Assembly (NCBI GenBank): GCA_045837725.1 | Contig: JBEWZL010000302.1 | Span: 248,001 to 312,000 of the forward strand | Origin: Vermamoeba vermiformis | Lineage: Eukaryota | Direction: 5' to 3' | Length of the DNA stretch: 64,000 bases | Notes under the pieces: model-generated | The model's database searches: none | Told to the model about the DNA's origin: nothing | The model's input: only the letters and a program-made list of their open reading frames with translations | Shown here: piece by piece, positions 1 to 64,000 of the stretch | How positions within the stretch are numbered: the first letter of the stretch is position 1 | Layout: each line of letters starts with the position of its first letter | Position numbers and translations under genes: made by a program

Positions 1-27
1 TTAAATTCAAACGATCCTTATAACGTT

Positions 28-3000
28 ATGTATCATCAACCAGGACTACAGCAATACGGAACAATGGGTACCAACTCACCTGCGCCTTCATCTCCCGCAC
101 CTTCGACACCTAGCTCGGAACCAGATCCGGAAATTGAAAAATTAAAGAAAGAAATAGAAGACATTAAAAAGACTAGGCAACAGCGCAAGTTAGAAGAGCA
201 TCTCAAGTACTTGTCGGTGCAAGAGACCAGCGCGCCACCGCCAGAATTGAAAGTAGAGCCGGTAGTGCGCGATACTCGAGCTCAATCCGTCTCTGCTGCT
301 GGCTTACGAAGAACTCATACTGTAGCACCATCGGTAAATATATAGTATATTTCGAAGCGTTACTGGAATTTGAGACTAGATCTAATTATACTTTTCCTTG
401 CAATTTCGTTTTATTTTTTATTAATTTTCAAATAATTAGGCCGATCCAGTTGTAGATGTACCTTTGAGGCGTTCAACGAGTGCTATTCCTTCAAGACCTA
501 TTGTTCAAGATGCTGGACCTAAAATTAGCGAATGTACGTAATCGTTCAAGTATTTAGCAGTAGCTCGACGTAATTACATTAATATACGATTGTAGATCGG
601 TCAGCTACTATGCCGCAGGAGGAGGATCAAATTTTCAATACTTCTGATCGCTCAAATATCATTTTGATTCGCAAGTTTGCCTACGATCCAAAAGAATTTG
701 GTAAGCTGCAGCAACAGATCGATATTATACTTGTTCTATAATAAAACAATATTATAGCGCAAACACTAATTAATTTATTATTAGAGTCCACTATGGGCGG
801 TTGCAATTTGACCGAGCAACAATTCTCTGATATTATGCAACGAGGCAACGTTATGACTTACGTCGCTAAGTAAGTGTAATATATAGGGCCATTATTATAA
901 TATAATGCCCCAATTGTTTGGACTGAAATTAATCCGTCTTTTTTAATAGGGAAGGTACCGTCCACAAATATCACTTCTGTTTACATAAATCGGAAAAATT
1001 CTTGATGTACGGCAGTAGAAAAGGTGAGTTAATATGATATAGTCTCGAACAAGGCAACTAATGAAATTATTCCAATTACCAGTGGATCTGCGTCAAGTTT
1101 TGTCAATTCATCGCGGACAGATTACAGACACGTTTATCAATGCGCAGTCACTCGTATTTGATAAAGTGAACGTATCATTTTCTATTATTATGACGTACGT
1201 ATCGATATAACCTCACACATATGAAATCAAGAAATTTCCAAATTAGGAAGGCCAGTACACGATCCAATGTATGATTTCTTGTTCTATGACTAATGACCTA
1301 TTATTTATAGCGATATGACTGTGGATGTAGTCGCTGATTCACCACTACAATTTGAGCTCTGGACGCAAGGTCTCATCATGTTCATCAAACGCGCCAAGTC
1401 TTATTGGAACGCATCCACTACTCGGTAATTAGTCGTTGTTGTATATAAGTTTAGTATGTATGCTAATCATTTAATCAGATTATACGAGAAGCTATGGATT
1501 GAATTACAAAAAGAAAAAGTTCCGATGAAAGAAGTTTACGAGCTGTTGCCGCGCTTGTTCATCAATCCAAAATCAGTGGACTTTACGACTGCATTTAGTG
1601 TAAGATATACATAGCTCATTATATATACAGATATGTCTAACTTTTGTGATGTTTAGCAAGTGGATCAAGATGAGGATGGGCTGATCAACTCACTCGAGTT
1701 CTGCATGCTAATGACGAAATTACGTGCCAGACAAGAAATGTATCCTGTGTTTCAACGATACGCCAGCAACAAAATCACATTGACTGCCAAGGACTTTCAA
1801 AAATTCTTGCGCGTGGAGCAGAAAGTAAGTCACTACAGCAAAATTACCAGATTAGGAAATGGACCGGCGTATGTATTCTAATGTTGATATCGTGTTCAGG
1901 AAGTGACGCGCACATTAGACAATGTTGTGGCGTTGATTCAATCAATCAAATCTCGTCCTGAATTCATGCACGAGAAGAGATCGCGCGAACATCCGAATGA
2001 ACTCTTATTTGACGAGTTTGACAGCTATTTGGTGTCACGTGAGAACTCAGCCTTCGATCCTGAATGCGACTCTGTATACCACGTACGCTTTGACCACGTG
2101 ATCGTGAATGTTTGCAATAATTTATTGACGTTTCCTAATTAGGACATGACTCGGCCACTGTCACATTACTTCATTCAAACATCGTTCAATGTCAACACCA
2201 GCAATCAAAAGGGCCTCAAAATGTTCTCGAAACCATTGCGCATGGGCGTCAGATGTCTCGAAAGTACGTTACTTGACAGATCTACCAACGCACCAGCCGT
2301 GTTCTAATTATACTTGTACCCAGTGGATCTTTATGACGGCAAAGAGGCCCCCGAAGTGGTGTGCTCGGGCGTGAAGTTGCCGCTCACTGAAGTGTTGAAG
2401 ACGATCAAAGACTTGGCCTTTGTCGCGTCAGAGTACCCTGTCATTCTCTCGCTCGACATTCACTGCTCGAACTTGCAACAACTTCAAGCGGCACGCGCTA
2501 TCAAGAGCACGTTTGGATGTATGACCATGAAACTTCATTTTGACTTGTCAAAGTGTCGTACCCAGCACATTTTTTATTGACACGTTTATTTTGCAGCCAT
2601 GTTAGCGATTCCACCAGCAGACACAACTTTGGTGGCTCAATTGCCTTCGCCTGAAGACTTGAAGTACTCCATTATTCTGCGCGTAAGTAGTACTTTGAAT
2701 GCTGGCTTAGCGTTACTAATGGCTTGGATGACAGTGCACATCGATGACCAACACGACGATTGAAAATGAAGCTGCTGAATTGGGCAAAGAAAAGTCCGAA
2801 GAAATCATCAAAGATCTCAAAGATTTGATTTACTTGCGCGTGATCAATTGGAAAGGATTCGACGACAGTACGTACCTTACTCTATCATTCTCGTATATTA
2901 TTTCCTAATTTGGTAATCCTCTCAGAGACCACTGCCTACCTCGTGTCACCAATGATCAGCTACTCATTGGTGCAGACCAAAGTGCCCAAGTTCTTCAAGT

Positions 3001-4011
3001 ACCACGCTGCTGACTTTGTCATGTAAGCTGATGATCTCTTTCAGCCCTCAGCTAGAGTAATTAACAATTCATTTCCTTATTTAGTAAGAACCGCACGCAA
3101 ATCGGCAAAGTCTTCCCGATGGGCGTCCGAAACTACGACGCGAATTATGACCCGATGCTGGCGTGGAGCTGTGGATTCCAATGCGTGGCAATTGTAAGGA
3201 CGCATACACTTGTGCACATATCATGGCATAATACTCACATGTGATATAGAACACGGAGATCAATGGTGAAGAGAGTTGGATAGCAGCAGCCAAGTTCTTG
3301 GACAACGGTCAATGCGGCTACGTGTTGAAGCCCCCAGTGATGATGGATGTTGAGCGGTTTGACCCTAACTTCCCTAGTCGATGGACCAATCCGCACAGTA
3401 ACATTAAGAGTCTGACTGTCGAGGTACGTTCAATATCCAAATATGGTAAAGTCACGTGATCACTCATCCGTTTGCCGTGCCCGTAGATTATCAGTGCTCG
3501 AGAGCTGCCCAAGCCGCACGACCGCAAGACCTTTGTGCAGTACGGCCACGAAGAAGACGAGTTCTCCAAGTCCGCGACACCATTCAATGGCTACGTGACA
3601 GCGTCTATTTATGGTGCCCCAAGTGACAGCAAAGAATTCAAGACGCATGCTGTTGGTAAGTTCGAGCCAAATATGGTAGTAACATGATTCTCTAACAACG
3701 CATTCAGCTGACAATCGATTTAACCCGTTATGGCAAGAGTCATTCACGTTTGACTTGACGTTCAGTGAATTAGATGTGTTGCTGTTGCGGTGAGTAAATA
3801 CTTGCAAAGTATAATTTTCAGTTATCTGACCATTGTGCTGCACAGAGTCATGTCATCCACCAAGCTGAAGACACAACGAGTTGCGCACTATGCAATCCCA
3901 GTGCGGTGTATCAGACCCGGCTATCGTGTGCTCAAGTTGTGTTCGGACAAGACAGGTGCGACCATTCCTTGGTCAGATCTGCTTTGTAGATTCTCGCTTG
4001 AGTTCAAGTAA
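28..4011 (+). CDS. Phosphoinositide phospholipase C-like protein (PH, EF-hand, X, Y, C2), multi-exon, catalytic residues degenerate
   Basis: Spliced translation gives PH-like (LQFELWTQGL), EF-hand DQDEDGLINSLE, X-box DMTRPLSHYFI...GVRCLE...EYPVILSLDIHCS, Y-box NYDPMLAWSCGFQCVA...FLDNGQCGYVLKP and C2 ...FNPLWQESFTF...IRPGYRVLKL. The frame is open upstream of ATG 28, so the true start may lie outside the window. Confidence 0.9.
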
Positions 4012-4098
4012 ACACTTTTTGTTCTTTTTTTATCATTGTGAATGCGCACGGACAAATTTTTTCTTCCTAGTTTGTGGATCTTTATTTCGTGTTACAAT

Positions 4099-4907
4099 AT
4101 GAATACCATTCTTCAACGAGGAAGAAATTTAATAGGATTATTAACGAAAGGAAGTCGTGTATCGATCACCACGAATGCAAAAGGACATACTTTGTTTAGC
4201 CGCAAGATCCGATCGTATTCGATGACATTTCCAAGTGTACCAACTTCACTACCTGGAAGTGAATGGATTTATAAAGGACAAATACCTACTGAAATTAAAG
4301 TGAAGAAAAACGAACGGGTAAGTTTTAACAATTTTAAAATAATTTTTGAAATTTATTTCAAATGTGGTACCTCGTTAAAACCGATTAACATCGAATGAAA
4401 ATACCTTGGGAAATATAGAAAAAATGCTAAGTAATTTTTCTACGCACTTACAATAAAATACTAATTTTTGATTCTTTTTCCAGGCCATGTACATTACTTG
4501 GGATGACGGCAAAGTGTACCGTTACCCAGCTGAATATTTGCGAATTGAAAGTCCTTCCGCTGAAGTGCAAGGACACGGACCTGCTGGATACAAAAAGGTA
4601 TGGCCCATCTGATCTGTCTAAGGCGTCAGTCTAATACAATTCCGTTAAGCTCGTATGGGGAAGAAAATATGTAAATATTATTGGCGTAGAACCGCAAGGC
4701 AATTATGCAGTATTGTAAGTTCATTTTTGTTTGAAAGGATCTAACTTGGGGATCAGGATAAAATTTGACGACATGCACGATACCGGCATATATCCGTGGT
4801 CTTATTTGTATTATTTGGGCGAAAAGAAGGTCAGATTAATGAAGAATTACGTGTTTCAGTTGCGTCAATTTAAAAAAGAGCGAGATCCGAGGAAGAGCTA
4901 CAAATAA
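4099..4907 (+). CDS. DUF971 / gamma-butyrobetaine hydroxylase-like N-terminal domain protein, probably organelle-targeted
   Basis: Spliced motifs WDDGKVYRYPAEYLRIESPSAEVQGHG, GVEPQGNYAV, FDDMHDTGIYPWSYL; Arg/Leu/Ser-rich N-terminus. Confidence 0.85.
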
Positions 4908-4998
4908 ATTCAGTTGTACGATTATGAATGTAAATAAAACCAATGATAAACTTATCTAAAGTATTAATACATTCGATTCGTTTATTTTACATCAAAAT

Positions 4999-7900
4999 TT
5001 ACCATTTTTTCTTCCTTCCAGGCTTTTTCTTTTTCTTTTTCTGATCTTCGCTGTACAAGTGCCAGTCATGCTGTTGCGCCACAGCCTCTTTAAGGGCCTT
5101 CTTAGAGGTCAGTGGACCTAATATATCGAGATAACCCTCGAATAGCACCATCTTCGTGTCCGGATCTGACAAGCAGACTTCTTTGAAACTTTCAGCGCTG
5201 TAAAATATGACCAAGAAACTGTCATTGGACAATTTAGCGACGATTTGGCCCGGCCACCATTTGTAGCCTGTCAACTTGACCCACACTTTCATGCCGACAT
5301 CGAACTCGTTGGGATCTGTTTCACCTGTCACATCGTTTGGATCCAGTTTGACAGGTGTCACTTCAGAGTTGGACACTTCTTTGACAGGTATCGGCTTCTT
5401 GGCACTTTGTTTTCGTGAACTCGGTTTAACAGGTGTCACAGTCGGTGCCACAGGACTAGTTGGCTCGACATTTGACGGCTGATCCTTCGTTTGTTCCGTT
5501 GACTGTTTTGTTGGAGTGACTGCTGTATCGCTTGCGATAGGTGCTAACACTTCAGACTCTGATCTTTTAATGCGTTCACTTCGTGCTCGGGACAGCTCGG
5601 CCATAGAAAACTTGAGCTGAGAAGGAGAAGTTGCTGGCGAGGACGTGCCTTCTTTGGGCAAAGCTGGGACATTTTGTACTGAGGCAACTTCGGTCACTAA
5701 GGCACCAGGGGCTGTAGCAGCACTGGGACTGGTTTCGTTATTTACAATTGGTGCTTGTTCTGTGTTAGTCATGGTGGCAGTTGCCGGATTGTGAAGAACC
5801 TCCGTGACGGAGTTAGTGGCAATGATTGGAGCAGCCCCTCAGACATAAGCGATTCAATAGTTGTAGGCGCGTTTTGCTCGGCAGCGACGCTAGTGTCTTG
5901 CTGTGCGGCATGATCCATGGACAGTTGTGCTGCTTCCACGAGGAGTGACTCAGCAGTGTTACTTTGGTTTTCCGCCTCAGTTGCTCGTTGTTGATCGCCT
6001 TCAGTTTGCATTGGCACAACGGAGTCAACAACACTTTGTGCCTGATCTGCGACAGTGTGCTGCTCGTTGTCTGCCATGTTATTCTCGCTAACTTGTAGTG
6101 CTCCCTCTTCGCTCGTCTGTTGCACCTGACCAATTTCCTGGACCACTTCGTTTTGGTTGTCAAGAGCTGATTGTTCAACGACCTCCATTTGCTTCGCGTC
6201 ATCATTCGTCACATTTGGTTCCACGGCACTTTGAGCTTGATCGGCAACAGGGTGCTGTTGTGCCTCAGTCTCCATTGGCTGTTGCTCTTGTGGTGCTATG
6301 TTGGGCTCGGTGAGCTGCTCCCGTGGTTGTTGGGCATCAATTGCCATGCTGTCATCTACAGACACTTGACTCTCTCCAATCGCCTCGTTAATGACTTGAG
6401 TAGCGATCTCACTCAACATGAGGGCCTCTTCGGGCGACAAGTTTGTCGTTGAAATGACAGACTGAATGAACTCAGATTGATTGTCGAGCTGTGCTTGCCG
6501 CTCTGGAAGCTGTGCAGCTGATGACTCTTGAACAGGAGCATCAACTTGCATGGCAGCTTGATCGCTAGATGCACTAGGGACCGTTGTTTCAGTAGCTTCT
6601 GTGCCGGCTGCGTCAGTGTCCATTGGCGTTTGTGCCTCGGGCACTTGTGTTGGAGGAACTAAGCTTGCTTGACTAGCGTTGAGTGGAATTTCATCTTGCG
6701 TCTGTGTCAGCTGCATGCTTCTATTGAGAGCTGTAATGTTCTCCTCGCTCATCGGTGTCGCCGTGTTCGTATTATTGACAGCTTTACTAGCGTCAGTACT
6801 CTCACTTGGTGCAGGCAATTCTTTCACTTTTGGCTTTTTCTTTGCCGCCGCTTCGATTCTTTCTCGCTTGGCGTTCCAGGCGACTTCAAAGTCGTGCAAC
6901 ATATCACCACAAAACATGTCTGCCAAATTGACCCACGTGCACAACGTCAATGGAAAGCCGTGCCACTTGACGAGGAATTGCACGAGTTCTGTATTTACAT
7001 TCTTCCTCTTCAAGTAGATCTTGTCCACTACATACTCCTCGCCCTCATCTGATTGACATTAGCTCCGCTGTGTGATGCAGATAACACGACTTACCATCGA
7101 TGACAATAGGCTCGATGTCGCGCTCTATAAGAGGTGCCGATGATCTTTTTCGACCTCTCTTAGCTCCTGTGCTCGTTCTTGTCGGCTGCACTCTCTTCTC
7201 CTTGGTTTGTTCAACTTCTTGCTTTTCTCCGGCAGGCAACTCAATTTTGTTCTCGTCACCAGACTTGGTATTATCATTGTTGGGAAGATAGTTGTTATCA
7301 GTAGCGCTAGTATTATCTGCGACTTGACTAGCGGTGACGTTAGTGTTGTTCGGAGCAGCAGCCTCTTTAGCCTTCTTTTCTGCTTTCTTCTTGGAAGCCG
7401 CTTCTTTAATAGCTGTAACGACTGTAGTCCGGTTAGTGCCTGTGTATAATGTGTAGTGTTTAGAATTACCCTTCTCATCATCATTGCTGACGAGATAGTG
7501 GTGCACAGACTCAAAGCCCAAGCTCTTGACGGCGTCAATGGTCAGTGCCCCTGTTGGCTTCTTGCCACTCAATACGCGACACGTGCTGCAGTTGCAGTGG
7601 CCCAAGCACATAGGACAGGTCCATTCTTTGTCTCGCAGCTCCTGCAGACTGTTAGTTAACGTTGACATTCGCAAACAGTTAATGGACTTGCCTCCATGTT
7701 GAGTCCATAACGATTCTTGAGACAACCAGCGCACCAGCCACGATTGTTCTTACAGCCCCCGTCACTGCTCTTGCTGCAGTAAATCACATCTTCATAGGCA
7801 CGTGGTTGACGGCATTGGTGACAGTAATGTCTCCGGCCATCAGGTCCTACTGGTTTCTGAATAAAAACATGTTAACACTGCACGCATCGAACTAAATGAT

Positions 7901-10900
7901 ACTTACAGCTCGTGATCTTTTTCTGACGGGCTCATCGTTCACAGCTGCAGAAGCATCTGATTCACTCTGCGACATTTCATCTGCTTTGCGCTTTGTGCCA
8001 CGTTTGGTCACGGACTTGTCTTCGCCGTCCTGTGCAGAGGTCTCTGTACTTTTTGTTGACTTTTTCTCTTTCGGTGGTGCAGGTGCTTTCACTGCAGCAC
8101 CTTTCAACGGGGTCTTCTTCTTTGGCGGTGTCGTGATCGCTTGGACTGCCGCCACGGCAGAAGGTCTCTTCTCGCGCAGTTTTGCAGCCTCACTAATTGA
8201 CAGTTGAGTTGTAACTTCAACAGCTGGTTGGTTGTTGATTGTTTCCTTCGCGATAGACTCCTCCTTTTTCTTTTGTTCGTTCATCGATTTGATGCGAGTA
8301 GTGCCTGGTTGTTCTATGCTGTCTTCGCTGTCACTGCTGCTCTCGCTACTCTCGCTGCTACTGCTGTATTCATCAATGATACGTCGCTTCTTGGCTGGCT
8401 TGGCGAGCTCTTCAGGATCTACATCGGGGAATACCAGTTCTTTGCCGATAACGCTGCTTTCTTCTTTCTCATCCTCTTGGAGCATGTTATCATTCTGTCA
8501 ATGAGTATTAAAAAAAAAGCTTTTGTGAGCCAGACTTACATTTACATCAACATTATCGGTCACCGTAGGGACAAGTGTAGACACATCGGCTCCGCTGGCA
8601 CTGCCTTGAGGCTTGGTCGGCGATACGTCTGCAGAGCTCTTTTGCTTTTGTTGTGAAGGCGTAGCAGCTATTTTGTTTGGTCGTCTAGACATGAGGGGTG
8701 ATTCTGCTAAGTCATTGGAACTTGGCCTTCTTGTCTCCAACTGTGGCACCGGTTTTGGCTGTGGTCGGGCGACAACGGTCTAAATAGAATTACGTAAGCT
8801 AATTAATCAAAGACGGTTGTTGAACCTACCAGTTTGCCCTTGGCTTCTTGTTTGACAATCCAGTCTTTCAGCGCACTAATGTCTTCAATCTCTGCGGCTG
8901 TTCGAGGCTCATAGCCCTCGTCTAAGAGTTCATCCACGTCGATGGAAGTGTCTTTTATCTGTTCAACTCCGGTGTAGTCGCTTCGTTCTTTTGCTTCGTT
9001 GTAGTCCTGCTGCAGTGTCACAGCACGGAAGCAGTAATTGAACAGCTTTAAAGTCGGCACATTGTCCTTCTTGAGCCGCAAAGCAAATGCCACTTCCTCG
9101 AACTGCAATCAATTAGCTCTAACTTGGATATCGATTGTCACTTACCTTCTTGAGCCCTGGGATGTAATTCGAGCCGCGAGTCTTATTGACATTCACGAGC
9201 ACGCATTTAGTCAACGAGGACTTGTTTTTTGCTTCGTCAGTTGTTTTAGACGCAGCTGTGTCGTGGTATCTGTGCGTGCAAGTGTCAGAACTGCTAGCCA
9301 CTACCTGCGACAACGTACCGAACAAAACCAACCAGCCCGTAGTCGTTGATATCTTCGCGGCCCTGTGCATACAAGAACGCTTCTTTAAACATCTCATCAG
9401 CCTATCATTGCCTAGGTCAATAAAAAGATGTTGATAGACGAAAGCACTCACTGTTTTGCGCTGTTTTGTGTTTTGGCCTTGCACGTGTTCAAGCTTTGAA
9501 AACTGAACCAAGTTGTCGTCACAAAGCCAAAAGAATGGCAACTCAATTGAAGTGCCGTCACAGTCTGCGCCTTCTGCCATCTGATGCAACGTATTAGCTA
9601 GTGCAGCACGCCTTTGTGCACCACGCTTACCCTTTTTACAACATGTCTCGCGTAACTGAGTGGCCGGTTGCTCTCGGGTAGAATCAACAGCAGCACATTA
9701 GGCATTGATTTGCGATAGAGTTCTGCCTCACTTGGATCCACAACAACAGTCACTACTGGATTCGCTGTTTGTTTGCCCATGCTCGGATAATTGGCGCTGC
9801 CTTTTTTGAAACTGACACCCAAGAATGACACGTTTTCCGAACGTGGACCTATCATACATTAATAAGAAGCAACAATAAGCGGATGTGTCATACCCAGCAC
9901 ATAAGGAGACTCCCAATTAAGGTGTGCAATGTCAGCGTGGCCACGACTAATGATGAAAGTCGGATACACGATCTCTTTGTCTACGGTGCCTGCCTTGCAA
10001 CTGGCCACAAAGTTAAAGAACTCGTCGACCTTCCGCTTTGGTCCTTCAAGATAAAGTTTGATGTCCGTGAAGTCTCCTTTGCTGTTCAGACTCTTGTAAC
10101 AAACACCCCTAAACCAGATATTAGTTGTGCTCGACATAAATACTCAGCACTTACCGCTTCTCGATGACTGTAGACATTAGGCCCGAAGAGCCCTTTGACA
10201 CACGAATAGCCTCGATATACTCAGATAAGTTTCTTGTTGGACTCCAATACATCTTCACTTTCGGTGGTTTTGGTGATGTCGCTACCATTGTTAAGGGCTT
10301 CTTACTCTTCGAGTCCTTGCTAATGTTCGCAATGCTCGGAGCTGGTACCTTCTCTGTGATTTTTGTTGGAGTGCTCTTCGGTTGATCCGATGAGCAGGAC
10401 TTCTCAGCACGTGGCTCGGGACTGACCGGTTTAGTTTCGTGTCTTCTGTAGTCATCTCTGGGGTCCTTGTTATAATCACGAGCTGGCCTCGGGTCTCTGT
10501 CTTGGTTGATATCCAGCCCTGGAATATAATCCGAGCCACGCTCTTGTCCAGTACTCGAAAAATCCGCGCGGATTCGCTTGCCCATGTGAACTGTTCTGTG
10601 CACTGCATACAACGCTTTTTGCGCGTCTTCTACTCGTGCAAAATCGACGAATGCGCATCTAATTCATGAGGTTAACTCCGTTAGTGCTAAATACACCAGC
10701 ACTTACCCTCTGAACTCGCCGAATTGATAAATCTTTTTGACACCTATCACGGTGCCGTGCGGCGCCACAAGTTGTCTGATCATGTTCTCTGTCAATTCGT
10801 TCGGTAGATTACCAAGAAACAATGACTTGGATGGCTTGTTCAGTGGCTTGCCGGCTAGTCGAAGAATCAGTCTCGTGTAAATATGACCAATAACAACTTA

Positions 10901-12273
10901 CAGAACCGTGCCACGGCCCATCCAACTTGCAACCGTTTACCCGCCAGCGAGACTCCGTGCAGGGTGTCGTAAGCTACTTTTGCGTCGTCTTTGTTCCAGT
11001 ATTCAATAAAGGCTGACCTCGTCGGTGCGTTACTGTCGCGCTTCATGCGAATGTCTCTGATACTTCCTGCAGTTCTGAAGATCTTCTCCAACTCTTCTTC
11101 GTCTACGGTAACGATGTTTTTGACATAAATTGTGCGATCGGACATGACTAAAGGTTCATCCTTGTCTCGCTTTTTGTACTTTTTGTGCTCGTCTTGATGA
11201 TGTCCATTACTTTCTTGGTGCTGATTCTCTTCGTGATACGCATTACCATAATCGTATCCATCACTCTGCTCTTGATCGGCGAGTACAGGCGAGACTGGCG
11301 GTCTTTCGATAGGTGAATTGTACTGATTATCGTCATAATAATTATTCGATTGAATTTGTTGTTCTGGCTCTATTTGTGGAGGAGAGGCATCACGGTAATA
11401 CGAAACATGTTGATATTGTTTCGGCATTAAAGGAGGTATCAAAGCACTTGCTCGTGCATTAACTACTTGCGAAGGAGGTCGTTGTTTGATTGGTGACTCG
11501 ACAACTTTTCTGACACTAATAATCGATGACGCTGCATTATCAAAAGTCTCGACCTCCATGTCATTCGGATCATCGTCAACCGGTGCATCAACATCTACGC
11601 CCAATGGCTCCAATGGGTAGTCATCAGACGGTTGCATATTCTCGTAAGCAGGCATCAGCTCTTGATGACTCGAATCAGGCCCATTGTTGTATTGACGCTC
11701 TTGGTACGGCTGCTGATTATAGTTTGGCTCTTCGTAACCGTTGTTGGTCTCCATCATCTGTTGTCCAGTGTACTGTTCTGCACGTGGTGCATATTGATCC
11801 ACGGTGCCTGGCCTTGGGGCGCCACATTCGGAGCATGCAGCACGCCAGCCAATATTCAACGCTCTGCAATTGCCTTCAGTGCATACCCAGTCTTTTAATT
11901 CTACATTAGAACGTATGTCGGGCTGTGGTGGCACGAGTACTGATTGTTTGGGCTGAATTGTCACAATGCGCTTGGGCTGCACATTCTGCTGAGTCTGTAC
12001 TTGTTGCAATAACTGCGGCTGTAAGAACTGCTGTGATAATTGACGCATCCTCGCAGCCATGTACTGCTGTATTTGTTGCAACTGGTTGGGATTTAATGCC
12101 AACAAGATAGGTACGACCGGATGTGCCGAGTTCGTGGCGAGAACTGACTGAAGTGTGGCCCCTGGTGGTAGTGTATCCAATAGCTTAATTATTCCCATGA
12201 GCTCTCCTTCTGACAGCAACCTTGTGCCGCCTGGAGAGTGCTGGTTGAGCGCGTTCAAACCAGTAAAATTCAT
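4999..12273 (-). CDS. Large multidomain protein: RanBP2 ZnF, RRM, RRM, GREB1/JGT-like glycosyltransferase, zf-4CXXC_R1, chromodomain, PWWP
   Basis: I traced in-frame splice junctions from ATG 12273 through to the chromodomain exon (one GC-AG intron at 7642-7691). Motifs: DWVCTEGNCRALNIGWRAACSECGAPRP; TIYVKNI...SAFIEY; SLFLGNLP...GCAFVDF; YPTFIISRGHA...LYRKSMPNVLLLILP...PFFWLCDDNL; CHQCRQ...WCAGCLKNRYG...WTCPMCLGHCNCSTCR; EYVVDKI...FLVKWHGF...TW; VWVKLTGYKWWPGQI. Joining the PWWP part needs a frameshift near 5835-5838. Confidence 0.8.
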
Positions 12274-12981
12274 TTGAATCTGGATCAAGTCTTTCTGCTA
12301 TCTTACAATATCTGTATAATTTAAATAAATTAGTACGAATATATTACTACTTAATTTGTTCGTAAAACGAGAGATAGGTTGCGATGCAATTTTATAAAAT
12401 GATTAATTATTGTTATAATGGAAATCTTTCCTGATCTAATCGATTTACAGGTGATCGTTCGAAATAATAGTTTTCATGCGAATCGAAAATATTGGTGCAT
12501 CAATTGATTTAATTATTGGCAAATCTTACGAGATCCTCAGATCAGATCTGAAGCGTCAAACAGTGCTTACCCGCACTAATCGTGCGACACGTTGCAAATA
12601 ATACTAAAATGCATGCCCTTAAGTGTTGGAGCAATGAGAGCGATTATTTTTTCTACACGTTACAGCAGAACACACTCTAAGCCTGGCCGCCGAGTAGACG
12701 GTTGTCGCTTTTCTCCGGCCCTCAAAGATCAATCCAATTTAAAGATAACGCCACTAACACCTTTTGGTACTCTACATGGCTGAGGTAAGTAGTCCATCCG
12801 ATTTGATCCGCGCCACAATTTTTTTAAATTCAAAAATTAATTGCTGCCGTACAAACTCATTCTCTATGACCAACCATTTAATTTAAAATTATTTACAACT
12901 ATTAAAACATTAATGATACACTATTTACAAGCGGCAATATGCTATAAAATATTGCAAAATGGTGCTCGCAAGCTGCACCTC

Positions 12982-15900
12982 TTACATCTTCTTCAAAGTC
13001 AGGCTGTAATATAACTTGCTGCCGTCTTTGATTTGCTGCAACTTGGCTTGCACAGACAGCAACGAGCCGTGCTTGTCTTGTGTCAAAACCGGACCAGCAG
13101 CGCAGGCTTGAGCAAATTCAGCGATCGATGGGTAGTGAGGGATCAAAATCAACACCTTCTTGCCGACAATTTCAAACAACTTGTAGCCGAATGTATCGCA
13201 CGCTACCTTGTTGAATGCTTGAATATTACCAGCTTCATCTGTTGCCAAAGAAGATTAGAACTTGCTCCAGGATGTATAGCGATCGTTGAATACTCACCAA
13301 AAATGATCGCTGAGTCCTTGGACTTCTCAGCAGCCTCGCGAGCTTGAGTCAACACGTTCTTCACTTCGTCCTTGCCAGGACTAGCAGAGCCTTCACAAGG
13401 CTTCAATTTGAACAGCCACATGATCAAGTCGTGGCCAGACGATGACACTTCACGATCTTGAATTTCAAGCTGAACTGTCACGGTGGATCTGTCCCGTTTG
13501 CGAACTGTGTCAGTTGTGTGGATCACGGTGTACTCTTCGGACTCGTTGTATTGGCCCTCCAAAGCAGTGTAATACATCATCTCCTTAGACAAGACCTTGT
13601 TCACGGGCAAGCCGAGCAACTCCGAGGACTTCCAACCGGACAATTGTTCCCCAGCGTTGTTCACCCACTGGATCTCGCCGTTAGAATTGGCCACAATGAC
13701 CGCCTATTGATTATGTTAGTCATGCACCTTCGATCACGATATTTTCACACGTACCTCCGTCGTTGTGGCGATGCCAAGTTGCCGAATCACTTGTTCGCTG
13801 AGTTTAGTCTCTTGGCGCTGGGAAATCACCAAGTTGACACTTCGCTTGGTCTCAGCCTCAGCAACAAGCAAGTCCCAGTTAGTCTCGTGCAAGAGAATCA
13901 AATCATCGTCCTCGTCCTTGAACTTCACTGTGACATCACCGTACTCGGTAGCAATTCGCTCGGTGAAGTCTGCGAGGGTCGTCAAACGGAATTTCATCAT
14001 CCGAAGATCACCATTGAATGTGCACTTGAATGCAATCGAATCTGCGTCTATCAAGATAGCGGTTAGAAAATAATAATAATCTCGGAGAATTTAATTCTTC
14101 ATTCATGAACAGTTCCGTATCCAATTAATTAAAACAGTAATATTCTTACCTCGTGTGTTTGAGGCGCGGGGCGGGGTCGGATCCCGGTAATTAGCGACGG
14201 GTTTAGCTTCACGGAGTTCACAAATAGCCTTGGCTAACTTCTTCAAATGCCCAAGCTTAGTAACGCCAATCTCCTTCAAGTCATCCTCTTCCAGATCTAG
14301 GATCTCCTTGCCTGAGATCGAGTTCTCAATGAAAGAGCCCTTGTAATGACCTAGATCTTGGCACTCGAGCCATTTAGTGACATCGGCAGTGGTCCACGAG
14401 GCAGGAGCTAAAGAAGTAAACTAAAGTTAAAATTTACCGGCGCGCGACAACCAACGTTGTAAAGAGCTATTTACGTCATTCCATTGACTAATGGCAAGCG
14501 AGATATTTTTTTGATAAACTTTGCGTACCTTTTGCACTGAGTTGTTGCAACACACGCTGCTTGTTCTTCATATCCATCGATTCTTTGATCTCTTGAGTGC
14601 TGATGATGAATTGCAAGACATGTCCGGTGTCTGCGTTGTAGATCAACTCTTCTCGCAACTCTTCTGCCAGATCGGAAACTGCAGCGAAATTAGAGTCATG
14701 ACTATCGCTAAAATTAGTGATAGACATACCTGGACTCAATGCCTCGTAAATTGCATCAGGAGCGCGCTTATTCATCACATCCATCGGCGCAGAAAGCGAC
14801 GCGGGCTTGAAATCCGAGATCTGGAATTTCAAGCGAATGTTTTCGTGAACTTTCGCAAACCCACCAGGAGAACCACCTGATAATGGCCCTGAGGCACTCG
14901 ATTCTTCGAAGTCTGAATCAGAACTGCTATCGACTTGATCTCTCGCCCTGTCAATGTGTATAAGTTTTTTACCGACATTAATTAATTGCCACATTTGCCC
15001 TATAAGGCATATGCACGTAAAACTTACATGAACGGTGCGATAACCAACGTGTTCGAAACTTGTGTTGCAAGTGCAAACATGTGGTAGAGGATCATGGATT
15101 TGATTCGTTGTTTGTTCGCTTGAATGACTTGAGGCATGCTTGATGACACTACATAGCTCGCAGTGATGGTGTTGCCGTCGTTGCTGACTCGTTTGGCCAT
15201 GTTGAACGACGATGTGACTTCTTCCAATAGGTCTACCATGTTGACACTCACAGTCGGAGCAGGTTCAGTAATGCTTTCAGCACCAGCTACATCGCGAGGG
15301 TTAAGTTGATCGTACATCTCTAAGAAGTTCGTCAATGCCTTTGTGAGTGGGGTTTTGACAGCCGGATCAAGATCGGCGAGCTGAATCTGTTGACCGATGC
15401 CAGCAAAGCACGATCGGATGATGCCAAAGGTCACTGAATTCATATCTCCTCCTGTGCTGCGCTTATACTGTGCGATTTCACATTAATTTCATGAAATCAT
15501 ATTGATAAAATTTGGGGACTTACCTCAGCAAGCGAGGAACTAAAATTAGTTCGGCCGCTAATTCGTCGTTCTACTGCTGGCTTTCGCTCTTTGTCGCTAC
15601 TGCCCACGCTGTCACGTCTATTGACTCGAGAGCCAGTGCGACCTCCTTGATCGATTGAGTCTCGACCGGACACTCCCTCATCTGTCGTGGTTAGTATACT
15701 TTGATTTAATATCGCAGTCAGCAATCATACCTTCTTCGGGCTTAATCTTTTGATACAGCGAGTATAACTCGTCTTCATTCATTACTAAGCTGAAAGCGCG
15801 CAGATCCACAAAGAAATCCAAGATCGCCGGTTGCGGCGTGTAGTCGTACTTTTGCTTTTGAAATCGCAGTACTTGGCCGAACACCTTAGCAAGTAGGGCC

Positions 15901-17885
15901 ATTTTTTCCCAGTTAATGTATCCTTCTTCGTTGGTTTCCAATTCTTCAATGTAGATCAGATCGCGCATTATCAAACCTGAAATTGAATCAAAATTAGCTC
16001 CCGGCAACGACCATGTATTCTATTGTAAATACCTAAAATAGGAATACCGCCCTCCGTGGTGGCATCCAAGGCGTCGCGATATGGTTTGTAATTGCTTGTG
16101 TGGTTCAAAAACGCGATCAAGCTTTTGTGTAGCGTTTGGATTGGTGGCGGCAATTCTTTCCAGCTGCGATGCAAGTTGCTGATAACAGACATCGATAGGG
16201 TTGAGTAAAGTGCCATGAGTGAGGAGTAGTTGCCGTTTTGTCGGAGAAGCTGAATAACGAAATTACTCGATCTGCAAGATCTAGCGATTCGGAATTATAC
16301 TTACGTCCATCAATTGAATAAATTTAATCAAATATTGCGCCCTAACCTTATAATTAGGGGCCATCAATATCTGCGTTGCGGCCCAGTAGCTGACCTATCG
16401 AGATTGAATTAATTTACCTTTCATGAATCTGGACAGCAACGAATTTACCTCGTTAAAGTGATCAACAGACTTCTGCAAATTACTCTTGTTATCAGGGTCC
16501 AGTGATTTCTTCTCAAAATTCTTGTGGTAGAACTCGTCGATGGAAATCCGCTTGAACATGAAGTGATCTACGAGAGTCAACTGGCGTGCAACCTCCTCAA
16601 GAGGAGCGTCCAAGAACTCGAATCGCTTGCGATTAGGACCAGGAGAACTAGCAACCAATCGACGGGGAGATTCTTGTGTACTGTCTTTCTGTTTTGGGAA
16701 GAAATTCCGTGAGTTTAATTCGGGTTGGAGTTAATAATGGATCCAGTTTACAACACAGTACTAAAATATTAAAGTGCATACCATAGCTTGGCGGATAAGC
16801 GCCGCGCAGCTCTTTCCTTGTTCTCCGTGTTGCAACTCCAACTCCGCCAGGAAGGAGTTAAACTTTGTTTCCCACGTGGAATCACTACGCCAAGCGGAGT
16901 ACTTGCATTCGATGAGCTTCTTGATGATATTTAAGATGCTGATTACGAAATTAGTTCTCGATCCACTTGTGTCACCGCAATTACGAAACTTTCAGTGAAG
17001 CATTACTTACCGAAGTCTCAATGTGACTTCTTCGTCTTTTGGAGGGCTCCTGTATCTGTAATAACTTGTTAAGGAAAGGTACCTTAATAAGTGGCCACAC
17101 GATTCAATTGGCATCAGAAATTACAATTAAAAATTTGGTATAAAACGCTTCAAAATAAGAATTATTCGGTGCTTAGGATACATTGAGATTAATAATTCCG
17201 TTATTTCTTGCGGTGTCGTCCAATAGTCCGTCGTCAATAAGAAGGTGTCGATGAAAGAGCGATCTGGTTCATAAATTTTAATACGCGATCTTAAAATTAA
17301 TCTATCTGGGTATATACCTTGAAACTTGAGCAGTAACTGCAATAGTCCAGGAATGGTAGCCTTGGTTAGTACTTTGTCTTCCCAGATCAGCGGCCCTTTG
17401 CCCTGTAATGAAAGATCAATTTTGGTTACTGAATATTTTGTCGACAACCAAGGAATTGGTACCTGTCGTTCTGACGTTGATTGAGAGCTCGACAGACTCT
17501 CCTTTTAATAAGATTAAGTAAGCGTCAAGAATGCATCTACAATTTACAGCATTCGCAAATAATGAAAACTCACCTCCAAACTAGAAGTTTCATCGAATGA
17601 GGTCAAAAAGCTCATGGGGGGTGATAAAGCTTCTTTCTTTCCCGAGCTGACCTTTAGTTTAATCTTATCTTGCGATTTGTGCTTGGATTTACTGTTTCGA
17701 AGTTTTTCGGATGGCTTTGGGCTGACTGCTGGAGGTGGCGATGTCACAGCTGGCTTTGGTAAGGCATTCGAAGTCGTCGTGGCTGTCAAAACTTTACTCA
17801 TGTCTCTTGATTTTGATGGTGACTGCGTCCGTTCGTTGTTAGGACTTGTGCGAGGGGACAATGGATCCGGTGTCTTGTTCGACAT
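12982..17885 (-). CDS. RasGEF (REM + CDC25) fused to a degenerate histidine-kinase-like region, SAM, PB1 and two PAS domains
   Basis: REM: FIDTFLLTTDYWTTPQEI. CDC25: EEVARQLTLVDHFMF, GNYSSLMALYSTL, NYKPYR...IPILGLIMRDLIYIEE...INWEK. SAM: WTTADVTKWLECQDLGHYK...DLKEIGVTKLGHLKKL. PB1: KFKDEDDDLI. PAS: NNAGEQLSGWKSSELLG and FNKVACDTFGYKLFEIVGK. Exons join in frame; the exact splicing at 14410-14530 is ambiguous. Confidence 0.82.
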
Positions 17886-18333
17886 TCGGATCTGTGGTAC
17901 TCGTATTGCGATCAGTTGGAAAAATTAAAATTTCAATCGCGGCCGAAAAACCAAAAATGAAAGTACACAAAGGACGGAAAAAATCTCCCTTCACAACCAG
18001 ATCCCGAAATTGGTCACGTTTATAGTTCACTAATACGGAGTCTGAACTAATTAACCGGTGGGTAGTGTATGGATTCTCAGTCGCCAACGATAAACTGTAA
18101 ACGTTGGGCCATTACTAAATCGAGACCGGACAAATAATTGCAAAGCTTGGATAGATGCTTCACTGAATGCGGCGGAACTTCACTGAACGGATAGAAAACT
18201 TTATCCTTATTTTCATTACTTCGGGCATTGTCAGAAACAAAAACGACTTCTCCATGGCATATTTTATCAATTGAAAACGAAGAAGTTGGAATAGCAACTA
18301 CATCCACCGTACACATCTGTAATTTTTATCAAC

Positions 18334-20232
18334 ATGTCATTATTTAGCAAGAAGAAGGATAAAACCGACAGTTCGAAGGACAAGAAGGATAAGAAGAGTT
18401 CAACTGACAAGAAAGCCCCTAAACTCTCCACATCCTCCAAGCATCCTTCGAGTAATGACTTGTCATTCAAAAAGGCCAACTTGGATCAAAAAGGTAATTA
18501 TTAATACAATTTGCTATCATAACGCACTTCGTGTGCCTAAATTAGTAAAGAGAAGCTCGTTTTCTCCGCTTCGATCTGAAGTTCTGGCCACAAACGCCTA
18601 ATTGATGGCCTAAAACAGTTTATTTAACTCTTAACCGACAGATCCAAAGGATTGGAACCCAGACGAAGTCGCCGACTGGTTGGATCTGCTGGAAATCTCT
18701 GAAACAAAGGAACTCTTCGTTGACAACGCAATTGGAGGCAGCGAGCTGTTGGAACTCACGGACACGGACTTGCGCTCCATGGGCATCGCGAAAGTAGGCC
18801 ACAGAAAGAAAATTCTTTCAAAGGTCGCTGAAATGAAGGGCATCAAGCTCGCTGACAGCAGCAAGACCAGCATGACTACTTCGATGAGCGACGATACGAG
18901 CTTAGATGTGGGTAAGTTTTTGCATATCTCCTTATTTAGTAAACTTACAAAGCTTTGCGGAAATTCTAACCTGTCCCTAGATCAAATCCTCGTCAAGTGC
19001 TTCCTTAAAGATGAGGTGCGTACGATGAAGATTCGAATGAACGCGCTGTTCGACGAGCTGCAGAAAGACATTCAAGAGATGTACAAGAAGAAACTGACAA
19101 TCAAGTACAAAGATCAAGACGGCGATGAAGTGACCATTGCTCGCGACGAAGACTTGAATGAAGCTATTAGAACGATCCCCAACGGTCCGCGACGCATTTT
19201 CAAGCTCTATTTGTACGAGCGCAAGTCCAGATCTGACGGCGAGAAGAGCGATGACAGCGGCAGCAAGTCTCGTGCTCCTGAAGCCAATGCTGCGATGTCA
19301 ATGATGTTCTCACTGTTCGACTCGCTCTTGGACGCCTGCATTGTCATCAACGACAAGTGCATGGTCCAATACGCGAACAAGTCGTGCGAGAAGTTCACCG
19401 GCTTCAGAGCCCGCGAGATGGTTGGTCGCAACGTCAACATGCTGATGACCGATGAGCACAAGGGCTCTCACGATGCCTATGTCAAGTCATATCTTAAGAC
19501 TGGCCAAGCTAAGGTCATCGGGCAAGGCCGTGATGTTGTTATTCAGCGCAAGGTTAGTAATTACCCAATAAGGAAAAAATTCAATTTTTGTGGATTTAAA
19601 TAATTTAAAACATTGACTTACGAGTTAATTAGGACGGAACTATATGCCCTTGCCGTTTGGAAGTCACTGAAAAGAACATGGGTGACACGCGCTTGTTTGT
19701 TGGTATGCTGAAAGAAGTCAGAGAAACAGTGGCTGCCAAATCATTGTTGCAACAAGAACGTGAAGTGCTTGACAACTTGATTGTCGCTGCTGTCGTCATT
19801 GATGCTTCGGGCACGATTCATTGCTTCAATCACGCGGCAGAGGCATTCTTTGGGTTCAAGCTCGTTGAAGTTGTCGGAAAGAATATTTCAAATTTAATGC
19901 CCTCGCCATATAAGGAGGTAAGTTCGCAGCGAGTGTTGTGTTAAATTTAATTAACTGAGCGGCGAACAAATCGCGCTTCAATTTCGTTGAGATATGATTT
20001 GTGCCTCAGTTTACAACATTTACTGATCGAAATTCAATTCACGCAGAAACACAATGAATACTTGCAAAATTACGTCAAAACTGGCCAAGCGAAGATTATC
20101 GGCATTGGACGCGATGTCGTGATTCAGCACAAAGACGGATCTCTTAAACCTGCCCATTTGTCCGTGACTGAGAAGCGCGATGGTGATAAGAGATATTTCA
20201 CTGGCATTCTCCAAGAGGCCAAGAACAAATAG
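18334..20232 (+). CDS. SAM-PB1-PAS-PAS protein, paralogue A (FixL-like heme PAS)
   Basis: Starts MSLFSKKKDK. SAM WNPDEVADWLDLL...LRSMGIAKVGHRKKIL; PB1 IKYKDQDGDEVTIARDEDL; PAS1 GRNVNMLMTDEHKGSHDAYVKSYLKTGQAKVIGQGR; PAS2 [30 protein letters not shown]. Stop TAG at 20230-20232. Confidence 0.9.
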
Positions 20233-20648
20233 ACGACCTTGATGCGCAAATTTAACAATTTTGTAATTCTAATGTTAATACCAATGTACTATAGCAGCTA
20301 TAGAGCTTTTTAAACCATAAAATACGATCATTCTCAATTAGCAGTTGTTACGATATGGAATTTAAAATCGTGCAGCAAAAAATTTACTTTGACATTGCCG
20401 TTGAAAGGCGGAATAATAAACTTTTTCCTTTTTTTGGATCCGTGCGTTTCACGAACGATTGCCGGCATCAGATCATTCGAATATTATGACAATGTACCTC
20501 GATAATCTTACGGTTCAATGATTATGCCGGGCGAAAGAATTCTTCCTACGGGTTGATCCGTTGATGCTATTAATGGACCTTCTTTACGATATTAATAATA
20601 ATACAAAATTGAAATAATACACAAGCTATGAGTCTGATGACTAGCAAC

Positions 20649-22454
20649 TTATTTCTTGGGCTCTTGCAAGACACCAGTAAAGATCTTCTTGTCCTTATCG
20701 CGCTTCTCAGTGACAGACAAAAAGGCGGGCTTCAAACTGCCGTCCTTGCATTGAACGACAATATTACGACCGATACCAATGATTTTAGCCTCACCAGTCT
20801 TGTTGTAGTTCTCGAGGTACTTATTATGGGCCTAAAGAATCAAATAATAGATCAGCACTTGCTTTGGAGCTTCGTATCGCACAAAATAATAGAGCATACC
20901 TCTTTGTGCGGTGAAGGCATCAATGAAGAGACGTTCTTGCCAATAACCTCGACGAGTTTGTAGCCAAAGAAGTTCTCAGCGCTCTTGTTGAAGCAGTTAA
21001 TCAAGCCAGTCTCGTCAATGACCATTGCAGGCACTAATAACCCGTCCAAGACTTCACGTTCTTGTTGCAAGATGGATTTAGGAGCCACTGTTTCTTTGAC
21101 TTCCTTCAAAAATCCAACAAATAAGCGCATCTCGCCAACAACTTTTTCAGTGACTTCCAATCGGCAAGGAGCAATAGATCCGTCCTATATAAAGAATTGT
21201 TAATTATATGCACCCATATTTAAATCTCAATGAGTGGCTTACTTTGCGTTGGAATACGACATCGCGACCAGTTCCGATGACTTTGGCTTGGCCAGACTTA
21301 AGATAGCCTCGCAAGTAGTTGTCGTGATAAGACTTGTACTCGTCAGTCATCAGAATATTAACGTTACGGCCAACAATTTCTCTGCTTCTGAATCCAGTAA
21401 ACTTCTCGCCCGATTTGTTCAAATATTGAACGATACCCTTCTCGTTGATGACGGTAACAGCGTCGATAAGAGTGTCGAACAAAGAGAACATGAGAGATAG
21501 ATTGGCGTTGTTGGAAGTCGCTGCTTCGCTACGAGCACCACCTGCCGCATCTCCTTCTCGGCGCTCATAAACGAAGATTTTGAGCGTGCGAACACCGCTG
21601 GGCAATGATTTAATGGCTTCAGAGAGGTCCTCGTCGCGACTGATGGTTACTTCATCGCCATCGGAGTCCTTGTACTTCAAGCGGAATCGTTTCTTGCCGA
21701 ACATATTGCCGATCTCTTGGCTCAACTCTTCGAAGCGCATGCCAGCTTTGGCTTTGAGAGTACGAACTTCATCTCCGCACAATGCCTTAATGAGTACTTG
21801 GTCTGTTTAAAGGAGTACGTTAAGCAAGCGCCAAAAATAGCGGATTTACTAGATAAACTTTAACTTTTCGATTAAGGATTATGGAACCGTAAATTCAGCA
21901 CAACAATTTAATACAGATTTTATCCGATTTTAGTTTGTTTGAAAATCCACCTACCTTGGTCTAGGGAAGTATCCTCCGAGGTGTTTGTTTTTTCGGTACG
22001 AGCTCCGCCCTTCAATTCAGCAACTTTTTGCAAAATTCTCTTGCGTTGACCAACTTTCGTGATGCCCATATTCTTCAAGTCAACATCAGCCAGATCCAAC
22101 AACTCGCCACCAGAGATTTCGTTTTCAATGAACACTGCGCGAGCATCGGAGATGTCCAGAGTATCGAGCCAGTTAGCAACATCACCGACAGTCCATTGAC
22201 CGGGCTCTATTATTAATTGCACAATTTGTTAAAAATTTAAATTCATCAACGTGTCAACGTCCACTAGATTTGATTTTTTTCGACTGCAATGACAACTTAC
22301 CTTTGTTGCGGAGTGATTCCTTCTTTTCTGAAATACTCTCGCTGTTGTTGAGACTGCGCGAGCTTCCTTTAGGCACGACTTCAGGGGTTTTGGATGAGCT
22401 CTTGCTGGAGGACTTGCTGCTTGAAGTCTTGTCTTTCTTCTTGAATAGCGACAT
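20649..22454 (-). CDS. SAM-PB1-PAS-PAS protein, paralogue B (FixL-like heme PAS)
   Basis: Starts MSLFKKKDK. Same domain order and matching intron positions as paralogue A. PAS1 GRNVNILMTDEYKSYHDNYLRGYLKSGQAKVIGTGR; PAS2 [30 protein letters not shown]. Confidence 0.9.
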
Positions 22455-23234
22455 TATCAGTGACTATTGGTGTGACGTGTGGTGGGTAACTTGATGGAAT
22501 TAAATTAAATAAACAAACGTAGTTTCTGATTTTTGGTGTGCAATCAATCTTACACAACCAAGTAAACGCCATAAAAGGAAACTTTTTGAATGAGATTTAA
22601 CGAGATTTGACTCTGCTGGCCCTGTTCTATTGACCTTCAATGTCGCCCATTCGCATTGTCTCCTCAAGATTTTCAATGCCATCGAGATTTAGGGTGCCGT
22701 AAATTTTTGCAAAATTCAGTTTTACCAAATTGTTCCTGAATTGACACTCCATTAGACAACCACAAGCTCCATAGCGTTGCACGATAGTAAATTACTCTCG
22801 GATTAGTCTCCTCGCAGCAATCATTCGAATTGCCAAAGCAAGTCAATCTGTCCAACCTCGCGCGATCCTCAGCAAGGTTTACATCGATTAATCTCGTATT
22901 GTTTGAAAAATGTTATTCCACTATAAGTATATTTGCCTGCTCAATATCTTGACGCTCGTAAAACTTAAAATTTGAACGAGATGAGTTTCCGGGTGGAGAT
23001 CTGCCTTTGTATCTCTCAGCGGTGAGTATAATTAACTGAATACTAATTATTAGTAAGGATTATGCAGATCATATTAACGAGGTGCGTATTGATTGGTATT
23101 AATGAACGGTAAACCTGGTTTAAGAGCCGATAAACTCGGTTTTCGGAAAATTGGAATTTAAATTTGGTTTATCCTTTTAGAGACTATGAATAGCCGGTAT
23201 AATGACCTATTTCAAAAGCCTCTATAATTATCTC

Positions 23235-25582
23235 TCAATTCAATTTCGCTTTTTTTGCCTGATTTTCCCGCTCCACTTCTTCCTCGACAAGTTTCTCCTT
23301 CTCCCGCAACCGTTTAGCAAGAGGACGAGGAATATAGGATTGTCTATAATTAATTAGTACGACGTATAGCTAGCTTAGATCTGACGTACTTCAATTCAGC
23401 AGGTTGACGCAGATCATCCAGGGTTGGAGGAGGGTTATCAACATAAGTCAAAAACTCTTTCTCGCGGTCCTCTGAGCCCTTAGCAAGCTTAAAGAACCAT
23501 TCGCGACGTAGTTCTCGCTTTTCGTCGTTAGATCTAGCGAAAATTATGAGTTTAGGATCTACGGCTTGTGAACCATTAGTTTAACCTACAAATCACCACG
23601 TGCTTCGGGGCAGAGATAAAACAGTTGTTGAATGACGAGGGCTGATGCGACACTCAAGTTCAAAGATTCGGTAAAACCTGCCTCGGAACAATTAAAATTA
23701 CTGCAAATCTTTCGAGAATAGCGCCAGCGAGCTTATAATGATTGCATACCGAACATAGGCAAATATATACGCTTATCTGCAGCTGCTAACATCTCTTTAC
23801 TGCAGCCATCTGCCTCTCGACCTGGATCACAATAATTAATTAACCGTATCGGTGCACACAATTCGATTCAATAGATCTGTATTAAGTAATCGAACTCACC
23901 AATAATAATAGCGACCTTTTCTGGTAAAGTCAAGCCGCTCTGAGTCAAGGGCACTGATTCTGGAGACAAATCCGTTGCCCAAATCTCGCGTCCTTCAGCG
24001 CGTAATGCCTGAATAATATGCGATCAGCTCTATTCAATGCACCATCAAGAATTTTCTTAAAATCAAATACACGCCACTCGCCGCGTGTACGAGGAGGATT
24101 AATTCAACAGGCAATGTTCAAGGAACAAAGCTTCTCCATTATAATTGACTTATTATTTGATTGCAACATTATTTGTAGTTGTTTTGTCGATGCAGAGGAT
24201 CTAGAGCTTACCTCAATGCACTCATTGGTAGTTCTGAATTTCTTAATTGTCAGCCATGTATCGTTGCCCTAAAGTCGCATTAGTGGTGCATAACACTTCT
24301 ATTAGCAATTACTACGCAAATGAAGTGCGCAAAGCACGATTTTGTAGCGTTAAAGTCACGAATATCGAGTCAAAAGTAATTCATGAACGACTCAATGCTT
24401 ACTCGTGTGATTTTGCGGCTAGCAAGCGGTCCTTTAGTCTCGACTGGTACCTACATTGCGTCATACGTCTTAGTAAGGCATCAAACGAACAAGCTGATTT
24501 TCATTTTTACTTACGACGATCCAAATGTTTTGGATGCCCATGCACTCCGCTGTTCTGTAAGCAGGTTGTCAGAATACTATATATGGTATTTTTAGGCAAA
24601 AGGATTAGACACTGCCCATTTGTTGATGAATGACGCAGTGGAGTTGAACGTGGATCTAACCCAGAGAAATGTCGTTTGCAATAATAGTTTGCCGATTGTA
24701 ATGGCAATGTTCCGATCTAGCTACTAACGTATATTATACACATACCTCAATACAGCCTGTTGATTACGATCGTCATAAACACGTTCCATGACGAGCACGA
24801 TCCGGTTAGTTCTCTTCGATAAAACTGACGACCAAACATTAGAATACGCCTAATTGAATACGATCTATGGCACGTACCTGTTTCAGCGATTCTTAAACGA
24901 CGAGGAGCCTCCTAAATGAGTTGAATAAGGTTTGATTAGTCTTTAATTTGGATCCCCGTAACAAACTTACTGTGTGGATAGTAGGCTTGGAGGAATCAAT
25001 CTGTTTCTGCAACAATTCGAATTCGTAGTTAGACAGCTCGGCAATTTGACGTTTTTGACGCTCAGAGAACTTTTCTTCGCATCTTTTAGCCTCGGCAAAT
25101 AATCGATCGTACGCGTCTTTGAATCCAGGCTTGTCGGCCAAATTTTCAACATAATATGTCACTAAATATGTGAATTATTAATTATGTACTATCGCGTTGG
25201 CCTTAGAATAAATTCTTGACAGATCAAACGCATATTTTCAACGGTCAAAAAATTTAAATCGTTAATAAATCAAAAAATAATTAATAAAGTACAAATACGT
25301 ACTTGCAGCGGTAGAAATAGCCTCGAATAATATATTCCAGATTTTTTTGTTCATTTGGTTGAGATCAAATAACGGGATCGCGTTGTTAATGCCGTCTATA
25401 TAACTCTCGCCCTTGGATACTTTAGCTCTAAATGATCTCACTTTTGCAGTGGTCATTTGCATCTTCATATCTTCGCTCATTTCTTTCTCAGGCGAGGTTC
25501 CGATCTGTTTCTCAGTAACGGGTGTGTCTTCTTCCATACGATCAACAGCACCTCCGTGTTGGTTAATATTGTTGTTGGACAT
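23235..25582 (-). CDS. SpoU/TrmH-family (SPOUT) RNA 2'-O-methyltransferase, many small exons
   Basis: Minus-strand exons give IVLVMERVYDDRNQQAVL, EGREIWATDLS, KVAIIIG-READGCSKEMLAAADKRIYLPMFGFTESLNLSVASALVI (SPOUT motifs). Start position is tentative. Confidence 0.85.
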
Positions 25583-25735
25583 TATTGTAGTGGTTGTGTA
25601 TTGTCCTGTTCTCGATTTAAAACTAGTAACCGATCCAAAAATTAGTAATTTTACTTTTGTCGGATCACGAACACGGCACGACCGCAAAATCGATAGACCG
25701 CTTAACATAGTAACATAGCATATTAATTATATCAA

Positions 25736-26367
25736 ATGACCACTCCAGTACCTACAGCAGCTAAAGTACGTTCACAACCTGCGGAAAAGTCAATGTGTCT
25801 CAGTCTCCATCAATTTATTTAATTATAACTTCATAGGAAAAAGAAGTCATTGTATCAGATGTGCCTGCAGAATTAACAGAGAAAATTAAACTCGAGTTGC
25901 ATAATATTGGATCAAGCTGTTTAATGGATTTCGGTCAAGCTGCACGATTTGTCGTCAGAAATTCTCAAACGCAAGACGTATGTTAATTTAATAATATGGC
26001 GCATGATAATCTAGACCTGATAATTTTTACGAGCAATCGCGATTTTTTGCGTCTCGAATTTTCTTTAGCACTTTTCAAGGATATCGATTAACTCCTCTGT
26101 AATGCAGACTGTATTAAAAGCTGCTAGAAATTTTTCGACAACAGAAGAGGCAATCAACACCTCACAACAGGTAACATAAACATCGCAAAGTTGGATCCAC
26201 CCCTTTGAATCAAATTCTAATTGCTGCAGGTCCTTCTTCAAATATCGAAACGAATGCAAGACGTGTTAGCACAGTAAGTGACGCTCATAATATTAATAAT
26301 AAGTCGATCAACACTGTACTAACCTTAAATTATCTTCACTAGATCCGATCGCATCTCACATTCGTAA
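25736..26367 (+). CDS. Small coiled-coil protein resembling BORC subunit 7 (BORCS7/diaskedin)
   Basis: Spliced: MTTPVPTAAK-EKEVIVSDVPAELTEKIKLELHNIGSSCLMDFGQAARFVVRNSQTQD-TVLKAARNFSTTEEAINTSQQ-VLLQISKRMQDVLAQSDRISHS. The AARNF...EEAI segment recalls BORCS7. Not present in the supplied ORF track. Confidence 0.55.
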
Positions 26368-26744
26368 GCTTTGATTATTACCAATACGGAAACCTAATCG
26401 ATTGACCAACATATCATTATATAGCTTTGGTGGCCTAGCACTGACATTAGAATCAATGAAGAATACCAATTCATTAGTAAAGCAGCCACAGAGTCAACAA
26501 TAAGCCCGTGTACCATAGTTCGATAAACCATTTCAACAACCATAAAACAGCTCTTGAGCCTACTCACGGAATCTTTGACATGTAAAGCCAAACCAACTAT
26601 TCACTTTGCAGTCTAATGACACGGCGTAGCAACTTTCAAAGCTGGTTGCACGCTACTACACAAGAAAATATGAAAAACGACGCTTGTTTATAATACAAAA
26701 TAACAAGGATCAAACAAAGGAATTAACCTCGATTTGGCCCACGT

Positions 26745-28431
26745 TTAAGATAAAGGAGCCGGAGCTGGTGCAACTTCAGCGGACTCCTTCAACTTCTTGG
26801 TGGGCACTGTGTTAGGGTCTGTGTTCTCGTTAGGGTCAGGTGTGATCTCATCGCTCTTGCGCTTTAATCCTCGGTTAGCCTCACCTTCCTTGTTCTCAGC
26901 AGTAACAGCCTCGGGAGTGACTTTGCGCGCGTTAGGATTCTTGCGCTTGACAACACCGAGGTTGTTGACGGGTGCGGAGGGGTTAGTTGGGGCCGCAAAG
27001 CCAGTGGTGGATCTGTGCGTAAGGTTAATACCACTTAAGGTACTTTTATTAAATAAAGATAGTAAAAATACATACGAGAGAGGGACGGGCACGAGATCGG
27101 GCAAGGGTGGCAAGTCAGGCAAAGCTTCGTCTTCGTTGATACCTTCATCATCGATCTGTATAACAGGTGTCAGTTGAAGGTTCAAGCAGACTCATCAACT
27201 TTTACCTTCTCGTTCAACTCCTCGATCAATTGCTCGAGCTCCTTCACCTCCTCGTTAGAAGAGCTGCTCTCAGTATTATTGTTGGCATTGCTGGTAGTGC
27301 TCTCAGCAGGCTTGTTCTTCAACTCGTTGACTTTGACTTGCAAAATATCACGGGCCTTAGTGTAGTGCTCGCGAGCCTTTTCACGACCATCTTGAGTCAA
27401 GCTGTAGGCAAGGGCGACTTGGAAGTGGCTATACAAGAATAGGGTTAGCCATGCTTGCTAGAAATTTAAAGTTGTCCACTTACGCCTCAGCAATACGACG
27501 GTCATTGGCGTCCTCCAAATGCTTTTGGCGGAGTTCAAGGGCTCGTTGGTAGTCTGCAATAGCAGCCTCCAATTGACTGCCCTCCAAAGCAATGTCACCG
27601 AGACAGATGATTGCGTCAGAAGCGGCGATCCATCGTTCAGCCTTCTCGCTCAACACACGAGCGTTCTCGAGGCACTCCCAGGCAATCTCGAGCAATTGCT
27701 CAGGGTCTTCTTGAGGAGCTGTAAGAGCAAGAGTTAGTACCAGACAAGAGTCGGTGATGAGTACTATACTGTACCTTCATCTTCATCGTCATCACCTTCT
27801 TCGTCATCACCCTCTTCATCGTCCTCTTCACCTTCGTCGTCGCCTTCTTCATTATTATTGTTGGCCTCTTCCTTCTTTTCTTCAGTAGGGTTCTCTTCGC
27901 CCTCTTTCTTTTCGCCTTCTTCAGCGGCTTCCTCATCGCCTGACTCTTCGTCGTCGACATCTTCGCCGTCATCTGCTTCAGCGAGCATTTTTTCGGCCTT
28001 CTCTTCGACAGTCTGCTTGATCATACCACCGAATGGGTCGGCTTGGTTCTTGACTAACTCGAGCAAAGCCTCGCCATATAATCGGTAGTGGTCAGCCAAA
28101 GAGACATTTTCTTTGCCAAAATGCTTTGTTCTGTAAATCCAAGAATATTAATATTAAATAAACTTCAAGGTCAGTATATTTTACGTTAAATTGGTTCAAA
28201 TTTTGACAAAGTAACGGATAGATTTTTTTGTGTCTATTTTGATCGGGGTGATCGAAACAATCAATACCTGATCTCCAATGAAGACGAGAACAAATCAACG
28301 GCCTTAGATGTCTTGCCCTGCTTGAACAGCTCACGAGCTTGTTGGAAATCTCTTTCCGCACCCATGAGTTCCGCATCTTCAGCGGTCTCGAGTTTAACCT
28401 CGGAGGGATCAGCAAAAACGAATCCAGACAT
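26745..28431 (-). CDS. NASP: NASP/Sim3/Hif1-family histone chaperone (SHNi-TPR)
   Basis: TPR interrupted by an acidic tract (YRLYGEALLELVKNQADPFG...EEGDDE...EQLLEIAWECLENARV), ICLGDIALEG...DYQRALELRQ, basic C-terminal NLS-like LGVVKRK. Confidence 0.88.
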
Positions 28432-28641
28432 TATAGTAGTGAGGTGTGGTCGTGTTGTTTAAAAAAAGTAGTTATGACCCAAAAACTGTTCGTGACCGTT
28501 ATCCCAGAAAAAAAAAAACAACCAGATAGCAGTTCAAAAAAGGGCGCGAAAGCGAAATTACCGTTTGACCAAGAACCGAGAATTCTGAGCTGAAGGAACA
28601 AAAGATTTTACTTTGTGTCCTCAATTATTATAACAATACTC

Positions 28642-29944
28642 TTATTGGTCGCCTTCGTTGAAAAAAGACTTCATCAACGAGCCCAACAATCCACCCATGC
28701 CTGCGTTGTTGCCCGGCAGAGGAACTCCAAAGAATGCATTGGCAATTTGGTCCAAGTACTAAATTAGCTGTTAATACGTGCATCATAAGGATTGGCCTCA
28801 CTACATACCTGCGCAAAAGTGGGATCTCGTTGTAGCGACTTTTGGTACGTGTTACGCAACAGATCAAAGAGCGGCAAAGCGTCACGCTCTAAAGTTAACA
28901 ATAAGAAGCGGGTATAGTTGAAGAGGGGTGTATCGAGGGTCGGATAACGGTTCTTGAATAGCGAGTAAATGATGTTCGCGTCTTTCAGGTTTTGAAGGCA
29001 CAAGTACATCAGCACTGCGCGAGTGATAAGCAAGTCTTTCTCAGAAGGATAGACCTCGTCTCCCCATTGGCACAACATGGCTGCGAAGCCTTCTGGATCG
29101 TTGCTGCGTAGGTAGTGTCGTTGAGCCACTTCGTAATCTTTCATCTACAGTCGTGAGCTTAATACCAACCAGTCCAGTATGAATAATGACACTTACTGCT
29201 TGGAAGTGATGAGCGAAGCATGCGCGTAAAGTAGGGTCCCCTTGATTGTTATTCTCGGGCTTGGAGCTCCATCTGTAAATGTTTGTGAGTGACCGAGCGA
29301 CGCGACTTGATGAACAGTATACTCAGCAAGCCTTACTTTATAGCGGCATTAATGAACGACTTCTTCTTTGGATGGTCTTCGAGTTTGTAGTTTGAAAATA
29401 TCTTTACAAGTGTATCTAATGTAGCCGATCAGCAAACGTCAAAAAGAGGCATCCGAAAATTGACTTCGCACTTACCAATAGCCTCATTGCTGGGCGTATT
29501 CGCCTTTGTATATACATCAATTAAAAGCAATGCGAGCTCTGTTCCTGCATTGGTTTCGCCGTGTTTTAGTAGCAATGTTGCTCCAGATTCAAGTAGGCCC
29601 TTGACGTCATCATATTTTTTCTGCGCAACATATCTAAGAAAAATTAAATTAATAACCGAGCAATATCTTTGGATTTTTGCATGCATTTCTATCAGCGCTT
29701 TTCGTCAAATAAAAAAATTGTAGACTGTCAAATTAATTGTTTTCAATTTGCAAGGAATTAGAACTAGCAGCGAAGTACTTGTTAATTAAAATTATCATAG
29801 TTATTTTGGTGCTTAAGCGAGTTATTACCTGTAATACAGAGTTTTGTACATCTGCTCGGCGTGGTAGTAGTCTCCAGCATTAATGCTGTCCTCGAGCTTC
29901 TGAATAACGGATTTAATTCCCTCACCACGCTTTCTTGTAGCCAT
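28642..29944 (-). CDS. GET4: Golgi-to-ER traffic protein 4 (GET4/TRC35)
   Basis: GDYYHAEQMYKTLY, GATLLLKHGETNAGTELALLLI, PSEKDLLITRAVLMYLCLQNLKDAN, PLFNYTRFLLLTLER...YQKSLQRDP. Confidence 0.93.
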
Positions 29945-30238
29945 CTTTGTTGTGTTGTATTCAATCTCTTGTGACGAAATTTATGTCGATCCACTCCGAT
30001 CCAACAAAACTAGTTTTAGGTTTACGAGGCATGCCTCAACAATACCGCACAAGCTTGTGCACAAATAACGCAATGTGTCTAAAATGAGGCTTTTATTTAC
30101 ATCGAAGCCACAATAAATAAGATCTAGTTTACCGTAATAAAGGAATTTAATTGTTCATAAATAAGTTATAAAAGGTTTCGAAGTGACAATAAGGCTGTTA
30201 CACCATATTGTCAGCTAAAGACAGGGTTGTTGAAGGAC

Positions 30239-31487
30239 TTAGGGCTCATCTCTCAAACGCTCACCACGTCTCTTGGAGCGAGTGATGGCGACGAACAAGC
30301 AGCAAGCGCAGACCAAGCCGAAGATTTCAGCGACGACAATGGCGAGCGAGGCACCTTGCAAGACCTTGGCCTTGGTCTTAAGGTCCTCAACGATAGTGTT
30401 CTTGCAAGTCTTAGTCCAGCTGGGATCAGCGCAGTCGGGAGTATCGTCGTGAGAAACGAAACCGCAGCACTCATAGTAGCGCTCAATAGTTCTTCGTTGG
30501 TCAGCAGTAGAGTAGTTGTACCAGCCTATAGAAGCGCGGTGTTAATACGAGAAATCTCAATGCGTTATACAATAGTGAATTTACGCACCATATTCAACCA
30601 AGCCTTCAATCTTCTCGGAGTAAACAACGGAGGCAATGGCGATAGCTGAATACATATTAGTAACGAGTACAGAGTTGTAATAGTAATAATTTGCATAATT
30701 TCCGAATTTTGATACGTTGGGGATCGTTTTATCGAATTTGCGCGATCCGAAAAAGTGGAATTACGCCATGCTAATTGACTTCGTAATATTACTTACAGAA
30801 TTGGATAATGGCAATAACGAGGAGAACACCAAAGTACTGTCAAAATCCGCGGTTAAGGAAAATTAATTACATTTCGGCTTTGTATTCCAGCCCGAATTTA
30901 AAAAATAAGGGAAAATAAATTAATTAAATTAAGAAGGATACAATGCCCAAAAGAGGTCTGTTTTCCTTGCGAGCACCGCAGCATCCGAAGAATGAAAGAC
31001 CCATAATGAAACTGCGGGAAATACATTAGTTCCGCGGCATTTGAGTGTTCATAGCAAGTTTTGAGCAAAAGCGTATGTAAAGAGTGCTTTGGAAAAGAAA
31101 TTGCTTTTCGTTTTTGCATCAAATCTGCCGTAGCGCATAGAATAACGGACTTACATTCCCAAAATGATAATACCAATACCGAGAGTAGCACCGCTGTTGC
31201 TAATAATATCCGTTACACTGCCAGAGGCGACACTGTAACCTCCCAAGCCAATGAGGAGAACACCAAGACCCTAGGTAGATTCGCGCGGTAAATAAATTTG
31301 CTCGTTGTAAAATTGATTCTGCCGTATAAAAAAAGATTTTCTCGCATTATAAGCCAGGTATTAATTTAATGCGGATATTGTAATATTTTTGAGTGATGTA
31401 GGGTGATGTTTTACTTACGAAGAAGACGATGTTGGTGATGAAGATGATGTATTTAATACATTTCATGCCAATACTTAGCGACGTCAT
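30239..31487 (-). CDS. Tetraspanin
   Basis: Spliced: MTSLSIGMKCIKYIIFITNIVFF (TM1), further TM exons, GFIILSFLGMCG-type TM2 region, large loop ERYYECCGF...DCAD...KTCK, TM4 AEIFGLVCACCLF. The true frame is missing from the ORF track. Confidence 0.88.
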
Positions 31488-31688
31488 TTTGCCTAGTTGT
31501 GTTTATATTCTATTGTTTCTGTGTGGTGGTCTTACTGAAACAGTTGTTTTGTTGAATGGTTTGGTTGGCCGTTTTCGCTTTTGTTCAAGTAATTTTCCGT
31601 ATTTTCTATGTTTTTTGGCGAATGTGTTTTGCTCGTCAAATCAAAGCACACGTGCGGTCAAATCTCCTTGCAAATTCTTTATTGTGTC

Positions 31689-32427
31689 ATGCTCAGAACC
31701 ACACTCTTATTCGCTAATAGAACCCGAAGTAATACGCGTAAAGCTATGGAACAACACGGCATTTTCGCTGACGTGATCGACAAATTCACCCCTACTATTG
31801 CGCTTGACGTAAGTATTCCTCAAATATGGATGTTTTAGTAATATAGATTTTAGGTCAAATACGCCTCGAAAAAAGTACATGAAGGAAACGAGTTGAAGCC
31901 TTCAGGTTCGATCGAAATGGAAAACTTTGCAATTTAATAACATAAATTACCAGAGGTACAACACGAACCTAGTGTATCTTATGACGCTGACGACAAGCAC
32001 CTCTACACTCTCGCTATGGTGGACCCTGACGCTCCGTCGCGTACCCAGCCTCAATTTCGTGAATGGTAAGTTCGGATCATGAAATATATCGTGACACGTC
32101 TTAAATACGTACAATAGGCGTCACTGGTTGATTTCTAACATTCCCGGCAACAAGTTATCTTCTGGCACTGTGCTCTCTTCGTACATGGGCAGTGCACCTC
32201 CGAAGGGCACGGGCCTTCACCGCTACATTTTCTTGCTCTTCCAACAACAAGGCAAGCTCAATGCTACTCCTTTGAATGAGTAAGTACACTGTCGTTAGCA
32301 CTATTAGTCTAATTCTGGCAGTGAGGGCAAGCATCGAGCTAGCTTTCACATCAAAGCTTGGGCCAAGGATCATCACTTGACACCAGTTGGTTGTGAGTTC
32401 TTCCAAGCCCAAAACGAGTCTCATTAA
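31689..32427 (+). CDS. Phosphatidylethanolamine-binding protein (PEBP/RKIP)
   Basis: [13 protein letters not shown]...[12 protein letters not shown]...[22 protein letters not shown]. Start may be ATG 31689 or 31746. Confidence 0.93.
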
Positions 32428-32520
32428 TGAAGATACGTTTTATCCTTGAATCCACTTGCCTCGAGCGAGTGCTATCAAATAAAAGGATTTATTTACAATA
32501 CTTACATGCTCGTGACATAT

Positions 32521-34051
32521 TTAGACATCAACTTCCGTAGCACAGTAGAGATCTGAGTTCACTGATAATGATTCGTAAATGTGCTGGCTTTGCAGTGTGT
32601 ACTTGAGTGTCTTGTTCTCATCGCAGAGTAGCTCGCATTGATGGACCAAAGTCACGAGCTCGATTGGCACTGTGGCAAGTGGATTGCGGACCAAATGTAA
32701 CTCTCGTAGTTTTCTGAGGAGGGCGAGTTCAGAGGGCACTGCTTTGAGTCTGTTCTCGGATAGCACTAGCAGCTCCAAGTTAACCAATTGGCTGACACGC
32801 GGGGAGAAGTGCGTGATGCGGTTGTGCTTCAAGTTGAGTATCACGAGGCTAGTTAGTGCATATATTCCTGCAGGGACGTCTTCTAAGCCACTATCGATAA
32901 GGAACAACTCGCGTAGACTGTGCATATGAGAAATTTCATCGGGGATGGTGCACGGAGCCATGTTGTTGCTGATCGACAATCTGATGAGGCTTTGAAGTTT
33001 GGATATGCTAGGGGGTATGTACGTAATAGAATTGAAGTTGCAGTGGATAAAAGTCAAGTGCGGTAGATTGCACAACTCCTCAGGGAACACAGTCATTCCA
33101 TTGGCAGTCATGTTGATGGACAGCAAGCTAGTGAGCTGTGATACCGTTGGTGGCAACTCTTGTATCCTGTTGCGCGTAAATCTGAGCACTGTGAGATTGT
33201 ACAAGGCCCCAATAGAGTGCGGTAGCTCCGTCAGCTGATTACACGAGAGTTCGAGGTGGATCAGCGAGGTGAGCTGGTCTATTTCTTCTGGTAACTCGCG
33301 GAGTTGATTTGAATACATAGACAGTTTGCTCAGGTGAGGCAGTTCGCAGAGTTGCATCGGAAATGAATCAAACTGGTTAGCAGCGAGTGACAGTTTAGCG
33401 AGGTTCTCTAGGTCTCCAAAGTCCTTAGGCAGCTTGCGCAGTGAGTTTGAGTACAGGTTGAGCGAGCGGAGCTGGTAAAGGTTGACGACGCCAAACTTGC
33501 TTTGAATACGACTGAGCTGATTCTTTGCCAAGTCGAGTTTTGTAAGCTTCTCCAAGTTTTCAATGTCACCAGGAATGAACGTCAAGTTAGTTTCTGAAAG
33601 GATCAAGCACTGTAGGTTGGTGAGCTTGAACAGATCGTGTGACAGGTGGGACAAACTGTTGCCGGCGAGATCCAGTGTAGTTAGGTGCTGCAAGAGGCCA
33701 ATAGAAGTCGGGAGAGTCCTTATACCAACATCTTTAAACGTTAGACTCGGCTCTTGCGACGCCAACGATGACCGGATCAGAACATCTCCTGGCAAATACT
33801 CCTGTAATCATAATTAATTATCAAAAAATAATAAATTGCCATATAATATTAATACAAATATATTAGTGAATATAGCGGTGTAGAAAAGAGCAACTGAATT
33901 ATGTATTGAATTCAGCCGCCCCTCATACAACGCATGGGTTGATGGTGCAGCTTAATACTCTTCATTTTACCTGTTCTGGATCGTGCTCCCCAAAGGCCCA
34001 ATTTATGTCAGTCTCCGCTTGTGTTGATACCCCTTCATAGTGTAGTTCCAT
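32521..34051 (-). CDS. Leucine-rich repeat protein (SHOC2/Scribble-type LRRs only)
   Basis: About 15 repeats of LxxLxLxxNxLxxLPxxI. Short first exon from ATG 34051 splices in phase 0 to the large exon. Confidence 0.88.
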
Positions 34052-34282
34052 CGGTTTTCTAAAGAAAGATATTCTGTCGAGCGCATCTGTTGGAAACGCG
34101 TACTGTATTACGCTGCTTGAGTGGACTGCGCTTTTATGGTATTATGCGGTGTGCATCATTGTAAATAATTACGCTGTGGGCTGATTTTTGCTGAAAAATG
34201 CAAACCCGAAAGTCCGGACTTTTTGGCTCACGGCGTTTCGTCATTCAGTTGTTTTTTTTTTCAACGTGGAAACAAGTTAGAT

Positions 34283-37200
34283 ATGGCTGATAAGGGAGCT
34301 GCTTTCAAACACCGCATTATTATTGTTGGTAAGTCGGAATCACAGATTTGATCGGCCGAACGACCACGAGAATTGAAAGATTTGCCGATAATTTATGTGC
34401 TATAATGTATCATCGATTGGATGCCAGCCCATTATTGTTAATTATTATGCTTGTGCAAATTCGGATCTCGATCCTGCCATTTTCTTAATTTTTTTGTGGC
34501 TGCAGTCGTGTAAAATCAGTGCAATTAATTTTCCTAATAATTTTATTGGGATACAACGATATAGCACTTTGGCATTACCATAATCGTCGATAGAAAATAT
34601 TAATTAATTTTCGAATCCGCGATCGCAGGTCCCCCTGGCGCTGGTAAGGGAACACAAGCGAGAAGACTCTGCGAGAACTACAATTTGGAGCTCGTTTCCA
34701 CTGGTGACGTTTTGCGAACCGAGATTGGTAAGCTCCGATCTAGATCGAAAACATTGGCGGTTGCAATCAAAGCCACGATTACTGACTGATTATTCATATT
34801 GCTAGCTTCGGGATCTGTTTTGGGACGTTACATTCAAAACAACTGGAACAGAAATGCTTTGCGCAAGACTATTTTGGAGTTGTTGAAGGATCGTCTTTTG
34901 AACCTCAAGGACGTTAAGGGCTTCGTGTTGGATGGTGGTGCTAAGACTCTCGATGATGCCGAGCGCGTATGTAATGCATTTTTATTTGTTGCGAGCATCA
35001 TAGCTTAAATCTATCCGTACCACAGCTCGATGAAGTGTTCGCCTCGATCGGTGTCAGCGTCGATTACGTGTTTGACTTTGGCAACATGACCGAGCAAGAC
35101 ATGAAGGAAAGACTCAGCGGCCGATTGGTTCACTCTGGCTCTGGTCGCATTTATCACAAGAAATTCAATCCTCCCAAGGAAGAGGGCAAGGACGATGTAC
35201 GTGGAGCTGTTGATATCTGCATTCAAGACGAATTATTAATCATGTTTATTAAGGTCACTAAAGAGAACCTTGAAGTGCGTCACGACGACAAAGAAGAGGC
35301 CTTTGATATTCGCATTGCTGCTTACAACAGCCAAGCTGAAGGCATTCGCGAGCACTACAAGAAGAGCGGTGTCTTGTACAACATTGATGCCACGAAGAGC
35401 ATGGATGAGGTCTACGCTCAAATTAAGGACATTATCGAGAACCCTGAGAACATTCAACGCGCTGTTCAACGCCGTGAAGCTCTCGCTGCTGCCCCTCCTG
35501 CTGCTGCCAAAGGTACGTGATTTAAATATCAATCGAGTCACAGACTAACACGTCATTAGCGCCTGTTGCCGAGTTTGATGACCCCAACTTGAACTTGATT
35601 GCCAAGCCTGTCAGCACTACTTTTGAATGTGTTTTGAGGTACGTGAATTCTCATGGGAGGCTAGATATTTATATTAACGATTATTACAGGCAAATTGTTG
35701 TCGACTTGTCACAATCGAAGGTTCAACACAGCAAATTCCCTGGCACTCAAATCGTGTCCCTCTACAAGGATAACATTTCTTACATGGCTAAATTCCAATA
35801 CAGTACGTACTAGTTTAACCAAATTATCCATCTAATTGCTTTTGCAGTGGTTGCCCCCAAGCTCGATGGTATTCGATATTTCTTGCTCACTTACAACGGT
35901 GGTGTTTTCTTGGTTGATCGACGAATGAACGTCGTTCAATTGAGCTTGTTTGAAAAGTTGCCCGCTCAATTCAACAACTACTTGTTGGACGGTGAATTGA
36001 TCAATGGTGTCAACGAGAAGAAGGCTTCTTTGTTGAGATTTGTTGTCTTCGACGCCTTGTCCATCAACGGCAAGCCTGTAGTTACCGTTGAGAGCTTGAG
36101 CGAGAGACTTCACAGCGCTCATAAGTTGGTTGAATTTTTGAACAGACAACTCGCTGATGTAAGTTTGAACTTAGATACCTTTACGGATTGCTAACGTGTT
36201 GTAGAAACCCGCCCAAAAAGAGAAGTCCACTAGCAACCAACCCAAGAATATCTTCGATGTCTTGAACGCTGAAGAAGAAGAGGAAGAAAAGGTCGTTGAA
36301 AAGAAGCCTGTTGCCCCTGCTGCCCCTAAAGTCGCTTTTACTTTCACTTTCCAAAACTTCCAACCCATCACCAAGACAAAGGAGGTGCTCGAAAGCGAGG
36401 CTGACATGCCGTACAAGACTGACGGTGTTGTTTTCATGCCTGGCCACATGTTTTATAAATTGGGCTACAACCGCTACGCGATGAAATGGAAGCCCGATGA
36501 GCAAAACACAATCGACTTTGTGCTCGAGAAGGAGACTCTGGAAGATGGCAGCCCCGAATATCAGTTGAAGGTGCTCGGCAATGACGGAAAGAATGTAAAA
36601 TACGACGTCTTGCACCTGTTGCCTGTCGCTTTGAAGGAAGGCCAAGAACCCACCGAATTCGACAATTTGACTCCCGAGAAGTTGGTTGAACTCAACGGCA
36701 AGATTGTCGAATGCCGATGGGACCCTGAAATGGACTTGCCTGAAGGTGCTCAAAAAGCTGAAGAGAAGCCTGTTGAGGCCGTTACTCCTCGCGAAGAAGG
36801 CGAAGAGAAGCCCGAAGGTGAAGAGAAAGAGAAGCGTGCACACCGCGGAGGCTGGCGCATTGTCAAGACACGAACTGACAAAGAAACACCCAATGCTCAA
36901 TGGGTTGTCGAGGCTATGATCAACTGCGTCAAGGCACCCATCAGCAAGGAAGAGCTGTTGACCTTCATCACCGAGAAGGCCTCGACTTACAAGTCTCCTC
37001 ATCACCGCGCCAAGGGTCGCATCAACACCTCTCAAGAGTTGCGTGCTCCTGGTTCTGCCACCAAGGCCGATGATGACCGCAACTGGCGTCAACGCAGTGG
37101 TGAAACTGAAGGCGCTGAAGGCACTGCTGAGCCTCCTTCAACACCCTCGAAGTTGGCTCCTGGTGCTACTCCCGCCAGCTCTAACCCCACTACTCCTGCC

Positions 37201-37425
37201 AAGACCCCCTCGAAGCCTCAAGGCTCACCTTGGCGCACAATGGGCACTCCTGCCACCCCCTCCACTCCGAGCTCATCTGCCTCATCTGTTCCTTCTACCC
37301 CGTCAAAGAGTGTCGATGAAGACGATGACTTCATTGATCCTCACAAGGGCAAGCGAGACAAGAAGGGTCCTAGCCGTGGTGGTCGCGGTGGTGCTCAACG
37401 TGGTCGCGGCAGAGGCGGCAAATAA
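34283..37425 (+). CDS. Adenylate-kinase-fold domain fused to an mRNA-capping guanylyltransferase, RGG-rich tail
   Basis: P-loop [33 protein letters not shown]. An in-frame intron at 35513-35559 leads into GTase motifs [25 protein letters not shown], IIIa [35 protein letters not shown]. Confidence 0.9.
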
Positions 37426-37540
37426 AATGATATGTGCGGCTAGCCATTGTCTTCGAATGACATCGAGGAGGCTCATGCTTGTCATTCGGGACATTTTGTA
37501 CTAACAATTGGTGTCGAAATAAATTAAAGCGGATGTTTAC

Positions 37541-38976
37541 TTAATTCTTCTTGTAGTTGCTCTTGTAGCCACCGTAATATTTCTTGAACTCGAGCTTTTT
37601 GTCGAGGTAGATCTTGCCGCGAGGTACTTGCATAGCCGAGGCCAATAGCGAATAGACTTGATCTCCCCAGTCTTCCATGGACAGTGCTGATTTAGGAGCG
37701 GCTGGAATGTCTTCGTCTATGATGTAGCGCACTTCCATCGAGTTAGAGAACTGACAGCACAACTTGAACAAGTGCACAATGAAGCTGCCTACGGTGTAGT
37801 TGGGCGAGAAGTCGTTGTAGTTGTATCTATCGAGCGTGTTAAGTACCGCTTTAGACATATTAATGGCGACTTACTTGAATGAAATGATGTGCACTTTGCG
37901 ATCCTTCAAATCGAACTTGGAGCTGATCACTGGAGCACAGCCCAACAAGATTTGACTGTTGGTGGTAGTGCCTTCAGGGAACACCACTACTGGACCACGC
38001 CATGACTTGCGAGTATCATTCATGACCGTGCTTAATTCTTTGGCCTAGTTCACCGTGTTAACAACCAATACTCCAGTTGACTTCCACTTACATCCTTGGT
38101 GGAGACTTGTCGGTCACGGATGGTGTGCAAGAACGCGCCCAATAGACTCTGAGGCACAACGACGCCCTAGTGTCGAGAGCATTAGTAACAGTGTGATGTG
38201 TAAAGTACTTGAATTACCTTGGCTGGAGTGCCTTTGAAATCATTAGGGACAGCTGTGAATTGCGGTGAAAATCTACAACGAGTCAGCATGAGACGCGATG
38301 TAACGACACGACACTGACCTGTACATCAAATAGAACAACTCGACATATGAGCCGTGATTGCTGATGATAAGATCTCCTCGTGCAATGTTCCGACCGATAG
38401 GCCACATGCTCGGAGTCCTATCGAGTGTCAATTAATATAGCTTAATATAGCAATGTCACGCACTTGTTTTGTTTCTTGGAGGGAATGTAGTGCGTGTTAA
38501 TGCTGTAAAAGCCGAGAATGAGCAACAAGACACGCGCAATCAAAATGTCATGCAGTCGTTGCACAGGGCGACGCAAAAACGGGATGAATATCTAGTCATA
38601 CTGTAGGTTAATATAAAGAGTGTGGTTGAACTAATTTAATTACAGATTTTCATACCAGACTGCTGACAGCAGAAAATAAGACGAGCCATAGGAAGACAAC
38701 CAAAAATAAAGGTAATCTAATCAGTGCCAATACAGGGCCAATCAAGTACCATTTCAATATTGATACTACTGATGACTGCGATTTTGCCTACGTGTCGAAA
38801 ACAATATTATTTTTTGCAAAGCAATCAATGTGCTTCAGAGCAATAATAACACAAGAATATTTAAAAATATTATTTGGAATTATTTTAGAATTTGTTGTTG
38901 ATTATTTCAATACCTTAGGAGGCAAAAAAGGATGCACACCAGTGTATGCGTCGCTGTACTCTCGAAACTTTTCCAT
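37541..38976 (-). CDS. Lysophospholipid acyltransferase, Loa1/Vps66-like (PlsC domain)
   Basis: N-terminus MEKFREYSDAYTGVHPFLPP; ISNHGSYVELFYL; GPVVVFPEGTTTN. Confidence 0.82.
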
Positions 38977-39345
38977 GCGTGGCCAGTAGTCAAGAACTGT
39001 TGCCTTATGCTAGGACGAGCAAAAATGAATGAAGGATGTGGCACCGACGTTTTGGTCGACGAATCCGGATGAAATTTCTCTATTCAACATTTCTCGCGGC
39101 GGAGATATAATCTAATTAACTAATCGGCACTATTTTTTACGTATTTGTTCACCGTGGCGCCAGAAGCAAGAGGAGAAAGCTCAATCCCTCAAAGTTCGAA
39201 ACTACAAAAGCGGGCATCTTCGTTCAGTTCAGATCACCATAGCTTCAAAATTGCATTGTGCAGCCACAAAAAAATACTAGACTCATAAGATCACTTTAGC
39301 AGCACATGGGAAAACAAAAGAAGTAATTTTAAAAAATTTGTACAA

Positions 39346-42300
39346 ATGGATTTCACTACCACCCACTTTCGGCGAGTGCTATTTATCAAAAGTACGTATA
39401 ATATGCAATTGTGTAGAGAGAATAACACATTAAATTTCTTTCACGTGATTTCTCATTGCTAATCCAATTTTAAATTTTTAGTTTATGAAGCTAGAGGCTT
39501 GCCAAAAGGTTAGTATCACTCATAAATGAATATATTGGCATTTTTAGCAAGAATACCGCTATTTAATCTTGCGGTTGAACCGAAATTCTTTCAGATCGAA
39601 CTGCTTGCGGTACAAAATTGGTTACTTAACGGAGGACAATACTTAACTTTATTTTTTGTTAGGCAAGGGTTACTATTGCACAATAACGTTGGGTGATCGT
39701 ATTTGGCGAACGAAAACAACGTGGAAAGACGATAATGTTTACGGCGACGAGTTCACACTGTAAGCAACGGTTCAATTGTAATAGTGGATCTAACGACACT
39801 AGGGAGCTGAGTAATGCGCGCGATCCTATTGCAATATATGTGTACAAGGATCGTTCCAAGAAGAGTGATCGGCGAGTGGGCCGTATTGAAGTGAGCACGA
39901 ACATTATGCGCAAGAGTTTCGCTTTTGATCGCTGGGTCCCGTTGCTGGAAATGAACGACAAGCTGTCCAAGGGCGAGCTGCGGATAAAATTGCAATATGA
40001 CGTGAGTTTATATGACTGGTGGACTTACCCGTGATGCTAAACACTGCTTTAGGAAGATGTAATTCTGCCAACAAATATGTACTCAGAGTTCTCGAGAGTA
40101 AGTTGTGCACAGCTCGTAGCAGTTAATATTAACACCTTGCAGTTAATTTTGCGGGAAGATCTGTCTACAGTGAAGTTGATTGAAAAACTTGCGCGCGATA
40201 AGTATCACGTGGGCAAGTTCTTAGCGGCAATCTTCGCGTCACATCAACAGGCGGAGAAGTTACTGGGCTACTTGGTGTTAAAAGAAGTGATGGTCACTGA
40301 CAATCCCTCGACTCTATTCAGAAGTGGTTCATTCGCCACTAAAGCCATTGAGTTCGTGCTCAAGACGTTTGGTCAACCCTATCTGATCAGTGTCATTAAG
40401 CCGATTTTAATCGCGATCACTCAGAGCGATCAATCCTGTGAGGTACGTTTGGGTGGCCCTTAATGCACGAATATTGATGATATTATTCAGATTGACCGAA
40501 ACAAAATGGAATCGGGGGAGGACATCACAAAGAATATTGAGCAATTAAAGAGTAATGTTACTTTGGCCATTGACCGAATATTCAATTCACTCCAACAATT
40601 TCCTTTGTAAGTCCATAGGCTTCAATCAGTGACGAAAATTGACAATTTGTTGCAGACTTGTGCGGAAGATCCTCCGAAATATTCACACTCACACTGTTTT
40701 CAAGTTCCCGCAAAGAGAGACAGTTCATTTTTCTGCAGTAGGAGGCACCTTATTCTTGCGGTTCATCATCCCAGTATTTTTGGCTCCCTGGCAAGTGCTG
40801 TGCGAGGTCGATGACCCCGTGCCCACATCAAAACAGCTGCGTAATATGACCCTCGTGGGCACTGTGCTACAGAAGCTCGCCAATATGCAACTGTTCACTC
40901 ATCAAGAGATGCCTTATCTGGAGCTGAATCCCGTGTTGGAAGCACAGTTCGAGACATACAAAACATTCGTCGAAGCAGCTATCAGCGTGCCAGTAAGTTG
41001 TTGGATTATAGTTCATACCACCGCGGTATTAACTAGTTCTAGGAAATTGCTGAAAACGAGTACTACGATGGCAAGATAATCAGTGTTGATTTTCATCTGA
41101 CTGATTTGCTCAACTTCCTGATCGATCACAAAGCTGCCGCAGAAGCTTTACCAAACAATGTACGTTAATACTGCCCTTGATAGCTCGTGCTCACAATGCA
41201 ACAGGAGGCGGATGAATTACTAGCAGTGGTGACCACGCTACAGGCATCGATAGATAAAGAGCGCAAGCGATTAGAGGGCATGGACAAGTTGAGGTCGGGG
41301 CCTATTGGTCGCAATCAAGCTGGAAGTGCCGCGGCACACGTTGCGTCAGTAGACCGATTGGTTGCGTGGCTGGTAGAAGGCAACGATGGAGCACCACCGC
41401 CGGAGCTGGCCGAAAGAAGTCACTCGCGCTCTACTCCTTCATCACCAGCACTGAGTAAGAAGCGAGAAAGGCGCAGTCCTAGTGTCGTAGAAATATTCGA
41501 ACAGCCTTCGAAGACGAAATCAACTCCCGATTTGAGCAAATCACTCAAAGAGCGGCGAGATAAGGAGAAGGATAAAACAAAAGAGAAGGAAAAGGAGAAA
41601 AACAAAGACAAGGACAAATCAAAAGGTCGCAGCAATAGCGGCAGTCCAAAGAGAAATCACAAGCCATACAAAAGAAGTTTATCGAGCAAGAGCTTGAGGA
41701 AGACAGTCGACGGAAAGTTGAAAACATCTAACGACGAGAGCGACAACGACAAGGAGAACAAACGGCACAGCAGTCCGAGCAAACGAGCGGCCAAGGGATC
41801 TGTCACCAGTTCACCAGGCAAGAGCAAACAGCGAGACCAAATTGAAGATAAGCCACCAGTATCGTGGGCTAATTCCACATTTGATCCGAGGCTGAAGAAA
41901 TCAGAAGAATCTCTCGACCAGTATATTGAGCCGCAAAGCATGCCACTTCACAGCCCGCTGAGTGCCTCGTCTGAAGTCACTCCTGAAGAGTCGAGTTCAA
42001 GTTCGAGCGAGGAGGTAAAGCAACCAGAGCCAGTGAAGGAGAGCAATACGACGAACACAAATGAAGCGGAGGTCACAGAACCACCTACGTCACCTCGTAG
42101 GGCTGAGATGATGCGCAGCGATTCAACTCCGATCCGACGACCGGCGCTGTCAGCACCTGTCAAGCACAAGCTCTCTGCTGGTCAGAACTCATTGCCCGCA
42201 CTGAAAGCAGGCCTGTCGAAGGTGCCAATGCTGCCATCAAAAGCTTTAAATATAGACCAGTCGAACTCACCACGAGCACTAGTAGCAGTACCCAAATCAG

Positions 42301-43101
42301 TGCCTATTAAACCACCGTCCCCTGGCTCAGCCCGCACGTCTGCCGAGACCACAAAGATCTCGTTAGTACCTAAGCGAGACACTGTCGTACGATCCTGTCA
42401 GTACTGCAAAGAGGAGATTGCTGTTGGCAAGGAGTATCTCGAGTACAAAGAGCTGTCATTCCATCCGCATCATTTCTTGTGCGCAACGTGCGGCATTGAT
42501 CTCAAGTTCTTGGGCTTCAGTCTATTCAGAGACATTCCTGTATGTCGATTTTGCTTTGATAGACTGAAGAAGGCCGAGGACACTGCGAGGTACGACCACT
42601 CGATCGATGGATTCTTTATTAATAATAACGATGTTCCGTAGATGTTCGAGTTGTGGAGAGGATTTGAAAGAGGAGCCAGAGAGTGGCAAAGTGTGGGCAC
42701 TCAATCGCTGGTGGCACAACAAATGTTTCAAGTGCCACGGTTGCGGCGGGGATTTTGCGAACGGAAATTACTTCTCGGGACCTGACAACGCGCCTTATTG
42801 CAAGACGTAAGTCCATCCATAGGATAGTTAGTTTAATATCTAATCTGTTCGTAGGTGTATTTTCTTGGGTCGTGTCAAGAGGAGCAACACGTTGACGTTG
42901 TCGGCCAAACCCACAACACCACTTAGTTCAAGACAGACACACGTGTGCGTGGAGTGTTTCAGACCTATCACTGGCGAGATGTATGTTGCTATGGGCAACA
43001 AGTATCACCCGGAACACTTTAAGTGCGACGTGTGCGATCTGATCTTGAAAGACGGCAATTACGTACTTGCTAATGGCAAGAAGACGTGTCCCACACATTA
43101 A
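39346..43101 (+). CDS. C2 domain, RasGAP and three LIM domains
   Basis: C2 (VYEARGLP...FDRWVPL...GELRIKLQY); RasGAP TLFRSGSFATK and FLRFIIPVFLAP...LQKLAN; LIMs CQYC...FHPHHFLCATC, CSSC...WHNKCFKCHGC, CVEC...YHPEHFKCDVC. Confidence 0.88.
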
Positions 43102-43289
43102 TACTGTTGTATCAATAAAATCAATTGTATAATAAGCCCGGAATACGATTCTTTGTAATACGGAGACTTGCCATATTTAGCCGAAATCTTGTCTCGCGCA
43201 TTGCGGCATCTATTTAATTTTTACTAAGAGCAACATTAATTTATTTTTATATATTTAAGACAACAAATTGCAAACTGTTGGCGTTCAGC

Positions 43290-46117
43290 ATGGATCGACC
43301 GCGTGCGTACTCGATCGGCACTGGCGTTCCGCCTGAGCAACGCGACGATACTGACGAGCTGAAAATTGAAGCCAAAGAGCCCACACAAATATTAACAACT
43401 GCAATTATCACGGGAACCACCATCCGCCAAGAGGGCAAGCAACAGTTCACGGTAAGCATCCACGTCATTAATTAGAATTACAGCTCAGTTTGAAATTTTA
43501 AGCGATTAATTGGTTGCTATATTAATAGTAATTATAAATTGCACTTGAATATTGAACCGTTGTACAAATATCCATTTTTATTTCAGCAAATTTGCAATAT
43601 TTCTAGCTCGTTGGCCTAAGTATAAGCTCAAATAATTAAATATCATCTATGAAATCGCAAATACGCTCAGAAATTTGATTTATTTTTGTAATTTCCGTGG
43701 AGAATCATGAATTAAATTGAATCGACAAGCGAATAAATGGACTAATACGCCCCGCGCATATCACTCCTCGAACTTGACACTAATCACTGAATTATTCCCG
43801 CAGGAATATGAAATTCTCGTAACCGAAGACATCTCGTCGTGGATCATAAAACGCCGCTACAAGCAATTCTACAAGTTAAATGACTACGTAAGTGCATTGA
43901 ACAGCGTATATTCTTACCATAACCATCGTAGTTGAAAAGCACGTTCGGAGCACTGGTTCCAAAGAGCTTCCCTCCAAAACAGATCACGACGAACAAAAAT
44001 CAAGCGTTATCCCCACACGCAATTGATAGGAGGCATCAAATACTTCAAAATTGGTTGCAATTAGTATTGAACAATAGAGTTCTTGCCCAGGACGCGAAGC
44101 TACGTTTATTTTTGACGCAAGATCGAGTCCAAGTTGATTTCAGACCAGTGTAAGTATTCAATAATATGCTTATTATTCTGTGTACAATAATAACTCGTGA
44201 TGTAGTGTAAATAGAAATAGATCGCGATCAGATGCTAAATATCAGAGCGCGAATGACTACATGGGCTATTTATATCACTACAAAAAAGGTCATTGGAAGA
44301 AACGCTGGTTCATTTTGCGTCAAGGACTATTGTACAAATATGCCAATCCTAAAGACAAACATCCATATGGCTGGTATGACTTGAAGGACGCAAAGGCAGT
44401 CAGCATGTCGTTGCAACAAGTAGAACAGCTTAAAACTGTTGAACGAAGGATTAAACGACGTGATTGTAAGTGACACGTGTCAAATGGTGTCTCGTACTGA
44501 CTCGTTGACAGCTGGAAGGAAATCTCCCGAGTCATTGTCGCCTTCGTTGAACAATGACAGACGAGTCAACTTCAAAGTTAAAACCACAGAATCGACGGAC
44601 AAACTTACCTTGACGCCGGACACTGACGGACCTCTCTCAGAGCCCTTGGTAAGTAGCGTGCTGCATTTACTTTGAAATCTAACACCGGTACAGAGTCCAA
44701 AGAAAACTCGATCACCGTCCATTGAACGTCGAGGCTCACTTACTAAGGACAGAGGCGATTATGGCTTCAGTATCGAATGCGAGCAGTATCCTAAAATGGT
44801 AAGTGCCTATTGCGTGCAGAATTGTTGCTAATCATAGCACACAGATCTTCACAGCTGAAAGTGAAAATGAACGCGTCTGTTGGCTGGCAGCATTCAACAA
44901 ACCATCCGAGACCCAAATCACAGGCAGTCCAGGCACTATGTCACCGCGACCTCGTGCATCATCCTCACACGATGTGATGGCCAACCCGCGTGATTCATAC
45001 TCAAGTTCGATATTCGGAGTGCCGCTGGATCAAATAGACGAGATTGATATCGACGGTGTACCAGTGTTTATTTCAACTATTTTAGACTATATTGAAGCTA
45101 CGGCACTGCACAAAGAAGATCTGTTCACCTACTCGCCTGACGCCAACGTGAAAAAGCTGATTGAGAATCAAGGAGACCTAGATCTGACGGTCATTGACAG
45201 TCCACACGCTGTAGCAGGTCTCGTTATCGAATGGCTCGTAGATTTACCAACGCCCATTGTACCTGATGACTTTTATGACGCATTCTTTGGCGCATTCAGT
45301 AAGTAATACGAATTTGACATGAACTGGTGACTCATTCATTGTACTTAGAAATCGAATCCATTCAAGCACGACACGCAGTAGTGAGCACGATTATATCTCA
45401 ATTGCCAGAGATCAACCGCTGCTTGTTGTTCAAATTATTCCGCTTCTTGCACGTGGCCAGTACCAAAAAGCCTCTGCAGAAAGAAAGAGTTGTCAAACTG
45501 TTTGGCCGATTAGTATTCAGACCTCTGCCTGATCACGACAAGAACGGCTCAGTGTACCGCTTGACCTCTGAACTGATCGACTATTACACTCTGATTGAGG
45601 TACACTATCCAATTTGATATTCACGCAGAAACTAATAGCTATTCTGTTATAGCCACCCAGTACACCGCGTGACCCTCGAATTGAGCGCACAGATTCGTTC
45701 TACACTGGGCTGATATCCAAGTTGAAGACACTCGACCAGGGCAATCAAGGCAACATGATTGTCGAGCACGCTGATGAGGGCAGCAACGAAGAGGTGACCA
45801 TTGTGACGCAGGTCTCGTCCAATGATCGCGAGCGGTTCATTACTATTCAACACAAGAAGAGTCCGCGCGGTGAAGGACCAATCAGCGCGGTCAATTCGAT
45901 GCCCAAGATCACTGTCAAGAGCTCACCGACTATGAAATCTCCGCTGGAACTTGACGAACCATATGACGATGTGTCGAGCAGTGCTGAAGAGGCCTCTATT
46001 CGACAAGTGGCAGACAAGCAGCTGTTCGATGCTATTTTTGGCTTTGAGAGCGATGAGGGCAGTGATTTTGAAAGCGATGAAGCGCCGAAAGAGAGGCTCT
46101 CTAACAGCTTGCACTGA
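43290..46117 (+). CDS. PX, PH (split by an insertion) and RhoGAP-like protein
   Basis: PX YEILV...IKRRYKQFYKL...FPPK...LQNWLQLVL; PH GYLYHYKKGHWKKRWFIL...FTAESENERVCWLAAF; RhoGAP-like IFGVPL...PHAVAGLVIEWLVDLPTPIVP...LPEINRCLL. Confidence 0.85.
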
Positions 46118-46278
46118 AAACGTAACTTGTAATAAATATTTGTAATAAATAAGCAATAATACGGTGATCAAGAACACCCATGTTAGTGCCCGTACTCTCC
46201 TGTGATTGAAGTTCGGTGACATTTTTTCTGGTTCAACTTAACCGTATATTTTATTTTGTCTCCCAACAAGAGTGCATC

Positions 46279-49200
46279 ATGTCGACAGTGCAAAAGAAGA
46301 AGATCGATAATCGCATTCGCGTACTGCTTGAGAATGGCATCAAGCAGAACCATCGAAGCTTGTTTGTCATCGTTGGTGACAAAGGAAAAGATCAGGTATT
46401 TTATGCTCTAAATATTCCTAAAATAATCATCTAAGATCTATTAATGGGGGGTGTTTTTATGAAATGATGTTAACGACGATCTAATCTGCATCTTTTTTCT
46501 AGGTCGTAAACTTGCACTATATGCTTTCTAAGGCTATTGTAAAAGCAAGACCATCCGTATTATGGTGCTACAAAAAGGAATTAGGATTTTCTACGTAAGG
46601 AAAAGTTGAATCAGATTCGGATCTCACTTTTGGATCTCCGATCAGCTCTTCAAAATATTCTTTAACGCACAGATTAATTAATATTAAATTATCAGTCACC
46701 GAAAGAAGAGAATGAAGCAATTGAAGAAGCAGATTTCTCGCGGTGTCTACGATCCAAACCGAGACGATCCCTTTGAATTGTTTATTACCTCGACCAATAT
46801 TCGTTGGTGCTACTACAAAGAAAGTCACAAGATCTTAGGTAACACCTATGGCATGCTCGTTTTGCAGGTACGTCATTCGCGATCGAGTACTGGTTTGGAT
46901 CTGATCGCGTTACTCGTAGGACTTTGAAGCTATTACTCCGAATATTTTGGCACGAACTATTGAAACTGTTGAAGGTGGCGGCATTGTCATTTTGTTGCTC
47001 AAGACGATGACCTCGCTCAAACAGCTGTACACTTTGTCTATGGTACGCACACAACCTAAATATTCAAATACGTATTTGAATATATTTAACAATACTATTA
47101 ATAGGACGTACACAGCCGTTACCGCACTGAGTCTCATCAAGATGTCGTCTCACGCTTCAATGAGCGCTTCTTGTTGTCTTTGACGAACTGCTCGCAATCG
47201 CTGCTGATGGACGACGAGCTCAATATATTGCCCATCAGTGTGGCGAGCAGAACGATCACTGCATTGCCTCCTCGACCCGTACGGACATACAACAATACTG
47301 ATGATTATTTGCAACCATTGTAACCTTTGTTCTCCCTCAGGAAGGTGAATTGACCAAAGCAGAGCAAGAATTGAAGGACTTGAAGGCCTCATTGCGCGAC
47401 ACTGAGCCCATTGGTTCGATCATCGACAAGGCACGCACTCTCGATCAAGCCAAGGCTGTGTTGACATTCTACGAAGCTATTTCTGAGAAATCGCTGCGCA
47501 GTACTGTCGCTCTCACTGCCTCGCGTGGTCGTGGTAAATCAGCGGCATTAGGTCTCGCCATTGCTGCTGCTGTTGCCTTCGGGTACGTGGAGTGCATTTA
47601 ACGCGTCAAACTAACATTACTAATGCACCGATGTAGCTATTCAAATATCTTCGTCACTTCGCCCAACCCCGAGAACTTGAAGACGTTGTTCGACTTTATA
47701 TTCAAGGGCTTTGATGGTCTCGAGTACAAAGAACATCTCGACTACGAGATTGTGCAGTCCACCAATCAGGAGTTCAACAACTGCATTGTGCGCGTCAATG
47801 TGTTCAAGACTCATCGTCAGACCATTCAATACATCAACCCTGCTGACTATCAGAAATTGGGTCAAGCTGGTGAGTAGTACTATATGGCACATTTATTATC
47901 GAAGTCAGATATTAACCACTGTTACAGAACTGGTCGTAATTGACGAGGCTGCGGCTATTCCGTTGCCCATCGTGAAGAACTTGTTGGGTCCTTACCTCGT
48001 GTTCATGGCCTCAACTATCAATGGCTACGAAGGCACTGGTCGCTCGTTGTCTCTCAAGCTCATCAAACAGCTGCGCGAACAGAGCGGTACTTCTCAAGGC
48101 AATGCTGCCCTTGGTGGTATGTGACTGACCGCGTTGTTGTCGATACGTGCTAATTAACATAGGTCGCACTTTGCGTGAGATTCAACTGCAAGAGCCCATT
48201 AGATACGGCCAAGACGACGTGGTTGAGAAGTGGTTGAACGAGTTGTTGTGTCTCGATGCAACAGTCGCCAAGCCCATTGACAGCGGCTGTCCTCACCCCG
48301 ATCAATGCGAGTTGTTCTATGTCAATCGCGACACTCTCTTCTCGTACCACAAACTCAGCGAGAAGTTTTTGCAGCGCATGATGGCCCTCTACGTGTCAAG
48401 TCACTACAAGAACAGTCCCAACGACTTGATGCTCATGAGTGATGCCCCCGCACATCACTTGTTTGTCTTGTTGCCGCCAATCAACGAAGAGACCAAAGCT
48501 CTGCCTGAGATTTTGTGCGTGATCCAAGTCTGTCTCGAAGGTGAAATTTCGCGCGAATCAGTGGCCAAACAAGTCGGCAGAGGACAGCGTGCATCAGGTG
48601 ACTTGATCCCTTGGACTATTTCACAACAGTTCCAAGACGATGATTTCCCTAGCCTCTCAGGTGCTCGTGTTGTGCGCATTGCTACACACCCTGAATATCA
48701 CCGTGTAAGTCAAACTTATACCTGAATGTCATCAATAGCTAAGATCTAATGTCAGATGGGCTATGGTCGTCGTGCCTTGCAAATTCTTCAATCTTACTAC
48801 GAAGGAAAAATCACCAACTTGAGTGAAGTGAAAGCAGCTACTAAAGAAGAGTCTATTCACGTTGAGGTATGACATCTGTCATAATTTATATATATATATC
48901 ATGTGTTAATATTCGTGATCCTAGGACCCCGCCCCTTCAAGTTCAGTCCTGTTGCAAGAGACATTGAAGCCGCGCAAGAATCTCCCGCCTTTGTTCTCCA
49001 AGCTGAGTGAACGGGCCCCAGAGAAGTTACATTACTTGGGTGTGTCGTATGGCCTCACTAAAGATCTCTTTGGATTCTGGCAACGCGCGCAATACATCCC
49101 CGTGTACATTCGTCTCACACAGGTACGCAGCACTAACTGAGAGTCAATCAGATTCATTGCTAATCAGCGAACTTTAGAATGAATTGACAGGCGAACACAC

Positions 49201-50247
49201 CTGCATCATGTTGAAAGAGCTGAGACCTGAATATCAACTCGACACTGTGGCCAATCCCAAGTGGCTCGAATCATTCGCTGAAGGTAACTAAGCACCTGTT
49301 GTAAATGAAATATGCCCGTATTAATCATTGCATAGATTTCCGTCGCCGTTACATGTCCTTGTTGGGCTATGAATTGAAAGAGTTCTCGTGCGAGACTGCT
49401 TATCTAATCTTTGCATCAATTAAGCTCTCTTCGTCGTTCAATAAGCGTAAGTAATGAATCTCAAATGATACAGAACACTATACTTACGTTGTTATAATAG
49501 CACTTGATAGTCGTGAAGCCCTCAATGACTTGTTCACCGCACACGACATGAAACGTCTCGAAGGCTATGCACACAATTTGTTGGACTATCACGTGATCAT
49601 TGATCTCTTGCCCACGCTCTCGCGCATCTATTTCTCCGACAGATTGGCCTCGCGTAACGTTAAATTGGCTCCTTCGCAAGAGGCAATTTTGTTGGGCTTG
49701 GGCTTGCAACACAAGAACATTGACCAACTCGCTGTAAGTCACTGGCCCCTATTGTATGTAGCGCAGCTGTTCATTGATTGTATTACAGAAAGAGTTGTCG
49801 CTCGAGCCCAATCAAGTGATGGCATTCTTCAACAAGGTCGTGCGAAAATTGAGCAAAGTGTTCCGTGAGATGGAAGAGGCTGACGAGGCCAAAGCCTTGC
49901 CCGAAGCCTATCGCGCCAAAGATGTGGAGATGCATCCTGTTGAGAACACGCTCGAAGAGGACCTCACCGCTGCAGGCAACAAGGCCTCAGACCAGCTCAA
50001 CAAGAAGCACAAGGACTTGTTGCAGAACCTCTCTTTGCCCGACTACGCCATTGTTGGGGATGAGAATGCGTGGCGCGAGAGCACTGCGGCCATCAGCAAG
50101 GGCAAGATCCCCAACATTGTCAGCGTGAAAAAATTAAAGCGCAAACTCGGTGATGACGACGGACCTCTGGCATTCAGCAAACACAACGACGAAGACGAGA
50201 CTGAGCGCAAGATGAAGAAGATCAAGAAGAAAAAATTGAGAAATTAA
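46279..50247 (+). CDS. NAT10: RNA cytidine acetyltransferase NAT10/Kre33
   Basis: KKIDNRIRVLLENG...HRSLFVIVGD, LTASRGRGKSAALG, IDEAAAIP, STINGYEGTGRSL, SSHYKNSPNDL, GARVVRIATHP...GYG. Confidence 0.97.
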
Positions 50248-50275
50248 GACTGTCCCACCGCTAATAAACAGCATG

Positions 50276-52865
50276 TTATTTTAAAATCGAGTACAAGATG
50301 AATGCAGTGAACAGCGCGCGATCACGATCAAAGTGCCCGCCCTCGAATGTCTTCAACAGAATGTCGCGCTGTCGCTCTGGTGGCATCACATGTCTTAATT
50401 TGGCAATAAACTTGACTGGTTCCCAATACTGCACACGTGGATCATTCATGCCAGTGGTCACCAGACAGTTCGGATAGGCACGGCCAGGTGTCAAATTGTA
50501 CATCGGGCAGTAGCGCGACATAAATGCAAAGTCTTCAGGTCTGGTGGCATCACCCCACTCATCGACCTCGTAATCGCGCCACGGCACTGACTTGTCCGCC
50601 ATCGACACCAACACGTCCACAAAGGGCACTTCTGCGATCACTGCGCGGAACAATTCAGGCTGCAAGACAGCCGCGGCAGTGACCAATAGCCCGCCAGCAC
50701 TGCGTCCTCTGATCGCGAGTTGTTCCGCACTCGTGTAGCCGCGCTCAATCAGGGCCCGAGCACACGCGATCAGATCTTCAATGCTGCGCTGCTTCTGCGC
50801 TGCCTTGCCGGCAATGTGCCACCATCGACCACGCTCGGTACCACCACGCACCTGTCAACTATTCAATATCCTATTTTGGAGTACTGTCACTACTCACGTG
50901 CGGGATGGCGTAAATTATTCCGCGATTGAGCAGACTGAGTCGATACAACGAGAATCGCGGCTCTTTGCTGGCACCGTACGCACCATATCCGGACATGAGC
51001 ATCGGACTGGGCTCCGAACTGCGCAGGTCTTTGCGGTACACGAGGGAGATGGGCACTTGACACGTGTCATCCAGTGACGGCACAAACAGCCGTTCAGTGC
51101 AGTACTGTCCCGCGTCGTAGCCCATCACGTGCTGCTGTCGCACCAGGGTCAGAGCCCGTTCAGTGAAATGATAGGCGTAGAGTGACTTGGGCGTCGTGAG
51201 TGACGTGTACGAGAGGTACAGCACGTGACTGTGCGCGGATTGGTGGCACTTGTCGCGATATACCCACGTGTAGTTGTCATCGATGTTGCCTGGTGCGCAG
51301 CTGTACACTGTTTCACTGAACGGCACGTAGTGACAGTTGTCGGTGAGAGTTATTCCGCTCTCATCACGTGATGGATCGATATCCACAACGCGAATCTGTT
51401 TCGTGCAGTTCGAGTGTTGTTCGTATACCACAATCTGCGCTATAATTAGGACTGGAAGTGCATTACCAAATATAGAAATACCTGTGAGTCAAACGCGTCC
51501 AAATTAAGCAAATAAATGTCGTTGTTATGTGGCAGCACCAATTGCCATTTTTGGAAGTCCGATGCGTGCTCAACAGCCACTCTCCATATTTGGAAATTCT
51601 CCGCCTCTTTGTTGCAGCCGATGTAAAAATAGCCCTGGTGGTGATCGATGAAGTACATCACGTGATCAGCACGTGGTTGCAGCAGGGTGAACTCACTCGC
51701 AGTGTGCGCGGAGGTGAAGCGAATCTCATTTGCAGACGAGGAGTGTGCGACTAAAAATAGATACTGCTGATCGGTGCTCGCGTCGAGTGACAGCACAAAC
51801 CTGTCGTCGTGCTCTTCGTACAGCAACACGTCATCCGCTGTGTGACACGTGTCAGTGGAGGGGCATGTCTATTTATAGTAACGTACCGTGCGGGTCTGTC
51901 ACGTGACTGCGATAACAGCGTGTGGCGTGCAGGCCAGTCACGTGACTCGTGTACAACAGGTGCTGACTGTCACGTGACCAGCGCATCGCTTGAAATGCCT
52001 CCATGCTGCCCACGTGATTAATCTCGCGCGGGAGATCGCAGCCCTGGTCGATGTCTCGCACGCGCACGGTGTAGTCCTCATTGCCGTGCTGATCGGTGCC
52101 CCACGCCACGTAGCGGTGATCGGGACTGATCTCAAACATGACCACGTCACGTGATGGCAACACGGTGCACGGATTGACACCTGTCAACTGCCAGTCTGCA
52201 CCGCTTGGTGTGCTGCGAATAATTCCGTTCTCGGTCCACGTGTACAACCAGGGACCAAGCTGCACGAATTAGCCATGTATGGCAAGTGTTACTATATTTA
52301 GCACTCACGCGCCAAGTACCACGTGACATGTCACTGCCGCGCTCAATCTGCTCGAATTCTTGCAACGCTTGACTCTGTGTGCAATGTCAGCGATCAGTGC
52401 ACTCTAATACTATGAGATATGTGGTCTATTGACTATTGTTTTATTGACTATTACGGTATTGACTATTGTGTATCTACAGTGTCATAATAGCACTCTATTG
52501 TGTGACCTACATGATAGTGCTGCAGACGCGGAGAATGCACCTGTTGTTCAGTCCAGCTGGTCTCTGCGGCAATGTACTGCTGCACTGCGGGATCTGAACG
52601 AGTGTCATCGCGCAGCCAATAATAGGGGTCAGTGATAGTGTGCAGCGGTGTTATATGCAGTTGTTTGTCTATGCGCGCGGCTGTGGGGTATTCTGAAATT
52701 ATTAGGAGGATAATTAGCAACTAGTATCACATAATTATAATTATCTGGTGCCTGCAAGCATGCACAATTAGCGTTGTTAATTATAATTAATATTCGCTGT
52801 CACTGGCATTGAGATCCGCTTCATATGCGGCTCTTTGACGCACCTGTCTTGTCTGCGGTCTGCAT
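50276..52865 (-). CDS. Oligopeptidase B / prolyl oligopeptidase family S9A
   Basis: DPYYWLRDD, GYGAYG, HVRGGTERGRRW-type segment, catalytic GRSAGG, NDPRVQYWEP, GGH. Confidence 0.92.
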
Positions 52866-52986
52866 TGCGTGCACTAGGTCCGATGAGTGAATTAATAGCA
52901 ATTCTTGCGATCGTACGAGTACATTATCACTTCTCTTGTGTATCTAGTCGTCACCGTAATTTATTTTCAGTGAAATTCAAACACAT

Positions 52987-54496
52987 CTAGTTGATCTGAT
53001 TGAGCGCGTGAGCCAAGTCACCAATCAAGTCCTCCACATCTTCCAGACCCACCGAGAGACGCACCAAGTTGTCGCTGATGCCCAGCTTAGCGCGCTCCTC
53101 GACAGGCACCGAGGCGTGTGTCATGATGACGGGGTGATCCACCAGCGACTCCACGCCACCGAGCGACTCAGCCAGTGCGAACAGGTGCACATTTTCCAAG
53201 AACTGACGCGCTTGTGTGATGCCGCCCTTCAAGAAGAAGGTGATCATACCGCCATAGCCCTTCATCTGCGCCTTGGCAATCTCGTGCTGCGGATGTGACT
53301 CGAGCCCCGGGTACAAGACACGCTCGACCTTGGGGTGTGCGGTGAGCCAGTGCGCAATCTTGGTGGCACTCTTCTCGTGCTCGCGCATGCGCACGTGCAG
53401 GGTCTTGGTGCCGCGCAACACGAGGAAGGAGTCGAAGGGCGAGGGGATGGCCCCGACTGCATTCTGAATGAACTTGAGCTTGCGATAGATCTCCTGGTCC
53501 CTGCCACACACCACACCCATCACCACATCGCTGTGGCCGTTGATGTACTTGGTGCACGAGTGCATCACCATGTCCGCACCGAGATCCAGCGGGTTCTGGA
53601 AGTAGGGCGACATGAAGGTGTTGTCCACCACGAACATCAGCTGCTTGCGGCGTGCGATGGCAGCCACCTTGCGAATGTCCACAATCTTCAACAGCGGATT
53701 GGTCGGTGTCTCGAGCCACAACAGCTTGGTGGCGGGGGTGATGGCGGCTTCGAGTGCAGATTCATTGTTGAAGTCCACAAAGCTGAATGAGAGGCCTTGC
53801 AGCTGATTGACGCGCGTGAAGAGACGTCGAGTGCCACCATAGAGATCGTCCATGGCCACCACGTGATCGCCGCTCTGCAACAGCGTCATGATGCCGTTAG
53901 TGGTGCTCAGACCAGATGCGAAGACAACACCTGCATATAGCGTTAGAATAGGACGATAAATGGTAGTGCCTATTATTGTAGTGTACCCCATTCAGCATTC
54001 TCAAGCGCTGCCAAGTTGTGTTCAAGTGCATCTCGGGTAGGATTGCCAGTACGAGCGTATTCATAGCCCTTAATAATCCATCGGTATTAATACTACGTGC
54101 ATATTAATAGTATGAATTGCATACGCGATGAACACCCGGAGATTGTTGTTGAAAGGTCGTAGACAAACTGATCGGAATGATGACCGCACCTGTTGCGTGT
54201 CATTGTTAATTATATTATAAATTTCATGGATAGGAGCACGTATGATAAGTATATAATACATCTATTATCCGCGCATCAATTCATGGTGTAATAATTTTTA
54301 ATTACCGGAGCTTGGATCTGCGACTTGTCCGGCGTGAATGGCCTTGGTACCAAAGCCTTGCTCTCTCTTCTTAGCCTATATAACTTGATTATTATTATTG
54401 TCGCAAAGCGGAGCGAACGAGTGAACTTACAGAGATCTGGATCTGTTCCAATACTTGCAGTTGCTGTGTGGCGGTCTTAGTGCTCTCCATATTCAT
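52987..54496 (-). CDS. CTH: Cystathionine gamma-lyase (Cys/Met PLP-dependent enzyme)
   Basis: GFGTKAIHAGQ, YEYARTGNPTR, DDLYGGT, LETPTNPLL, VDNTFMSP, PLP lysine in HSCTKYINGHSDV, AESLGGVESL. Confidence 0.93.
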
Positions 54497-54828
54497 AGCC
54501 CTGATTATTATGACTGATTAGGACTGATCACTCGTGCTGTGTTAATCAGGTCGAATAAATCTTCTGTTTTTCAGCCGAAACTTCTCGAGCCACGCGCCTG
54601 TCAATCAACGCACTAGTGATGCAATAATACAGTACAATCACTCGATTATGCATCGTGGTGAGTAATAGTGGTGCGTGATTGCTCATTTGGGCTGATACAG
54701 CTCTAACTATGATGATTACTATGTTACTTCATAGCTTCCGCCTTCAATGCACCTTTTAAATGCAGCTAGTTACATATGCATGTGTTTAGTATTCTACGAC
54801 CGAGTGCCGCGATCACATGCAGCGCGAG

Positions 54829-54850
54829 ACACGTGACAAAATCACGTGAC
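54829..54850. promoter_or_regulatory. Tandem CACGTG E-boxes (ACACGTGAC and TCACGTGAC) in the divergent CTH/HTT intergenic region
   Basis: Two CACGTG at 54830 and 54843 in AT-rich non-coding DNA between divergent starts. Function is inferred only. Confidence 0.35.
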
Positions 54851-55202
54851 AGATTTTCTTACCAGATCTGACACCAACGATAAAGATTTTCAACCTCAGA
54901 ATAAAGCACACATAATACATGTGCTGTTGTATGAATGTATTTATTGCCGATTGAATAAGACAAGTACGTGCGTGAATTAACCTTCAAATTGACTGTGACT
55001 CATTTCATACGCACAAACTAATTAATAACAATTATTGTAATATATTACACTGCAATACTCGTATTTTAGTGCGCAATACTGCGCAGTACGCGATAAAGAA
55101 TATTAATAATAATTATTTTTCGTTGTTAGCGCGCGTGTATTATGAACACCCATTGAACAGCGGACATTAAGAAGACTTTAATATATAAGCCATACATCAC
55201 AC

Positions 55203-58200
55203 ATGGATCTACTCAAAGCGTTAGATGTGCTCTCGACTGCACCGCTGAAGACCGAGTCAGAAGCAGATCGACAAGTCAAGTTGAAAGCACTGCGCACCAT
55301 CGACGAACAGCTCAGCTCCCCTGCACTGCGCGGCACGGCTGATTTCCCGCGCCTGCTCGCCTTCAGCTTGCACAGTCTGCTGCGACTGTTGGGTGACAGC
55401 GACATGAATGTGTGGTCCCTCGCTGAAGAGGTGCTGCACAAGGTCGTCAAGGGCCTCATACGCACACACCACGACTGGATCATCGTCGAGCTCTACAAGG
55501 GACTCAAGGGACAGCGATTTGCAGGCAGAAGTCAGCGCGTGTCACTGGCCCTGCTCGGTCACGTGATTGGCTGGACCTCGCGCTCGCGTCTGAAGAAGTT
55601 GACAGCCGCGATACCGAAGCTGATTGGTCAACTGATCAGCACTGCGCAACAGGACAGCTTGCTCATCGAGGCACTCGCACTGCACTTCGAGCCCATCATG
55701 CGGCACGTGGCACCCTACATCACTGGCACGCAGGTGCTGACCCTGGTCGATCACTGCGTGCTGGCCCTGGTCGACACACAGGGAGCAGTGCGCAGATCAG
55801 GGGCCGGACTGATCACCACGCTGTGTCGGTACTGGCCCTCGCCCGCACTCTTCTATCACGTGTTTGGCACGCTGCGTCAACTGCTGCAGGTATGGCCGTC
55901 TCTTTTGACACTTGTGACAGGTGTGAAATATTTGGTTACTGACACGTGTCATTTTTGCAGCGCACCGACCAGAGCAGCGAGCACGACATACACACGATGC
56001 AGGGTGTGCTGCACTGTTACTTGCGTCTGATTCGCTTGCACCTCGAACAACCGCGGCACACTGCGGAATATCTCCTGCCCGAGATACAGTTCATCGCCTC
56101 CCTCGCCACAGATTCACTGAAACACACGGACAGCAATGTGGTAGTGTCAGCCCTCGAATTGTTGCAAGAACTGCTGTCCTCATTCCTGCACGTGCTGATA
56201 CACGTGTGGACACCAGAGCGCGCACGTGATCGCTTCAAAGCCCTGCTCGACCAGTTCGAAGTGATGCTGTTCGAAGACAGTGCCGTGCGCATCTCCAGCC
56301 AGTCCCTCATCGTGGCGTGTGTGGCGCACATCTTCGAGCACTACTGGATTGACTACGCGCACCTGTCACGTGATCACAGCACTGCACCGAGCACCGTCGT
56401 CACATTTGAGCCGCTGAGCATGTTCCTCGAGTCCAAGCTCGCCAAGTGGTCCTCGCTGCTGGCACACTCTGATCCGCAGCTGCGCGGTCAGGCTGCGCTG
56501 TTCGTCGCCGCCACGCAGAGTGCTGTGCTCGTCAATCCACGTGCTCCACCAGGGCCCGAACCCCTCGGAGCCTGGGCCGCGCAACCACTGCTGCAGCTGA
56601 TCCTGGACGACGAGTCCTCGGTGGCAGCCAAGTGGGGTGGTCAGGCCCTGGCACGACTCTGGCCCGCACTCGTCTCGCACGCCCCGCCTGCCCTGCCCCT
56701 CAGTGTACTCGCGCGCATATTGGCTGTCAAATCTGACGCCTATCTGCTCGTCAAGATCAAGGTAACTTGCACTGATTGCCTTATTTGGTAACTCACACTT
56801 CGCTGCAGGTGCTCAGTTTTCTGTCGCGCGTAGATTTCCGTGTGATTGCAGCCCTGGAAGAGAAAATTCGACACGGCAATCACGTGACTCAAATTGGCGA
56901 TCTGGTACGGCACTTGCCTAATCGGGTTAATGCGTATGTTGACATCTTTGCAGTCCATCAACCGGGGCACAGATCTGCAAAAGACAGCCCTGGACGTCAT
57001 CTTGCAATATCTCGATGACGCAGATCACCGTGTCCGACGAAGAGCTGCAAAGACATTGGTCAAAATATTGCCGCAATTACACGCCGCACCATATTTGGAA
57101 GGTGCGCAGAGTCGATTGCAGGCCCATGCCGTGGTGCTGGCGGAATATCTCCACGGTGCCCCCAAATCTCAGAGCGACAAGCTGAATTACCTTTTATGGC
57201 GCATCGAATCGAGTCTGAATGCGCGCGAGAGTCAGCAGATCAAAGGCGTGTACGAGTGGTGTGCACTGCTGTCGCTGCAGGGTCACGTGATCCCCGCGCA
57301 GTTCATTCCGATCATGCTCGAACACCTCTCTGCCACCAATCTCGCCACGCATCTCGAGACACAACTGCACGCCCTCACGGTCATGGAGCACATGGTCGGA
57401 GAATTGACCGGAGAATTAGCGCCGTACAGCGTGAAGATCTTGACGCACGTGCTCAAAGTGCTGGCAATCACCACGTACATCACGCAGAACAAGAGCGCGA
57501 GTCAGGTGCGCGAGATGAAGAGTGCCGAGGGACTGGCCACACCGCTGCTCGGCGAGGCGATCTATTTGGCACTCTGGGACCGACTCCGCGACACGCATCG
57601 ACTGGCACAGGCGAGCTTCACGGCCAATCTGTTCGATCAGATCCGCTGTCAAGCACTGCTGGCACTCGGCGCGACAGTGCACGTGCTGGGCAAGAATGCC
57701 GTGCCGTACTGCGAGGAGCTGTTGCTGCACTTGCCCGCGCACCTCGACGAGTACCCCTTGGTAAGCGCGCACGTGATGGTGTGCTGAACGTGTCTAACTG
57801 TCATTGCCTAATTAGGAAGTACTCACGTGCGTGCGCGAGCTGTTCGTGTGCGTGTTTCATCCGCAGAACATCAGCAACACCATCCCCCAGGGCAACAGTT
57901 CGCCCAATGCCAGCACCACCCCGCGGCGCAAGAAACCTGCCAAATTAGGACTGCACGAGAAGTTGTTCCACCCGGAGTTGTTCCGCCGCAGTGTGAAAAA
58001 GAATTTGAACTACGCGACCCTGGACATCAACAGCGAAGAGGAGTGGGTGCTGAATGCCAGCACTATAAATAGCACCACCAAGAGCAGTGCCACCGCTAAA
58101 AATACGCTCAAAATGTTCGAGCCACTCGTCACGCTGGCCCTGGCACGCTACCACAACAGTCAGAATCACGTGCTCAAGAATGCCGTGCTGGCACTCTTGG

Positions 58201-61200
58201 TGGCATTCTTGCACCTGGGCGTGGATTTCTGGGCCCTGGACCGCGAGAACAAACTGCTCAAAGAAGTGCTGCTCGATTTGGAACAGGCACGTGATCAGCC
58301 TGTCAGTGTCGAGCTGCGCGATCTGAGCGAGGAAGTGACACGTGTCAATCGCGTGCCTCAACCAGCCACGTGCGTGTTGCCGCAAGTGCGACTGATGCAC
58401 GTGCTGCTGATCACGCTGCTGCACCCCTCGCGTCGCCAGCACACCACAGCCACCGTGCAGCAGTTGGTGGCACTGCTGGCACCTGTCCCGCAAGCAGCGG
58501 TGAAGAGTCCGATCATGAAACAGCCGTTAATGAATCTGTTTGCCACCAAGCCTGCCCTGCCCTCACCCTCGCAGAGCTGGGAGGAACTCAAGCTATTTTT
58601 AGCTCTGCTTGGCGACCTCTTGCTCGATCACGTGCGCGTGTACTTGCCAAATAAGGAAATGCACTCGGTAATCAACAGCATTCTCCGCACGCTGTTCACT
58701 GTCACGCTGGCCGAGGACGATGAAGACTGGCACCGCGATCTCCGCGCGAGATTGATCAATCTGTTCACTGAATTGCTCGCCACGGACCCTTCCGAGCACG
58801 TGATCGACCATCTCCGATTTGTGCTGCAACTCACCAAGGACAAGCACGAGCTGCACCTCACGTACGACACGATATTTGCCTTATTTGGTAATAACACATT
58901 GTATTCAGGGTGTCCAAGCAGATTGCCGATGCGCTGCTAAAATTAGCCACAGACAACACCGAGTCCCTCACACAGCTCGCAGATGTGACAGCACTGTACC
59001 CACTCATCGACCAATTACCTAAAGCGGCAATTGATGTCAGCAAACTGCTCACGAGTCTATTTTTAGCCAACTTGCCCACTAAACTCCGAGCCTATGAGCT
59101 CGACACGGAGATTGAGCGCGCCAATGACAAGCTGTTCAGTGAATTGCCTCCGCTGAACTTGCCAGTGCCAGCTGTCAACTTGTCAACGGTGACAGCAGTG
59201 ACACCTGTCACACCCGTGGACATCAGTGCGGCACTCGTCGAGACATATGTCAGCGAGGACAAGAACACTACGCCACAGGGATCACCAAATAAGGAAGGTG
59301 CGGGATTACTCAGTCCGAGCACGCCTCTCGAGGCCTCGGAGATCTCCCGAGATATACAATCTCCCGAACCTGCAAATGAAGCGAAACAAAAGTCACGTGA
59401 TCATCAACATCACTCGTACGAGAAGAGCGCAGAATTGTTGGCACAGTGCCACCACACGTCACGACTGCTGACACGCCGCACTCGCCTCTGCTGGATTTAT
59501 TCCGCTCTCGTGGTACGTTGTCTTTGTAATTATTTCTCCCTGTTCGGTACTGACCAATGTTCGACAGTTGTTCCGCTTGACAGCAAAGCACGAAGTACGC
59601 GAATTGACATCAGTGACAGCTGCCCTGGCCAAACAATTGTCCCGCACACTCGATCTCGCTGAATTGTGTCACGTGCTCCTCTTGGAGTCCGCACAATTGC
59701 TGGCACTCTACTCGCACGACAGCACGAGCACACGTGCGGTGAATCTATTTTTAGAACAAGTGACGCGACTGATCGATCGCAGCAAACAGTCGAGCAGTCA
59801 GTTGTTGCTCGATATGGGCTCTGATTCGCAGCTGCACCTCCTCGTGCGCGCACTTCTCGACCAGGGCTCGTCACGTGATCGTCACGTGCTCACCAATCTC
59901 ATCGAGCACGCACACCTGTCCACCACTGGTCTGTTGCTCGCGCAGTTGTTGCTAAATTTGGAAGCATACGACGTACTGCGCTATCTGTTCGATCACGTGC
60001 GCAATAAGTAAGTGACCAAATATGGCAATAGTGCGGTACTAACTCTTTAAATAGAACGCGTGTCACGTGGCACTCAGAGCTGTTGCAAACATTGCTGTTC
60101 TTGTACCAGTGCAAGTTGATCGTTCATGAACGCTATCACCCGGACAAGATGCGCGCCATGATCGATCAGCTCGTCAACAACGAACCATATTTGGAAGCAC
60201 TGGCACACAACATGCACGAAGAGGTCGTGTTGCAATTGGTGCAATCTTTCACGCAACCCACGTGGCACGACAAGCTGATCTCATTCGTGAACAATCACGT
60301 GTCAGGTGCCGAATTGAGTGCTGTCACGTGCCACCATCTGCTCTTGCTGCTCATCTCAGTGCCACCAAAAGAGCATTCTTTGCGCGTATGTGCTGTTGAC
60401 ATGTTGACAGCTGTCATTCTGACAACTCCGATTTGACAGGTGGTGTTCAAAGTGTTCATGCGACACAGTCACGTGTCAGTGAAGATTGCAGCGGAGAATT
60501 ACATCGTGTCGATGCTGAACGAATTCCACATTGACAAGGTACGCACTCGATGCGCAACTGCAATGACTAACCAGTGGCAGAATGACGCCAGTGTCACGGA
60601 CTCGATGATCAAGCTGCTCATTGACGAGTACCGCGCGCAGCTGCGACCCTCTTTTGTGGTAAGTGATATTCAGCTGCCAGTGTGCATTGCCTAATTTGGA
60701 CAGAATCGCCTCAAAGCCTTCCACTGGCTGCAAATGGAAACTCCCGCGCTGAGCCGCACAGCCGAGATCATCAACCAGGGCCTGGCACAGACCAACACGA
60801 GTGCAACGACTGAACTGCTGATCAATTTCGATGAGTTCGATCACGTGCCTGCGGAGAAAGCTCCGACACCTGTCAAACTAGCGGAACAATCGGAGCTGAT
60901 TCCGACTGACATGAATGCCTTTATTGGCAATTATCTCGCGCGCCAGTTGCCGCACCACGTGAGCAATGCGAAGATGATTCAGTGGTTGACAGCTGTCATG
61001 CACGTGGACAGTCACGTGTTCGAAATCATGCTCAACTGCAAACATTGCAAGTTGAGTCACGTGACCTACTGCTTTCAGCTCAACACTTGTGAGCACGTCA
61101 AACCTCATCTGCTCAGCTTCCTAAAAAGGAAAAACAAAGAATTGCTGGACGAGCGTAGTCACGTGACTGACTGGTCTGAACTCGTGGACTTGACACGTGC

Positions 61201-64000
61201 CACCATGCTGGCAATTGAACGCTGGGGCGAAGAAGCACTCGAGGCCCTGGTTGAGTCACCCGCATTGCCTATTTTGGTAAGAATTGCGTTCTGCCCTTGA
61301 AAGCTCTAACTTCCAAATTAGGTGCAAACATGGCTGACACGCATCACCAAGCTGCTGACACGTGCTCAACACGTGACACCGACCTCCACCGTCACTGTCA
61401 TGCACGTGCTGCGATTGGCTGCGTCTATTTTTAAACGCTCCTTATTTGGCATTGACGAGAAGTTCCACGTCACGCGACTCAGTATTTCCGTGCCATCTCC
61501 GCAGGGAGATACACCGCTCCCTGACAGTGCGACTAATAATAGCACTGACTCGCACGATGTGTCACGTGCTTTGAATGAATTCTTCGTGCAGTTGATGAAT
61601 GTAAGTGACATTGCCTAATTTAGTCTGTTCTGATCACGTGACAGCTGTACTACACGGTGTTCCATCCCAATCGGTCAATGCCGGTCAAAATCACTGACAG
61701 CACTCCCGTTGTAAGTCTATGATCTATTTTTAGCTCTCTAATCCCTCGCAGACCACTGCCGATACCTTGCTTATTTTGGAATTCTTCTGGAGATTGCTGC
61801 GTGATCCAACCAAGTCCATATTTGGCTCGCTGGCACTCAAGTTCAAATACTGCCACGAGCTATTTTTAGCGCTCTTGAAAGAAATTGCTGTCAAATTTGA
61901 CATCCCCGACCACGTGCCCAGTGCACCCTCGCCCGAAGATCTCGATGCCCAAAATAGTCCACCCGATCCTCGATTGCCGCACAACAGGACACCATTTCCT
62001 TTTCAGGTGCTGGAGATCAATTTTGACCACAACGACGACCCCGTCACCACTTTGACACATTTCGTGCGCCTGATCAACACGCTCAAGATCTGTCACCCAC
62101 GTGTCGTTAACCAATTATGGCAACAGCTGTACCAAGTCTTTGCGGAGAAAGAAGAGAACAGCCAGGGCTCATTTGCCACGTCACAACAGCTCAAAGCCCT
62201 CGCCGTGCAGGGACTCGCCTCGCTGCTGCTGCGCGTACGTGCTGCTAAAAATAGCGCGGTGTTCAGTGAACTAACTCCCACTGCAGATCAGCTACAATTG
62301 GATCCTGCCCGCACCTGAAGAGGAGGTGGATCCGAGTCTAAATTTAGGACTTGCCAAATTAAGAGAAATCTATCCGCTCGGTCGACTGACAGTGCCACAA
62401 CTGCGCCAGTCCAAGCTGTACCAGTGGCACTCAGTGGACATCTCGCTGCTGATTGAAGATCTGCTCATGCTCTGCAAACATCACGTGGACAGCTATCTCG
62501 CGCACACCACGCCACACCTCACGCTGCACCGCGCAGTCATCAAGGCCGTGCTGCTGCTCTCCGATCTCTTCACGCGCCAGCAGTACCTCTGGATGCAGCA
62601 GATGTTCGAGCGCATCTACTACGCGGGACTGCCGCTGGATCCGACTGCGCGCACCAAAGACGACACCGATCACGTGCTCGCTGATGACTTCCTCGTCGAT
62701 CAGTACGTGCTCATTGGACTCTGCAAGGTACCGCGACACTGCTGCTATTTTTAGACTCTAATCTCACGCAATCTTCACAGGCTGCTGCTGTCTTGGAATT
62801 GCCTAATTCGGCAACTCAGATCACCAGTCCAAATAAGGACAACAAAGAGCCACCTGGACCTGTCCTGACGCCCAATCTCGTGCGCAGAATGTCTATCACC
62901 TTTTTAGGCAATAACACCAACGCACCCAACTTGAATCTAAATAAGGAAGGTTTGGTGTCTGGAGTAGTTCCCTGGGGTCTAAAATTAGCTGCGCTGCACG
63001 GTCTGAACTTTGCATTCCAAGGCTATTCCTATTTAGTAAGTGCACTCGCCCAAATCGAGTAAATATTTAATGCTCAATTCCAATTATAGAAAGTGACCAG
63101 TGTGCCACCAAGTGTCATGGCCCTGATTGACAGTCTCGCACAAGAGACGATCGATCACTACGTGGACGACAACAATCGTGTGCCGTCACTGCTTAAAATG
63201 GAGCAGCATCATCTGACGCTGTTCATGAACCGCCTCAATCTGTCCGTCATCTCCGCCAACAAATCACGTGATTTGCGCGACAGCTCTTCGTCGAGTGGCA
63301 GTGCCGCCAATTCTCCCGCGTCCGTGCACAGCAACCGAAAACTCGATCTAGAGTACGTATTTGCAGCTATTTTTAGCACCACTAACCTGTGCGATCAGTG
63401 CCGATGAAGAGATGATGAATATGGAAGTTGTCAAAACAATGTTTGCAAAGATTCGCACCAACAAAAATGTCACCAAAAATGCACTGTCCAATGCCGCAGT
63501 AGAGGAACTTGCCAAGTAAGGCAATCATGTCTATAAGTAGCACGGTGTCTAATTGCTGTCTAGGATTCAATTGCCAAATCTGTTATTGCAGAAATTCAGC
63601 AGTGATCAGATCATGTCGCTGGTGCTCGCAGAATTCTCCAAGCCGATCGACACCAATCTCCGGCTGGTGGCACTCGTGCTGTTCAAAGTCTTCAAAGCAC
63701 TGCGCAAGAGAAAAGAGCAGGCCGTGGTCGTGCGCTGGGTCGTCATGTGCATGGGAAATTTCACGCAACTCTCGACCTTCTCGAACAAGTCCGCACAGGC
63801 CCTGTGGTCCCTGCTCGTGGTGATGCTGGCGGCGTCACGTGATCGCTTGTGGTCAGCCCTGGTGTGGGGACTGCTCGCGGACGATGATTGGCTCAACACA
63901 GATCTCGCACTCTTGCCCGTCGCCCTCGCTGACTTTGTGGCGCGTCAAGAGCTCGAAGCCAGCACGCGTCAACTGTTCCTCGATGCCCTCAAAGATCTGC
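55203..64000 (+). CDS. HTT: Huntingtin homologue (HEAT repeats), runs off the window end
   Basis: N17-like MDLLKALDVLS; GDSDMNVWSLAEEVLHKVVKGL...IVELYK; HTDSNVVVSALELLQ; HSDPQLRG; LDDADHRVRRRAA; FEPLVTLALARY; DQIMSLVLAEF. These match segments I recognise from huntingtin. Confidence 0.88.

Follow-up and report, generated by a model that had tools for sequence, protein, structure and literature searches.

Sensing of O2 by haem-containing PAS domains is textbook knowledge in bacteria, with the rhizobial sensor FixL as the described protein closest to those reported here. A second bacterial example is E. coli DosP (PDB 9cdr, 1v9y), a haem-PAS c-di-GMP phosphodiesterase whose output is regulated through quaternary change. 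In eukaryotes, the O2-sensing mechanisms known to us employ prolyl hydroxylases or H-NOX cyclases; to the latter belong the atypical soluble guanylate cyclases (C. elegans GCY-35/36), which are cytosolic haem O2 sensors involved in aerotactic behaviour. FixL-like PAS domains also occur in eukaryotes, namely in the FXL proteins of Chlamydomonas and as the MEKHLA domain in HD-ZIP III factors of plants; to our knowledge, neither of the two is combined with SAM-PB1 or has a connection to Ras regulators. SAM and PB1 domains build scaffolds for Ras/MAPK signalling and polarity pathways (CNK, Ste50-Ste11, p62, Par6-aPKC), none of which, as far as we know, carries a gas-sensing domain. The MEKHLA domain is described as a FixL-like PAS with a cofactor that is not known (PMC4496561).

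The DNA analysed here (the window, 64,000 nucleotides from Vermamoeba vermiformis) contains at positions 12982-22454 three spliced and expressed genes of a Vermamoeba-like amoebozoan. Two of them, paralogues A and B, code for a polybasic N-terminus followed by SAM, PB1, PAS and PAS, and the third codes for a REM-CDC25 RasGEF, a linker and again SAM-PB1-PAS-PAS. Gene models together with Pfam and hhalign bear out what an earlier note had read from the letters, namely three adjacent genes with this module, and its observation is confirmed. The features are as follows:

18334-20232, plus strand: paralogue A, 5 exons, 490 aa, all introns GT..AG
18334-18493, 18642-18911, 18981-19552, 19633-19917 and 20047-20232, plus strand: exons of paralogue A
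18334-18492, plus strand: polybasic N-terminus of paralogue A
18493-18835, plus strand: SAM of paralogue A
18989-19207, plus strand: PB1 of paralogue A
19310-19725, plus strand: PAS-A of paralogue A (His307, Arg327)
19759-20214, plus strand: PAS-B of paralogue A (His431, Arg451)
22454-20649, minus strand: paralogue B, 5 exons, 477 aa, all introns GT..AG
22454-22301, 22206-21955, 21802-21243, 21184-20900 and 20831-20649, minus strand: exons of paralogue B
22007-22201, minus strand: SAM of paralogue B
21567-21773, minus strand: PB1 of paralogue B
21101-21491, minus strand: PAS-A of paralogue B (His295, Arg315)
20667-21067, minus strand: PAS-B of paralogue B (His419, Arg439)
17885-12982, minus strand: RasGEF gene, 18 exons, 17 GT..AG introns, 1230 aa
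16860-17363, minus strand: REM of the RasGEF gene
15897-16592, minus strand: CDC25 RasGEF domain
14536-15461, minus strand: low-confidence linker of the RasGEF gene
14202-14393, minus strand: SAM of the RasGEF gene
13815-14039, minus strand: PB1 of the RasGEF gene
13398-13772, minus strand: PAS-A of the RasGEF gene
12985-13328, minus strand: PAS-B of the RasGEF gene
13298-13703, minus strand: RasGEF exon coding for the last part of the PB1-PAS linker, PAS-A and the first part of PAS-B
17886-18333: divergent intergenic region, 448 bp between the ATGs of the RasGEF gene (17885) and paralogue A (18334)

Paralogue A is 94.3% identical to P0020, a transcript-derived protein labelled Vermamoeba vermiformis, paralogue B is 94.1% identical to P0029, and the RasGEF protein, for whose model P0048 guided the spliced alignment and reads gave the junctions, is 88.5% identical to P0048. 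Using these three reference proteins in tblastn, no further copy of any of the genes was found in the 64 kb window. The spliced contigs of run X1 contain the GT..AG joints of all four paralogue A introns, and splice joints of paralogue B were found in runs X1, X15, X21 and X23. For the RasGEF gene, the linker, SAM, PB1 and PAS exons are joined in spliced transcript contigs, one of which (X1 record 1, 2135 nt) spans 12900-15454 and crosses six introns; besides, relatives have uninterrupted RasGEF-to-PAS open reading frames of 1230, 1125 and 1010 aa, and a further one of 1119 aa is listed. The earlier note was ready to give up its interpretation if the RasGEF transcript ended before the SAM exon; instead, the contigs, with support from reads, and the reading frames of the relatives join both parts, which supports a single transcript for RasGEF and tail. 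Putative isoforms retaining the intron at 15468-15523 would give RasGEF-only and tail-only products. The RasGEF gene and paralogue A are indeed divergent across about 450 bp, as the note had stated, and the 448 bp between them presumably serve as a shared promoter region. In the bins from 17715 to 18356, transcript-contig depth (run X1) drops to 0-0.57. A repeat scan of the intergenic region gave no notable repeat or motif, and a sigma-70 promoter scan, which is not designed for eukaryotes, gave nothing above chance.

The PAS domains of A and B, four in total, are of the FixL type. On the single exon ORFs of the window, Pfam recognises SAM, PB1 and PAS in both genes. PAS scores 88.9 and 96.7 bits for A and B, in two stretches each. 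The top PDB sequence matches of P0020 are the FixL haem domains 1d06 (E 9e-25) and 1dp6 (7e-22), followed by DosP (E 1.3e-14), which spans PAS-A and half of PAS-B. FixL and DosP also come first in Foldseek with an AF2 model of the sensor (mean pLDDT 82.4, with most 10-residue blocks of its four domains above 90 and 10-residue means of 82-96 in the two PAS domains), and this model superimposes on the BjFixL haem domains with an rmsd of 0.6-0.8 Å and a TM of 0.94 at 42% identity. The PAS domains in A and B have in common with rhizobial FixL (1d06, 1dp6, 1xj6, 8js5) their fold, proximal His, distal Arg and an Ile/Leu/Ile-type triad at 39-46% identity over about 100 residues, and the 8js5 structure also has tandem PAS domains connected by a helix. 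In residue terms, His200, Ile215, Ile216, Ile218, Arg220, Leu236 and Ile238 of BjFixL, in what we take to be the published numbering (it agrees with the chain offset), align with H, I, I, I, R, L and V in the sensor. In 4/4 PAS domains of A and B, the proximal His in the F-alpha helix, the distal Arg in the FG loop/G-beta strand and, by motif scan, IGxGR are present, so that the positions for haem ligation and O2 contact are in place, which supports the FixL-type reading of the note. As with MEKHLA and FXL, these eukaryotic PAS domains have their nearest relatives among bacterial sensors of the FixL type.

In contrast to FixL, A and B lack the HisKA/HATPase kinase and a FixJ partner (Pfam finds no HisKA or HATPase_c core in any of the three proteins), carry the haem signature in both PAS domains, combine it with eukaryotic SAM and PB1, and are interrupted by spliceosomal introns. 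DosP is comparable in that a haem-PAS is followed by a second PAS, but its bacterial EAL output is covalently attached, whereas A and B lack an output domain. The atypical guanylate cyclases differ by their H-NOX haem domain and cGMP output, i.e. neither haem-PAS nor Ras is involved.

Based on these data, A and B are predicted to sense a gas, most likely O2, as soluble haem proteins, each with two FixL-type haem-PAS domains connected by a conserved helical linker and mounted on SAM and PB1. It could be argued that the PAS domains hold no cofactor and are protein-interaction or small-ligand modules of haem-PAS descent, in which case the proteins would be constitutive SAM/PB1 scaffolds. The case for haem binding is made solely in silico, and the tail of the RasGEF persists in conserved form without the His/Arg signature, which fits such a reading. 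Within the family, on the other hand, 22 aligned proteins all have the His in both PAS domains, with the Arg invariant in PAS-A and conserved to at least 90% in PAS-B; both residues occur in 83 of the 91 PAS units of 33 SAM-PB1 family representatives, and among 1017 related PAS units the His is kept in 960 and the Arg in 762. Since this conservation is hard to explain without a cofactor, we consider the cofactor-free reading very improbable.

Given haem binding, the signal may be NO, CO, redox state or haem availability instead of O2. A further difference to FixL is relevant here: A and B have Asn, Ser or Gly in place of the propionate-binding Arg (BjFixL Arg206, SmFixL Arg200), and only 337 of the 1017 related units have Arg at this position. 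Arg220 of BjFixL hydrogen-bonds bound O2, and its equivalent is conserved in all four PAS domains; together with the retained hydrophobic distal triad (I, L and V opposite Ile215, Leu236 and Ile238) this argues for O2. According to a study on FixL, the SmFixL Arg200/BjFixL Arg206 residue is important for signal transduction, and SmFixL variants at R200 undergo autoxidation in air while they are purified (PMC10765370); the autoxidation, together with the missing Arg in A and B, favours another signal. The same study lists Soret bands of SmFixL at ~418 nm (oxy), 434 nm (deoxy) and 424 nm (CO). Two haem-PAS domains per protein could also differ in their ligand preferences. On balance we regard a signal other than O2 as quite improbable.

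How could such sensors generate an output? In agreement with the note, which had described both as the module alone plus a basic N-terminus, Pfam finds no catalytic domain in A or B, and their N-terminal ~52 residues contain 15 and 13 Lys+Arg versus 7 and 6 Asp+Glu, respectively. Since an enzyme domain is missing, the output of A and B would have to be ligand-dependent protein association. The SAM domains score above the curated cut-off on the exon ORFs (SAM_1/SAM_2; A 61.1, B 54.9, RasGEF 66.0 bits), with Shank, DGK-delta, Caskin and CNK as the closest PDB matches in a sequence search. PB1 reaches 49.1 bits in A and 59.3 bits in B; the PB1 of the RasGEF gene, at 18.8 bits under the Pfam cut-off of 23.6, is collinear in hhalign and modelled as beta-beta-alpha-beta-beta-alpha-beta at a pLDDT of ~90. 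Type I/II PB1 domains are defined by the PB1 fold with a beta1 Lys and an acidic OPCA motif. Eight sensors and the RasGEF tail all have the beta1 Lys (K159) and two Asp of the OPCA motif (D187, D189), and the PB1 of A and B is thus predicted to keep both interaction faces. In this respect the sensors and the RasGEF tail share the Lys and OPCA Asp residues with the PB1 scaffolds, in which head-to-tail or heterotypic contacts of SAM/PB1 assemble signalling enzymes, comparable to what we propose for A and B. A predicted complex of the SAM-PB1 parts of P0020 (50-225) and P0048 (826-995) scored 0.13 against a mark of 0.34 and speaks neither way.

The third protein is a predicted CDC25-family RasGEF with a full-length domain and REM (P0048: RasGEF 155.8 bits over 1-180 of 181, RasGEF_N 38.3, SAM 59.7, PAS 51.9 bits), and the exon ORFs of the window gave RasGEF_N, RasGEF, SAM, sub-threshold PB1 and two PAS domains. 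The note had spoken of the same module in this protein, which holds for architecture and descent: the tail aligns with the A/B module in hhalign from SAM to PAS-B (99.9%, E 3.4e-32, 391 collinear columns) and is modelled as SAM, PB1 and two PAS domains. It does not hold beyond that, as identity to A and B is only 28-30% and the haem signature is missing. PAS-A has a Tyr opposite the proximal His of the sensors and neither Gly-Arg nor the IIGxGR motif in alignments; PAS-B has a deletion of ~12 residues at the F-alpha helix and no Arg, and its sole His falls in the His column in one MAFFT run and outside it in hhalign, HMMER and another MAFFT run. A motif scan of the tail in the window model found neither H[DNT]x[YF] nor IGxGR. 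The RasGEF PAS domains are therefore not sensors of the same kind as those of A and B, and the module would be a diverged homologue that has lost the haem signature. Nevertheless, between the window and P0048 the tail (SAM 93%, PB1 95%, PAS-A 94%, PAS-B 97% identity) is as conserved as the catalytic domain (CDC25 90%), with REM at 95% and the inter-domain stretches at 77-86%.

These features lead us to propose that A and/or B bind the RasGEF through SAM-SAM, PB1-PB1 or PAS-PAS contacts, and that such binding would make Ras activation depend on O2. Here we infer haem binding, O2 as the ligand, the hetero-assembly and the effect on GEF activity, and we hold the complete chain tentatively, at slightly less than an even chance; the interpretation given in the earlier note is to this extent partly supported. 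The main competing explanation is paralogy without coupling, i.e. a cluster formed by local duplication and domain shuffling, in which A and B would be haem sensors for other partners (RasGAP, RapGAP, PP2C or kinases elsewhere in the genome) and the RasGEF tail would serve only its own oligomerisation, localisation or autoinhibition. In a tree obtained by quick search, A and B are sisters (SH-aLRT 100), which points to a lineage-specific tandem duplication, and the RasGEF tail sits on an unplaced branch of great length (2.6 changes per column), so that it did not arise by recent copying of A or B; both findings, together with the low identity of the tail, speak for uncoupled paralogues. The same applies to the variety of outputs found with the module and to 3/3 long metagenome loci of a 43-45% relative, where tblastn with the RasGEF and RasGAP proteins matched only the module. 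Coupling is favoured by the PB1 interaction residues, which are invariant between sensors and RasGEF tail, by the strong conservation of this tail between strains, by the head-to-head arrangement of RasGEF and A, and by the recurrent fusion of intact modules with Ras-family regulators. Amoebozoan genomes have many GTPase regulators, and adjacency alone is therefore weak evidence. Taken together, we judge paralogy without coupling somewhat unlikely.

The module is not restricted to this locus. The SAM-PB1-PAS(2-4) architecture was found in 33 of the best 150 representatives of 50%-identity clusters, and giant multi-PAS proteins account for a further 54, so that SAM-PB1-haemPAS proteins, as predicted from their sequences, are a sizeable family in public data. 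Two cluster representatives, P0135 and P0136, are RasGAP-START-SAM-PB1-PAS-PAS proteins with intact His that branch within the clade sister to A and B; PP2C is fused to one SAM-PAS protein with a module lacking PB1. In the metagenome locus L009, an Ank-RapGAP ORF lies directly in front of a copy of the module and ends, on the same strand, within the ORF with which this copy begins; many GT..AG combinations would allow the two to be spliced together. Intact modules fused to RasGAP or adjacent to a RapGAP ORF in other organisms are independent links to small-GTPase control and speak for the proposed mechanism; the missing Arg206-equivalent and the lack of another RasGEF-module fusion among the proteins searched speak against it. 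RasGEF is absent from the Pfam tally of 22 representatives and, among the 25 of 42 families listed, from that of 55. A word-index search with the RasGEF tail (P0048 500-1230, lengths 676-2153, a range outside which P0048's own cluster representative with 662 aa falls) gave no fused relative at E <= 0.001, and an Atlas look-up of the homologue P0039 returned generic bacterial PAS clusters only. With regard to the wider search suggested in the note, the architecture is thus widespread, whereas synteny with RasGEF was not seen in the three long loci. Its view of an undescribed design stands insofar as our literature search, which lacked most subscription journals, found no paper describing a SAM-PB1-haemPAS/RasGEF architecture, but has to be qualified by the wide distribution of the family and its fusions to RasGAP and PP2C.

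Ras is central to the chemotaxis machinery. According to a work on amoeboid aerotaxis, which describes a spot assay with self-generated hypoxia, the molecular mechanisms of O2 sensing and transduction are unknown, and O2 sensing is expected to feed into the chemotaxis machinery (PMC8378850). In this context, the locus supplies clonable candidates for a direct oxygen-to-Ras route, namely two output-less predicted sensors and a RasGEF with a matching docking module, and the relatives with an intact sensor module fused to RasGAP are further candidates. If haem and O2 binding are true, O2 sensing in amoebae would become directly testable and a widespread protist signalling family would be revealed. 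In the broadest version, which we consider improbable at present, SAM-PB1-haemPAS proteins would form a eukaryotic class, undescribed so far, that senses O2 directly in the cytosol and gates Ras-family GTPases via assembly with or fusion to GEFs and GAPs; in amoebae they might then be the missing O2 receptor for aerotaxis and for hypoxia-triggered behaviour such as encystment, with the Vermamoeba locus as a split form in which two sensors accompany a GEF with a haem-less docking module.

The DNA of the window is eukaryotic, with short GT..AG introns, and at 12982-22454 stop-to-stop ORF translations yield fragments of three genes. On these pieces, Pfam recovered SAM, PB1 and PAS domains on the forward strand (18635-20232) and again on the reverse strand (22228-20649), as well as RasGEF_N, RasGEF, SAM, two PAS domains and a sub-threshold PB1 (18.8 bits, cut-off 23.6) on the reverse strand at 17504-12982. 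Exact gene models were derived from protein-guided spliced alignment, with junctions checked against read-supported ones:

Gene models from spliced alignment
18334-20232, forward strand: paralogue A, 5 exons, 490 aa
22454-20649, reverse strand: paralogue B, 5 exons, 477 aa
17885-12982, reverse strand: RasGEF gene, 18 exons, 1230 aa

All 25 introns of these models are GT..AG, and the start codons of the RasGEF gene and A are divergent with a gap of 448 bp. Gene models and domain calls therefore confirm the three-gene SAM-PB1-PAS cluster described in the earlier note, including its coordinates. No additional copy of the module was found within the 64 kb window, and the genes on either side bear no relation to it (RRM, chromo, LRR, capping enzyme, LIM, Cys/Met PLP enzyme, huntingtin-like HEAT protein). 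In both small sensors, a stretch rich in Lys and Ser comes after an initial MSLF (18334-18492 and 22301-22454; 15 and 13 basic residues out of 52) and might serve as a polybasic tail that binds membranes or nucleic acids; Lys/Ser-rich starts also occur in more distant family members. The final 14 kb of the window (50001-64000) have a G+C of 0.50-0.575, up from ~0.40-0.47 before; the Cys/Met-metabolism PLP enzyme (52987-53991, 447 bits) lies there, as does the ORF of the huntingtin-like N-HEAT protein.

A word-index search matched 13 proteins among 1093 candidates: seven SAM+PB1+PAS proteins, two PB1+PAS fragments, one PAS fragment and three bacterial-type PAS proteins, two of them with histidine-kinase domains. 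One match has as cluster member P0020, a Trinity transcript product with the EukProt label Vermamoeba vermiformis, which is 94.3% identical to A; B is 94.1% identical to reference protein P0029. Contigs of sequencing run X1 are >=99% identical to the window in 11 of 15 pieces. Since they lack introns and depth is ~0 across both intergenic stretches (17715-18356 and 20283-20603), they stem from processed RNA. In these contigs and in RNA runs X15, X21 and X23, GT..AG joints cover all four introns of A, and introns in B and in the RasGEF gene as well. The sole public gene call at 99% identity (P0003, NCBI source, 256 aa, window 18835-19603) reads through intron 2 of A and stops inside intron 3, so that the existing annotation of A is a fragment.

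The RasGEF is truly fused to the SAM-PB1-PAS-PAS module. One X1 contig (record 1, 2135 nt) spans 12900-15454, crosses six introns and splices the large linker exon to two further linker exons and to those for SAM, PB1, PAS-A and PAS-B, and X15 record 5 joins 14244-14939 over two introns. Close relatives (88.5% identity) have uninterrupted ORFs of 1230, 1125 and 1010 aa from REM/CDC25 through the last PAS, and a further ORF of 1119 aa is listed among them. In the 1230-aa protein, Pfam places RasGEF_N at 132-215, RasGEF at 274-450 (155.8 bits), SAM at 832-895 and two stretches of PAS, for which the best matches are 1005-1106 (PAS) and 1136-1194 (PAS_4). A RasGEF transcript ending before the SAM exon, which the earlier note had named as speaking against its reading, is thus not borne out by the spliced contigs and the 1010-1230-aa ORFs. 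The same cluster of relatives also includes, on ~4-kb contigs, ORF calls of 662 aa (linker plus module, i.e. tail only) and of 482-486 aa (the RasGEF half, 'son of sevenless-like'). Because of these split calls, the end of the X1 contig 13 nt short of intron 15468-15523 (which separates the linker from the post-CDC25 region) and the somewhat greater X1 depth over the tail 3' of this intron, the intron may be retained or an isoform consisting of the tail alone may exist. Such alternative isoforms, if real, would separate GEF and module.

The PAS domains of A and B are of the FixL type. For P0020, the closest solved structures are FixL haem domains (1d06, E 9e-25; 8js5, 6.7e-22; 1dp6, 7.4e-22), followed by the E. 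coli haem-PAS protein DosP (1.3e-14). An AF2 sensor model based on a 22-sequence alignment (mean pLDDT 82.4) has four well-folded domains, with most 10-residue blocks >90 and disordered linkers between them. In the Foldseek ranking, the tandem PAS of FixL comes first (E 1.3e-18), and BjFixL haem domains superpose at rmsd 0.6-0.8 Å, TM 0.92-0.95 and 40-42% identity. The haem pocket of BjFixL includes His200, Ile215, Ile216, Ile218, Arg220, Leu236 and Ile238; opposite these residues the sensor has H/I/I/I/R/L/V in the HMMER alignment, where a chain-index offset of 139 gives back this numbering. The His motif and IGxGR are present in all four PAS domains of A and B. In place of BjFixL Arg206 (SmFixL Arg200), A and B have Asn, Ser or Gly; PMC10765370 describes SmFixL Arg200 as important for signal transduction.

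The RasGEF tail is homologous to the sensors, as hhalign matched the sensor profile to RasGEF proteins over 391 collinear columns from SAM through the end of PAS-B (probability 99.9%, E 3.4e-32, 27% identity). AF2 predicted SAM (pLDDT ~96), a PB1-like beta-grasp (~90), PAS-A (70-89, F-alpha region poorly predicted) and PAS-B (~95), preceded by a low-confidence linker of 240 residues. The haem signature is lost from this tail: PAS-A has Tyr opposite the sensor His and lacks Gly-Arg, and PAS-B has a ~12-residue deletion at the F-alpha helix, lacks the Arg and has a sole His that one MAFFT run, but none of three other alignments, placed in the His column. Nonetheless, the tail is not decaying, with identities to its relative P0048 of 93% (SAM), 95% (PB1), 94% (PAS-A) and 97% (PAS-B); for comparison, CDC25 is 90% and REM 95% identical, and the stretches between domains 77-86%. 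The PB1 beta1 Lys and two OPCA Asp do not vary among eight sensors and the RasGEF tail.

A profile built from eight sensors had 95,228 matches at E <= 0.001 among 1.84 billion cluster representatives, 2,091 of them at E <= 1e-30; the best 150 were scanned with HMMs cut from our own alignment. SAM+PB1 with 2-4 PAS occurs in 33 of these 150. Another 54 exceed 1500 aa in length, the longest having 5490 aa, and each carries 4 to 13 FixL-like PAS units (merged count). The remaining 63 are <=1500 aa and include six partial forms (three SAM+PAS only, three PB1+PAS only); Pfam on 55 of the 63 found HATPase_c (19), HisKA (18), receiver domains (13), guanylate cyclase (2), MCP (2) and PP2C (2). Across the aligned PAS units of the best 150, His is present in 960/1017 and Arg in 762/1017; for the 33 SAM-PB1 proteins, His is found in 87/91 and His plus Arg in 83/91. 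Pfam on selected members showed two different cluster representatives (P0135, P0136) to be RasGAP (C-terminal part)+START+SAM+PB1+PAS+PAS, and P0149 to combine SAM, three PAS and PP2C. One multi-PAS member has the EukProt label Chromosphaera perkinsii. The giant multi-PAS proteins (P0069-P0112 and others), with the proximal His in 585/628 PAS units, would be poly-haem proteins; in three of them Pfam found almost nothing beyond PAS, save a TPR_TmcB match in P0070. A quick ML tree makes A and B sisters (SH-aLRT 100) and groups the RasGAP fusions with stand-alone sensors in the neighbouring clade (support 99); the RasGEF tail is a long branch without placement.

A single scan of metagenome contigs turned up 11 module loci, of which three are long, all from one metagenome and 43-45% identical to A. 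In none of these three was a RasGEF or RasGAP found near the module, tblastn matching the module itself only, and the neighbours of the sensor gene differ among them. Locus L005 has a Rieske/pyridine-nucleotide oxidoreductase after the sensor gene; in L008 (1113-10448), a 2501-aa Ank-RhoGEF-Kelch-kinase ORF lies tail to tail with it (gap ~250 bp). The third locus is arranged as follows:

L009, 6294-10474, same strand: Ank-Rap_GAP ORF overlapping the start of a SAM-PB1-PAS-PAS module

Here, the Rap_GAP ORF (775 aa, 165 bits) ends at 8618, inside the module-opening ORF 8477-8938, and the two are either fused or immediately adjacent as a tight tandem pair.

The earlier note had proposed that the sensors co-assemble with the RasGEF and couple O2/NO/CO or redox to Ras signalling. 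Our data support this in part, namely haem-PAS-type sensors on assembly domains. Our inference that A and B may dock on the neighbouring RasGEF and render it O2-dependent draws on the module common to all three genes, the conserved PB1 faces, the PAS domains that stay conserved although haem-less, and the head-to-head genes; paralogy with no coupling between sensors and RasGEF is the chief rival. A Chlamydomonas FixL homologue has reportedly been the subject of a published paper. Literature searches found nothing joining 'Vermamoeba vermiformis' with 'PAS domain' and nothing with the terms SAM-PB1, PB1-PAS, PAS-PB1 or SAM-PB1-PAS, and a broader search listed nothing relevant. For Dictyostelium aerotaxis, a passage of PMC8378850 gives the O2-sensing mechanism as unknown, and the plant MEKHLA PAS-like domain is described in part of PMC4496561 as having FixL as nearest relative and an unknown cofactor. 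Our data support the A/B family as haem-PAS sensors on assembly domains that have more than once become linked to regulators of Ras-family GTPases. The kind of sensor is known, the architecture and output are new, and A and B are part of a larger, undescribed protist family.

Follow-up and report, generated by a model that had tools for sequence, protein, structure and literature searches.

A kinase-guanylyltransferase fusion in an amoebozoan-like organism, a predicted TbCe1-like RNA-recapping enzyme

Introduction

In Trypanosoma brucei, the cytoplasmic recapping enzyme TbCe1 is reported to possess both RNA kinase and guanylyltransferase (GTase) activities, which first use ATP to turn 5'-monophosphate RNA (pRNA) into ppRNA and then produce GpppRNA (PMC11417388; PMC5027499). 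It is described as tuned to cap-4 hypermethylated ends, a kinetoplastid-specific feature (PMC11417388). G5-IP, a kinetoplastid partner of EIF4E6/EIF4G5, is likewise described as containing predicted nucleoside-triphosphate-related and guanylyltransferase domains in a TbCe1-like structure (PMC5750579; PMC10810786). The mammalian cytoplasmic capping complex is described as an assembly of RNGTT, Nck1, and a 5'-monophosphate RNA kinase, which together carry pRNA through ppRNA to GpppRNA (PMC4371356; PMC11417388). That kinase is reported to be a separate protein that, as of a 2024 paper, had yet to be identified (PMC11417388), and a 2015 perspective listed as unsettled both the pRNA kinase and how widely other eukaryotes recap their RNA (PMC4371356).

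The locus described here lies within a 64,000-nucleotide stretch of DNA, referred to throughout as the window. It encodes a strongly constrained fusion of a kinase-type domain to a GTase in an amoebozoan-like organism and, as judged from intron-free contigs, it is expressed. Conversion of pRNA to ppRNA is needed for the recapping of decapped or cleaved RNAs, and to our knowledge trypanosomes are the only organisms in which a kinase for this step has been defined molecularly. No description of kinase-GTase fusions outside kinetoplastids was found in the literature searched, most subscription journals lying outside its scope.

Gene structure and selection

The coding region is a single open frame of 819 amino acids in nine exons with GT..AG introns, running on the forward strand from an ATG at 34283 to a TAA at 37423-37425 (Table 1). 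All eight introns are exactly absent from contigs of three public runs from three studies (X1, X3, and X4), and the eight joints are all found on one 2560-nt contig of X1. We infer the RNA nature of these contigs from their lack of introns; run X24, of raw poly-A RNA-seq, has 0 reads at the locus, and the splice evidence comes entirely from the X1, X3, and X4 contigs. Most of the differences between the intron-free contigs and the window (29/33) are synonymous.

Intron 5 is the critical junction, linking the kinase exon to the first exon on the GTase side. If it were retained, the frame would end at a TGA at 35518-35520, and downstream of a stop at 35523 the frame of exon 6 contains no ATG before the FPG motif. 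An earlier note on this DNA had proposed that kinase and GTase are joined in frame across this intron and had named a cDNA terminating at the TGA near 35520 as one observation that would overturn the proposal; the contigs of all three runs instead remove intron 5 precisely and keep the frame open across the joint. These data support the encoding of the adenylate kinase (AK)-like domain and the GTase by one spliced mRNA, its RNA nature being judged from the intron-free contigs.

A metagenome scan with P0001 recovered two contigs, L001 and L002; a scan with window exon 9 gave no match. Contig L001 has the same nine exons, in the same reading frame and with every splice site preserved. Exons of the two loci are 81-93% identical and introns 44-63%, and intron 5 is 55% identical between flanking exons of 84-85% identity. 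The encoded proteins agree at 743 of 819 positions, including 206 of 219 in the AK-like domain. Both domains are under strong purifying selection, with window-L001 dN/dS values of 0.05 in the AK-like domain and 0.02 in the nucleotidyltransferase domain of the GTase, compared with 0.12 in the linker.

Table 1 Coordinates of the coding region and its features within the window
Feature	Position	Strand	Evidence
Whole coding region	34283..37425	+	Gene model; 8 joints in intron-free contigs of 3 runs; same 9 exons in L001
Exons 1-5	34283-34328, 34629-34727, 34806-34966, 35026-35196, 35254-35512	+	Gene model
Exons 6-9	35560-35638, 35690-35802, 35848-36158, 36205-37425	+	Gene model
Intron 5, 47 nt, GT..AG, CTAAC-type branch site	35513..35559	+	Exact skip in X1, X3, X4 contigs; L001 splice sites kept
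Adenylate-kinase-like domain, aa 11-229, across introns 1-4	34313..35463	+	Pfam ADK, AAA_17, ADK_lid; family AK HMM E 1e-84
ATP P-loop GPPGAGKGT, aa 16/17-24/25, Lys22	34631..34657	+	P-loop G, P, G, K invariant in 9 members
Family signature Y-I-x-N-N-W-N...L, aa 57-67, replacing the AMP-binding G-x-L-V-P-D loop	34829..34861	+	Alignments
VLDGGAKT, aa 89-96, with Lys94	34925..34948	+	Alignments
LID segment, aa 133-174, Arg and Asp-Asp residues, across intron 4	35116..35298	+	Pfam ADK_lid E 4.9e-10
Ala/Pro-rich linker, aa 230-279	35464..35711	+	41/50 residues identical in L001
GTase nucleotidyltransferase domain, aa 280-512	35712..36501	+	Pfam mRNA_cap_enzyme E 1e-14 (exon 8); motifs; family alignment
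Acidic low-complexity insert, aa 413-460, between motifs IIIa and IV	36156..36345	+	Family alignment; 44/48 identical in L001
OB-fold domain, aa 513-669, motif [17 protein letters not shown] at 36853-36897	36502..36972	+	Pfam mRNA_cap_C E 2.6e-13
S/T/P/A-rich region, aa 690-785, nine [ST]P dipeptides	37033..37320	+	Composition
RGG/RG tail, aa 803-819	37372..37422	+	Kept in L001 with small indel

Domain organization

From the N to the C terminus, the protein comprises the AK-like domain, the linker, a complete GTase, an S/T/P-rich region, and an RGG tail. Every element listed in the earlier note was located where it had been placed, including the catalytic KLDG at 35859-35870 and the two C-terminal regions: serine, threonine, and proline account for 48% of aa 690-785, and five RG dipeptides fall within the final 17 residues. 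Exon-by-exon Pfam matches are to ADK/AAA, ADK_lid, mRNA_cap_enzyme, and mRNA_cap_C, with weak ligase-type matches. The proposed lack of an RNA triphosphatase domain held up as well, since Pfam found no triphosphatase family of either the TTM or the cysteine-phosphatase type in the seven exon translations scanned, a set that excludes exons 1 and 6 (~15 and 26 aa).

The GTase contains FPGTQ, motif I KLDGIR (Lys314), motif III LLDGEL, motif IIIa FVVFDAL, motif IV DGVVFMP, and motif V KWKP. All six motifs (I, III, IIIa, IV, V, and VI), the KxDG lysine, and the OB domain are present, the features expected of a PF01331 plus PF03919 enzyme. Among solved GTases, the family profile matches 3rtx/3s24 at about E 1e-54 and also 4pz6/1p16. 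Other family members have a shorter acidic insert at the position of aa 413-460 in the alignment.

A remodeled adenylate kinase-like domain

The N-terminal domain is plainly AK2-like. The family profile matches human AK2 (PDB 2c9y) with E 1.2e-60, with a 2-residue deletion at the AMP loop, and exon 3, the NMP-binding part, matches Pfam ADK at only E 0.03, below the cut-off. The P-loop lysine, the GDxLR arginine, the arginine at the start of the LID, and the arginine that follows it are invariant in nine members. With residue roles taken as in true AKs, the ATP P-loop, LID, and catalytic arginines are all found in the sequence, but the G-x-L-V-P/S-D loop, the LDGFPR arginine, and the AMP-specifying glutamine are not. 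The alignments thereby bear out what had been noticed on first inspection, that LDGGAK stands for LDGFPR and the G.LVPD segment is missing from a domain with intact P-loop and LID.

The same changes recur across the family. NWN takes the place of the AMP loop in most long and short forms aligned, with exceptions that include P0006, P0042, P0085, P0099, and P0109. Lys94 aligns with the arginine through which AKs bind the acceptor phosphate; most members aligned have R or K there, and the window has lysine, not arginine. Asp98 aligns with the AMP-specifying glutamine of AKs, where most family members carry D, E, or G. This pattern supports a domain in which the elements of AMP recognition appear to have been rebuilt and the phosphotransfer residues retained. 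The conserved family changes fall exactly in the AK acceptor pocket and so offer a sequence signature for searches.

The fusion family and its guanylyltransferase lineage

The window protein belongs to an NWN family by its AK HMM score (E 1e-84), its G-x-Y-I-x-x-N-W-N...L motif, and the position of its GTase, and the AK-like domain of this family is always found fused to a GTase. In the GTase clade of the window protein, 25/42 rows have the AK-like domain; the other 17 lack a recognizable kinase domain and may be fragments or stand-alone GTases. A GTase phylogeny, suggested in the earlier note as a check, was run against Ceg1/RNGTT-type rows and gave clear separation: in the careful tree, a 100/99 branch has all 25 AK-like fusions on one side, together with 4 other P-loop fusions, and 35 Ceg1/RNGTT-type rows on the other. 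At the level of sequence, these comparisons establish a conserved fusion family distinct from the canonical capping GTases.

The earlier note had also offered two explanations for such a fusion in a non-kinetoplastid, a wider distribution or a convergent origin. The former is upheld, and more strongly than had been supposed: among the 150 listed cluster representatives (50% identity) that the GTase matched, at least 24 have the AK-like domain as well, two of the fusion clusters coming from named Amoebozoa (Cavostelium and Dracoamoeba). Convergence is disfavored for the groups sampled because the kinase-fused GTases all lie on one side of the 100/99 branch. The non-kinetoplastid origin of the window itself agrees with its eight cis-spliced introns and with a neighboring cystathionine-lyase exon, whose best named relatives are from Amoebozoa at 61-67% identity.

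Several searches extend or delimit this distribution. No named kinetoplastid sequences were among the homologue-search matches, the word-based search with alignment A1 having missed most of its own input, and viral_contigs scanned with the short-type member P0011 gave no relative. Such short forms lack the LID and lie on long contigs free of introns, 56 kb in the case of P0011. The nearest ESM Atlas cluster to P0006 and P0153 pairs a P-loop (AAA_17) domain with a GTase and is commonest in Euglenozoa, which at 0.93 and 0.95 provides a lead only; the next Atlas neighbors of P0153 are kinase-ligase end-healing/sealing enzymes at 0.76-0.82, below the 0.9 mark. A fungal source for the window, at first suggested by the style of the introns and by a match to P0152 (a Mycotypha "adenylate kinase-domain protein"), was rejected: P0152 is an ordinary AK with G-K-L-A-P-D-D, LDGFPRT, and no GTase, and the cystathionine-lyase exon points to Amoebozoa. 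An AF2 model of P0006 (pLDDT 73, pTM 0.65) matches AKs and capping GTases in fold, with 1p16, 4pz6, and 3s24 as its top Foldseek matches and target-normalized TM values of 0.6-0.84 against AKs; no solved chain spanning both domains was among its structure matches.

It is possible, and we suggest it tentatively, that AK-derived pRNA-kinase/GTase fusions form an old and widely spread eukaryotic lineage, sister to the nuclear capping GTases, with members in Amoebozoa, other protists, and probably giant viruses, and with related P-loop/GTase fusions in Chlamydomonas and Euglenozoa.

Proposed function and alternatives

The protein is predicted to be a bifunctional TbCe1-like enzyme that joins an ATP-dependent 5'-monophosphate-RNA kinase to a capping activity, a reading to which we assign a probability of roughly 0.55. 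In the mechanism envisaged, the N-terminal domain would descend from a long-type AK and keep its ATP site and phosphotransfer machinery, with the AMP pocket rebuilt by NWN in place of the G-x-L-V-P-D loop and by aspartate at the position of the AMP-specifying glutamine. The rebuilt pocket would accept the 5'-monophosphate nucleotide of an RNA end, catalyzing ATP + pRNA -> ADP + ppRNA. AKs transfer the gamma-phosphate of ATP to a nucleoside 5'-monophosphate, the same reaction as that needed for pRNA. The C-terminal guanylyltransferase would then form Lys314-GMP and pass the GMP to ppRNA, yielding GpppRNA, and the S/T/P-rich region and RGG tail would most likely serve to anchor the protein on RNA or RNP particles. 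We infer an RNA substrate for the kinase, a role in recapping, and a cytoplasmic location. An RGG tail fits a cytoplasmic location and is not diagnostic of one.

The protein could be the organism's sole GTase. It might then act as the main nuclear capping enzyme, with the P-loop domain replacing the triphosphatase and either hydrolyzing pppRNA to ppRNA or transferring the phosphate to a nucleotide. The Pfam result of a protein without a triphosphatase domain is compatible with this assignment, and early literature on the TbCe1 P-loop domain reportedly proposed just such a substituting role. We nevertheless consider it unlikely. The AK fold carries out phosphotransfer, not hydrolysis, and it is the acceptor (NMP) site that has been remodeled rather than the ATP site. 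The usual marks of a canonical nuclear capping enzyme, grouping with Ceg1 or RNGTT and a triphosphatase in cis, are absent, the GTase being 100/99-separated from both types of row. In addition, a 2010 phylogeny is described as placing amoebozoan GTases among those that work with a separate metal-dependent triphosphatase, and the Amoebozoa sampled there would therefore have the canonical system (PMC2904801).

Equally improbable is a kinase domain that acts on free nucleotides, whether AMP or in the supply of GMP/GDP, with fusion serving co-localization only and RNA being no substrate. The strong AK2 match of the family profile speaks for such an activity, as do the intact P-loop, LID, and catalytic arginines and the Arg/Lys kept at the acceptor-phosphate position; nearly all AK catalytic residues are retained, and activity on free NMPs is therefore possible. 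Yet the AMP loop is deleted or replaced by NWN, most members have D, E, or G where AKs have the glutamine, and the NMP-binding exon is barely recognized by Pfam ADK (E 0.03). Moreover, the pattern is kept in distant members, always alongside a GTase.

The prediction of a pRNA kinase coupled to capping is shared by a third, still less likely possibility, which differs in the RNA served: other 5'-monophosphate RNAs, such as endonucleolytic fragments, non-coding RNAs, or foreign RNAs, rather than mRNA cap homeostasis. The same biochemical arguments apply, nothing in the sequence singles out one class of RNA, an RGG tail is a feature of RNA binding in general, and end-healing enzymes appear near P0153 in the Atlas, if below 0.9; against it, nothing positive points to any one substrate class. 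Finally, separate AK and GTase genes wrongly joined, or a decaying pseudogene, would be suggested by the TGA that a retained intron 5 would expose but are highly improbable given the exact splicing and continuous frame in three runs, the missing ATG for a separate GTase upstream of the FPG motif, the structure and frame kept in L001 at dN/dS 0.02-0.12, and the same fusion in at least 24 other clusters.

Should such pRNA-kinase/GTase fusions indeed form an old and widely spread lineage, dedicated recapping of 5'-monophosphate RNA would be an ancestral or repeatedly retained eukaryotic pathway rather than a kinetoplastid oddity, and the NWN-bearing remodeled AK fold would serve as a search template for the mammalian pRNA kinase.

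Comparison with known systems

By published description, TbCe1 resembles the window protein in its N-terminal P-loop kinase-type domain, its C-terminal GTase, and its lack of a triphosphatase. The two differ in that the window organism is amoebozoan-like and not a kinetoplastid and in the long S/T/P and RGG tail of the window protein, whose kinase domain is plainly AK2-like with a LID. G5-IP shows a similar domain pair, again by published description. The mammalian complex reuses the nuclear GTase, whereas the window protein would hold both predicted activities in one dedicated polypeptide.

The GTase half shares its fold and all six nucleotidyltransferase motifs with yeast Ceg1/Pce1 and with metazoan and plant RNGTT, but it lies across the 100/99 split from them and is fused to an AK-like kinase instead of a cysteine-phosphatase domain, a TTM partner being likewise not evident. 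The kinase half shares the P-loop, core, LID, and catalytic arginines of the long-type AKs (AK2, AK3, and bacterial Adk) and departs from them in NWN for the loop, with its 2-residue deletion, Asp for Gln, Lys for Arg in LDGGAKT, and the fusion to a GTase. As an analogy only, Pnkp-type enzymes and the tRNA ligase Trl1 also fuse a P-loop polynucleotide kinase to a covalent nucleotidyltransferase working on the end that the kinase has prepared; their kinases, in contrast, phosphorylate a 5'-OH, and their transferase is a ligase rather than a capping enzyme.

Gene model and splicing

The fusion gene, modelled from positions 33800-37900 of the window with splicing at GT..AG sites, has nine exons that join, on spliced translation, into a single 819-codon open frame with a TAA stop. 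Contigs from public sequencing runs X1, X3 and X4 (three studies), none of which is recorded as an RNA run, are intron-free at this locus; their eight joints are precisely the eight predicted introns, and all eight occur on a single 2560-nt X1 contig. An apparent 52-base skip plus an extra A at intron 6 corresponds to a 51-base intron and a synonymous G>A at 35690. Where these contigs depart from the window, the change is mostly synonymous (29 of 33). The raw poly-A run X24, with 0 reads on the locus, has no bearing on splicing either way.

One alternative would be a pair of separate genes, the first with an mRNA ending at the TGA near 35520. The contigs splice 35513-35559 exactly and run on across the joint, as the earlier note had predicted. 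The frame of exon 6 has an upstream stop at 35523 and 0 ATG between, so a separate guanylyltransferase (GTase) gene could begin only beyond the FPG motif.

Intron 1 (34329-34628) spans 300 nt, compared with 45-78 nt for the other seven, and interrupts the codon immediately before the P-loop, a position kept in the related metagenome contig L001. The spliced contigs, 95-99+% identical to the gene, come from runs that carry at least three organism labels (A, B, C) over the three studies.

Features of the fusion gene and of neighbouring genes in the window
Feature	DNA position	Strand	Residues	Remark
Exon 1	34283-34328	+		GT..AG splicing
Exon 2	34629-34727	+		GT..AG splicing
Exon 3	34806-34966	+		GT..AG splicing
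Exon 4	35026-35196	+		GT..AG splicing
Exon 5	35254-35512	+		GT..AG splicing
Exon 6	35560-35638	+		GT..AG splicing
Exon 7	35690-35802	+		GT..AG splicing
Exon 8	35848-36158	+		GT..AG splicing
Exon 9	36205-37425	+		GT..AG splicing
P-loop GPPGAGKGT			16-24	kinase part
TGDVLR			40-45	kinase part
11-residue motif			57-67	kinase part
VLDGGAKT			89-96	kinase part
LID, SGRLVH through VRHDD			133-171	kinase part
FPGTQIVSL			288-296	GTase part
KLDGIR	35859-35870	+	314-319	GTase part
27 further residues				GTase part
15-residue motif			630-644	GTase part
Chromo-domain frame	5769-7058	-		
Long frame without any family	4999-5838	-		adjoins chromo-domain frame
SAM/PB1/PAS exon	18635-19603	+		
428-aa open frame	32521-33807	-		immediately upstream of fusion gene, divergent
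Cystathionine gamma-lyase exon	52987-53991	-		
Huntingtin-like gene	55182-59662	+		

Domain architecture and the kinase half

Pfam scanning exon by exon yields ADK/AAA_17 (on the P-loop exon), ADK_lid, mRNA_cap_enzyme and mRNA_cap_C, with no triphosphatase family among the matches of that scan. Serine, threonine and proline make up 48% of residues 690-785, and five RG dipeptides fall within the final 17 residues. The domain matches and motif positions agree at every checkable point with the architecture first proposed, namely a kinase P-loop, a complete GTase with KLDG, a S/T/P-rich region and an RGG tail, without an RNA triphosphatase domain.

With the family profile, human adenylate kinase (AK) AK2 scores E 1.2e-60 and capping enzymes score about 1e-54. 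An AF2 model of the family member P0006 (pLDDT 73) matches both AK and capping folds, and no solved chain among its structure matches covers both. Invariant in nine family members are the G, P, G and K of the P-loop, the arginine of GDxxR and three further arginines. In contrast to AK2, most long and short forms shown lack two residues at the L-V-S-D loop and have a conserved N-W-N directly before it, and the Gln after LDGFPR is D, E or G in most members shown (D in the window). The LDGFPR arginine is R or K in most members shown, and K in the window. In AKs, the L-V-S-D loop and the Gln after LDGFPR are the elements that read adenine in AMP, and two basic residues hold the acceptor phosphate. 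With the former changed and the latter kept, phosphate binding and catalysis are probably retained and recognition of the base or nucleoside altered, a pattern that would be expected if the acceptor had become the 5'-terminal nucleotide of RNA. The alignments uphold the earlier description of altered AMP-binding features beside an intact ATP P-loop and LID.

Distribution of the fusion family

A HMMER search with exon 9 (265 aa) against 1.84 billion representatives gave 368 matches at E<=0.001, only one of them close: P0001, the exon-9 ORF of L001 (91% identical). Pfam scans of 44 of the 150 listed matches found ADK (or ADK_lid) together with mRNA_cap_enzyme in P0002, P0006, P0008, P0011, P0013, P0016, P0031, P0042 and P0066; scans of 24 proteins (19 further listed matches plus P0153, P0165, P0182, P0190 and P0199) added P0049, P0058, P0064, P0074, P0085, P0097, P0109 and, weakly, P0199. 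At least 24 fusions exist, since 24 among the 150 matches listed match both the GTase HMM and a family AK HMM derived from the AK domains of 16 members. They include two named Amoebozoa in EukProt, Cavostelium apophysatum (P0006) and Dracoamoeba jomungandri (P0008), in line with the proposed distribution beyond kinetoplastids. Three family records at JGI are titled 'adenylate kinase'.

Short fusions of about 490-550 aa (P0011, P0031, P0049, P0058, P0085, P0097, P0074, P0109) have no LID. P0011 sits on an intron-free 56-kb contig, and one scan of viral contigs returned no relatives of it.

More distant P-loop/GTase groups are the P0153 group (35 relatives, on long contigs), the P0199 group and Chlamydomonas reinhardtii CHLRE_12g524850. 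P0153-P0198 are P-loop/GTase proteins of 600-700 aa whose GTases group with the AK-like fusions; shared longest contigs (P0170/P0171 at 1,460,039; P0177/P0179/P0180 at 128,121) suggest tandem or multiple paralogues within one genome. The green-algal protein (P0165/P0203), uncharacterised and 1529-1566 aa long, has a P-loop at its N-terminus and carries the KxDG signature of guanylyltransferases.

Phylogeny of the GTase half

From 208 GTase-HMM matches, those covering the HMM from <=30 to >=300 were kept and 29 near-duplicates removed, leaving 110 rows. In a quick tree of these, all Pfam-recognised fusions (18/18) lie inside one 42-row group (SH-aLRT 92), sister to a 56-row group (93) that holds 10/10 cysteine-phosphatase-type enzymes and Ceg1-like rows. 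The family AK HMM matches 25/42 rows of the fusion group; in the 17 rows without a match, the N-terminus is short or unrecognised. A careful tree used 64 chosen rows (25 AK-positive, 34 canonical, 4 P0153-group, 1 GTase-methyltransferase); the 17 clade rows negative for AK were set aside, as were most rows on long branches and the rest of the plain rows. Here a 100/99 branch splits 29 rows (25 AK-like and 4 P0153-group) from the other 35, which sets the fusion GTases across from canonical Ceg1/RNGTT-type enzymes. The LID-less short forms make up one clade (16 rows, 100/98), and the GTase of the window falls within the unresolved long-form part. At the level of sequence grouping, the trees show that kinase-fused GTases belong together; rows were hand-selected, so not every clade member need be fused.

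Conservation and lineage

L001 (9212 nt) is colinear with window positions 34242-38500 at 78% identity. Projection of the window exons again gives nine exons with every intron GT..AG, zero gap columns across exons 1-8, and identities of 81-93% in exons against 44-63% in introns. The 815-aa product equals the window protein at 743/819 aligned positions (AK-like 206/219, linker 41/50, GTase nucleotidyltransferase domain 125/133). Nei-Gojobori dN/dS values of 0.05, 0.12 and 0.02, respectively, indicate purifying selection on the AK-like half, the GTase half and their junction.

With eight cis-spliced introns in a single gene, the source organism cannot be a kinetoplastid; the fusion does lie outside that group. 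Relatives of the cystathionine gamma-lyase exon reach 94-95% identity, and the best named ones 61-67%, from the Amoebozoa Balamuthia, Heterostelium, Dictyostelium and Acytostelium and the heterolobosean Acrasis. Ten of its EukProt matches were looked up, eight with species names: seven Amoebozoa (Clastostelium, Pyxidicula, Luapeleamoeba, Ceratiomyxa, Synstelium, Flabellula, Cavostelium) and one heterolobosean.

The huntingtin-like gene has long open frames, with Huntingtin N-terminal HEAT matches (Htt_N-HEAT_1 E 4.9e-22), and is GC-richer than the remaining window; it fits the amoebozoan affinity of the lyase exon. A long leucine-rich repeat array is visible by eye in the 428-aa frame. The chromo domain (E 1.3e-7) lies in a frame that, with its neighbour, may be part of a retroelement. 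In a further exon, Pfam finds the unusual combination of SAM, PB1 and PAS domains within a single frame.

Relation to TbCe1 and function

No AK-like/GTase fusion outside kinetoplastids was found described in the literature searched, a scope that left most subscription journals aside. A 2015 perspective treats the kinase of 5'-monophosphate RNA (pRNA) and recapping in other eukaryotes as open questions (PMC4371356), and a 2025 paper describes Toxoplasma as without a TbCe1 homologue (PMC12215270). In a 2010 phylogeny, the GTases of Amoebozoa belong with those paired with a separate metal-dependent triphosphatase (PMC2904801), which indirectly suggests that the fusion is an enzyme additional to the canonical capping system. 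As a lead, P0006 (0.93, 178/256 features) and P0153 (0.95, 199/256) are nearest in the ESM Atlas to one same cluster, commonest in Euglenozoa; 96% of its members have PF01331 and 51% have AAA_17.

The earlier reading as a TbCe1-like recapping enzyme stands as regards architecture, expression, constraint and wide distribution; recapping itself we infer, with good motivation, at a probability of about 0.55. Trypanosoma brucei TbCe1 combines RNA kinase and GTase activities in the cytoplasm and converts pRNA to GpppRNA (PMC11417388; PMC5027499), and its kinetoplastid relative G5-IP, the EIF4E6/EIF4G5 partner, has the same predicted layout (PMC5750579, PMC10810786). The likeness of both to the fusion gene is one of described layout. 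The fusion is best filed as an enzyme of the TbCe1 kind from a new lineage, belonging to a conserved AK-like/GTase family that is so far undescribed.

Follow-up and report, generated by a model that had tools for sequence, protein, structure and literature searches.

A DNA-level overprint of CACGTG palindromes in a sharply bounded gene block of Vermamoeba vermiformis

For hyper-abundant palindromes such as HIP1, we know of no agreed cause after about three decades. Part of the reason is that HIP1-type palindromes occupy entire genomes, so that no unaffected DNA can serve as an internal control. The window analysed here, a 64,000-nt stretch of a V. vermiformis contig, raises a related question in an amoeba: what makes CACGTG abundant over one block of neighbouring genes, and is the signal written in the proteins, in their codon usage or in the DNA itself?

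The window contains 90 copies of CACGTG, 72 of which lie between 50,401 and 64,000 (hereafter the zone; 5.3 per kb), where dinucleotide shuffles predict 8.2 (sd 3.0; no more than 19 in any of 500 shuffles). In the flank (1-50,400), 18 copies compare with 11 expected (maximum 20 in 200 shuffles). A likelihood change point in CACGTG density was located at 50,400 (support 49,450-50,850; lnL ratio 70.8), between the convergent 3' ends of the genes for NAT10 and oligopeptidase B (OpdB), and the overprint thus begins within ~1 kb of a gene boundary (Table 1). Counts, shuffles and change point together confirm the abrupt regional saturation from ~50.4 kb that a first-pass annotation had noticed by eye; its hand counts of about 16 in the first 50 kb, 17 in 50.4-52.4 kb and 50 in 55.2-64 kb are close to the exact values of 18 (for 1-50,400), 17 and 51. 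No other palindromic hexamer was enriched in the zone, except AT-rich intron words. The analysis covers one 13.6 kb zone, whose right-hand limit is not reached within the window.

Table 1. Genes and CACGTG features at the zone boundary and within the zone (window coordinates).
Feature	Position	Strand	Evidence or location
NAT10 (RNA cytidine acetyltransferase)	46324..50247	+	Pfam NAT10_TcmA_helicase, GNAT_acetyltr_2, tRNA_bind_2
Junction of ~30 nt separating NAT10 (+) from OpdB (-), 3' ends convergent	50248..50278	.	ORF ends
Oligopeptidase B (OpdB)	50279..52693	-	Pfam Peptidase_S9, Peptidase_S9_N; tblastn with relative P0160
Saturated zone, 72 CACGTG, consensus RTCACGTGAY	50401..64000	.	Counts, shuffles, change point
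Densest cluster, 79 nt with three GTCACGTGAC decamers	51899..51977	.	OpdB coding sequence
Cystathionine gamma-lyase (CTH)	52990..54500	-	Pfam Cys_Met_Meta_PP, E 4e-134
Two CACGTGACA copies, 13 nt apart	54830..54848	.	Divergent CTH-huntingtin intergenic region, outside all exons
Huntingtin-like gene, continues past window end	55182..64000	+	Pfam Htt_N-HEAT_1, Htt_N-HEAT, Htt_C-HEAT

The ordinary flank ends with the NAT10 gene, whose exons were recovered by tblastn with P0306 (92-100% identity per exon) and whose introns are GT..AG and 55-62 nt long according to RNA contigs; NAT10 contains a single CACGTG, at 49,590. Within the zone, OpdB (at least 6 exons mapped) has 17 copies, 16 of them coding. 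The huntingtin-like gene (at least 15 exons, in an approximate splice model checked in part by RNA joints) has 51, of which 47 fall in modelled coding sequence. CTH is highly expressed, with a GC3 of 0.76 and four introns defined by RNA reads, and its main exon carries two copies. The first-pass annotation had remarked on how few sites the conserved CTH coding region holds. The low number stands, but only because the protein offers few opportunities: both sites sit on ancestral His-Val dipeptides, common at these positions within the CTH family, that are written CACGTG (2/2 possible contexts).

Loss of the enrichment under a codon- and dinucleotide-preserving null had been named beforehand as the outcome that would refute a regional signal; instead, the enrichment persists in dinucleotide, synonymous and codon-order shuffles. 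Protein-preserving synonymous shuffling gave 5.9 coding sites for OpdB (maximum 11) and 17.5 for huntingtin (maximum 26), against 16 and 47 observed, and 1.3 against 2 for CTH. Codon-order shuffles gave means of 1.7, 5.5 and 0.8 for OpdB, huntingtin and CTH, respectively. The three-decamer cluster in OpdB, which encodes the peptides SHV, SHV and SRD, is the only match to its pattern in the window (0 in 100 shuffles).

The sites are not tied to one reading frame or to coding sequence. Among the 67 zone sites within ORFs of 90 aa or more, the three frames account for 35, 23 and 9. Non-coding zone DNA (2,669 nt) contains 7 copies where 0.84 are expected, including three in introns (51,846, 55,943 and 57,770) and two in a spacer (54,830 and 54,843), the only ones in a promoter-like spacer; ~65 of the 72 zone sites lie in coding exons. 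The fold enrichment is alike in both compartments, roughly 9-fold in coding and ~8-fold in non-coding DNA. Furthermore, peptide contexts compatible with CACGTG are almost always realised as CACGTG in the zone (65/76, or 86%; 16/20 in OpdB), compared with 7/49 in the flank (NAT10 1/7, other flank ORFs 6/42). This extends to frame-1 sites, for which two residues must each use a single one of their four to six codons; even so, 20 of 26 are realised. Because all frames are used, non-coding DNA is included and context use is near-complete, we conclude that the signal acts on DNA and not on protein. The palindrome (R)TCACGTGA(Y) is therefore overprinted on the zone at the level of DNA, across three neighbouring, unrelated, intron-containing genes in both orientations and also across their introns and spacers. 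The proposal that the sites occur in differing frames and in introns of unrelated genes holds for three frames, introns and intergenic DNA, and its corollary, a regional signal at the DNA level rather than the codon usage of one gene, is borne out by frames, contexts, shuffles and non-coding sites. In the literature, we found nothing comparable to a CACGTG-saturated gene block.

The overprint took nearly all synonymous opportunities and also altered proteins. Possible CACGTG contexts make up 2.1% of codons in the zone versus 0.8% in the flank, and the zone proteins show an excess of His-Val, Ser-Arg-Asp and Thr-Trp/Cys. The huntingtin-like protein has 30 His-Val dipeptides where 8.3 are expected (3.6-fold), and 28 of these 30 are written CACGTG, compared with 55% expected from codon usage. 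Comparison with distant homologues revealed replacements such as NYTYVY to NYTWVY and QQKIQGY to QQHVMGY. A DNA-level force was thus strong enough to alter amino-acid sequences, enzyme residues among them, which matters for interpreting selection in the zone proteins and for understanding the unusual GC3 spread reported for Vermamoeba.

Recognition appears to extend beyond the hexamer. The zone consensus is RTCACGTGAY; 30 of the 72 sites are 8-nt palindromes, 18 are TCACGTGA, and the extended decamers GTCACGTGAC (five copies) and GACACGTGTC (four copies) are present at the positions where the first-pass annotation had placed them. T occupies position -1 in 45% of half-sites (background 24%). 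At the synonymous base preceding in-frame sites, T was found in 22 of 36 cases (T3 background, 0.166; p 2e-9), and two-fold Y-ending codons before sites end in T 19 times and in C twice, compared with 324:530 overall (p 9e-7). This T flank opposes the codon bias of the zone. The T preference at synonymous bases and the 8-nt palindromes point to a graded recognition wider than the hexamer, as for a DNA-binding dimer. RTCACGTGAY matches the preference of USF/TFE/Cbf1-type bHLH-ZIP proteins, among whose sites are the TFE CLEAR element GTCACGTGAC and the yeast Cbf1 site CDEI (RTCACRTG). A bHLH/Cbf1-like recognition step is thus plausible from the motif; a Pfam scan of 40 window ORFs detected no bHLH domain. 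Six site pairs are spaced 11-13 nt apart against 1.05 expected (P 0.0008, with the spacing window chosen after looking), and no pairs of zone sites occur at 6-10 or 14-21 nt. Functional cooperative binding would account for the 11-13 nt pairing and the graded flank no less well than a fixation bias would.

The zone also differs from the flank in composition. GC3 climbs from ~0.48 in the flank to 0.6-0.76 in the zone, and within NAT10 from 0.39-0.52 at the 5' end to 0.70 in the last exon. The Val GTG share is 27% in the flank and ~67% in the zone, where 85% of His codons are CAC. The CACGTG zone thus coincides with a compositional domain, as seen in GC3, Val GTG and the NAT10 gradient. Intron GC (0.36 in NAT10, 0.39 in the zone), zone spacers (0.38) and DNA outside ORFs (0.36 in the flank, 0.385 in the zone) hardly share this shift, so the codon shift could have a cause other than ordinary GC-biased conversion. 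The local mutational bias suggested earlier holds only with reservations: the GC rise sits at third codon positions and introns scarcely shift; CpG is undepleted on either side (observed/expected 1.04 and 1.01). Genome-wide, GC3 in V. vermiformis spans 0.23 to 0.80, for which the authors invoke regional mutational bias (PMC11702301).

Assembly chimerism and foreign DNA were considered and rejected. The first-pass annotation had raised a chimeric join near 50.3 kb, which is ruled out: a contig covering 48,937-50,830, possibly from the source sample, spans the join with 0 differences; an aquifer metagenome and an RNA run each contain both sides, at similar depth and with 98-99% identity; short GT..AG introns are common to both sides; and the NAT10, OpdB and CTH proteins of relatives are encoded on contigs of the same size (478,508, 465,277 and 8,143 nt), consistent with synteny. 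An independent metagenome contig matches 58,356-58,699 with 0 differences and 3 CACGTG inside, and RNA contigs cover further zone sites, so the sites are not a base-calling artefact.

We favour, with a probability of roughly 40%, a sequence-specific fixation bias exerted via a dimeric CACGTG-binding protein, the drive itself being one that we infer from the saturation alone. Each site would be favoured singly rather than through a collective function, by gene conversion or mismatch repair whose outcome would depend on the palindrome-binding dimer. In one version, bound sites would be shielded from breaks, and unbound alleles would be converted to bound ones. The bias would be restricted to one chromosomal domain, the one with GC-rich third codon positions, and in kind it would be comparable to cyanobacterial HIP1. 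A force on individual sites is suggested because the 86% saturation was bought with amino-acid changes, and because a small benefit shared over 72 sites is unlikely to hold each of them. Its main rival, and essentially the main idea of the first-pass annotation, is a selected array, in which a bHLH-ZIP-type dimer coats the domain and confers a property such as an anti-silencing barrier, a particular behaviour in replication or pairing, or an identity as centromere-proximal DNA. Such an array is possible, if doubtful. RTCACGTGAY is imposed even at synonymous bases and resembles the USF/TFE/Cbf1 preference, six site pairs lie about one helical turn apart, the zone boundary is sharp, peptide footprints are conserved in relatives and two tandem copies stand in the CTH-huntingtin promoter region. 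All of this would suit an array; however, coding exons of expressed genes are an abnormal place for such factors, the observed saturation with its costly amino-acid changes demands strong per-site selection that is hard to obtain from a collective function, and the zone holds ordinary genes that are expressed and keep their synteny in relatives, which sets it apart from centromeric or heterochromatic DNA as known.

A repair drive linked to methylation, along the lines of HIP1 or of E. coli VSP repair, in which a CACGTG methyltransferase together with mismatch repair restores and over-creates sites and the zone limit mirrors enzyme access, is unlikely. Like the sites of type II methyltransferases, the word is short, palindromic and centred on a CpG, and HIP1 is reported to be recognised by two methyltransferases and conserved beyond expectation (PMC4390886, PMC13756078, PMC5861425). 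The deamination product CATGTG/CACATG is depleted in the zone (observed/expected 0.29) but equally so in the flank (0.32), where CACGTG is unenriched; CATG is low throughout the window (0.57 and 0.43) and CpG is depleted nowhere. Moreover, very-short-patch repair covers the central position alone, not the other five to seven, and enzymes recognise their sites in an all-or-none manner, which a graded flank preference does not resemble. A function in RNA, with self-complementary CACGUG (up to RUCACGUGAY) binding a protein or pairing to fold or cluster mRNAs, would account for the exonic majority of sites, for a GC shift that is likewise confined to exons, and for a palindrome that enters mRNA from either transcribed strand. 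It is nevertheless highly improbable: three neighbours in both orientations are affected and ~15 flank genes are spared, which indicates chromosome position rather than transcript class, and introns and spacer are enriched too. Finally, we give almost no credence to a by-product of composition or of codon or dipeptide usage, or to an artefact or foreign segment, all of which were tested and found unsupported. Zone codon usage does lift the expectation, and synonymous-shuffle means reach about one third of the observed counts; yet the enrichment outlasts all three kinds of shuffle, huntingtin His-Val is written CACGTG far more often than codon usage predicts, the T flank runs contrary to the codon bias, and flank ORFs with a GC3 up to 0.69 contain no CACGTG. 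An artefact is likewise contradicted by the spanned join, the presence of both sides in metagenome and RNA, the shared intron type and the synteny in relatives.

HIP1 (GCGATCGC) persists at orthologous sites between relatives, and no function is generally agreed for it. HIP1 and other cyanobacterial highly iterated palindromes are likewise short and many-fold over-represented, and they are found in every coding frame and in non-coding DNA, at a cost to codon and amino-acid choice. In contrast to HIP1, the amoeba case is eukaryotic with spliceosomal introns, and its word, an E-box, has graded preferences at the flanking bases and no known methyltransferase. HIP1 is spread over the whole genome, whereas the amoeba block is sharply bounded, as the flank counts (18 vs 11 expected) and contexts (7/49) attest. 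The over-representation of CACGTG is ~9-fold, compared with 15- to 300-fold stated for HIP1 (PMC5861425). With isochore-like GC3 and GC-biased gene conversion, the zone shares an abrupt third-position GC shift between neighbours and a gradient across the boundary gene; however, GC fails to predict the motif, introns and spacers barely shift, and one specific octamer carries the effect, which plain GC-biased conversion does not explain.

The E-boxes of bHLH-ZIP proteins (Cbf1/CDEI, USF, TFE/MITF CLEAR) have the same CACGTG core flanked by T (-1) and A (+1), and also share the extended palindromes GTCACGTGAC and pairs about one helical turn apart. Such sites occur sparsely, in promoters or at point centromeres, whereas the amoeba sites reach 5.3 per kb across 13.6 kb or more, are nine-tenths exonic and dictate amino acids. 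The spacer copies at 54,830 and 54,843 do resemble ordinary promoter elements; CTH RNA coverage stops near 54,541, and these two CACGTGACA copies are most likely the zone sites that act as ordinary promoter E-boxes, if any do. Drosophila MSL recognition elements (X) and C. elegans pairing-centre motifs also place a short protein-binding word over a chromosomal territory, gene bodies included, but with modest enrichment, in mostly non-coding or repeat-borne DNA, and with no known synonymous saturation or protein reshaping.

The near-miss words of CACGTG follow no simple pattern: in addition to the depletion of CATGTG/CACATG on both sides, AACGTG is depleted in the zone only (0.10) and CAGGTG is enriched (2.47). 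This weighs against the fixation-bias reading.

The amoeba overprint stops within ~1 kb between convergent genes, so that saturated and unsaturated DNA of one organism lie side by side, syntenic in relatives, and its cause is therefore testable. It is conceivable, and we propose it only tentatively, that defined domains of the amoeba genome host a selfish conversion drive that depends on protein binding and writes TCACGTGA wherever selection tolerates it, measurably rewriting proteins. If true, such a drive would be a eukaryotic, domain-restricted counterpart of HIP1, its cause findable from saturated and unsaturated neighbours. The relatives already provide a comparison at the peptide level. 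All 20 OpdB footprints are common to P0160, at 83% identity, where ~13 would be expected if context residues evolved like the remaining residues, and all eight footprints in one huntingtin exon are kept in a relative at 91% identity. P0160 has, also at the peptide level, two additional CACGTG-compatible contexts that are absent from the OpdB described here.

The last part of the window, 50,401–64,000 (hereafter the zone), is under a DNA-level, domain-limited pressure for RTCACGTGAY, which acts on each site with such strength that 86% of synonymous opportunities are taken and amino acids are replaced. The core hexamer CACGTG occurs 90 times in the window, 18 times in 1–50,400 (the flank) and 72 times in the zone, where 500 dinucleotide-preserving shuffles gave a mean of 8.2 (sd 3.0, maximum 19); for the flank, 11 were expected (200 shuffles, maximum 20). 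The likelihood change point in density lies at 50,400 (support 49,450–50,850; lnL ratio 70.8). CACGTG alone among GC-containing hexamers is markedly enriched in the zone (z = 22), the remaining enriched words being AT-rich intron words, and it contains 72 of the 97 ACGT tetramers there versus 18 of 164 in the flank. Near-miss words of CACGTG showed no interpretable direction in the word analysis of zone and flank. The first-pass annotation had reported this saturation from hand counts that prove close to the exact numbers (17 in 50.4–52.4 kb and 51 in 55.2–64 kb), and the extended forms that it had pointed out, GTCACGTGAC (n = 5) and GACACGTGTC (n = 4), are present where it had placed them. 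As a control, a metagenome scan with the cystathionine gamma-lyase (CTH) protein P0170 of a 72% relative returned 80 CTH loci of other organisms (best identity 68%, none of this lineage); their CACGTG density reached at most 1.3 per kb (median 0), compared with 5.3 per kb in the zone.

RNA contigs and reads show one type of intron in genes on the two sides of the change point, short, beginning with GT and ending with AG (48–62 nt, one of 116 nt). CTH has its closest named relatives among Amoebozoa. The stop codons of the convergent genes NAT10 and oligopeptidase B (OpdB) are only ~30 nt apart (50,248–50,278, the join), which leaves room only for overlapping or extremely short 3′ UTRs. The locus thereby offers a built-in control, with saturated and unsaturated DNA flanking one 30-nt gap between two genes. 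We found no tandem repeat at the NAT10–OpdB junction and no tRNA genes. PB1-PAS modules occur in two nearby opposite-strand genes of the flank (18,635–19,600 and 21,207–21,806), one with an N-terminal SAM domain, and the pair looks like a local duplication.

Genes assigned in the window.
Gene	Position	Strand	Basis
NAT10	46,324–50,247	+	Pfam and homology
Oligopeptidase B (OpdB)	50,279–52,693	-	Pfam and homology
Cystathionine gamma-lyase (CTH)	~52,990–54,500	-	Pfam and homology
Huntingtin-like gene	55,182 to beyond 64,000	+	Pfam and homology
Further flank genes: capping enzyme, adenylate kinase, LRR, SAM-PB1-PAS, RhoGAP, LIM, RRM			

Base composition also changes across the join. GC content rises from 44% in the flank to 52% in the zone, mostly at third codon positions: GC3 is about 0.48–0.5 in flank ORFs versus 0.6–0.76 in the zone, GTG supplies 27% of the flank's Val codons but 177 of the zone's 263, and the AGA/AGG share of Arg codons drops from 28% to 8%. 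Within NAT10, GC3 climbs from 0.39–0.52 up to 0.70 in the exon adjoining the join. Non-coding DNA barely shifts, with a GC of 0.36 for the introns of NAT10, 0.39 for those of the zone and 0.38 for the zone's spacers. In the accessible portions of the V. vermiformis genome paper (PMC11702301), which make no mention of CACGTG, the spread of GC3 is explained by “regional mutational bias”; since the jump seen here is almost wholly in third positions and leaves introns and spacers barely changed, that account may be incomplete. Judged by the same portions, the flank resembles the genomic average and the zone looks like the GC3-rich minority. GC3 does not predict the motif, as flank ORFs at GC3 0.59–0.69 are without any site. 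Decay by CpG methylation was rejected because the observed/expected ratio of CpG is 1.0 in zone and flank alike, and expression level was discarded as a reason for the shifted codon usage because OpdB has lower RNA coverage than NAT10, yet higher GC3. As separate observations, CATG (observed/expected 0.57 and 0.43) and CTAG (0.58 and 0.31) lie below expectation on either side of the join, and GATC exceeds it (1.38 and 1.75).

The sites override coding in every frame. Among 67 zone sites in ORFs of at least 90 aa, 35 are read as His-Val (CAC GTG), 23 as x-Arg-x (nCA CGT Gnn) and 9 as Thr-Cys/Trp (nnC ACG TGn); introns and spacers of the zone (2,669 nt), part of which may conceal small exons, hold 7 versus 0.84 expected. 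Against synonymous shuffles, which keep both protein and codon usage, OpdB carries 16 sites versus 5.9 (maximum 11) and huntingtin 47 versus 17.5 (maximum 26), the latter on an approximate splice model in which two joints disagree with the RNA evidence without materially affecting the counts. Codon-order shuffles gave 1.7 and 5.5, respectively, and thus codon choice and amino-acid order are both bent toward CACGTG. Peptide contexts able to encode the word are realised as CACGTG far more often in the zone than codon usage there predicts, which is 55–67% for His-Val (HV) and, by our estimate, no more than a few per cent where Arg is involved.

Peptide contexts able to encode CACGTG and written as CACGTG (realised/possible).
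Region	HV	[SPTA]R[VADEG]	xT[CW]	Total
Zone	37/40	20/26	8/10	65/76
NAT10	1/2	0/4	0/1	1/7
19 other flank ORFs	2/8	2/28	2/6	6/42

Per codon, the zone also offers 2.6 times as many possible contexts as the flank (76 per 3,586 codons versus 49 per 6,025), and huntingtin has 30 HV dipeptides versus 8.3 expected. Relative to distant homologues, OpdB sites are replacements (NYTYVY to NYTWVY; QQKIQGY or QQEVLGGY to QQHVMGY), and the site in DDTCQV has one extra residue. CTH had been singled out as poor in sites, and its count is indeed low (2, versus 1.3 in synonymous and 0.8 in codon-order shuffles); yet both of its HV dipeptides, which are ancestral in the family, are realised, so the whole block is affected and the density per gene mirrors the room that each protein leaves for sites. 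An origin of the sites in transposon excision footprints or 6-nt insertions was rejected, since most sites are substitutions with respect to distant homologues. Splice signals, also rejected as a source, account for only parts of four sites: a donor CAC/GTGAGT at 50,895, a donor-adjacent flank site following GTAAGT at 44,474, and the sites at 51,846 and 55,943, where ACGTG abuts a branch-point-like CTGAC ~20 nt before the acceptor. Three intronic sites (51,846, 55,943 and 44,474) have the form TGACACGTGTCA.

The preference extends beyond the hexamer. In symmetrised flanks of the zone sites, position -1 is T in 45%, versus 24% in the background, and position -2 is a purine in 76%; the commonest octamer, TCACGTGA, makes up 18 of the 72 sites, and the palindrome reaches 8 nt in 30 sites, 10 nt in 12 and 12 nt in 8. 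Where a site is in frame, position -1 falls on a synonymous third codon position; T fills it in 22 of 36 cases, compared with a T3 of 16.6% across these genes (p = 2e-9). Two-fold Y-ending codons before sites take the T form 19 times and the C form twice, versus 324:530 overall (p = 9e-7). A T preference at a synonymous base excludes a protein-level effect; the flank preference is graded, as would be the energy with which a dimeric protein binds DNA. Six pairs of neighbouring sites are spaced 11–13 nt apart versus 1.05 expected (P = 0.0008, for a distance window picked post hoc), and none are spaced 6–10 or 14–21 nt apart.

Proteins of relatives carry the same footprints. The full-length OpdB of a relative at 83% identity (P0160) has all 20 window contexts plus two of its own, versus ~13 of 20 expected had the context residues evolved as the other residues did, and it contains 9 HV versus 1.9 expected, compared with 1 versus 1.3 in Vermamoeba NAT10. 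A huntingtin exon at 91% identity (P0314) keeps 8 of 8 footprints. The overprint, seen in close relatives as peptide footprints, is therefore probably common to them and maintained. OpdB homologues at ≤46% identity are without footprints, and in the CTH of the 72% relative, His-Ile stands in place of each of the two HV dipeptides. A metagenome scan for relatives’ DNA that used an alignment of an OpdB exon yielded 83 pattern matches, none of them confirmed.

The join is genuine. The concern that it might be chimeric is not borne out: a contig of sequencing run X1 (48,937–50,830) crosses it with no differences, although this run may be the source run and is thus not independent. An aquifer metagenome contains short error-free pieces from both sides at low and similar depth, and an RNA run under another organism label has transcripts of flank and zone at ~98–99% identity. 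A V. vermiformis EukProt protein falls in the 90%-identity cluster of the window’s NAT10 exon, with 92–100% identity per exon to the window; the organism was accordingly taken to be V. vermiformis or a close relative. In relatives, the contigs recorded for the NAT10 exon, OpdB and CTH proteins have identical sizes (478,508, 465,277 and 8,143 nt), and this equality of sizes, rather than the contigs themselves, indicates that the NAT10–OpdB–CTH adjacency is old. The CACGTG sites are confirmed by an independent metagenome piece (58,356–58,699) that spans three of them and agrees exactly with the window. Among viral contigs with three TCACGTGA in ~90 nt (62 loci), none was saturated over its flanks, the maximum being 2.6 per kb in a tandem repeat; since the zone genes also have spliceosomal introns, a giant-virus or phage origin was rejected.

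Two further observations concern the sequencing runs. In X1, the probable source run, summed contig k-mer depth over 44,001–64,000 is ~470 in the flank versus 310–385 in most zone contigs, and the zone is split into more contigs than the flank, with loose ends adjoining several CACGTG sites; GC bias, divergent alleles or a property of the zone may lie behind this. RNA-seq reads of run X21, whose species label is that of the probable source, are only 90–95% identical to the window, so strains or species that differ considerably share this label.

As the cause of the overprint, we tentatively favour a sequence-specific fixation bias, to which we assign a probability of roughly 40%. Gene conversion or mismatch repair, its outcome set by a dimeric protein bound to the palindrome, would be active in this domain; in a concrete form, bound sites would suffer fewer breaks, so that unbound alleles would be converted. 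This explanation is put first because a shared function split over 72 sites gives such per-site strength less easily than a bias in transmission or repair. The weak shift in introns leaves ordinary GC-biased conversion no more than a candidate. A selected array of binding sites marking the domain is a possible, somewhat less probable cause, in keeping with the flank preference and the one-turn site pairs but at odds with the mainly exonic location and the saturation of the sites.

A drive by a methyltransferase and short-patch repair is unlikely: it would account for the central base only, and CATGTG shows the same depletion in the flank, which is unsaturated. On Vermamoeba and methylation, our literature search yielded only a passage about giant-virus-like adenine methyltransferases. 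Still less credible is an RNA-level role for the self-complementary CACGUG, which sits poorly with the positional pattern of the affected genes and with sites in introns and spacers. Composition or artefact, tested and unsupported, can be practically dismissed.

The closest known system, as far as the available portions of its literature describe it, is the HIP1 family, the highly iterated palindromes of cyanobacteria, which are hyper-abundant, present in all frames, conserved and unsettled as to cause. Unlike HIP1, the zone lies in a eukaryote, forms a sharply bounded block and repeats an E-box word with graded flanks; its excess is ~9-fold, compared with 15- to 300-fold for HIP1 in those portions. 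Our literature search retrieved nothing that pairs Vermamoeba with CACGTG and, on CACGTG over-representation in amoebae and on palindromes in eukaryotic coding regions, no account of such a saturation. The zone word matches E-boxes of the USF/TFE/Cbf1 type; in contrast to these, nine-tenths of the zone sites are exonic, and hence they lack the promoter location expected of such sites. Yeast sulfur-amino-acid genes carry TCACGTGA as their Cbf1-Met4 element, so the tandem CACGTGACA-AAAT-CACGTGACA (54,830–54,848) in the divergent promoter region of CTH may be an ordinary regulatory E-box pair.
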